Shown here: positions 1-34,347 of the stretch, in pieces
Numbering within the stretch: the first letter of the stretch is position 1
How the letters are laid out: each line of letters starts with the position of its first letter
Source: a virus
Lineage: Duplodnaviria; Heunggongvirae; Uroviricota; Caudoviricetes
Reading direction: 5' to 3' (one strand)
DNA length: 34,347 nucleotides
IMG/VR virus record: IMGVR_UViG_2718218396_000008
Notes under the pieces: generated by a model
Told to the model about the DNA's origin: nothing
The model's input: only the letters and a program-made list of their open reading frames with translations
Databases searched by the model: none
Made by a program: the position numbers and the translations under genes

Positions 1-88
1 TTATCTTCTGGTATTTAGCTATCCCTCATAAGTTAATTGCCGCTGAGATATCCTAAGCTCTAGCCTCTGAAAATACATTTATATTTCG

Positions 89-121
89 AAGCCCGCGATA
101 TTTTAAGCGGGCTTTTATTTT
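89..121. terminator. Stem-loop with T-run on + strand immediately beyond the tfa stop; candidate intrinsic terminator
   Basis: AAGCCCGC-(10 nt loop)-GCGGGCTT followed by TTATTTT on the + strand; no U-tract on the - strand side. Confidence 0.4.
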
Positions 122-701
122 AAACTTCAGGTATTACAGGCCACTCAATATCAGGTGCAGTTGATGTATCAACACGGTTCAGCAACACCCGATACTTTTT
201 CCAGGCTTCCAGCAATGAGGTTTCTTCCTCCGTTGCGATTTCCAGATCTACAGCATCCTGAAGTGGCGCAATATGCTCACTGGCTACCTGCATCAGGCTG
301 TTTTTTGTTTCTTCCGCCTCCCGGATCCGGAACAGTTTTTCTGCTTCTGCATCTTTCACCCAGGCTGTGCCGTTCCACTTCTGAAACTCCCCTTCCGGCG
401 ATAACCAGGTAACATTTTCCGGTAATGAGCCGAGTTCAGAAATAAATAACGCGTCGCCGGAAGCCACGTCATAAACCGTTTTACCCCGATGATCTTCAAC
501 GAGATGCCACGATGACTCATCACTGTTGAAAACAGCCACGAAGCCAGCCGGAATATCTGGCGGTGCAATATAGGTACTGTTTGCTGGCAGACCTGTATGA
601 GGCGGAATATATGCGTCACCTTCACCAATAAATTCATTAGTTCCGGTCAGCAGATTATAAATTTTTATGGTCCGTGGTTGTTCACTCATTCTGAATGCCA
701 T
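120..701 (-). CDS. tfa: Tail fibre assembly protein Tfa
   Basis: 193-aa ORF beginning [18 protein letters not shown], recognised as lambda Tfa (194 aa); directly downstream of stf with start/stop overlap. Confidence 0.93.
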
Positions 702-3616
702 TATGCAAGCCTCACAATGTAGTTAAATGCGATGTTTTTGACAGTGTTTTCCGCGTTACCCGCAGCGTTAACGGTGATGGTGTGTCCATGTGAGCCAATC
801 GCAACAGAGTGCGTATGAGCACCAATACCGACAGTATGTGCGTGAGCACCTGCAGATGCAGCTGTGCCGCTGACACTATGAGTGTGCGCTCCTGCAGCAC
901 TTGTATTCACACTGGCCGCAGACACTACCTTATGTACTGACCCATTTTGTGACCACTGGCTGACTGCTGATGCGCCTGTGACACTATGAGTATGGTTTCC
1001 GGCACTTGCGGCTGTACCGCTCACACTGTGCGTGTGCGCCCCGGTGTTATTCGTGGATTTAGTGCCGTAATCAAACGACGATGTGGTTTTCGTCCCCAAA
1101 TCCGTACTGGATGCGCTGGCGCTGTGGGTGTGCGATTTAATGCCGTCCTGTTCCTGAGACAATACGGCCCGACCACTGGCAGGTTTGCCCTTAATCGTCC
1201 AGCCACGCATATCAGGGATCACGCCTGACGGATAAGCGGCTGCAAGTTTCGGGTATGCAGATTTGTCAAAAGTCTGCCCCTGCATCAGGGCATAGCCAGA
1301 CGGAACGGTATCTGATGGCCACGGGATTGGTGCGCCAGGCGGATAAAACTGCTCTGATGGCGTATAGAGTGAATAAACTGTACCGTCCGTTAACCCTTCC
1401 GGCTTATTAGCAGAATATGCTGGTGACGTATGAATCGTCACGCTGGCATTACTGGTATAATCCCATTGAATATTTACACCAGTCGCATAATTTCCGATTG
1501 CAACGTAAATATCGTAAGTATCACCAGATGTATTGACCCAGGCAAAATTTGTAAACCCTGTCGATGTGCGCTGCCATAAAGCACCAGTAATCCCCTTCGG
1601 ATTACCATTACCTGCACGCAAAACAAGTTCAGATATACCTGCCTGTTGAGGTGACCCCACGTTAAATCCCGCGCCACCAATCAACGTAATTGAAACAACA
1701 GAACTCGCCTGTGGCATGGTTACCGTTGCTAATTTGAACCAACCAGCACCACCGCTGAATGACATTGTTGTTGAGTTAAGCGTACCAATATCTTTCGGCG
1801 TCAGTGTTATATCCGATGAAAGCGCCTTACCATTCACCTTACGGGCAGAAGGTACCCGACCATTCGCATTATCATTAGCTGCTTTCACTGCTTTCGGTGT
1901 CGCGGCAAGCGTTTCAGATGCGCTGTTGGTTGCACTACTGAGCTGGACAATTCCTTTTTGTGCTGTCGTAGCGTCCTGAGCAGTATATTTCCCGTTAGCA
2001 AGGTCATAGGCTGCCTTTACCGACTTTGGCGTTGCCGCCAGCATTTCAGATGTGCTGTTGGTCGCGTTGCTAAGCTGAACTATCCCTTTCTGTGCTGTCG
2101 TTGCATCCTGTGCGGTGTATTTCCCGTTAGCCAGCTCATACGCGGCCTTAACGGCTTTTGGCGTTGCCGCCAGTGACTCGGAAGTGCTGTTAGTCGCACT
2201 GCTGAGCTGTACTATCCCCTTTTTCGTCGTGCTCGCATCCTCAAGCGCCACGGCGGATGCAATATCCTCTGCCCGTTTTGCCGCTGTCTCAGCGCGCGTT
2301 GCTGCAGATTCCGCCGTACTTTTGCTCTGAGCTGCTGCCGTCGCACTACCAGCTGCCTCTGTCGCCTTCGTGGATGCCGTCGTGGCGCTGCTCTTCGCTG
2401 CTGACGCTTGTCTGGTCGCCTCATCTTTTGAAGCAGACGCAGATGATGCCGATGACGCCGCCGAACTGGCTGACGATGCGGCAGCCGTTTTTGAGGATTC
2501 TGCGCTGGTTTCCGACGCTTTCGCGTTCGTTTCGGATGTCTTCGCTGCGGAAGCAGAACTCGCTGCTGCGCTGGCCTGTTCAGTGGCTTCGCCAGCCTTC
2601 GTTGTGGCTGTTGAAGCAGACGATGCGGCACTTTCTGCCGATTTTCCGGCGGCGGTGGCACTGGCTGAGGCCTGCCCGGCACTTGTTGACGCGGCACTGG
2701 CAGATAATGCAGCCGCTGTTTTTGAGCCTGCTGCTGCGGAGGCACTCTGTTCTGCTGCCGTTTCAGAGGACTTAGCGTTTGTCTCAGACGTTTTGGCCGC
2801 CTTCGCGGAATTGCCTGCCGCCGTTGCCGAGGAGGCTGCACTACTGGCGCTCGAGGCTGCGCTCGTTTCTGATGATTTTGCCGCCTCTTTTGAAGCCGAC
2901 GCATCCCTGGCTGAGGAGGCAGCTTCTGACGCTTTCGTGGTCGCGGTGGATGCAGAAGTGGCGGCTGATTGTTGTGACACTGCCGCATTCGTTTCTGACG
3001 TTTTCGCCGCACCGGCACTGGTAGCCGCCGCGCTTTTTGAGGACTCTGCAGCGGCAGCACTTTTTGATGCTTCAGTAGCCTTTGTTGATGCCGTTCCTGC
3101 GCTGGAAGACGCTGACTGAGCCGACGACGCGGCCTGTCCGGCTGACGTGCTGGCTGCGCGTGCTGAGTCCGCAGCATCAGTCGCATGGGTTGCCGCCTCA
3201 CGGGCTGATGTGCTGGCATCGCTGGCTGACTTCTTCGCGGCTGCCGTGTTCTGTGCCACCGCGGACGCGTTACGCGCCACCTCTTCCACCATCAGCTCAA
3301 AACGGCGCAGTGCCTCCGGACGGACATCATCCTCAGTCATGGCACCAAGAAAATCATTCAGCGTACCGGGTTGAGAATCTTCATACACGGTGATGGTCCC
3401 GGCATGTGACGGCGGGAACCCTTCCACCAACAGAATAACGCTGTACTGACCGTACTCAACGTCCATGCTGTAACGCCCGGCTTCATCCGGATTTTCTGAG
3501 GCCAGCGTGTTCACCACCACCGTGGTACTGTTACGTTTTGCTTTCAGCTGGATTGTGCAGTTCTGTACCGGTTTTCCTGTGCCGTCTTTCAGTACACCTG
3601 AAATCTTTACTGCCAT
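701..3616 (-). CDS. stf: Side tail fibre protein Stf (long variant, ~971 aa from the ATG)
   Basis: N-terminus [26 protein letters not shown] and C-terminus ...[11 protein letters not shown] match lambda Stf (orf-401/orf-314); Ala/Ser-rich central region and His-rich HxH repeats near the C-terminus. Track start 3622 is GTG; ATG at 3616 matches the lambda N-terminus. Confidence 0.9.
1891..2235. repeat. About three tandem copies of a 132-bp (44-codon) repeat inside stf
   Basis: Direct repeats visible in the DNA at ~1891, ~2024 and ~2155 (period 132 bp); protein unit [44 protein letters not shown] repeated three times. Confidence 0.8.
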
Positions 3617-3626
3617 ATTCACCCCA

Positions 3627-3654
3627 CAAAAAAGCCCGCCTGAACCGGCGGGCT
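3627..3654 (-). terminator. Intrinsic terminator downstream of lom
   Basis: - strand: GC-rich 7-8 bp stem (AGCCCGCC / GGCGGGCT, loop TGAACC) followed by TTTTTT; lies between the lom stop (3681) and the stf start. Confidence 0.5.
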
Positions 3655-3680
3655 GTCATAACACTGTGTTACCTAGCTAA

Positions 3681-4280
3681 TCAGAATTTATAACCAACAC
3701 CCACGATGAACCCGTCAGTGCGCCAGTCACCACTGCCAGAACCTTCATAAGCAATATCAATGGCCACGGATTCGGTCGGGTTAAACTGCACGCCAGCCCC
3801 CCACGCCAGAGACGTGTTGCTGTGGCGACCGTCATCACTTCCGGTCAGCACATCGTGCGTTTTCCCCTTGTTGTCAGTTACGCGAAGGTAATCCCCGGAA
3901 AAAGTCGAAACACGGCTGTAAGCCATACCCGCCATCGCATACGCGCTGAACCATTCATTCACGCGCACAGACGGCCCCGCCATCACGCTGAACCAGCGGT
4001 TACGCACGGAATCTTCATGCCAGCGGGTATCGCTGTAACGGGTCAGCTGGCGATTCTTGTCTCCTGCATAGCTGAATGACGTCACCAGCCCCAGCGTATC
4101 CGTAAACTCATAACGGTATTTCACGTTAATCCCGTTCAGATCATCACTGCCGGGAACGTTGGTCCGGGCATGAAGATACCCCGCGCTCAGCGTGGACTGA
4201 TGTTCAGATGCCCATGCAGGCGCACCGGATACGGCCAGACAAATGGCTGCGGACAAAATGGCGGCATAAAGTTTACGCAT
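3681..4280 (-). CDS. lom: Outer-membrane protein Lom (Ail/Lom/OmpX family), signal peptide present
   Basis: 199-aa ORF with N-terminal signal sequence and C-terminus ...DIAYEGSGSGDWRTDGFIVGVGYKF, recognised as lambda Lom. Confidence 0.93.
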   Translation of the reverse strand: MRKLYAAILSAAICLAVSGAPAWASEHQSTLSAGYLHARTNVPGSDDLNGINVKYRYEFTDTLGLVTSFSYAGDKNRQLTRYSDTRWHEDSVRNRWFSVMAGPSVRVNEWFSAYAMAGMAYSRVSTFSGDYLRVTDNKGKTHDVLTGSDDGRHSNTSLAWGAGVQFNPTESVAIDIAYEGSGSGDWRTDGFIVGVGYKF

Positions 4281-4304
4281 AATTACCTCTCGCTTTTCTG
4301 CAAT

Positions 4305-4328
4305 AAAAAAGGCGTCATTTCTGACGCC
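4305..4328 (-). terminator. Intrinsic terminator between J and lom
   Basis: - strand: stem GGCGTCA/TGACGCC with short loop followed by TTTTTTATT; 18 nt after the J stop. Confidence 0.5.
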
Positions 4329-4346
4329 CGTTCTGGGTTATAAAAT

Positions 4347-7748
<3,402 letters not shown>

Positions 7749-7767
7749 TCATGCTCCATAAACGATA

Positions 7768-7787
7768 AAACCGCCCGGAGGCGGTTT
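7768..7787 (-). terminator. Hairpin between I and J (weak terminator-like element or RNA structure)
   Basis: AAACCGCC-CGGA-GGCGGTTT perfect 8-bp stem; on the - strand followed by a TTTTATCGTTTAT tract. Confidence 0.25.
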
Positions 7788-7805
7788 CACATAAAACATT
7801 TTGCA

Positions 7806-8477
7806 TCAGCGACCAATCACCACAACCTGACCACCGTCCCCTTCGTCTGCCGTGCTGATCTCTTGAGAAACCACGCGTGACCCCACGCGCATTTCACCGT
7901 ACAGAACCGGCAGAACATTGCCCTGGGCAACCATGTTATCCAGTGAGGAGAAATAGGTGTTCTGTTTGCCGTTATCCGTTGTCTGTGTACGGGGAGTTCT
8001 GGCTTTCGGTGCCAGCATCTGCGCCACACCACCGAGCACCATACTGGCACCGAGAGAAAACAGGATGCCGGTCATACCACCGGCCCCAATGGCTGCCCCC
8101 CATGCTGCAAGGGTGGCTCCGGCGGTAAAGAATGATCCGGCAATGGCGGCAGCCCCCAGGACAATCTGGAATACGCCACCTGACTTGGCCCCGGCGACTC
8201 TGGGAACAATATGAATCACAGCGCCATCAGGCAGAGTCTCATGTAACTGCGCCGTTAACCCGGACGTGCTGACGTCCCGCCCGGTAATCCGTACCTGATA
8301 CCAGCCGTCGCTCAGCTTCTGACGAAACACCGGGAGCTGTGTGGCCAGTGCGCGGATGGCTTCAGCCCCCGTTTTCACACGAAGGTCGATGCGGCGGCCA
8401 AATCGTTGCAAATCCCCGTAAAGGCAGATGCGCGCCATGCCCGGTGACGCCAGAGGGAGTGTGTGCGTCGCTGCCAT
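7806..8477 (-). CDS. I: Tail assembly protein I
   Basis: 223-aa ORF, same length as lambda gpI; Gly/Ala-rich hydrophobic centre; recognised sequence. Confidence 0.93.
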   Translation of the reverse strand: MAATHTLPLASPGMARICLYGDLQRFGRRIDLRVKTGAEAIRALATQLPVFRQKLSDGWYQVRITGRDVSTSGLTAQLHETLPDGAVIHIVPRVAGAKSGGVFQIVLGAAAIAGSFFTAGATLAAWGAAIGAGGMTGILFSLGASMVLGGVAQMLAPKARTPRTQTTDNGKQNTYFSSLDNMVAQGNVLPVLYGEMRVGSRVVSQEISTADEGDGGQVVVIGR

Positions 8478-9118
8478 TTGTCGGTATACCTCTCTCGTTT
8501 GCTCAGTTGTTCAGGAATATGGTGCAGCAGCTCGCCATCACCACAGTAAATGGCGGCATGATTCGGCACCGATGAACCAAAACAGCACAGCAGCACATCG
8601 CCCGGTTGTGCTGATGACAACGGCACCTGATACAGCCCTGTGGCCTCCAGATTATCCAGATAGAGATTCTGACCGTGACGCCACCAGTCATCCTCGCGAT
8701 GAAAATCCGGCATCTCAATCCCCGCCAGATGATAAGCATCCCGGAACAGCGTGTAACAGTCCGTCACCCCGTGCTCAAAGCGCCGCCCGGTGAGATGCGG
8801 CACACAGCGGAACTTATGAATCGTCCCCCGGCAGACCAGCCACCACGGCAAATCACTCTGCACCTGCAGCCGCCGGTCGGCCTCACTCAGCCAGGGCAGA
8901 CCACCGGGGTGGCTGTGGACCAGCGCCACAATCTCACCCTGCATTTCTGCCTGCAGCCAGTCTTCCGGCGACATACGGAAATACGCCTCCGGCTCACCGG
9001 AGATATTCACGCAGGGGAAATATCTTTCCCCCTCCGGCGTGCTTACCACGAAGCCGCACGACTCCGCTGGCGCACATCGCCGGGCGTGCGCCAGAATCGC
9101 TGATTCTGTCTGTGTCAT
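8375..9118 (-). CDS. K: Tail assembly protein K (MPN/JAMM-like N-domain plus NlpC/P60-like C-domain)
   Basis: 247-aa ORF starting MTQTESAILAHARRCAPAESCGF; HSH...D motif then Cys/His (DCYTL ... NHAAIY); 3' end overlaps I by ~103 nt in another frame. Confidence 0.9.
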   Translation of the reverse strand: MTQTESAILAHARRCAPAESCGFVVSTPEGERYFPCVNISGEPEAYFRMSPEDWLQAEMQGEIVALVHSHPGGLPWLSEADRRLQVQSDLPWWLVCRGTIHKFRCVPHLTGRRFEHGVTDCYTLFRDAYHLAGIEMPDFHREDDWWRHGQNLYLDNLEATGLYQVPLSSAQPGDVLLCCFGSSVPNHAAIYCGDGELLHHIPEQLSKRERYTDKWQRRTHSLWRHRAWRASAFTGICNDLAAASTFV

Positions 9119-9123
9119 GGGAT

Positions 9124-9822
9124 TTACTGCGAAAGTTTGTTAATGGAAAGGAAGCCGCCAAAGTTGCCGACGTTATTGCGGAACTTACAACCGCTCAGGC
9201 ATTTGCTGCATTTATCCTTCGTGATATCGGACGTTGGCTGGTCATATTCATCCGCGACCGCCGGACCGTGATAACCGCACTCATCGCCGCGATAGGTCCA
9301 GGTGCAGGTGTTGGCCAGCATGATACGTCCCGGAAAAACAGCGCCGTCCGTTTCCGTCGGCGTGGACAGTACAAAAGAGGCACTCACCGCGCTCAGTTCG
9401 CTGCACTGCTCAATGCGCCAGCGGCTGATCACCTCCTGCTCCGGATCGGCGTCACTGTTTCCGTTGACGAAGTTCACCGCATCCAGAAAACGGGCGTAAA
9501 CCTTACGCCGGACCACCGTTCCGCCGACCAGACTCTGCAGATCTTCCGCCATCCCGGTGACCATACCGTACAGGTTAGAAACCGTCAGCGTGGGGCGCGT
9601 ACTGGTGCCTTTGCCATTCAGTTCAAAACCACTCCCCTGAATGGGATACGGCTGATACTGTCGCCCCTGCCAGGTGACCGGCTCACCTTTTTCGTTCTGC
9701 TCATTACAGAAAAAATAACGTTCTCCACCGACCTCTGTCAGATCGATTTCCCAGAGCACCACGCTGGCCGACTGCTCCGCACGGGTGCATTCATTCAGTG
9801 TTTCCTGCCGGATATCCTGCAT
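9124..9822 (-). CDS. L: Tail tip assembly protein L
   Basis: 232-aa ORF, lambda gpL length; Cys cluster near the C-terminus (CSKCLSGCKF). Confidence 0.93.
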   Translation of the reverse strand: MQDIRQETLNECTRAEQSASVVLWEIDLTEVGGERYFFCNEQNEKGEPVTWQGRQYQPYPIQGSGFELNGKGTSTRPTLTVSNLYGMVTGMAEDLQSLVGGTVVRRKVYARFLDAVNFVNGNSDADPEQEVISRWRIEQCSELSAVSASFVLSTPTETDGAVFPGRIMLANTCTWTYRGDECGYHGPAVADEYDQPTSDITKDKCSKCLSGCKFRNNVGNFGGFLSINKLSQ

Positions 9823-10151
9823 CAGTTCACCACCTGTTCAAACTCTGCGCTGAACTCAACACGCAGCATACTGACCCGCGACGACCATTTTGCGCAGGTC
9901 ACCTTTATCTGCCGCCACTCATAAGGCGGCGTCCACAGAAAGGCCTTCCAGCCCCCGTGCTCAGCCAGAAACGACTCAAGCGCCGTGGCCTCCCAACGGG
10001 GAACAGAAAGCGTCACGCTGTACGTTTTCAGGTCGGCATTCAGCCCGGCAGGCGCTCGCTGGGAATAGCCATCACCAAAGCGCACCTTTCTTACGGAAGG
10101 GGCCGAAGCCACATCCATACCGGGTTTCACTTTCCAGCGGAAGGTTTTCAT
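9822..10151 (-). CDS. M: Tail tip protein M
   Basis: 109-aa ORF, lambda gpM length; overlaps the H stop and L start. Confidence 0.93.
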   Translation of the reverse strand: MKTFRWKVKPGMDVASAPSVRKVRFGDGYSQRAPAGLNADLKTYSVTLSVPRWEATALESFLAEHGGWKAFLWTPPYEWRQIKVTCAKWSSRVSMLRVEFSAEFEQVVN

Positions 10152-12697
10152 CGTCCACCTCCGGAGAACAGACCACCATCGCGCATCTGCCCGGTCACAA
10201 CATCCATTGCCGCCTTACGGGCTACGTCATAAACCGCCTTCAGTGCCTGTGGCCCTATCTGACCGTTCGTGCCGTCGTTGTTAATCACCACATGGTTATT
10301 CTGCTCAAACGTCCCGGACGCCTGCGACCGGCTGTCCGCCATGCTGCCCGGTGTACCGACATAACCGCCGGTGGCATAGCCGCGCATCAGCCGGTAAAGA
10401 TTTCCTACGCCAATCCGGCTGGTTGCCTCCTTCGTGAAGACAAATTCACCACGGTGAACAATCCCCGCTGGCTCATATTTGCCGCCGGTTCCCGTAAACC
10501 CTCCGGCCGCAAAATGGAATTTCGCCGCAGCTGCCTGAATGGCTGTACCGCCTGACGCTGATGCGCCGCCGCCAATGGCGCTGCCTATACTTCCGACAAT
10601 CCCCACCATTGCCTGCTTAAGCAGAATTTCTGTCATCATGGACAGCACGGAACGGGTGAAGCTGCGCCAGTTCTGTTCACTGCCGGTCAGCATCGCCGCC
10701 ATATTCTGTGCAATACCATCAAAGGTCTGCGTGGCAGCACTTTTAACCTGCGACATACTGTCCGTGGCGCTCTCTTCCCACTCACTCCAGCCTGACCTGA
10801 GGCCTGCCATCCAGCTCCCGCGAAGCTGGTCTTCAGCTGCCCAGGTCTTTTTCTGCTCTGACATGACGTTATTCAGCGCCAGAGGATTATCGCCATACTG
10901 TTCCTTCAGGCGCTGTTCCGTGGCTTCCCGCGCTGCCTGCCGGTCAGTCAGCCCCCGGTTTTTTGCATCAATGGCGGCCCGTTTTGCCCGTTGTTGCTGT
11001 GCGAATTTATCCGCCTGCTGTGCCAGCGCGTTCAGGTGCTCCTGATAGGTGACCTTGTCGCCAAGTACAGCCAGCTGGCGTTTGTACTCCAGCGTCTCGT
11101 CTTTATGCGCCAGCAGGGATTTCTCCTGTGCGGACAGCTGGCGACGTTGTGCCGCCTCCTCCAGTACCGCGAACTGACTTTCTGCCTTCCACAAATCCCG
11201 GCGCTGCTGGCTGATTTTCTCATTCGCTCCGGCATGCTTCTCCAGCATCCGGAGTTCTGCCTGAAGCGTCAGCAGGGCAGCATGAGCACTGTCTTCCTGA
11301 CGATCGCCCGCAGACACCTTCACGCCGGACTGTTTCGGCTTTTTCAGCGTCGCTTCATAGTCCTTTTTCGCCGCCGCCATCAGCGTGTTGTAATCTGCCT
11401 GCAGGATTTTCCCGTCTTTCAGTGCCTTATTCAGTTCTTCCTGACGGGCGGTATATTTCTCCAGCGGCGTCTGCAGGCGTTCGTAAGCCTTCTGCGCCTC
11501 TTCGGTATATTTCAGCCGTGACGCTTCGGTATCGCTCTGTTGCTGCGCATTTTTGTCCTGTTGACTCTGCTGCTCAGCCTTCTTTCGGGCGGCTTCAAGC
11601 GCAAGACGGGCCTTTTCACGATCATCCCAGTAACGCGCCCGCGCTTCATCGTTAACAAAATAATCATCCTTGCGCAGATTCCAGATATCGTCCGCTTTCT
11701 TAAACGCGGCCTCTGCCTTAATCAGCATCTCCTGCGCGGTATCAGGACGACCAATATCCAGCACCGCATCCCACATGGATTTGAATGCCCGTGCTGTCCT
11801 GTCTGCCCAGGTTTCCAGCGTGCCCATGTTCTCTTTCAGGCGGCGGGTCTGGTCATCAAACCCTTTCGTCGCGGCCTCGTTCGCCGCCTGCAATGCCCCG
11901 GCTTCTTCGCCGGAACGCTGCAACTGAGCAACATACGCAATCTGCTCCGCCGTCACGTTATGGAACTGGCGCGCCATCGCTGTCAGCCCCGACGTCGGGT
12001 CAGTGGTCAGCTTCCCGAAGGCTTCAGCGACCTTGTCCACCTCCACGCCTGATGCAGAGGAGAAACGCGCCACACTCTGGCTGATGGACGCAATCTGAGC
12101 CTCACCGCTTACCCCCGCCTTAACCAGTGCGCTGAGTGACTCGCTGGTCTGGTTAAACGTCAGCCCTGCCGCCTGCCCGGCTCTGGACAGGACCAGCATA
12201 CGATCTGCCGTCAGCCCGGCCTGATTGCCGGAAAGGACCAGCGTTTTGTTGAAATCGGACAGGGTTGAGTTGCCCTGATACCAGGCATACGCCAGCGCAC
12301 CGGTCGCCACCGCCAGCGAGGTGGCCCCCACCATCGGCAGGGTGATCGCACCGGCAAGCCCCCGGAACATGGGGATCATCCCGCCGAAGGAGTCCTTCAC
12401 CTGCCCCCCCTGTTGCAGCAGGATCAGCCACGGACTTTGCCCACCTGCAAGCTGCGTGGCCACGTCAGTGAACTGCGCAGGCAGCATACGCATGGCGGCT
12501 TTATACTGCCCGACGGAAATTCCCGCTTTCTGTGCAGCCAGCGCCTGCCGGCTCATCGACTGTTCAACGACTGCCGCTGTTTTTTTCGCATCACTTTCCG
12601 TACCGGAAAAATGACGCCTGACTCTGGCCATCTGCTCGTCAAATCTGGCCGCATCCAGACTTAAATCAACGACCAGATCGCCTACCGGTTCAGCCAT
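10148..12697 (-). CDS. H: Tail tape-measure protein H
   Basis: 849-aa ORF; long coiled-coil-rich centre, Gly-rich C-terminal region; recognised as lambda gpH (853 aa in lambda). Confidence 0.95.
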   Translation of the reverse strand: MAEPVGDLVVDLSLDAARFDEQMARVRRHFSGTESDAKKTAAVVEQSMSRQALAAQKAGISVGQYKAAMRMLPAQFTDVATQLAGGQSPWLILLQQGGQVKDSFGGMIPMFRGLAGAITLPMVGATSLAVATGALAYAWYQGNSTLSDFNKTLVLSGNQAGLTADRMLVLSRAGQAAGLTFNQTSESLSALVKAGVSGEAQIASISQSVARFSSASGVEVDKVAEAFGKLTTDPTSGLTAMARQFHNVTAEQIAYVAQLQRSGEEAGALQAANEAATKGFDDQTRRLKENMGTLETWADRTARAFKSMWDAVLDIGRPDTAQEMLIKAEAAFKKADDIWNLRKDDYFVNDEARARYWDDREKARLALEAARKKAEQQSQQDKNAQQQSDTEASRLKYTEEAQKAYERLQTPLEKYTARQEELNKALKDGKILQADYNTLMAAAKKDYEATLKKPKQSGVKVSAGDRQEDSAHAALLTLQAELRMLEKHAGANEKISQQRRDLWKAESQFAVLEEAAQRRQLSAQEKSLLAHKDETLEYKRQLAVLGDKVTYQEHLNALAQQADKFAQQQRAKRAAIDAKNRGLTDRQAAREATEQRLKEQYGDNPLALNNVMSEQKKTWAAEDQLRGSWMAGLRSGWSEWEESATDSMSQVKSAATQTFDGIAQNMAAMLTGSEQNWRSFTRSVLSMMTEILLKQAMVGIVGSIGSAIGGGASASGGTAIQAAAAKFHFAAGGFTGTGGKYEPAGIVHRGEFVFTKEATSRIGVGNLYRLMRGYATGGYVGTPGSMADSRSQASGTFEQNNHVVINNDGTNGQIGPQALKAVYDVARKAAMDVVTGQMRDGGLFSGGGR

Positions 12698-13124
12698 ACC
12701 GGACTCCTCCTGCGATCCCTTCTGATACTGTCATCAGCATTACGTCATCCTCCGTCATGTCCGCCACATCCGGGGAAGCGGGGATAACTTCATTCCCGTC
12801 CGGGCCAAAACGAACGCCTCCAGCAAGCCCTGCCGCTTTCTGCATCAGCACATCATCTTCAGGCTCTTCGTCAGCCTCACGCCGGTTCAGCAGACTGAAA
12901 TCCAGCGGATGCATATCCGGATCGCTGAAAAACAGGCTGAGCACGGTGTACGTCAGCCCGGAAAAGTGCATATCCAGCAGAACATCATGAAAATAATGGG
13001 TACTGTAAAAGCGGTGCCAGTCGGCATACTCCGTGGATGACATCCCGGCAAGCATGGCACGCCAGTCGGGTCGCCCCATCTCGCGCGCCAGTTTCAGGGC
13101 AAAACTCAGCTCACCGTCGAACAC
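12690..13124 (-). CDS. T: T segment of tail assembly chaperone GT, expressed as a G-T fusion by -1 programmed frameshift
   Basis: ORF in the -1 frame relative to G, beginning inside the G 3' end; overlaps the H start; read-through sequence ...VFDGELSFALKLAREMG. Confidence 0.85.
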   Translation of the reverse strand: MFDGELSFALKLAREMGRPDWRAMLAGMSSTEYADWHRFYSTHYFHDVLLDMHFSGLTYTVLSLFFSDPDMHPLDFSLLNRREADEEPEDDVLMQKAAGLAGGVRFGPDGNEVIPASPDVADMTEDDVMLMTVSEGIAGGVRYG

Positions 13125-13528
13125 TTTCCCGCAGAAACAGGCTCTGCAGGCCCGGCGTCCTCTGCCTGTTCAGGGGCATCATTCACCACAAACTCATACA
13201 TACCGGACAGCCGGTACACCACGTTTTCAGCATGAGAAATTGCCTCCGCGGGCCAGGTGGTAAGCACTTCCTGCTCAATCTGTTTAACGGCTTCATTCAT
13301 GGACGGCATCTGCGTCTTCTTCGGATGGTTATGCCACAGGGACATCGCCACCACAAAAGCGCCGGTTCTGATGGCGTCTTCCACAGTAAACTTCCGGTTG
13401 CTGTCTGACTCCGCCTGTTCTGCCTGCCGTTTCATCAGGGCGAGATGCTCAATACGCTGCAGGGCTGACAGTTCAGAAAGCGTGACGGTCACGCCGTTAT
13501 GTTCAAATGATTCGGTTTTCAGGAACAT
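13106..13528 (-). CDS. G: Tail assembly chaperone G
   Basis: 140-aa ORF, lambda gpG length; ends ...SAGKCSTVS. Confidence 0.93.
   Translation of the reverse strand: MFLKTESFEHNGVTVTLSELSALQRIEHLALMKRQAEQAESDSNRKFTVEDAIRTGAFVVAMSLWHNHPKKTQMPSMNEAVKQIEQEVLTTWPAEAISHAENVVYRLSGMYEFVVNDAPEQAEDAGPAEPVSAGKCSTVS
13124..13130 (-). other. -1 programmed ribosomal frameshift slippery heptamer G GGA AAG
   Basis: Plus-strand CTTTCCC at 13124-13130 = GGGAAAG on the coding strand, 6 codons before the G stop; identical to the known lambda G/GT slip site. Confidence 0.85.
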
Positions 13529-13543
13529 CGCTGATTCTCCGGA

Positions 13544-14284
13544 TTAACTGGCGGTGACGTTGATTTCTGCAACCGCAGCAAACTCACCATTACCGGATAC
13601 GACCGGAATGTTGACCTTGCCTGCAGCAACACCTTTCACGGTGATGGTCATACCACTGACCGACACGGTGGCTTTTGTTTTATCCGCAGACACCGCACGG
13701 AAGCTCTTGTCGGTTGCGCCTTCCGGCTGGAATGCCACGGTCAGCGTCGTGCTCTGCCCTTTCACCACCGAGGTGCTGGCAGGCGTCACGGTCATGCCGG
13801 TTGCCGCTGTTACCGTGCTGCGATCTTCTGCCATCGACGGACGTCCCACGTTGGTGACTTTCACCGTGCGGGTGATCACTTCCTTCGCCGTCACCGCCTT
13901 ACCGATACTGCTGACCCAGCCGCGGAACACATCGACCGTGCCGTTCGGGAAGCGGATTTTATAGGCACGGGTATCACCTTCATTAAACCACGCCAGCAGC
14001 GCCTGCTGCCCCTGCTCTCCGGGCATCCACGCCAGCGTGAAGCTGGTATCTCCAGCGGATTTCTGCCCCTGTCCGGTCGCGGCCCAGTCCGCATCTTCAT
14101 CATCGAGATAACTGTCGTCATAGGACTCAGCGGTCAGTTCGCCGGGCGTCAGGTCTTTAACCTTTGCCAGACGCGACCAGTCATTGTCTGAAAGCGGGTT
14201 TGCATATGGGTCGCCGTTCCCGTTATAAACCCACAGTGTGGTCCCGGCCCCTTTCACCGGTGCCAGAGGATTTGGTGTTGGCAT
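13544..14284 (-). CDS. V: Major tail tube protein V (with C-terminal Ig-like domain)
   Basis: Track ORF is 256 aa; lambda-matching start is the internal ATG ([20 protein letters not shown]), giving 246 aa as in lambda gpV. Confidence 0.93.
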
Positions 14285-14291
14285 ATCGTCC

Positions 14292-14687
14292 TCACATTTC
14301 ATAGGTAATGACATAAGTCAGATCGGCTGAACTCCACAGGCCCGCATCATCGTCGCGCCGGTAGTCATAGCCACTGGCCACCATACTGGTGATCAAATCT
14401 GATAGTGCCGGGATATCGCTCATCACCGGATAAATCCGGGACTCCATCCACGCATCCAGCTCTGAATCCGGCACCTGAGCAGGCAGGAAAACTTCGATAT
14501 GCAGCTCCGCCTGCCAGGTATCGCTGTCCAGCTCTTCGCCCGTGTATTCAGCGCCGGTGAGATAAACGGCAACTGCCGGAAAATCCGCCTCATCAAAAAC
14601 AGCGGGGCGACCATCAAAAAACGTCGCCCCGGTGTCATGCTTCTCCAGTGCATCCAGTACGGCTGCACGGAGTTCAGTATGTTTCAT
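14292..14687 (-). CDS. U: Tail terminator protein U
   Basis: 131-aa ORF, lambda gpU length and recognised sequence. Confidence 0.93.
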
Positions 14688-15262
14688 CGCTTTATTACCA
14701 TTCTCAGTTGATGCTGCAGCGCATAGCCCAGCTCTTTCGGAAGACGTTCACGCCGTATCCGCTCAATATTCTGTTTAAACGCCGTGGTCAGCGGCACCGC
14801 CATCGGGATTTTCACCACATCAATGGGGTAACGGTTTTTCCCGGCCACACGCTGCATGACATGCCACCGGCCATTTTTCAGTTGCTGAATAAACGCGCCG
14901 GGAATACGACGGTTTCCCACCACAAGCACGCTGCCGCCACCTTTCAGGGATGAACGCTGCCCCTTTTTACGACGCCTGCGTCGGGACAGGACAACCCGCG
15001 CGTTACCCAGCTTGATTACGGGCAAATCCCCCCGGTTAACCTTGATTCTGGCCTGCGGATTTTTAACCGTGGCCCTTTTCAGCCTGGCCCTTTCCTTTAC
15101 CAGTTTCCGGCGTACCCTTGTCTCACGGGCAACCTGTGACGCCGACTGCGATATCGCGGATGAAGCAACGCGGTTAATGGCCATTGCTGACGCACCAGGC
15201 ACCGCCGTTTTGCTGATACGACTGAGGTTTTCAACGGCCTGCTCAAGACCTTTTATGGCCAT
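14684..15262 (-). CDS. Z: Tail completion protein Z
   Basis: 192-aa ORF, lambda gpZ length; overlaps the U start. Confidence 0.92.
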   Translation of the reverse strand: MAIKGLEQAVENLSRISKTAVPGASAMAINRVASSAISQSASQVARETRVRRKLVKERARLKRATVKNPQARIKVNRGDLPVIKLGNARVVLSRRRRRKKGQRSSLKGGGSVLVVGNRRIPGAFIQQLKNGRWHVMQRVAGKNRYPIDVVKIPMAVPLTTAFKQNIERIRRERLPKELGYALQHQLRMVIKR

Positions 15263-15273
15263 ACATCCCCCCT

Positions 15274-15627
15274 TCAGCGACGACGGTTAACGGCAGGCGG
15301 TACGCCCCGCCCAAGCCAGAGATGACAGCTTCCGCCATCATCCGTCGAAATCCGGTCTATCCAGAAGTTTTCCTCACCGATGGTCAGCGTGTCTCCACGC
15401 CGCAGTTGCCGCACATCATCAGTCCGGACAAACAGGGACGGGCTGGAGCCTTCAACACGCACGCCCTGTCCGGCATAGCTGATATTTTCAGGGTCATCAA
15501 AAACACCACGTATTACTGCGCCGGACTGCTCACCGGATGTCATGGTGGCTGACGTTCCCATGTACCCGCGTATCGTTTCATCGGCGCGGGCAATGGCAGC
15601 ATCGAACAGGTTATCGAAATCAGCCAC
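15274..15627 (-). CDS. FII: Head-tail connector protein FII
   Basis: 117-aa ORF starting MADFDNLFDAAIARADETIRGYMG, lambda gpFII. Confidence 0.93.
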   Translation of the reverse strand: MADFDNLFDAAIARADETIRGYMGTSATMTSGEQSGAVIRGVFDDPENISYAGQGVRVEGSSPSLFVRTDDVRQLRRGDTLTIGEENFWIDRISTDDGGSCHLWLGRGVPPAVNRRR

Positions 15628-15638
15628 AGCGCCTCCCG

Positions 15639-16037
15639 TTATTGCATTCTGGCCAGGCCGCGCTCTGTCATTTCGGCTGCCACACCGGCAGAGACACGAA
15701 ACGCCGTTCCCGGCAGCACAAATGCCACAGGTTCATCCCGCGTGACGTGAAGTGCATCAGTATGCAGCTTCACCAGTGCCACGACCGTGACCAGTTCAGA
15801 CGTATCCAGAATCACGGTATCCGGCTGCGCTGATCCCACCTCATTTTCATGTCCGGTCAGCACATTTTCCCGGCTGAGAGGGGTGTCCTGACCGGCAGTT
15901 TCATCCGTGTCATCAAGCTCCTCTTCCAGCTCTGCCACACGGAGCGCCAGTTCTTCTTTCGTCCCCGTCAGGCTGACATCACGGTTCAGTTGTTCACCCA
16001 GCGAGCGGAGACGGGCAATCAGTTCATCTTTCGTCAT
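15639..16037 (-). CDS. FI: DNA packaging protein FI
   Basis: Internal ATG giving 132 aa (MTKDELIARLRSLGEQLNRD...), lambda gpFI; the track ORF has a 13-codon upstream extension. Confidence 0.9.
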   Translation of the reverse strand: MTKDELIARLRSLGEQLNRDVSLTGTKEELALRVAELEEELDDTDETAGQDTPLSRENVLTGHENEVGSAQPDTVILDTSELVTVVALVKLHTDALHVTRDEPVAFVLPGTAFRVSAGVAAEMTERGLARMQ

Positions 16038-16078
16038 GGACTCCTCCACAGAAAAACAATGGCCCCGAAGGGCCATGA

Positions 16079-17104
16079 TTACGCCAGTTGTACGGACACG
16101 AACTCATCAGGGTCAGCCAGCAGCATCAGCGGTGCTGACTGAATCATGGTGAACTCACGCGCCGGATCGCCGGTGGTCACCCAGTTTTTCGGGTAACGGG
16201 CAGAGGCGTTAATGCCTTCGCGCTGTGCGTCCGCATCCTGAATGCAGCCATAGGTGCGCAGACCGCGTGCCTGAGTGTTCCCCAGCACCATCGTGTTGTC
16301 CGGCAGGAAGTTCTTTTTGACGCCGTTTTCCACGTACTGTCCGGAATACACGACGATGGCCACATCGCCATACATTCCCTTATAAGACACCGCTTTGCCC
16401 AGGTCTTTTACCGCTGTCTCCAGTTCGGAATGAGAGCCGCGACGGGTATCCAGCTTCTCCCTGACGGCTTTGAAGGAACGGAACAGCGCCCAGCCTTTCG
16501 GGTCAAACACGATGATATTCACCACGCCGCTGGCGTTCAGCGCGTAGGCTTCGATATCGTCGGTCGGGTCATACGTGGACTTGTCACGCTTGCTCCACTC
16601 CGTGCCGCCGGACTGCGTGATGTTGTTCGCCGCACTGCGGCCCATATCCACCTCAACCGGATCGAAGGCTTCACCGGTCATGGTGTATTTGCCCTTGAGC
16701 ACGGCAGAAACTGCCTGCATCTCTTCGACCTGAGCAATGGCCAGCTCTTCGTCACGCATGTTCTGCATGATGATGCGACGGCGGCGGTAAGCCGGGTCCG
16801 CCAGATTCTGCGGATCTTCATCCGGCAGGCGACGCAGGGGCATCTGCGGATTCACTTCATGCTTCGGCTTGACATATCCCGGCGTAAATTCAGAGGTGGA
16901 GCCGCCACGGGAACGGATAACCTCACCAGAAACAATCGGCGAAACGTACAGCGCCATGTTTACCAGTCCCGGAATTTGTGAGAGATAGACTTTCTCCGTG
17001 GTGAAGGGATAGCTCTCACGGAAAAAGAGACGCAGAAACAGCGGATCAAACTTAAATTTCTGCTCATTTGCCGCCAGCAGTTGGGCGGTTGTGTACATCG
17101 ACAT
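16079..17104 (-). CDS. E: Major capsid protein E
   Basis: 341-aa ORF starting MSMYTTAQLLAANEQKFKFDPLFLRLFF, lambda gpE length and sequence. Confidence 0.96.
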   Translation of the reverse strand: MSMYTTAQLLAANEQKFKFDPLFLRLFFRESYPFTTEKVYLSQIPGLVNMALYVSPIVSGEVIRSRGGSTSEFTPGYVKPKHEVNPQMPLRRLPDEDPQNLADPAYRRRRIIMQNMRDEELAIAQVEEMQAVSAVLKGKYTMTGEAFDPVEVDMGRSAANNITQSGGTEWSKRDKSTYDPTDDIEAYALNASGVVNIIVFDPKGWALFRSFKAVREKLDTRRGSHSELETAVKDLGKAVSYKGMYGDVAIVVYSGQYVENGVKKNFLPDNTMVLGNTQARGLRTYGCIQDADAQREGINASARYPKNWVTTGDPAREFTMIQSAPLMLLADPDEFVSVQLA

Positions 17105-17158
17105 AAAAAAATCCCGTAAAAAAGCCGCACAGGCGGCCTTTAGTGATGAAGGGTCAGG

Positions 17159-17491
17159 TTAAACGATGCTGATTGCCGTTCCGGCAAACGCGGTCCGTTT
17201 TTTCGTCTCGTCGCTGGCAGCCTCCGGCCAGAGCACATCCTCATAACGGAACGTGCCGGACTTGTAGAACGTCAGCGTGGTGCTGGTCTGGTCAGCAGCA
17301 ACCGCAAGAATGCCAACGGCAGCACCGTCGGTGGTGCCATCCCACGCAACCAGCTTACGGCTGGAGGTGTCCAGCATCAGCGGGGTCATTGCAGGCGCTT
17401 TCGCACTCAATCCGCCGGGCGCGGTTGCGGTATGAGCCGGGTCACTGTTGCCCAGCGGCTGGTAATGGGTAAAGGTTTCTTTGCTCGTCAT
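17159..17491 (-). CDS. D: Capsid decoration protein D
   Basis: 110 aa from the internal ATG ([12 protein letters not shown]...), lambda gpD. Confidence 0.93.
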
Positions 17492-17500
17492 AAACATCCC

Positions 17501-18106
17501 TTACACTGGTGTGTTCAGCAAATCGTTAACGGCATCAGATGCCGGGTTACCTGCAGCCAGCGGTGCCGGTGCCCCCTGCATCAGACGATCCAGCGCAGTA
17601 TCACTGCGCGCCTGTGCACTCTGTGGTGCTGCGGCCAGAATGCGGCGGGCCGTTTCCACGGTCATACCGGGGGTTTCTGCCAGCACGCGGGCCTGTTCTT
17701 CGCGTCCGTGAGCCTCCTCACAGTTGAGGATCCCCATAATGCGGCTGTTTTCTGCCGCAACCGCAGCGGTGATCTGCGCGTTCACGTCCGGCTGCGCCGC
17801 GCTGGCGTTTTCGCCCTCCGTCGCTGGCACCACGCCAGTAACGTCAGCCTGCGAAGCAGTGGCTGAAACAGTTGTTGATTGAGTCTCTTTGGTCATTCGC
17901 CCTCCTGAGAGACGGGATTTACGTGCATCCAGTGCATCACGCATAACGGTGATCGCATCGGTGCTGTTGACAAGTTCATCAGCCAGTCCGGCATCAATGG
18001 CCTCCTGACCGCTGTACACTGCAGCCTCGGTATCCAGCACAGCCTGCACGGACAGGCCGGTATATGCCGACACCTTCTGCGCAAACATCCGGCGGGTTGC
18101 ATCCAT
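17501..18106 (-). CDS. Nu3: Scaffold protein Nu3 (nested in-frame within the 3' part of C)
   Basis: In-frame ATG at 18106 (MDATRRMFAQKV...) gives 201 aa sharing the C stop, as for lambda Nu3. Confidence 0.75.
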   Translation of the reverse strand: MDATRRMFAQKVSAYTGLSVQAVLDTEAAVYSGQEAIDAGLADELVNSTDAITVMRDALDARKSRLSGGRMTKETQSTTVSATASQADVTGVVPATEGENASAAQPDVNAQITAAVAAENSRIMGILNCEEAHGREEQARVLAETPGMTVETARRILAAAPQSAQARSDTALDRLMQGAPAPLAAGNPASDAVNDLLNTPV

Positions 18107-18800
18107 CCGGGACTGCAGTGTTTCCCGGACATCACCCGGTAGATGGCTGTAGGGGTTGCCATCCACCTTATGGCTGCCGCTGTAAATCAGCGTGATTTCC
18201 ACGCCCTGTTTCTCCAGGGCAGCACCGTAATTACTGTGAGCCATCATGACGCCGATGGAGCCTGTCCGGGCGGTCTGCGTGACCAGACGCCGGGAGGCGG
18301 CGCTGGCAAGCAGCTGACCTGCACTGCAGTTCATGTCGTTGGCCAGCGCCCATACCGGTTTTATGTCTCGCACACGGGCGATGATGTCAGCACAGTCAAA
18401 TGCTCCCGCCACCATCCCGCCCGGTGTGTCCATATCGAGCAGAATGCCGTCCACCATCGGATCGCTGGCAGCCTGTTGCAGACGGGCGATAATGCCGTTG
18501 TAACCGGTCATTCCCGAATACGGCTGCAGCGCCCGCGTCCGGCTGACCAGCGTACCGGACACCGGCAGCACGGCGATGCCGTTCATGACCTGATAACTCC
18601 GGGCCTGTCGTGGTCCGTCATCATCACCGGATAACGCCAGCGCCGCGGGTGCCTCTCCGGCAGTCAGGCTGTCGCCGGATACTGCATCCGTCAGGCGGCT
18701 GATCCCAAGCTGGCCTGCAAGCGCACAAAAGAAAACCCGCGCATAGGCGGGTTCAAGCATCAGCGGCTCATTAAAAGCCATGCTGGCAATATGCGGGAGA

Positions 18801-18820
<20 letters not shown>
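17501..18820 (-). CDS. C: Capsid assembly protease C (GTG start)
   Basis: Sequence VTAELRNLPHIASMAFNEPLMLEPAYARVFF matches the lambda gpC N-terminus; GTG at 18820 gives 1320 nt as in lambda and overlaps the B stop by 20 nt. Confidence 0.9.
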
Positions 18821-22501
<3,681 letters not shown>

Positions 22502-22527
<26 letters not shown>

Positions 22528-23047
22528 TCAGCAACCCCGGTATCAGTTCATCCAGCGCGGCTGCTTTGTTCATGGCTTTGATGATATCCCGTTTCAGGAA
22601 ATCAACATGTCGGTTTTCCAGTTCCGGAAAACGCCGCTGCACCGACAGGGGGATCCCGTCGAGAATACTGGCAATTTCACCTGCGATCCGCGACAGCACG
22701 AAAGTACAGAATGCGGTTTCCACCACTTCAGCTGAGTCTCTGGCATTCTTCAGTTCCTGTGCGTCGGCCTGCGCACGCGTAAGTCGATGGCGTTCGTACT
22801 CAATAGTCCCTGGCTGGAGATCTGTCTCGCTGTCCTGCCTCAGTTCTTCAACTTCCCGGCGCAGCTTTTCGTTCTCAATTTCAGCATCCCTTTCGGCATA
22901 CCATTTTATGGCGGCGGCAGAGTCATAAAGTACCTCATTACCCTTGCCACCACCCCGCAGAACGGGCATTCCCTGCTCCTGCCAGTTCTGAATGGTACGG
23001 ATACTCGCGCCGAAAATGTCAGCCAGCTGCTTTTTGTTGACTTCCAT
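22502..23047 (-). CDS. Nu1: Terminase small subunit Nu1
   Basis: 181-aa ORF starting MEVNKKQLADIFGASIRTIQNWQEQGMPV (winged-HTH), lambda gpNu1. Confidence 0.95.
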
Positions 23048-23290
23048 TGTTCATTCCACGGACAAAAACAGAGAAAGGAAACGACAGAGGCCAAAAAGCC
23101 CGTTTTCAGCACCTGTCGTTTCCTTTCTTTTCAGGGGGTGTTTTAAATAAAAACATTAGGTTACGGCGAAGAAGAACGGAAACGCCTTAAACCGGAAAAT
23201 TTTCATAAATAGTGAAAAACCGCGAGGTCGCCGCCCCGTAACCTGTCGGATCGCCGGAAAGGACCCGCAAAATGATAATAATTATCATCT
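23048..23290 (-). other. cos site region (cosB between Nu1 and cosN; cosQ side and an AT-rich palindrome beyond cosN)
   Basis: Located immediately upstream of Nu1; contains the lambda cohesive-end sequence and the palindrome ATGATAATAATTATCAT at 23272-23288. Confidence 0.8.
23225..23236 (-). other. cosN: 12-nt cohesive end (GGGCGGCGACCT on the coding strand)
   Basis: Plus-strand AGGTCGCCGCCC at 23225-23236 is the reverse complement of the lambda cohesive end; flanked by CGCG and CGTAACCTGTCGGATC as at the lambda genome ends. Confidence 0.85.
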
Positions 23291-23435
23291 ACATGTCACA
23301 ACGTGCATCTACGCCATCAAACCACGTCAAATAATCAATTATGACGCAGGTATCGTATTAATTGATCCGCATCAACTTAACGTAAAAACAACTTCAGACA
23401 ATACAAATCAGCGACACTGAATACGGGGCAACCTC

Positions 23436-23630
23436 ATGTCAACGAAGAACAGAACCCGCAGAACAACAACCCGCAACATCCGCTTTCCTAACCAAATGAT
23501 TGAACAAATTAACATCGCTCTTGATCAAAAAGGGTCCGGAAATTTCTCAGCCTGGGTCATTGAAGCCTGCCGTCGGAGGCTAACGTCAGAAAAGAGAGCA
23601 TATACATCAATTAAAAGTGATGAAGAATGA
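23436..23630 (+). CDS. ylcI: Small ribbon-helix-helix-like DNA-binding protein (YlcI-like, 64 aa)
   Basis: Basic N-terminus then RNIRFP (beta-strand) plus two helices typical of RHH/CopG/Arc folds; same size and position as DLP12 ylcI; gene symbol recalled with moderate certainty. Confidence 0.6.
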   Translation: MSTKNRTRRTTTRNIRFPNQMIEQINIALDQKGSGNFSAWVIEACRRRLTSEKRAYTSIKSDEE

Positions 23631-23794
23631 ACATCCCGCGTTCTTCCCTCCGAACAGGACGATATTGTAAATTCACTTAATTACGAGGGCATTGCAGTAA
23701 TTGAGTTGCAGTTTTACCACTTTCCTGACAGTGACAGACTGCGTGTTGGCTCTGTCACAGGTTAAGTAGTTTGAATGATTAGCAGTTATGGTGA

Positions 23795-24001
23795 TCAGTC
23801 AACCACCAGGGAATAATCCTTCATATTATTATCGTGCTTCACCAACGCTGCCTCAATTGCCCTGAATGCTTCCAGAGACACCTTATGTTCTATACATGCA
23901 ATTACAACATCAGGGTAACTCATAGAAATGGTGCTATTAAGCATATTTTTTACACGAATCAGATCCACGGAGGGATCATCAGCAGATTGTTCTTTATTCA
24001 T
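23795..24001 (-). CDS. ybcW: Small hypothetical protein (YbcW-like, 68 aa)
   Basis: 68-aa [32 protein letters not shown]...; recalled as the lambda right-arm / DLP12 ybcW homologue. Confidence 0.6.
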
Positions 24002-24286
24002 TTTGTCGCTCCATGCGCTTGCTCTTCATCTAGCGGTTAAAATATTACTTCAAATCTTTCTGTATGAAGATTTGAGCACGTTGGCCTTACATACATCTGT
24101 CGGTTGTATTTCCCTCCAGAATGCCAGCAGGACCGCACTTTGTTACGCAACCAATACTATTAATTGAAAACATTCCTAATATTTGACATAAATCATCAAC
24201 AAAACACAAAGAGGTCAGACCAGATTGAAACGATAAAAACGATAATGCAAACTACGCGCCCTCGTATCACATGGAAGGTTTTACCA

Positions 24287-24697
24287 ATGGCTCAGGTTGC
24301 CATTTTTAAAGAAATATTCGATCAAGTGCGAAAAGATTTAAACTGTGAATTGTTTTATTCTGAACTAAAACGTCACAATGTCTCACATTATATTTACTAT
24401 CTAGCCACAGATAATATTCACATTGTGTTAGAAAACGATAACACTGTGTTAATAAAAGGACTTAAAAAGGTTGTGAATGTTAAATTCTCAAGAAATACGC
24501 ATCTTATAGAAACGTCCTATGATAGGTTGAAATCAAGAGAAATCACATTTCAGCAATACAGGGAAAATCTTGCTAAAGCAGGAGTTTTCCGATGGGTTAC
24601 AAATATCCACGAACATAAAAGATATTACTATGCCTTTGATAATTCATTACTATTTACTGAGAGCATTCAGAACACTACACAAATCTTTCCACGCTAA
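24287..24697 (+). CDS. ybcV: DUF1398-type hypothetical protein (YbcV-like, 136 aa from internal ATG)
   Basis: ATG at 24287 preceded by GGAAGG; sequence [31 protein letters not shown] recalled as YbcV; the track ORF has a 41-codon upstream extension. Confidence 0.65.
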
Positions 24698-24988
24698 ATC
24701 ATCACGTCCGGTTTCTTCCGTGTCAGCACCGGGGCGTTGGCATAATGCAATACGTGTACGCGCTAAACCCTGTGTGCATCGTTATTAATTATTCCCGGAC
24801 ACTCCCGCAGAGGAGTTTCCCTGTCAGGGCTGCGGACATAGTTAATCCGGGAATACAGTGACGATCCTTCGCATCTGACATACATTAATAAATATTAACA
24901 ATATGAGATTTCAACTCATTGTTTAGGGTTTGTTTAATTTTCTACACATACGATTCTGCGAACTTTAAAAAGCATCGGGAATAACACC

Positions 24989-25282
24989 ATGAAAAAAATG
25001 CTACTCGCTACTGCGCTGGCCCTGCTTATTACAGGATGTGCCCAACAGACGTTTACTGTTCAAAACAAACCGGCAGCAGTAACACCAAAGGAAACCATCA
25101 CCCACCATTTCTTCGTCTCTGGAATTGGGCAGAAGAAAACTGTCGATGCAGCTAAAATTTGTGGCGGCGCAGAAAATGTTGTTAAAACAGAAACCCAGCA
25201 AACATTCGTAAATGGATTGCTCGGTTTTATTACTTTAGGCATTTATACTCCGCTGGAAGCGCGTGTGTATTGCTCACAATAA
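24989..25282 (+). CDS. bor: Bor lipoprotein (serum-resistance-associated outer-membrane lipoprotein)
   Basis: 97-aa ORF with lipobox LLITGC; recognised as lambda Bor; convergent with Rz. Confidence 0.93.
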   Translation: MKKMLLATALALLITGCAQQTFTVQNKPAAVTPKETITHHFFVSGIGQKKTVDAAKICGGAENVVKTETQQTFVNGLLGFITLGIYTPLEARVYCSQ

Positions 25283-25288
25283 TTGCAT

Positions 25289-25314
25289 GAGCTGCCCATC
25301 GATATGGGCAGCTC
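25289..25314. terminator. Bidirectional terminator hairpin at the bor/Rz convergent junction
   Basis: Perfect 26-bp palindrome GAGCTGCCCAT-CGAT-ATGGGCAGCTC between the bor stop (25282) and the Rz stop (25314). Confidence 0.55.
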
Positions 25315-25775
25315 TATCTGCACTGCTCATTAATATACTTCTGGGTTCCTTCCAGTTGTTTTTGCATAGTGATCAGCCTCTCTCTGAGGGTGAAATAATC
25401 CCGTTCAGCGGTGTCTGCCAGTCGGGGGGAGGCTGCATTATCCACGCCGGAGGCGGTGGTGGCTTCACGCACTGACTGACAGACTGCTTTGATGTGCAAC
25501 CGACGACGACCAGCGGCAACATCATCATGCAGAGCATCATTTTCAGCTTTCGCATCAGCTAACTCCTTCGTGTATTTTGCATCGAGCGCAGCAACATCAC
25601 GCTGACGCATCTGCATGTCAGTAATTGCCACGTTCGCCAGCTTCAGTTCTCTGGCATTTTTGTCGCGCTGGGCTTTGTAGGTAATGGCGTTATCACGGTA
25701 ATGATTAACAGCCCATGACAGGCAGACGATGATGCAGATGAGCAGAGCGGAGATAATCGCGGTTATTCTGCTCAT
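25314..25775 (-). CDS. Rz: i-spanin Rz
   Basis: 153-aa ORF with N-terminal TM segment and coiled-coil region; recognised as lambda Rz. Confidence 0.93.
25373..25555 (-). CDS. Rz1: o-spanin Rz1 (lipoprotein gene embedded in the +1 frame of Rz)
   Basis: 60-aa ORF wholly inside Rz; lipobox VVVGC and proline-rich [15 protein letters not shown], as lambda Rz1. Confidence 0.88.
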
Positions 25776-26248
25776 ACCTCACTCTCTCTGACCGTTCCGC
25801 CAGCTTCTTTGAATTTTGCAATCAGGCTGTCAGCCTTATGCTCGAACTGACCATAACCAGCGCCCGGCAGTGAAGCCCAGATATTACTGCAACGGTCGAT
25901 TGCCTGACGGATATCACCGCGATCAATCATAGGTAAAGCACCACGCTCTTTAATCTGCTGCAATGCCACTGCGTCCTGGCTTTTGGGGGAGAAGTCTTTC
26001 AAACCAAGCTGTTTACGGTAAGCATCCCACCAGCGTGAAAGAAGCTGATAACGTCCGGCGGCTGTTGATTTGAGTTTGGGGTGTAGCGTGACAAGTTTGC
26101 GAGGGTGATCGGAGTAATCAGTAAACAGTTCGCCGCCAACAATAACATCATAACCGTGGTTACGTGTCGGTTGTCGCCCGTTATCCGTTCCTTCTGACCA
26201 CGCCAACATATCGAGGAAGGCTTTACGCTGAGGATTAAGATTTTGCAT
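25772..26248 (-). CDS. R: Endolysin R (lytic transglycosylase)
   Basis: 158-aa ORF; core sequence from ...[20 protein letters not shown] onward matches lambda R. Confidence 0.93.
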
Positions 26249-26540
26249 TTTTCACCCCTGTCAGTCGTTCCCAGAAGTACGTCAGTGCAACCGAACCCAT
26301 CGCACCACTAATCCCCGCTGTCGCGAGAATCATGTAAATACTGAATCCACTTTCGATGCTGATCAGGCCACCAATAACACCGGTGAATCCTGATACCACT
26401 ATTTGAGCCAGAGCATTTATCCAACTCCACGTTGCTTTACTCTGCTTCACATCTATCAGGTAGCGGACCAGACCGCCCCAACCTGCGATGATCAGCAAAA
26501 CGAGCCAGAACGCTCCGGCAAGGCTCTCTTTTTCGTGCAT
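26235..26540 (-). CDS. Putative holin, non-lambda S type (three predicted TM helices); start uncertain (TTG 26552 or ATG 26540)
   Basis: ORF immediately upstream of and overlapping R; three hydrophobic segments and a charged C-terminal tail; no similarity to lambda S105/S107 as recalled. Confidence 0.65.
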   Translation of the reverse strand: MHEKESLAGAFWLVLLIIAGWGGLVRYLIDVKQSKATWSWINALAQIVVSGFTGVIGGLISIESGFSIYMILATAGISGAMGSVALTYFWERLTGVKNAKS

Positions 26541-26758
26541 ATGAATAGCCAATGTTTCGCCGCCGACAAAAGGCCGGGACGTTAAATGTCAGAAATCAGG
26601 CTCACGGGGTAATTTAACGACAAAGCACGGAGTTGATGCTCCCCACAAGCCTGGAATAAAAAAGCCAGCATGTAGCTGGCAACAGAGGGCTAAGCAATAT
26701 CAACTCAACAGCTGAAGACCCCCTGGCTGGGGTAGGTTGGAAGGCTACTCACCGTTCA

Positions 26759-26794
26759 GAAACAGAAAAGCCCAAGGCTTTAAACCTCGGGCTT
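26759..26794 (-). terminator. Intrinsic terminator between the Q-position gene and the lysis genes (tR'-like)
   Basis: - strand: 10-bp stem AAGCCCGAGG / CCTTGGGCTT (one G-U pair), loop TTTAAAG, followed by TTTCTGTTTCTG. Confidence 0.55.
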
Positions 26795-26849
26795 GAATTT
26801 GGATTACTGCCAGTGCGTACAACATTGGCAAAATATCAGATTTACATAA

Positions 26850-26878
26850 AATATATGATTTTTAATCCAGTTTTGCAA
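26850..26878 (-). promoter_or_regulatory. Candidate late promoter (pR'-like): -35 TTGCAA, 17-bp spacer, -10 TATATT
   Basis: Read on the - strand overlapping the stop of the Q-position ORF; predicted transcript of ~85 nt ends at the 26759-26794 terminator. Confidence 0.35.
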
Positions 26879-27539
26879 TATCTTGCTGTGAAAATGTGGT
26901 CTTTTGTTTTGAACGTGTTTTCGTTAAAAGCAATAAAGCTTGGCTATCAAGCTGTAGAAAAATGTGTTTCATTGCAACCCAGCGTTCAGTAAATGTCTCA
27001 GACCAGTTTTTTGATGTCACTCCCACCAGTGATGCCAGCTCCTGGTATTCATAGGTCTTACGCCCTGCCAGCTCGTTCTTCACATCCTGTGCCGCCAGCC
27101 AGATCAACTTCTTCAAACGTTCCAGTGTCTTACCTGCAATTTTCCTGGTACCCAACAGAGTCTTAAACTCGCTCCATGCCCACTGCGTTATGGTGACCTG
27201 ATGTTCCCAGCGAACACTTTCGCTGTAACTCCACAGCAACCACGCTTTCTGATGTTCTTCGAGAGACAGAACCGCGCGGCGCCATGACGAGGTTGAGAAC
27301 TCAACCTGGCTGACCAGTGCAATGGATGAACCTTTTGCGTACGACTGCTTACCGGAAATCGGCGGATTATCCAGCGTAATCATCCTGCCAGTTACCTCAT
27401 CCAGAATGCGCGGCTTCTTTCGTTTGTATGTACCAGTATCAAATTGTGCATGCTCCAGCCAGGCTTCAAGCTGTCCTTTCGTTGCTCCGCTCAAATCAGC
27501 GGTATAACCTGTGTTCTCGCCATACCTTCCAGCGCGCAT
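26862..27539 (-). CDS. Q-position protein: putative late-gene regulator/antiterminator of non-lambda type (about 225 aa; start uncertain)
   Basis: Occupies the slot between the nin genes and pR'/lysis genes; HTH-like segment TYEYQELASLVGVTSKNWSETF; no Cys zinc-ribbon; track ORF extends to 27650 but overlaps ybcO. Confidence 0.4.
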   Translation of the reverse strand: MRAGRYGENTGYTADLSGATKGQLEAWLEHAQFDTGTYKRKKPRILDEVTGRMITLDNPPISGKQSYAKGSSIALVSQVEFSTSSWRRAVLSLEEHQKAWLLWSYSESVRWEHQVTITQWAWSEFKTLLGTRKIAGKTLERLKKLIWLAAQDVKNELAGRKTYEYQELASLVGVTSKNWSETFTERWVAMKHIFLQLDSQALLLLTKTRSKQKTTFSQQDIAKLD

Positions 27540-27763
27540 TCTTTTGCATATGCAGCATCGACAAAATGTGTGCGGCGGTCGATTTCGTCGTGGCAGGCAG
27601 AACATGCAATGGTGGCAATCAAGTCTGGCGGTTTGGTACCGGTGCCGCACAATCCAGTCAGCCGGATATGTGCCAGTACAGACGTTTCAGGGTTGCCATT
27701 ACATACGCCAGGGATTCTTACTTGGCATTCCCGACTACGCGCTGCTTTTCTCAAATCAGCCAT
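27491..27763 (-). CDS. ybcO: DUF1364-type nin-region protein (YbcO-like, Cys-rich putative nuclease)
   Basis: ATG at 27763 preceded by AGGAGGAATC; MADLRKAARSRECQVRIPGVCNGNPETSVLAHIRLTG... recalled as YbcO; track start 27802 is TTG. Confidence 0.7.
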   Translation of the reverse strand: MADLRKAARSRECQVRIPGVCNGNPETSVLAHIRLTGLCGTGTKPPDLIATIACSACHDEIDRRTHFVDAAYAKECALEGMARTQVIPLI

Positions 27764-27926
27764 GATTCCTCCTTGCTGCCAGTCGCAACCATTTTTTATC
27801 AACCAGGCTGGCGGTATATCCGAGCAGTGTTGGTATTTCGGATGGCTTCAGCTCAGGTTTACGCTTACGACGATTTGGTACTTTGTAGATGTGTCCGTTC
27901 ATGACACGAATAAGCGGTGTAGCCAT
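27756..27926 (-). CDS. ninE: NinE-like small basic protein (56 aa; not in the ORF track)
   Basis: Manually translated [56 protein letters not shown]; ATG overlaps the ybcN stop (TAATG) and its TGA overlaps the ybcO ATG (ATGGCTGA). Confidence 0.65.
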   Translation of the reverse strand: MATPLIRVMNGHIYKVPNRRKRKPELKPSEIPTLLGYTASLVDKKWLRLAARRNHG

Positions 27927-28381
27927 TACGCCTCCTGCTTGTCACGCAGCAGCTGGAACTCGCAGCTCTGTGGAATAGTCAGGTGGCAGCCAATATTCAT
28001 CGCCCAGGCTTCAACCTTACACAGGAAGACATACATCTCTCCGGTACCAAGATCGGAGGTATGGCGTAACGACTGGATAGTAGTGATTTCGCCGGTTACG
28101 ACATCAACCAGGTCCTTGGTTTCATAACCGAGGTATGTGTGTTTGAGAGCATCTTTTACCCATGCTGAAGTAGCGAACGATTTCCCCCTGCTGATGAGGT
28201 ATTCACTGATTTCGCTGTACCACATGTGGCTGAGTGCATTCTGGGAAAGACTGCGTCTCTCGCGCCACGGTTTAAGCACCATGCGAAAGCATTTGCCGTC
28301 TTCCAGATAAGTCTGGATCTGCTGACCGACAGCGGTGAAGTTACCGCGATGTAATTTGATGCCATCTTGTGGGAGGTTCAC
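27926..28381 (-). CDS. ybcN: NinB/Orf-family protein (YbcN-like, 151 aa; GTG start)
   Basis: [15 protein letters not shown]...[19 protein letters not shown] recalled as DLP12 YbcN; motif RSLxQN shared with lambda NinB. Confidence 0.8.
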
Positions 28382-28476
28382 GCTTCACCTCCGCAGAGAT
28401 CAAACGCTGGATGCAAGACATCGCAGGTGCATTTCTGCATCTGTGACAAGGTAAGGAGTTCAGATTGTGGTCGCAT
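28378..28476 (-). CDS. ylcH: Small ORF (32 aa, YlcH-like) translationally coupled to ybcN
   Basis: Manually translated [32 protein letters not shown]; RBS AAGGGGA upstream; stop TGA overlaps the ybcN GTG (GCGTGAAC). Confidence 0.45.
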
Positions 28477-28500
28477 TTAAGTCCCCTTAAATGCGCAGAA

Positions 28501-28529
28501 GTCACCGGAGTTGTTCAAGCTCCGGTGAC
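28501..28529 (-). terminator. Stem-loop upstream of the nin operon (tR2-like position); weak U-tract
   Basis: Perfect 10-bp inverted repeat GTCACCGGAG-(9 nt)-CTCCGGTGAC. Confidence 0.35.
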
Positions 28530-28571
28530 ATTATTATGGAAGGTTGATACTAAAAAATCAAAAATTGAATA

Positions 28572-28763
28572 TCATTGGCGATAGTCTAGCTTGTGATATC
28601 CACAAGCTACTTCAATGAAGCGACGAGTAACATTTTGTGTCATCCATGTTTTTTCAGTTAAGTGCCACACCCAGTTCAAAATTTGCTGATGTGTTGAACA
28701 TGTACTAAGCGGGATGTTGTATTCATAAGCAACATTGATTCCGCAAAATCGGTGTCGTGTCAT
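28572..28763 (-). CDS. Hypothetical 63-aa ORF (possible gene remnant)
   Basis: ORF without a convincing Shine-Dalgarno; no recognisable family; sits where DLP12 carries ybcL/ybcM. Confidence 0.25.
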   Translation of the reverse strand: MTRHRFCGINVAYEYNIPLSTCSTHQQILNWVWHLTEKTWMTQNVTRRFIEVACGYHKLDYRQ

Positions 28764-28882
28764 GACCGATTCACGTTGACCTGCGCCCTGTTGAGTGCCT
28801 GGGGATATTCTTGCTCGATAGTTAATATCATAGTAGTTACTTTACTTTCATACCATAGCACGGTTGAAAAAGTGATTATTAC

Positions 28883-30409
28883 TCAAAAATAAACCTCACC
28901 ATCAACCATATATTTGAGAGCACTTATCGCCTGCTGGGCGGATATTACTTTCATTAAAGGATAGTGTTTAAAAACAATGCCATTCATAAAATAGATATCA
29001 CAGGTTTTATTATCCGTATTAATTATGATTTTTTCGAATATTTTATAGGCAAGTGTACGGCATAACTCTCGTCCATTTTTACTGGTTAAGTCAATAGCAT
29101 AAAAATCACTGAATGAATTTACACCTTTACTCTTCAAAGTTTTCAATGATACCAAAGCTCTTCGTAATTCCTTATCTAATAGTCTTATTTTCTCTGCTAT
29201 AGCGGTAACTTCAGGCGCGACAGACAATGCAACGATTAAATTATTAATTTTCATCTGAAGCTCAATAATTTTTAACTCTAAAGTTTCATTAGCATCTTTC
29301 TTGTTTTCAACTGGTTGAATTTTGCTACAATTAAAAAGCAATTCATTAATGATATTATAATCAACCAAATCTCTCTTTATTGATGGCCTGTCACATCGAT
29401 GTAATCTTCTCATCGGACAAACATAATAGCCATGCAAACTTCCAGATACCGCATGAACAATCATGGTATTACCACAAGCCTCACACTTCATAACTGTTCG
29501 AAGTAGATTTATTAGCATAGGATTCTTGCTACTATTGCTAATACCAAAAGGTGCCAACCGAATTTCCTGTACAGCGTAAAACAAATCATCTGATATGACT
29601 CTGGGATAATAGCCAGCGATTTCACTTATCCCTTTCCCTCTTGCACGATATGAAGGTACGCATATACCTATCAGAGCTTTATTCGCTAATAATTTTTCAA
29701 TTACAGAAGGCCCCCATGCACTTTCTTTTCCTGAGAAATTCTTTACAGCATGATCATTTAAATACTTGGCTATTGCATTCAATGAGCGCCTTTCCATCCT
29801 GAGTTTAAAAATTAGCTCAATAGTTTTCACCCTGTCGGGGTCTGGAACAAAAGCCGTTCTTTTGTCATCTAAGGAGAGCCATCTCGGACAAGACGCCGTC
29901 ATAATCGTACCTGATTCCAGTGCATCCTGCCGTTTTTTCTTCCATGATAATTTAACCCGACTTGACTTTATCTCGCTTTCTTCATTTGCCCTTTGTGCTA
30001 TAAGTATGGCTTTTATTAATGAATATGGCTCATTCAAAGAGTCAATATTATAGACTGTATTGTCGCAAAGAGTTATAACATCAATACCGTGATTCAAAAT
30101 CAATTTCAGACGTTCAATCGCTTCACCGACTTTTTCTCTTGAAAGTCTGTCCAGACTTTCAACTAACAATGTAGTTCCTGGCAATATATAACCATGCTCT
30201 ATAGCATCTAAAAATTCCGAAAAAGCTCCTGATTGTGCATGCTTTCCTTTGAATGCACTTAATCCTAAATCTTCATATGTTATGGTATCAAGATAATAAT
30301 CACTATTTACCTTTAACCATTCAGCAATAAGTCTTCTCTGTCGGTTTAATGAGTCGCCAGACATCTGACCTGGTGATGAAAATCGCATATATGCTATGGC
30401 TTTTTTCAT
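28883..30409 (-). CDS. ybcK: Large serine recombinase (YbcK-like, 508 aa)
   Basis: N-terminal resolvase-type catalytic motif (AIAYMRFSSPGQ...R), recombinase domain, Cys zinc ribbon (CEACGNTMIV...YYVCPMRRLHRC) and C-terminal coiled coil; ATG at 30409 with AGGTG SD; AT-rich gene. Confidence 0.85.
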   Translation of the reverse strand: MKKAIAYMRFSSPGQMSGDSLNRQRRLIAEWLKVNSDYYLDTITYEDLGLSAFKGKHAQSGAFSEFLDAIEHGYILPGTTLLVESLDRLSREKVGEAIERLKLILNHGIDVITLCDNTVYNIDSLNEPYSLIKAILIAQRANEESEIKSSRVKLSWKKKRQDALESGTIMTASCPRWLSLDDKRTAFVPDPDRVKTIELIFKLRMERRSLNAIAKYLNDHAVKNFSGKESAWGPSVIEKLLANKALIGICVPSYRARGKGISEIAGYYPRVISDDLFYAVQEIRLAPFGISNSSKNPMLINLLRTVMKCEACGNTMIVHAVSGSLHGYYVCPMRRLHRCDRPSIKRDLVDYNIINELLFNCSKIQPVENKKDANETLELKIIELQMKINNLIVALSVAPEVTAIAEKIRLLDKELRRALVSLKTLKSKGVNSFSDFYAIDLTSKNGRELCRTLAYKIFEKIIINTDNKTCDIYFMNGIVFKHYPLMKVISAQQAISALKYMVDGEVYF

Positions 30410-30653
30410 GGTGACACCTGCTAACTTATGCTTTTATAAACCTTAGTGGTGAGATATAATTTTTGTTTAATTTTTATTTAAAAAGACAATTACGATCACA
30501 CTATCTTGAATATACAACAATAATCGTATTGCAATTTGCTTACGCAATAATCTTGAAGGCACAAAAGAATACACAAAAACTAAAAACATTAACAAAAGCG
30601 GCCCATGTAAAGATATGAACCGCCATATTGCAGTCTTTTAAAAGAAATTATTT

Positions 30654-30986
30654 TTAATGTGGTGTGCTTCGTGACAATAAATTAATAACCAACACACCGG
30701 CACAAATCAACATCATGCCTATAACGGCTGGCAGGTCCAGCCGTTGGCCGAAAAACCCCCATGATAGTAAGCTAATCAGGACAATACCGACTCCTGACCA
30801 GATAGCATAAGCAATCCCTGTAGGAATATAAGCCAGCGTCTGAGCTAATAACCAGAATGATGCACAATAACAAATAATTGTACCAACAGATGGCCATAAC
30901 CGTGTAAAACCTTCTGAAAACTTCATTAAGGTTGTACCAATGACCTCTGCAAGTATTGCACCACCAAGATAAATATAAGGGTTCAT
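30654..30986 (-). CDS. emrE: Small multidrug resistance (SMR) efflux transporter EmrE
   Basis: 110 aa from internal ATG (MNPYIYLGGAILAEVIGTTLMKFSEGF..., four TM helices, conserved Glu14); recognised as E. coli EmrE. Confidence 0.92.
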   Translation of the reverse strand: MNPYIYLGGAILAEVIGTTLMKFSEGFTRLWPSVGTIICYCASFWLLAQTLAYIPTGIAYAIWSGVGIVLISLLSWGFFGQRLDLPAVIGMMLICAGVLVINLLSRSTPH

Positions 30987-31053
30987 AACATATTCTTTCC
31001 TGTTCAAACTGGAGAGAATTGTACTACAGTTTGAACTCAACTCACCTGTTTCA

Positions 31054-31356
31054 TCATTGTGTACCCATTGATGTTCTTTTATATACCCTCAATACCCGTT
31101 TCATCGCGGCACTCTGGCGACACTCCTTAAAAATCAGATTCGTGCTCACCTTTCCTTCCCGTTCTTCTCTGGTAGCGAACCGGTAATACACCGTTCGCCA
31201 GACCTTACCATCAACGACCAGGATTCCTGCCCGCGCCATTTTAGCCGCAGCCTGATTTATGCTGGTTACGGTTGCACCTGTTACCGCGGCAACGTCCTGT
31301 GCACAGAAGCTCTTATGCGTCCCCAGGTAATGAATAATTGCCTCTTTGCCCGTCAT
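31054..31356 (-). CDS. ren: Ren protein (Rex exclusion protection)
   Basis: 100-aa ORF MTGKEAIIHYLGTHKSFCAQDVAAVTGATVTSINQAAAKMARAG, lambda Ren; start overlaps the P stop. Confidence 0.88.
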   Translation of the reverse strand: MTGKEAIIHYLGTHKSFCAQDVAAVTGATVTSINQAAAKMARAGILVVDGKVWRTVYYRFATREEREGKVSTNLIFKECRQSAAMKRVLRVYKRTSMGTQ

Positions 31357-32054
31357 ACACTTGCTCCTTTCAGTCCGAACTTAGCTTTAATTTCTGCGAT
31401 CTTCGCCAGAGCCTGTGCACGATTTAGAGGTCTACCGCCCATAACAGGAAGTTGTTTTACTGGTTCAGGTATCGTCTCACCACGGTTAATTCGCGCTGTC
31501 ATACAGGTCAGTTCATCGGCAGCCTTGCGCCGTAATTCCGCGTCAGTCAGCGCATTGGCCCGCATGTTCTGGTACAAGTTGGTAACCAACCAGTAATGCG
31601 CGTTCGATTTCCACGGATAAGACTCTGCATCCGGATACAGGCCACGCTTCCGGCAATACTCGTAAACCATATCAACCAGCTCGCTGACGTTTGGCAGTCC
31701 GGCGATAACGGATGCTTCTTCCCGGCACCATGCAACAAACTGCCCGGGTGATGGCAGAAATGGTCGATTCTGCCGACGGGCTACGCGCATTCCTGCGTTA
31801 ACCTGTTCCATTGTGGTGATCCCGTTTTCCCGGAAAGCCAGAACCCACTGGCGGCGGATTTCGTTCAGTTCGTTCTGGTCACGGTTAGCCAGACTCGCCG
31901 GGAAAGTTGCCAGTAACTGGCTGAACACACCGTTGATGATCTGCGCTACCTGCTGTACCTGCGGCTTTTCGTCGTACTGTTCCGGCATGTTGTTGGCGAT
32001 CCGACGCATCTGCTCACGGTCAAAGTTAACCATCTGTGCGGCGATGTTTTTCAT
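31353..32054 (-). CDS. P: Replication protein P (DnaB helicase loader)
   Basis: 233-aa ORF MKNIAAQMVNFDREQMRRIANNMPEQYDEKPQ..., lambda P length and sequence. Confidence 0.95.
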   Translation of the reverse strand: MKNIAAQMVNFDREQMRRIANNMPEQYDEKPQVQQVAQIINGVFSQLLATFPASLANRDQNELNEIRRQWVLAFRENGITTMEQVNAGMRVARRQNRPFLPSPGQFVAWCREEASVIAGLPNVSELVDMVYEYCRKRGLYPDAESYPWKSNAHYWLVTNLYQNMRANALTDAELRRKAADELTCMTARINRGETIPEPVKQLPVMGGRPLNRAQALAKIAEIKAKFGLKGASV

Positions 32055-32875
32055 AAATCCACCCCGTAAATCCAGTCAGTGTTTGTCAGGTCGAGTTTTG
32101 GTTTGCTGGCTATCATGCCTGCCTGTTGCTTGTTACGGTTGATTTCGAGCTGGGTCCACTTGTCGCGGAGTTTGGCCGGACTTAGCACGTTACCGGACCA
32201 GAAGTTGTCCTGGCATGCCCAGCGGAACAGCACGCACATGTCGCGGTGGTTACGTCCGTCACGTTCACGCATCAGGCGGATATCGTTAGCCCACCCTGCA
32301 AAATTCGGTTTTCTGGCTGATGGCGCGATGGTCTTCACCATGTCAAACATCCACTCTGCGGCGGTCAGGTCTTCTGCTGTCCCCCACTTGCTGCCGCTCT
32401 GAATTGCAGCATCCGGTTTCACCACAGGAAGATCGTTTTCTGGTTGGTCAGAGGATTCGCCAGAATTCTCGGACGAAAAAGGTTTTATATTGTCTTTTGT
32501 TAGTTTGTCTTTTGTGTTTACCTGATTCGGGTAAACGCCTTTACCTGATTTGGGTAAACTTTTTTTACCTGATTCAGGTAAATTTACCTCTTTCAGGTAA
32601 ACTTTATTTTTCTTACCTGATTCGGGTAATGTTGACCATTCACTGACCACATTATTAATGCCGGTATTCCGCCCGCTCTGAATAAAAATCCCACGCTTTA
32701 CCAGAACACTTTTTGCAGCAGAACACTTGTGCGGCAATATCCCGGTTAATTCGGAAAGTTGCTCGTTGCTAACCCAATCCAGTTTTTTATTAAAGCCATA
32801 TGTTTTGCGCATGACAGCCAGAAAGACCAGAAGCTGGTGAAAAATTGATAAATTCAATACTGCATTTCTCAGCAT
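32051..32875 (-). CDS. O: Replication initiator O (lambda-like C-terminal half; divergent and shorter N-terminal DNA-binding part, possibly 5'-truncated)
   Basis: C-terminal ~150 aa (SSDQPENDLPVVKPDAAIQSGSKWGTAEDL...TNTDWIYGVDL) match lambda O; in-frame stop 8 codons upstream of the first ATG; N-terminus ~35 aa shorter than lambda O. Confidence 0.8.
   Translation of the reverse strand: MLRNAVLNLSIFHQLLVFLAVMRKTYGFNKKLDWVSNEQLSELTGILPHKCSAAKSVLVKRGIFIQSGRNTGINNVVSEWSTLPESGKKNKVYLKEVNLPESGKKSLPKSGKGVYPNQVNTKDKLTKDNIKPFSSENSGESSDQPENDLPVVKPDAAIQSGSKWGTAEDLTAAEWMFDMVKTIAPSARKPNFAGWANDIRLMRERDGRNHRDMCVLFRWACQDNFWSGNVLSPAKLRDKWTQLEINRNKQQAGMIASKPKLDLTNTDWIYGVDL
32518..32630. repeat. Replication origin iterons (five ~18-19 bp copies of TTACCTGATTCGGGTAAAC-like repeats) inside O, with adjacent AT-rich tract at ~32470-32517
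   Basis: Five direct repeats, each an internal inverted repeat (TTACCYGA...TCRGGTAA); they encode the repeated PESGKK/LPKSGK linker of O. Confidence 0.8.
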
Positions 32876-32978
32876 TAAATTTATCTCTATGACCAGTCAA
32901 GAGATGTACCTGCCATGAGCTTAATATCATGTCAGATATATCGGTCACAAACTCCCTCAGCAGCTAAGAGGAGGACAA

Positions 32979-33215
32979 ATGTCTCGACTAATCACTTTAC
33001 GGGACTGGGCTAAAGAAGAATTTGGGGACTTAGCACCAAGTGAGCGAGTTCTGAAAAAATACGCGCAAGGGAAAATGATGGCCCCACCCGCTATAAAAGT
33101 TGGTCGCTACTGGATGATTGACCGAAATTCCCGTTTTGTAGGAACGCTTGCAGAACCGCAACTCCCAATAAACGCAAACCCAAAACTCCAACGGATAATC
33201 GCTGATGGCTGCTAG
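32979..33215 (+). CDS. Putative excisionase / small DNA-binding protein (non-lambda Xis type)
   Basis: 78-aa ORF with strong SD (AAGAGGAGG) immediately upstream of int and overlapping it by 11 nt. Confidence 0.5.
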   Translation: MSRLITLRDWAKEEFGDLAPSERVLKKYAQGKMMAPPAIKVGRYWMIDRNSRFVGTLAEPQLPINANPKLQRIIADGC

Positions 33216-34347
33216 CCCCCGATCTCACAAAATCTCTATACCCAATTTATATTGCAAATTAGATAAGCGAACCGGAAAGGTATATTGGCAATACAAACAT
33301 CCACTATCCGGTCGTTTTCATAGCTTAGGAACTGATGAGAATGAAGCAAAACAAGTTGCTACTGAAGCAAATACCATTATTGCTGAACAACGTACCCGAC
33401 AAATATTAAGCGTCAATGAGCGTCTGGAAAGAATGAAAGGCAGGCGCTCAGACATTACGGTGACAGAATGGCTTGATAAATATAATTCTATCCAGGAGGA
33501 CAGGCTGCAACATAATGAACTAAGACCCAACTCCTATCGGCAAAAAGGCAAACCCATCCGTCTTTTCCGTGAGCATTGTGGAATGCAACACCTCAAGGAT
33601 ATTACCGCACTTGATATTGCCGAAATAATTGATGCTGTAAAGGCTGAAGGTCATAACAGGATGGCGCAAGTCGTGAGAATGGTGTTGATCGACGTCTTCA
33701 AAGAAGCACAACACGCAGGACATGTTCCGCCAGGATTTAACCCAGCGCAGGCAACAAAACAACCGCGAAATCGAGTAAACCGCCAAAGATTATCACTGCC
33801 CGAATGGCAGGCAATATTTGACAGCGTAAGCAGACGGCAGCCCTATTTAAAATGCGGGATGCTACTTGCTCTTGTCACTGGACAACGTTTAAGCGATATC
33901 TGCAATTTGAAATTCTCTGATATCTGGGACGACATGTTGCACATTACTCAGGAAAAAACCGGTTCAAAACTTGCTATTCCGCTTAACCTGAAATGCGATG
34001 CTCTGAATATTACCCTTCGTGAAGTTATATCTCAGTGCAGGGATGCTGTTGTTAGTAAATATCTGGTCCATTACCGTCACACTACCTCTCAAGCAAACAG
34101 AGGAGACCAGGTGTCTGCAAATACTCTTACAACGGCTTTTAAAAAGGCCAGGGAAAAATGTGGCATAAAATGGGAGCAAGGAACTGCGCCCACATTTCAT
34201 GAGCAGCGATCTCTGTCAGAACGGTTATATCGGGAACAGGGTCTGGATACGCAAAAGTTGTTAGGTCATAAATCCAGAAAAATGACCGACCGATACAATG
34301 ATGATCGTGGTAAAGACTGGATTATCGTAGATATCAAAACAGCATAG
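33205..34347 (+). CDS. int: Tyrosine site-specific integrase (lambda Int family)
   Basis: 380-aa ORF; N-terminus MAASPRSHKISIPNLY resembles lambda Int; C-terminal catalytic region HEQRSLSERLY...LLGHKSRKMTDRYNDDRGKDW carries the conserved R...HxxR...Y residues; stop is the last codon of the window. Confidence 0.9.
   Translation: MAASPRSHKISIPNLYCKLDKRTGKVYWQYKHPLSGRFHSLGTDENEAKQVATEANTIIAEQRTRQILSVNERLERMKGRRSDITVTEWLDKYNSIQEDRLQHNELRPNSYRQKGKPIRLFREHCGMQHLKDITALDIAEIIDAVKAEGHNRMAQVVRMVLIDVFKEAQHAGHVPPGFNPAQATKQPRNRVNRQRLSLPEWQAIFDSVSRRQPYLKCGMLLALVTGQRLSDICNLKFSDIWDDMLHITQEKTGSKLAIPLNLKCDALNITLREVISQCRDAVVSKYLVHYRHTTSQANRGDQVSANTLTTAFKKAREKCGIKWEQGTAPTFHEQRSLSERLYREQGLDTQKLLGHKSRKMTDRYNDDRGKDWIIVDIKTA

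Follow-up and report, generated by a model that had tools for sequence, protein, structure and literature searches.

The locus raises the question of whether an intact large serine recombinase (LSR), found in an AT-rich island of a lambdoid prophage, mobilizes or inverts the DNA around it, or whether it is a passenger in a slot where such phages exchange accessory genes. The window, i.e., the whole stretch of 34,347 nucleotides that was analyzed, carries ren, emrE, a ylcJ-like ORF, ybcK, and a 63-amino-acid ORF on its minus strand. The initial annotation had placed emrE, a 508-amino-acid LSR, and the 63-amino-acid ORF between ren and the nin genes, and all of these features were recovered. It had also described the cargo as AT-richer than its flanks and the corresponding slot of lambda as free of genes, and both descriptions hold: the GC content of positions 28477-31053 was 0.364 compared with 0.49-0.50 in the flanking nin and ren-P-O genes, the lowest value among 636 segments of the same length across the 34-kb window, while the interval from ren to ninB in lambda spans only 73 bp and contains tR2. 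Searches with Rfam and with the PADLOC defence models returned no matches. The features of the locus are as follows.

31054-31356, minus strand: ren (RefSeq annotation of the identical O157:H7 record; boundaries from blastn and MAFFT)
30654-30986, minus strand: emrE, an SMR multidrug efflux transporter of 110 amino acids from the RefSeq start
30597-30624, minus strand: terminator-like hairpin with a U-tract, directly 3' of emrE (terminator scan)
30410-30589, minus strand: ybcK leader, including a 40-amino-acid ylcJ-like ORF at 30467-30589 (RefSeq hypothetical protein)
28883-30409, minus strand: ybcK, an intact LSR of 508 amino acids (Pfam, PHROG, and AF2)
28817-28882, minus strand: 66 bp downstream of the ybcK stop codon (blastn block boundaries and per-segment identities)
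28783-28821, minus strand: 39-bp relic of a P22AR-C gene (blastn to loci L006 and L008; junction comparison)
28564-28816, minus strand: 253-bp segment largely restricted to O157:H7-type genomes, holding the 63-amino-acid ORF at 28572-28763
28533-28561, minus strand: nin-side joint, with the dyad TTGAT-N8-ATCAA at 28544-28561 (alignments of 7-11 cassette types)
28501-28529, no strand assigned: hairpin with a 12-bp stem (terminator scan, alignment, and comparison with lambda tR2)
27926-28476, minus strand: ylcH-like small ORF (28378-28476) and ybcN, the start of the conserved nin block (RefSeq)

The island sequence is 100% identical to that of the icd-adjacent lambdoid prophage of E. coli O157:H7, in which emrE and ybcK are annotated. 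A tyrosine-type pair of xis and int occupies positions 32979-34347 at the icd-proximal end of the prophage, and O, annotated without its N-terminus, lies 140 bp from xis. The icd prophage of O157:H7 is now defective. The unit formed by the 3' end of ren, emrE, ylcJ, and ybcK is inherited as a whole in approximately a quarter of complete E. coli genomes as well as in viable phages. In the K-12 prophage DLP12, the arrangement is ren'-emrE-ylcJ-ybcK-ybcL-ybcM-ylcH-ybcN, so that the two prophages agree in order from ren to ybcK and in the nin genes that follow, and the ybcK DNA of the two prophages is 99.3-99.5% identical. In contrast to DLP12, which is located at argU, the prophage at icd lacks ybcL-ybcM and carries the 253-bp segment with the unannotated 63-amino-acid ORF in their place; its ylcJ ORF is shorter, and the region of the emrE terminator has diverged. 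The likeness to the emrE-ybcK region of DLP12 that was noted at the outset is therefore supported by gene order and identities, with the exception of ybcL-ybcM. The island is the already known and annotated emrE-ybcK cargo of DLP12-type prophages and not a new kind of element.

The same ren-emrE-ylcJ-ybcK arrangement was found at the same place in the lambdoid isolates Lambda_4A7 (Bievrevirus), Turner, 1W, and PhiR68_2, whose YbcK proteins are 97.8-99.6% identical to that of O157:H7. Unlike the present prophage, these isolates are complete and retain the immunity and early-left regions. The cargo after ybcK also differs from that seen here, being an esterase gene in Lambda_4A7 and a P22AR-C-like gene in Turner. 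Lambda_4A7 combines ybcK with the int/xis arrangement of the window and an icd fragment. Because this viable phage has a tyrosine Int/Xis pair in addition to ybcK, YbcK is probably not the integrase of the prophage, and the Int/Xis pair would be the integration system of this type of phage.

Comparison with other lambdoids placed the variable slot at 28564-31089, and the last ~12 codons of ren (31054-31089) are therefore specific to the cassette. The span first proposed, 28477-31053, captured the island but not its true ends. The ren-side mosaic joint lies at 31089/31090 and is common to lambda and other cassette types, the ren gene of lambda carrying the same ...GAAACGGGTATTG up to this point. 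The nin-side joint was kept in every cassette type aligned (7-11 types), and the 12-bp-stem hairpin was kept in all cassette types, including phages without the island. This hairpin had been called tR2-like; it occupies the site of lambda tR2, but its sequence is unrelated. The flanking nin block with the ylcH-like ORF and ybcN is 91-93% conserved in all comparators. Other, unrelated cassettes were found between the same two joints in strain E2 and in loci L102 and L103, and the cargo downstream of ybcK falls into at least seven length classes, all of which end at the same nin-side dyad. No slot much under ~770 bp was found among the 40 best-matching genomes. The ren-nin slot acts as a common hotspot for morons, in which one cassette or another lies between two fixed mosaic joints.

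The island itself resembles lambdoid morons such as bor and lom. It is AT-rich, flanked by conserved phage genes, and replaced or absent in relatives, and its emrE gene has a terminator-like hairpin of its own. Unlike bor and lom, one of the cargo genes here is a complete site-specific recombinase and not a typical lysogen-fitness gene.

Downstream of ybcK, the first 66 bp are common to the Lambda_4A7, EC291, and Turner types, while homology with the K-12 type is gone by 28844. The P22AR-C gene, which follows ybcK in other phages, is reduced here to its 39-bp relic. The 253-bp segment was found in only 308 genomes, with an identity of at least 99% in all of them, and those listed were mostly O157:H7. 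The 63-amino-acid ORF is not annotated by PGAP, and no annotated feature was present in the segment in 24 of the 25 genomes listed. This predicted ORF has a full-length match to PHROG 2559 (E = 4e-51), although tblastn against the phage collection gave no match. The break 66 bp after ybcK was considered as an integron-like capture site and rejected, as the first cargo gene is common to all non-K-12 classes; the idea was further undone by the specificity of the break to the O157 type and by the use of the same outer joints in phages that lack ybcK.

The product of emrE belongs to the SMR transporters (Pfam accession PF00893, E = 3e-35, over residues 21-112 of a 128-amino-acid ORF) and to phrog_1395, a family of the moron category. 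The RefSeq start gives 110 amino acids (WP_001070446.1); the 128-amino-acid, TTG-initiated ORF extending to 31040 is only an upstream extension. The emrE DNA is 97.9% identical to K-12-type emrE, while the spacer around its hairpin (30590-30653) is the most diverged part of the block, with 69-72% identity to other types. At the position of the hairpin, the K-12-type sequence also appeared in the alignment to be stem-forming. The whole spacer at 30410-30653 has a GC content of 0.29, and ylcJ, which is annotated in K-12, is frameshifted in strain EC291. The folding of an inverted repeat upstream of emrE was not significant (z = -1.3).

Because promoter-like sites in the island were no more frequent than in shuffled sequences, we infer its expression logic. 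A terminator that depends on Rho and NusG lies in the untranslated region upstream of ybcK in K-12 (PMC4150792). Normally, ybcK would be made only when N-antiterminated transcription from pR passes both the emrE terminator and the Rho-dependent terminator of the leader. Such readthrough would be impossible in the present prophage, which has lost the N-cI-cro-pR region along with the 5' end of O.

By sequence and predicted fold, YbcK is a complete serine integrase, and the catalytic, zinc-ribbon, and coiled-coil architecture first attributed to it is found in full. The catalytic domain matched PF00239 (Resolvase, E = 5e-19) and contains the motifs YMRFSSPGQ and ESLDRLSR; matches to PF07508 (Recombinase, E = 2e-14), PF13408 (Zn_ribbon_recom, E = 8e-8), and the integrase family phrog_95 (E = 7e-120) were also obtained. 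Residues R9, S11, Q15, D87, R88, and R91 are invariant among 20 members of the family, as are the zinc-ribbon cysteines C309, C312, C331, and C339, and this invariance of catalytic and Zn-binding residues extends over 29-100% identity. The AF2 model (pLDDT 79) predicted a helical hairpin at 369-397/402-427 that corresponds to the coiled-coil motif within the zinc ribbon, and the best Foldseek matches of the model were full-length serine integrases (E = 1.5e-18 to 3e-11). The domain order equals that of solved serine integrases (full-length 9dxd-type, Bxb1, phiC31, and the Listeria A118-type 4kis), i.e., a catalytic domain, a recombinase domain, and a zinc ribbon into which a coiled coil is inserted. 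The Foldseek alignments of YbcK to these structures extended over ~530 columns (E = 1e-18 to 1e-11) with conserved catalytic Ser/Arg but a sequence identity of only 13-20%, and phmmer found no match to YbcK among PDB sequences. Unlike the solved integrases, YbcK has an additional conserved, beta-rich region at its C-terminus (~458-507, phrog_2371), and its gene resides in a phage with a tyrosine integrase of its own.

The substitution pattern indicates that ybcK is under purifying selection, with dN/dS values of 0.07-0.18 that also hold across a dS of 0.13. A full-length gene was present in 79 of 80 IMG/VR viral-contig copies, at least 80% of the gene was present in 1,398 of the 1,424 genomes with a ybcK match, and orthologues of equal length occur in several genera. 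Except for a UmuD-like pair in tail-end contexts, no conserved small neighboring gene was found across 23 related loci. The open-access papers searched describe the function of ybcK as unknown (PMC7181518) and report no recombination assay; likewise, literature searches on ybcK, LSRs in DLP12, serine recombinases of lambdoid nin regions, and emrE/ybcL found no functional study of YbcK as a recombinase.

A search for direct and inverted repeats across 28300-31200, with a shuffle test of the flanks, found nothing above chance. The best inverted and direct flank matches did not rise above the mean obtained from 200 dinucleotide shuffles, in agreement with the earlier failure to recognize an att or inverted-repeat pair by eye, and the adjacent inverted matches I8 and I12 were rejected as not collinear. 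The att sites of LSRs have just a 2-bp core and imperfect dyads in common; because such sites are degenerate, attL and attR may be present within the leader or the 66 bp that follow ybcK even where repeats are absent.

The order P-ren-emrE-ylcJ-ybcK-cargo-nin was colinear in all 80 viral-contig loci, none of which contained an inverted block. The ybcK gene was found in 1,398 genomes, 1,355 of which carry the whole 3.1-kb block, and it was essentially never located away from emrE-ren in the genomes examined. Chimeric flank queries identified neither an empty slot nor a precise excision allele in 5,426 genomes, all of them assemblies, in which low-frequency events are not detectable. Only two of these genomes had emrE brought to the nin joint. 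In wlxctx60 the junction is an ordinary deletion that ends inside ybcK, and the match pattern and annotation of the second genome, UTME-7, are identical. The suggestion in the initial annotation that YbcK mobilizes or inverts a sub-element at this locus was thus not borne out, with colinear loci throughout, ybcK essentially never outside the block, and an ordinary deletion in the one rearranged genome examined. Three signs had been named as telling against it, namely an invariant region, disrupted catalytic residues, and a lack of recombination products; genomic variation is in fact abundant and the catalytic residues are intact, yet no recombination products were present in the assemblies.

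The reading that we favor, with a probability of roughly 55%, is a stack of moron cassettes in the ren-nin slot of a DLP12/lambda-like O157:H7 prophage that is icd-adjacent and defective. In this slot, emrE and its terminator-like hairpin come first, followed by the AT-rich leader and ybcK and then by the 253-bp remnant. The island would have been built and spread by ordinary modular exchange among lambdoid phages and not by YbcK, which may be an accessory recombinase of the phage whose DNA target is outside the interval or has been lost. Several points count against this explanation: it does not account for purifying selection acting on a recombinase for which no target could be identified, YbcK is not tied to a phage function by any site, partner, or phenotype, and a 2.08-kb indel together with LSR-flanking duplications in some relatives would fit an origin by insertion. 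The stack of morons leaves a modest puzzle, namely why a complete serine integrase is kept under strong purifying selection in approximately one in four complete E. coli genomes and in viable lambdoid phages equipped with a tyrosine integrase of their own. If active, YbcK would add a serine integrase of Gram-negative origin and new specificity, useful for genome engineering, and it might reveal a non-integrative role for serine integrases in phage biology.

The 2.08-kb indel came from comparison with a second locus. Most E. coli carry emrE-ybcL-ybcM beside fliE without ybcK, and this locus differs from the K-12 type by a single indel, in that it lacks exactly ylcJ, ybcK, and ~310 bp; the indel starts at most ~10 bp from the emrE stop codon and ends ~310 bp past ybcK. 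It provides the one piece of direct support in this region for a possible but doubtful reading, in which ylcJ-ybcK, with or without cargo, is or was a small LSR-mobilized element with YbcK as its integrase, inserted just 3' of emrE in an ancestral emrE-ybcL-ybcM cassette and now fixed. Some relatives are consistent with such insertion. The LSR and its cargo are flanked by diverged direct repeats of 230-380 bp that represent part of a neighboring gene (DUF1367 in L095, P in L031, and a duplicated small ORF in L033). In addition, relatives with 81-85% protein identity (83% for the pair in question) are located at unrelated positions, one in the nin region and the other next to ssrA at the end of a prophage, and a two-gene module common to L011, L100, and L096 has the LSR on one side in the first two loci but on the other side in the third.

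In E. coli, however, the hallmarks of a nested element, i.e., the same unit in different contexts with precise empty and occupied sites, were not observed. The gene was never found outside the ren-emrE-ylcJ-ybcK block, precise excision alleles were absent from the 5,426 genomes, and terminal repeats or dyads did not exceed chance. At the indel junctions, inspection by eye for att-like dyads revealed only weak AT-rich similarities (GTTTYTARA-like), which were unconvincing. The O157, Lambda_4A7, and EC291 copies have only 39-66 bp downstream in common with the K-12 type and would therefore be without one end of the element, but they are under strong purifying selection nonetheless. A deletion is equally likely at the fliE locus, which has the appearance of a decayed remnant of a phage. 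Ends of the cassette were also sought among relatives of 72-85% identity in different contexts, where homology begins 10-68 bp upstream and reaches no further than the stop codon; this comparison was uninformative, because the faster divergence of non-coding sequence alone predicts the same limit at the stop codon. The LSR transposons Tn4451 and Tn5397 (TnpX and TndX) would be a precedent for a small non-phage element mobilized by an LSR. They form circles, are present at many sites, and possess defined ends that carry a conserved dinucleotide, and none of these traits was seen for ybcK in E. coli.

The wider distribution of the family points to a long-term association with phages, in line with the favored reading. 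In prophages of other Enterobacterales, relatives with 40-85% identity occupy either the same replication/nin boundary, as in lambdoid prophages of Atlantibacter and Pantoea and of metagenomic contigs, or the end that lies past the tail fibres. In a different reading, unlikely on present evidence, YbcK-type LSRs would form a conserved class of accessory recombinases in temperate enterobacterial phages, kept at these two positions and acting in trans on a target in the host, in a competing element, or elsewhere in the phage, and they would not integrate their own element. As a variant, the bare gene may be an LSR cassette that mobilizes itself through recombination sites overlapping its ends.

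It is quite improbable that YbcK serves as a secondary phage integrase, using an attP beside its gene for integration at a second chromosomal site. This role would agree with the full serine-integrase architecture of the predicted fold, the location of ybcK within the early rightward operon, the annotation of relatives with ~30% identity as serine recombinases or integrases in Burkholderia, Xanthomonas, and Gram-positive phages, and the occurrence of relatives with 50-60% identity among the outermost genes of prophages in Atlantibacter, Erwinia, Ewingella, and Yersinia. However, neither the 80 IMG/VR loci nor the E. coli loci inspected included a permuted prophage in which ybcK adjoins host DNA. 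The prophage end distal to the tail fibres is a standard position of morons too and thus offers no proof, and the terminal genes of L096 are two other small ORFs and not the LSR.

Serine recombinases of cryptic prophages are able to invert DNA (PinQ/PinR papers), and several short inverted repeats were listed by the repeat search, but a local invertase or excisionase that flips or deletes a segment of the island as a switch is scarcely credible for a 508-amino-acid protein with integrase-type LSR domains, in contrast to the ~190 amino acids of the Hin/Gin type, given flank matches at chance level and an inverted block in none of the 80 loci. Equally implausible is a non-functional ybcK drifting toward a pseudogene, for which Rho silencing in K-12 (PMC4150792), the lack of a known function (PMC7181518), and occasional IS insertions, truncations, or deletions (H1, O104:H4, wlxctx60, and UTME-7) could be cited, but which is disfavored by the low dN/dS, the 79 intact copies, the invariant catalytic and zinc-binding residues, and the equal-length orthologues.

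The nin-side dyad can alternatively be read as a sigma-70-like element, TTGATT-17-CATAAT, matched in the promoter-like scan. Additionally, bor and a gene of the lom family are present in the same window.

The interval between ren and the nin genes (28477-31053) holds emrE-ybcK, an accessory block already known from lambdoid prophages of the DLP12 type; the finding is real but ordinary. The features of this region were as follows:

31054-31356, minus strand, ren
30654-30986, minus strand, emrE (Pfam SMR family)
30467-30589, minus strand, ylcJ-like ORF of 40 aa
28883-30409, minus strand, ybcK, an ORF of 508 aa (Pfam Resolvase, Recombinase, and Zn_ribbon_recom)
28572-28763, minus strand, ORF of 63 aa
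28501-28529, strong hairpin
minus strand, nin-type genes: ylcH-like, ybcN, ninE, ybcO, rusA, ylcG, and Q

The GC content of the interval was 0.364, the minimum among 636 windows of the same length over the entire 34-kb window, and both flanks had 0.49-0.50. Together with the ORFs and Pfam domains, this confirmed the initial annotation of an AT-rich island carrying emrE and a large serine recombinase (LSR). Additionally, a 13-nt inverted repeat (GTTCAAACTGGAG / CTACAGTTTGAAC) was located in the emrE 5' leader at 31002-31036, where the fold was no better than that of shuffles (z = -1.3) and Rfam gave no match. The block, otherwise 97-99% conserved, diverged most in the spacer at 30590-30653, which includes the emrE terminator hairpin (identity 69-72%, with an indel of 11 nt), and by eye a stem appeared possible in O157 and K-12-type sequences alike.

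The region matched chromosomes of E. coli O157:H7 at 100% identity, and the entire window mapped onto an icd-adjacent lambdoid prophage in which emrE and ybcK are already named by RefSeq. In the comparison proposed with the DLP12 emrE region, the order ren'-emrE-ylcJ-ybcK was common to both, while ybcL-ybcM, which follow ybcK in K-12 DLP12, were absent from the window. In lambda, the slot is near-empty as had been stated, with just 73 bp from ren to ninB, tR2 included; the window hairpin, annotated as tR2-like, resembles tR2 in position but no further. The prophage is defective. Its O gene (32051-32839) is missing the N-terminus, and only 140 bp (32839-32979) separate it from xis/int, so N, cI, cro, cII, pR, and the early-left genes have been deleted. 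Genes for the head, the tail, and lysis appear intact, as do the nin genes.

The slot between ren and the nin genes acts as a general hotspot for cargo, its joints being fixed, and many lambdoids hold alternative cargo in it. Homology with other lambdoids ended at 31089/31090, within the final ~12 codons of ren, and broke again at 28563/28564. The ren-side joint was identical in lambda and in phages with unrelated cassettes, and since it falls at the same nucleotide within ren, the last 8-12 codons of Ren vary with the cassette. This nucleotide, after ...GAAACGGGTATTG (window 31054-31090; lambda 1941-1971), was shared by lambda, the emrE-type cassette, and two further cassette types. In every cassette type examined, the nin-side joint coincided with a conserved TTGAT-N8-ATCAA dyad, after which come CATAAT and the hairpin. 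The arms of this dyad (window 28533-28561), just upstream of the conserved hairpin, were conserved while its spacer differed by cassette, and an alternative reading is a TTGATT-17-CATAAT promoter-like site. Different small genes lay between the same joints in strain E2 and in many more, further O157 prophages among them, and in a joined-flank search the 40 best genomes had no slot under about 770 bp.

Most likely, the emrE-ybcK block was assembled and is still spread through modular exchange between phages, with YbcK a selected accessory serine integrase that has no substrate in this interval, and with ybcK probably stranded transcriptionally in this defective prophage. An origin of the ybcK unit as a nested element appears unlikely. 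The one hint of insertion came from sequence comparison with the fliE locus: most E. coli carry emrE (91-92% identical) beside fliE, as emrE-ybcL-ybcM without ylcJ-ybcK, so that the DLP12 location is a minority arrangement. A single indel of 2.08 kb separates this locus from the K-12 type; it begins no more than ~10 bp from the emrE stop and extends to ~310 bp beyond ybcK. However, a deletion in a decayed fliE remnant is as likely as an insertion, and no att-like dyads were recognised at the indel junctions. In E. coli Ecol_AZ162 (L005, 3483-5342), the neighbours of the fliE locus are an IS200/IS605 transposase gene and fragments of genes.

YbcK-family proteins of ~505-520 aa with 40-61% identity were found in Atlantibacter, Yersinia, Pantoea, Erwinia, Kluyvera, Ewingella, and Citrobacter, in three contexts: the replication/nin boundary of lambdoid prophages (loci L017, L095, L185, L189, L014, and L031); the prophage end past tail-fibre and tail-fibre-assembly genes, by direct annotation in L009, L011 (next to ssrA), L096 (next to lepA), and L100 and by marker matches only in L019/L020 and L026; and large plasmids or a conjugative context (L098, L025, and L028). 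Both phage contexts are classic moron positions. At some loci, diverged direct repeats, each a partial copy of a neighbouring gene, bracketed the LSR and adjoining genes, an arrangement that fits insertion but also mosaic recombination. Repeats 75-84% identical enclosed the YbcK-family gene and a few cargo genes in L095 (DUF1367 5' end, 9623-9851 and 12609-12831), L031 (3' part of P, 9281-9657 and 12216-12592), and L033 (5' part of a duplicated small ORF, 9273-9519 and 16149-16394). Among 72-85% relatives, DNA homology did not extend past the stop codon or more than 10-68 bp upstream, which was uninformative. Beside the prophage-end LSR, a two-gene module encoded an ~80-aa protein and a UmuD-like protein of 107-161 aa with a weak Peptidase_S24 match (L011 6987-7684, L100 9212-9845, and L096 12195-12772), preceding the LSR in two prophages and following it in the third. 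In a Citrobacter koseri contig (L098, 8145-13291), a 50%-identical relative lay next to, and divergent from, the gene of a 555-aa protein that matched Shufflon_N faintly; the context was TraD/MobA, and 324-bp direct repeats (68% identical) stood on both sides.

Local inversion or excision by YbcK, by which it might mobilise or invert a sub-element as first suggested, is disfavoured. P-ren-emrE-ylcJ-ybcK was colinear in all 80 IMG/VR loci, none with an inverted block. Only short, AT-rich repeats were found in the region, and the best direct and inverted matches between the ybcK flanks or between the island ends did not exceed the mean of 200 dinucleotide shuffles, in agreement with the earlier failure to see an att or inverted-repeat pair. 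Searches of Rfam, PADLOC, and PDB sequences gave no match. Only two genomes had emrE brought near the nin joint, and in the one examined, wlxctx60, the deletion ended inside ybcK.

Simple decay of ybcK is likewise disfavoured, and its status as a relic was rejected: the ORF was intact in 79 of the 80 loci, and pairwise dN/dS among E. coli copies was 0.07-0.18, including the copy of the viable phage Lambda_4A7 at dS 0.13. Residues R9, S11, Q15, D87, R88, and R91 and the four zinc-ribbon cysteines were invariant in 20 family members (29-100% identity). The AlphaFold model (pLDDT 79) included a long E-helix, a recombinase domain, and a zinc ribbon, along with a helical hairpin at 369-427, and Foldseek aligned ~530 columns to full-length serine integrases, Bxb1, phiC31, and the A118-type structure (E 1e-18 to 1e-11). 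The full catalytic, zinc-ribbon, and coiled-coil architecture previously assigned is thus also predicted by the model, and given these residues, fold matches, and dN/dS values, ybcK is an intact gene under selection. YbcK is unlikely to be the phage's integrase, since the related Lambda_4A7 has, besides ybcK, genes for a tyrosine Int and Xis as well as an icd fragment, and this int/xis is also present in the window. In Lambda_4A7 (L104, 20875-27584), transposase genes and the sitABCD iron/manganese transporter operon lie between the tail genes and attP, a further large cargo load in the b-region.

Of 5426 complete E. coli genomes, 1424 carried ybcK, 1398 of them with a nearly full-length copy, and the 3.1-kb block with ren and emrE was found in 1355. 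The cargo 3' of ybcK occurred as ybcL-ybcM, a P22AR-C-like gene with variable genes, a 4A7 esterase, or a 253-bp O157 version. A break 66 bp after ybcK was rejected as a common capture site; it is peculiar to the O157 type, because the non-K-12 versions share their first cargo gene, of which (P22AR-C-like) the O157 segment retains a 39-bp relic. This segment was present in 308 genomes, all at least 99% identical and, among those listed, mostly O157:H7; it was without annotation in 24 of the 25 genomes listed.

In the literature searched, no study of YbcK as a recombinase was found. ybcK was described as a gene of unknown function, whose overexpression raised and deletion lowered sabinene tolerance in BL21 (PMC7181518), and in K-12 a Rho/NusG-dependent terminator lies in the untranslated region upstream of ybcK (PMC4150792). 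Occasional inactivation of ybcK was observed, by an IS1203-family insertion in O157:H7 F7386 (NZ_CP038360.1) and by deletion of all except the first ~150 bp in two other strains (NZ_AP045833.1 and NZ_CP169029.1).

Follow-up and report, generated by a model that had tools for sequence, protein, structure and literature searches.

Probable loss of the early region by a single deletion in prophage Sp8 of Escherichia coli O157:H7 strain 7784

Why does a lambda-type O gene lie directly beside xis and int, with no immunity or early-left genes between them? The question is raised by a stretch of 34,347 nucleotides deposited as a Caudoviricetes virus in IMG/VR (IMGVR_UViG_2718218396_000008), which is called here the window. 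In it, a gap of 103 bp (32876-32978) separates the ATG of an O-like ORF from xis, as the original prediction had stated. That prediction took the arrangement for a deletion-derived cryptic prophage without regulatory input, and the reading is now supported by a base-precise junction and by an intact comparator in UPEC 536. We conclude that the window is very probably the lambda-like core of the E. coli O157:H7 prophage Sp8, inserted at icd, in the copy carried by strain 7784, and that its early region was lost by a single non-homologous deletion. Sp8 has reportedly been in the literature since Hayashi 2001. The finding is real but ordinary, and the cryptic prophage reading is supported yet already known. 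The absence of CI and Cro from Sp8 and the pseudogene flag on O (RefSeq) were both on record; what we add is the base-defined junction, the truncation of O, the status of the junction as an O157 marker and a private deletion affecting Q in strain 7784.

Identification with Sp8 is based on the icd insertion, the lack of CI and Cro, the catalase cargo and the same conserved gene set. In the source genome, icd lies 113 bp past the end of the window, where int also ends, and the same is seen in genomes matching the region at 100%. A 217-bp direct repeat of the icd 3' end stands on both sides of the 46-kb element, and an icd remnant pseudogene is found about 46 kb away from icd. Sp8 of strain Sakai is inserted at icd (PMC8190617), measures about 46.9 kb and carries the putative catalase ECs1652 as cargo (PMC2323221, PMC7430833); in the source locus, the gene for a manganese catalase lies beside the tail-fibre end and stops one base short of window position 1. 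According to the annotation, the part of Sp8 beyond the window, 12 kb long, encodes an acetyltransferase, an HTH_3-cupin regulator, ompT, a hydrolase, ISEc8, a methyltransferase, stress and ferritin-like proteins and the catalase. The gene content found here by tblastn and Pfam agrees with the Sp8 row of Table 1 in Asadulghani et al. 2009, who reported that Sp8 lacks CI and Cro as well as general recombination genes, and that int, xis, P, morphogenesis, packaging and lysis genes are conserved (PMC2669165).

The region where O meets the int side contains the following features.

32051-32875, minus strand: ORF containing the O remnant, 274 aa
32051-32839, minus strand: O remnant, a 5'-truncated pseudogene corresponding to residues 48-299 of lambda O and the stop codon
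32840-32875, minus strand: twelve chance codons (MLRNAVLNLSIF) linking the O remnant to the ATG; not O sequence
32485-32638, no strand assigned: replication origin within O, with five iteron-like repeats (32517-32638) and an A+T-rich stretch (32485-32514)
31353-32054, minus strand: P, lambda-type helicase loader, intact; lambda P aa 1-233 at 97.9% (tblastn), Pfam Phage_lambda_P
31054-31356, minus strand: ren, intact; lambda Ren aa 1-92 at 90% (tblastn), annotated 'protein ren'
32839-32840, no strand assigned: deletion junction within the O-like ORF, with a 1-bp overlap (G at 32839)
32840-32978, plus strand: spacer 5' of xis, from the int side, 99.5% identical to ev017; carries the xis ribosome-binding site
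32979-33215, plus strand: xis, intact; 98.7% aa identity to ev017 xis over all 78 aa, Pfam Exc
33205-34347, plus strand: int, icd-specific lambda-type tyrosine recombinase, intact, 380 aa; Pfam Arm-DNA-bind_1 and Phage_integrase, 99% aa identity to ev017 int

The start of O had been placed at the ATG at 32875. The in-frame stop described eight codons 5' of this ATG is present, but there is no homology to O before codon 13 of the ORF, at 32839. O is indeed short at its N-terminus, though by 47 residues in the tblastn comparison with lambda O and not by the roughly 35 first proposed. Residues 48-299 of lambda O align to 32839-32054 with 69% identity, and O of PhiR70_1 with 93% (tblastn). The O remnant covers only positions 28-95 of the 95-position Pfam profile Phage_rep_O (27 of 95 lost), while the full-length O of PhiR70_1 spans positions 1-95. 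PGAP/RefSeq labels these 789 bp as 'replication protein, incomplete, missing N-terminus', with a pseudogene flag. Since at least 47 N-terminal residues are missing, we regard O as a pseudogene. The N-terminal region of lambda O is its DNA-binding domain (PMC6022878); a PDB search for a solved structure of lambda O found no relative, and the role of the 47 missing residues was judged from Pfam coverage and the literature. On these grounds, O is truncated inside its origin-binding domain. A repeat search of the origin recovered an iteron family with five copies of TTTACCTGATTCGGGTAAA-like units and a second, T-rich repeat family. Lambda has four annotated iterons at the equivalent place, against the five iteron-like repeats of the Sp8 window.

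The junction was mapped by a three-way comparison of the window with ev017 for the int side and PhiR70_1 for the O side. This search against lambdoid genomes, which the original prediction had suggested, located it at 32839/32840. Homology on the O side (PhiR70_1, UPEC 536, lambda) stops at 32839, and homology on the int side (ev017, UPEC 536) begins at the same base, as given by the blastn end points. Intact relatives have a DUF4222 gene in front of xis, and on the int side the shared G is the final letter of its TAG stop codon. Moreover, 32840-32875 is identical, on the opposite strand, to the DUF4222-xis spacer of ev017 and UPEC 536. A hairpin with a 16-bp stem lies at 32847-32885, within the xis spacer.

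The repressor, Cro, N, CII and Red-like genes were said to be missing from the window, and tblastn, Pfam and the RefSeq annotation all bear this out. A tblastn search with the early proteins of lambda, ev017 and PhiR70_1 found none of cI, cro, cII, N, cIII, kil, gam, bet, exo, rex or sieB in the window; it matched only int, xis, O, P and ren, all others having E values of at least 0.01. No repressor was found in the window by Pfam on intergenic ORFs or by RefSeq annotation of the identical region. The Pfam scan of 149 ORFs of at least 60 aa matched 63 families, 25 of which were listed; for the absence of HTH families it was complemented by tblastn, by the intergenic-ORF scan and by PGAP. Thus, the immunity region of a functional lambdoid phage, with a repressor, Cro and operators between the pL and pR operons, is absent here.

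It could be argued that this is a natural and functional layout, in which the immunity region is placed elsewhere in the element and an O with a short N-terminus is active. Asadulghani et al. counted replication among the conserved functions of Sp8, scoring it as 'apparently functional' (PMC2669165), and at its cargo end, beyond the window, Sp8 encodes a protein with a Cro/C1-type HTH_3 domain. However, that score conflicts with the O truncation found here, which corrects it, and the HTH protein was rejected as a phage repressor: it has a cupin C-terminus and no peptidase S24 domain, and it is encoded beside the GNAT acetyltransferase gene at the att end distant from O, some 45 kb away. By annotation, the remaining 12 kb of the element hold cargo genes only, with no immunity region. 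The original prediction had named, as the observation that would count against it, the same short O in an intact phage together with an immunity region elsewhere; the O/xis junction is present in 0 of 50,697 deposited phage records. In IMG/VR, a junction probe matched four short contigs, 98.5-100% identical to the window, two of them aligning only in part and none with an intact early region. Sp8 was also inactive in experiments: in Sakai, circularisation, replication and packaging were all absent, with or without mitomycin C (PMC2669165). Given this and the loss of 27 of the 95 conserved-domain positions from O, we consider a functional layout extremely improbable.

An error of assembly or of window construction could also bring O next to xis, and nothing specific speaks in its favour. 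A 60-bp probe on the O/xis junction matched 296 of 5,426 complete E. coli genomes, assembled independently, at 99% identity or more in 295 of the 296 and identically in 59 of 60 sampled; EDL933 and EC4115 also carry the junction with identical sequence. The probability of such an artefact is negligible. Every labelled junction-bearing genome sampled was of serotype O157, and the probe had no match among GTDB representatives (one genome per species). Among the O157 genomes sampled, the junction is thus a fixed marker. CB9615, a progenitor-like O55:H7 strain, has an unoccupied icd site, and an Sp8-like prophage has been reported in the STEC O55:H7 strain 122262.

The loss of the early region by a single non-homologous deletion is best seen against the relatives that kept it. 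Both ev017 (genus Jouyvirus) and the UPEC 536 icd prophage resemble the window over int, xis and the spacer (99.3-99.5%), and both insert at icd with a replacement icd 3' end. They differ in keeping DUF4222, exo, bet, gam, kil, (N), cI, cro and cII-like genes and a full-length O; the two points that meet in the window are 7.1 kb apart in UPEC 536, and in ev017 the distance is about 11.3 kb. In the intact UPEC 536 prophage, which occupies the same icd site, the two breakpoints are 7,084 bp apart, with the flanks in the same order and orientation; this stretch contains the 5' end of O, a gene at the cII position, cro, cI, kil, gam, bet, exo and small ORFs. We propose that the deletion would have joined the base after the DUF4222 gene, 5' of xis, to codon 48 of O, with a deleted length of about 7 kb judged by the UPEC 536 icd prophage or about 11 kb judged by ev017. 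It would have removed pL, pR, pRM, cI, cro, the gene at the cII position, N, cIII, kil, gam, bet, exo, the oop/pO region and at least the first 47 codons of O.

The same junction could have arisen by illegitimate recombination between two lambdoid prophages, int-xis coming from an icd-integrating phage and the segment from O-P-ren-emrE-ybcK to J from a DLP12/PhiR70_1-like phage. The best phage matches do differ by side: int-xis is of the ev017 type (99.5%), while O-P-ren is of the PhiR70_1 type (98.4%), and PhiR70_1 has a different integrase. The pre-deletion ancestor was not found: no genome combined both flanks above 98% with an intact early region between them, the sampled genomes with a 100%-identical O allele (H87-H90) had no match on the int side, and UPEC 536, the closest comparator at the same site, is 94% identical on the O side. 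Because the ancestor is missing and UPEC 536 reaches only 94% there, recombination of two prophages is conceivable. However, different best matches per module are expected in mosaic lambdoid phages, and the order and orientation of the flanks are exactly those of the intact UPEC 536 icd prophage. As a single deletion is more economical, we judge the exchange to be improbable; the outcome would be equal either way.

A comparable loss is seen in DLP12 of E. coli K-12, which shares with the window the backbone order ren-emrE-ybcK-...-ybcN-ninE-ybcO-rusA-ylcG-Q-lysis-bor-ybcV-ybcW-ylcI-nohD...ompT and in which the immunity and early-left region is also deleted. DLP12 differs in lying at argU with another integrase (intD), whereas the element of the window lies at icd. 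Its early deletion kept fragments of exo (exoD) and P (peaD) and removed O entirely; since the end points differ, the two deletions were independent. The head and tail genes, complete in the window, are nearly all gone from DLP12, which contains IS3 and IS5 insertions, ybcL-ybcM and a QuuD-type Q. A reading of the window as a DLP12-type prophage was discarded in view of the icd site, the other int and the complete head and tail genes, only the nin and lysis backbone being common. Compared with lambda, the window is similar in its late proteins (94-100%, J 90%), P (98%), Ren (90%), the same cos and the iteron array within O. It differs in the absence of the immunity, N, Red, cIII and cII regions and in the truncated O; the alleles of int/xis, Q, the holin gene, lom and the nin region are not those of lambda, and the side tail fibre is a single ORF of 973 codons.

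The late half of the window and its control region contain the following features.

120-23236, minus strand: cos, terminase, head and tail genes (Nu1 to Tfa), full length (tblastn with 23 lambda late proteins; Pfam families)
25314-26552, minus strand: lysis cassette of holin, endolysin R and Rz/Rz1, intact; lambda R, Rz and Rz1 full length at 94-97%, holin annotated
26664-26878, minus strand: putative pR'-like late promoter (26850-26878), then two hairpins resembling terminators (26768-26794, 26664-26680), in the interval from Q to the holin gene (pattern scan)
26862-27504, minus strand: antiterminator Q of strain 7784 without its start and first 16 codons, residues 17-229 being fused to out-of-frame ybcO sequence
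27504-27505, no strand assigned: second junction, a 571-bp deletion of the ybcO 3' end, rusA, ylcG and the Q 5' end

The late operon has the lambda order of functional lambdoid phages (cos, terminase, head, tail, lysis), with the cos sequence at 23225-23236. Nu1, A, W, B, C, D, E, FI, FII, Z, U, V, G, T, H, M, L, K, I, J, Tfa, R, Rz and Rz1 match lambda essentially end to end, with 90-100% aa identity. The claim that packaging, head, tail and lysis genes are intact therefore holds by tblastn; in strain 7784, in addition, Q has lost its start, and rusA and ylcG are gone. A functional lambdoid phage carries an intact Q 5' of the late promoter, which strain 7784 lacks. The second deletion was seen when strain 4276 and an IMG/VR contig (L014) were compared with the window by blastn, and a 60-bp probe on its junction matched 1 of 5,426 complete genomes, that of strain 7784. 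It is private to this strain and separates its copy from Sp8 of Sakai. In other O157 genomes Q has 229 aa and was intact in those sampled; PGAP gives a 225-aa variant Q protein present only in strain 7784. The Sp8 Q/qut allele has 2-3 partial matches per O157 genome. The late promoter was assigned to 26850-26878 by position, in analogy with lambda, such sites being no commoner than chance, and the assignment is putative.

The int/xis, O/P and Q genes that remain in Sp8 would be silent. Judging from lambda biology, a repressor would be unneeded because the early promoters are gone. In the absence of pL and of CII-dependent activation of pI, int and xis would not be expressed for excision, although both genes are intact, as are the two att-flanking icd repeats. 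Likewise, O, P and Q would no longer be reached from pR with N readthrough, and O lacks a portion of its origin-binding domain, so neither replication nor Q-driven late transcription would be expected. The late operon would thus be structurally intact and silent in cis, and in strain 7784 the 571-bp deletion would additionally deprive Q of its start codon. Promoter scans of the junction and nin region gave counts at or below the shuffle expectation and are informative neither way; upstream of the O remnant, the scan showed no promoter-like site on the minus strand. Because the scan is at chance level, weak promoters are possible, for example with readthrough from emrE or ybcK towards Q. The inactivity of Sp8 in Sakai (PMC2669165) fits the loss of pL, pR and CII.

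It is tempting to ask whether Sp8 could act as a parts depot, whose full set of cos, head, tail and lysis genes, lambda-identical and placed behind a late promoter dependent on Q, would be turned on in trans by Q from co-resident lambdoid prophages when these are induced, the virion proteins rescuing head-defective neighbours such as the Stx1 prophage Sp15. We consider this speculative and rather unlikely; if true, the early deletion would keep Sp8 from excising, replicating and killing its host. In a weaker variant, the iteron array, together with the O remnant, P and ren, may hinder the replication of superinfecting lambda-type phages. In summary, Sp8 is a prophage that decays step by step with its structural genes still intact, and this bears on complementation among the prophages of O157.

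The replication region ends directly against the integration genes, with the following features at the boundary.

32051..32875, minus strand, O-like ORF of 274 aa, Pfam Phage_rep_O
32979..33215, plus strand, xis, 78 aa, Pfam Exc
33205..34347, plus strand, int, 380 aa, Pfam Arm-DNA-bind_1 and Phage_integrase

The end of int is the final base of the window. The original prediction took this arrangement for a deletion-derived cryptic prophage, with 103 bp (32876-32978) between the O ORF and xis. Re-checking the coordinates gave the same gap, and comparison with intact relatives supports the reading and places the junction. Queried against deposited phage genomes, this region split in two exactly at 32839: up to this base, O-P-ren matches PhiR70_1-type and lambda-type phages; from it onward, ev017-type phages are the match for xis-int and for the spacer in front of xis. 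Both halves occur together in none of 50,697 phage records. Base by base, O-side identity ends after ...GCTGGTG at 32839, and the same G opens the int-side identity; in intact relatives it completes the TAG stop codon of the small DUF4222 gene preceding xis. Since the overlap is only 1 base, the deletion was non-homologous, and no IS element is involved at the junction. In the icd prophage of UPEC 536 the two flanks keep this order and orientation and are separated by 7,084 bp, which hold the O 5' end, a YdaT-domain gene at the place of cII, cro and cI, a pair of hypothetical genes, kil, gam, bet and exo, and five small ORFs of which the DUF4222 gene is the last. The equivalent interval of ev017, ~11.3 kb long, additionally has N, cIII, ral and sieB. 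Sequence comparison shows that the deletion took everything between the xis-upstream spacer and O codon 48. An inverted repeat in this spacer (32847-32885, 16-bp stem, GATAAATTTAATGCTGAGAAATGCAGTATTGAATTTATC) adjoins the junction, spans a chance ATG and is kept in ev017 and UPEC 536.

When the entire window was searched by tblastn with proteins from the early regions of lambda, ev017 and PhiR70_1, the matches were confined to int, xis, O, P and ren, apart from short ones with E>=0.01. In the few gaps between genes, Pfam scanning of ORFs identified DUF3950, DUF1398, Bor, a NinB-like protein and EmrE; HTH and repressor families were absent. Nor does the RefSeq annotation of identical DNA contain a repressor, Cro, N, CII or Red gene. 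The original claim that these are absent from the window is upheld.

What is left of O could be delimited precisely. In tblastn, the part of lambda O that aligns (to 32839..32054) is residues 48-299; 47 N-terminal residues are therefore missing by lambda numbering, or 77 if counted from the longer start annotated for this allele in PhiR70_1 and UPEC 536. The Phage_rep_O match starts at profile position 28 of 95, the full-length O of PhiR70_1 matching 1-95, and PGAP annotates exactly the 789 bp of remaining O as an incomplete replication protein without its N-terminus. The DNA-binding domain of O has been assigned to its N-terminal region (PMC6022878). Translation does show the in-frame stop 8 codons upstream of the ATG at 32875. 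However, this is not the first ATG of O that it had been taken for, because the ORF's 12 N-terminal codons (MLRNAVLNLSIF) come from the spacer upstream of xis, translated from its other strand, and the loss exceeds the ~35 residues first estimated. These details of O need correction, but the substance of the prediction is right. Asadulghani et al. graded Sp8 O and P as apparently functional (PMC2669165); the sole discrepancy with the literature is this grading of an O that is truncated according to both the junction analysis and PGAP. The origin is kept, with five iteron-like repeats (32517-32638; four are annotated in lambda) and a T-rich stretch (32485-32514). P is full length with 98% identity to lambda P, and 92 of 96 Ren residues align to lambda Ren at 90% identity.

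When 23 lambda late proteins were aligned to the window, 21 (Nu1, A, W, B, C, D, E, FI, FII, Z, U, V, G, T, H, M, L, K, I, J and Tfa) matched over practically their whole length, with 90-100% identity. Lom aligned end to end at only 45%, and of the 401-residue lambda side tail fibre query, residues 1-286 aligned. Full-length matches were also obtained for R, Rz, Rz1 and Bor, and the lambda cohesive-end sequence GGGCGGCGACCT lies at 23225-23236, upstream of nu1. The claim of intact packaging, head, tail and lysis genes thus holds, with Lom and the side tail fibre as qualified. The latter (701-3622) is one 973-codon ORF, unlike the split lambda stf (orf-401 and orf-314). At 26235-27650, Q (Pfam PF06323) and the holin are non-lambda alleles amid lambda-identical structural genes and R/Rz, which is a typical mosaic boundary. 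Pattern matching placed a promoter-like site and then two terminator-like hairpins between Q and the holin gene, the layout expected of a pR'/tR' region, which by position they would putatively form.

Positions 31300-34347 are found at 100% identity in many complete E. coli O157:H7 chromosomes, where icd lies 113 bp from int. In O157 strain 4276, 217 bp from the icd 3' end are directly repeated (97% identical) on both sides of a ~46-kb element running from an icd remnant pseudogene beside iraM to icd. Of this element the window represents the lambda-like core, and the other 12 kb are cargo. Besides ompT and ISEc8, the cargo end (L002, the strain 4276 locus, 1-8324; locus L006, 13148-17001) encodes an alpha/beta hydrolase, a fragment of a tail-fibre-assembly gene, a methyltransferase where DLP12 has ybcY, stress and ferritin-like proteins, a manganese catalase, and a GNAT acetyltransferase alongside an HTH_3-cupin regulator. 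Sp8, a 46,897-bp prophage (PMC7430833), is inserted at icd (PMC8190617) and bears the putative catalase ECs1652 (PMC2323221). In size, site and cargo the element agrees with Sp8 of Sakai; it is this known prophage. The HTH_3-cupin regulator, the only helix-turn-helix protein of the entire element, was rejected as a CI-type repressor, being at the far att end, outside the window and paired with the acetyltransferase. O157 ompT is carried by Sp8, as K-12 ompT is by DLP12.

A 60-bp probe over the O/xis junction matched 296 of 5,426 complete E. coli genomes, each half alone being widespread (~2,700 genomes). All serotype-labelled genomes among 60 sampled carriers are O157, EDL933 and EC4115 included. 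The probe had no match in GTDB species representatives, and IMG/VR gave four, all short contigs whose alignments to the window have 98.5-100% identity. The junction occupies 298 places in the 296 genomes, so at least one and at most two O157 genomes have it twice, which suggests duplication of the region. In O55:H7 CB9615 the icd site is empty, with iraM directly after icd (L009, its icd locus, 7601-9277). Its Icd protein has the same accession as that of O157, and thus the phage-supplied icd 3' end differs only synonymously.

DLP12 of K-12 is the nearest separately named relative of Sp8. They share the backbone ren-emrE-ybcK...ybcN-ninE-ybcO-rusA-ylcG-Q...bor-ybcV-ybcW-ylcI-nohD...ompT, and both have lost the early region. 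The deletion end points differ, exo and P fragments persisting in DLP12, which unlike Sp8 also lacks head and tail genes. The two are related phages in parallel, independent decay. Between ren and the nin genes (28883-31040) lie emrE (multidrug efflux) and a 508-aa serine recombinase, ybcK; as DLP12 and the deposited phage PhiR70_1 have the same layout, emrE is phage-borne cargo. Both also have ybcL-ybcM (and ylcH) between ybcK and ybcN, whereas the window has none of these. Positions 28382-28882 hold only ~500 bp with a 99-bp hypothetical ORF and a hairpin of 12-bp stem (28501-28529), so that nin-region cargo differs here too.

Relative to strain 4276 and to an IMG/VR contig, 571 bp are missing from the window at 27504, which affects 26862-27802. 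The lost segment comprises the last ybcO codons, the whole of rusA and ylcG, and the Q start with its first 16 codons. A 60-bp probe over this junction matched 1 of 5,426 complete genomes, that of strain 7784 (NZ_CP018247.1), which marks this strain as the source of the window and in which the Q annotated by PGAP is a 225-aa variant whose N-terminus is foreign; in the 30 other O157 genomes among the matches listed, both flanks are 100% identical and 571 bp wider apart. Without the Q start and first 16 codons, the late-gene activator is compromised too in the strain 7784 copy. In strain 4276, tail gene U is frameshifted (L002 22616-23010), and the window U (14295-14687) is intact and 100% identical to lambda U. 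Separate O157 strains are accumulating separate, private Sp8 lesions.

Int and xis are intact, as are both att repeats, ori, P and the late operon. Sp8 has been reported to give no circular form, no replication and no packaging of its DNA, whether mitomycin C is added or not (PMC2669165). From lambda regulation we infer the steps of silencing. Loss of pL and of the CII-activated pI would leave int and xis unexpressed, and loss of pR and N-dependent readthrough would do the same for O, P and Q. The truncated O would probably be unable to bind the iterons and, without Q, the late transcript would halt at terminators past pR'. With the early promoters gone, a repressor would be unneeded. O157 genomes contain 2-3 partial matches each to the Q/pR' region, with a possible bearing on trans-activation. 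The element is a grounded prophage, with a late operon structurally intact but unpowered.
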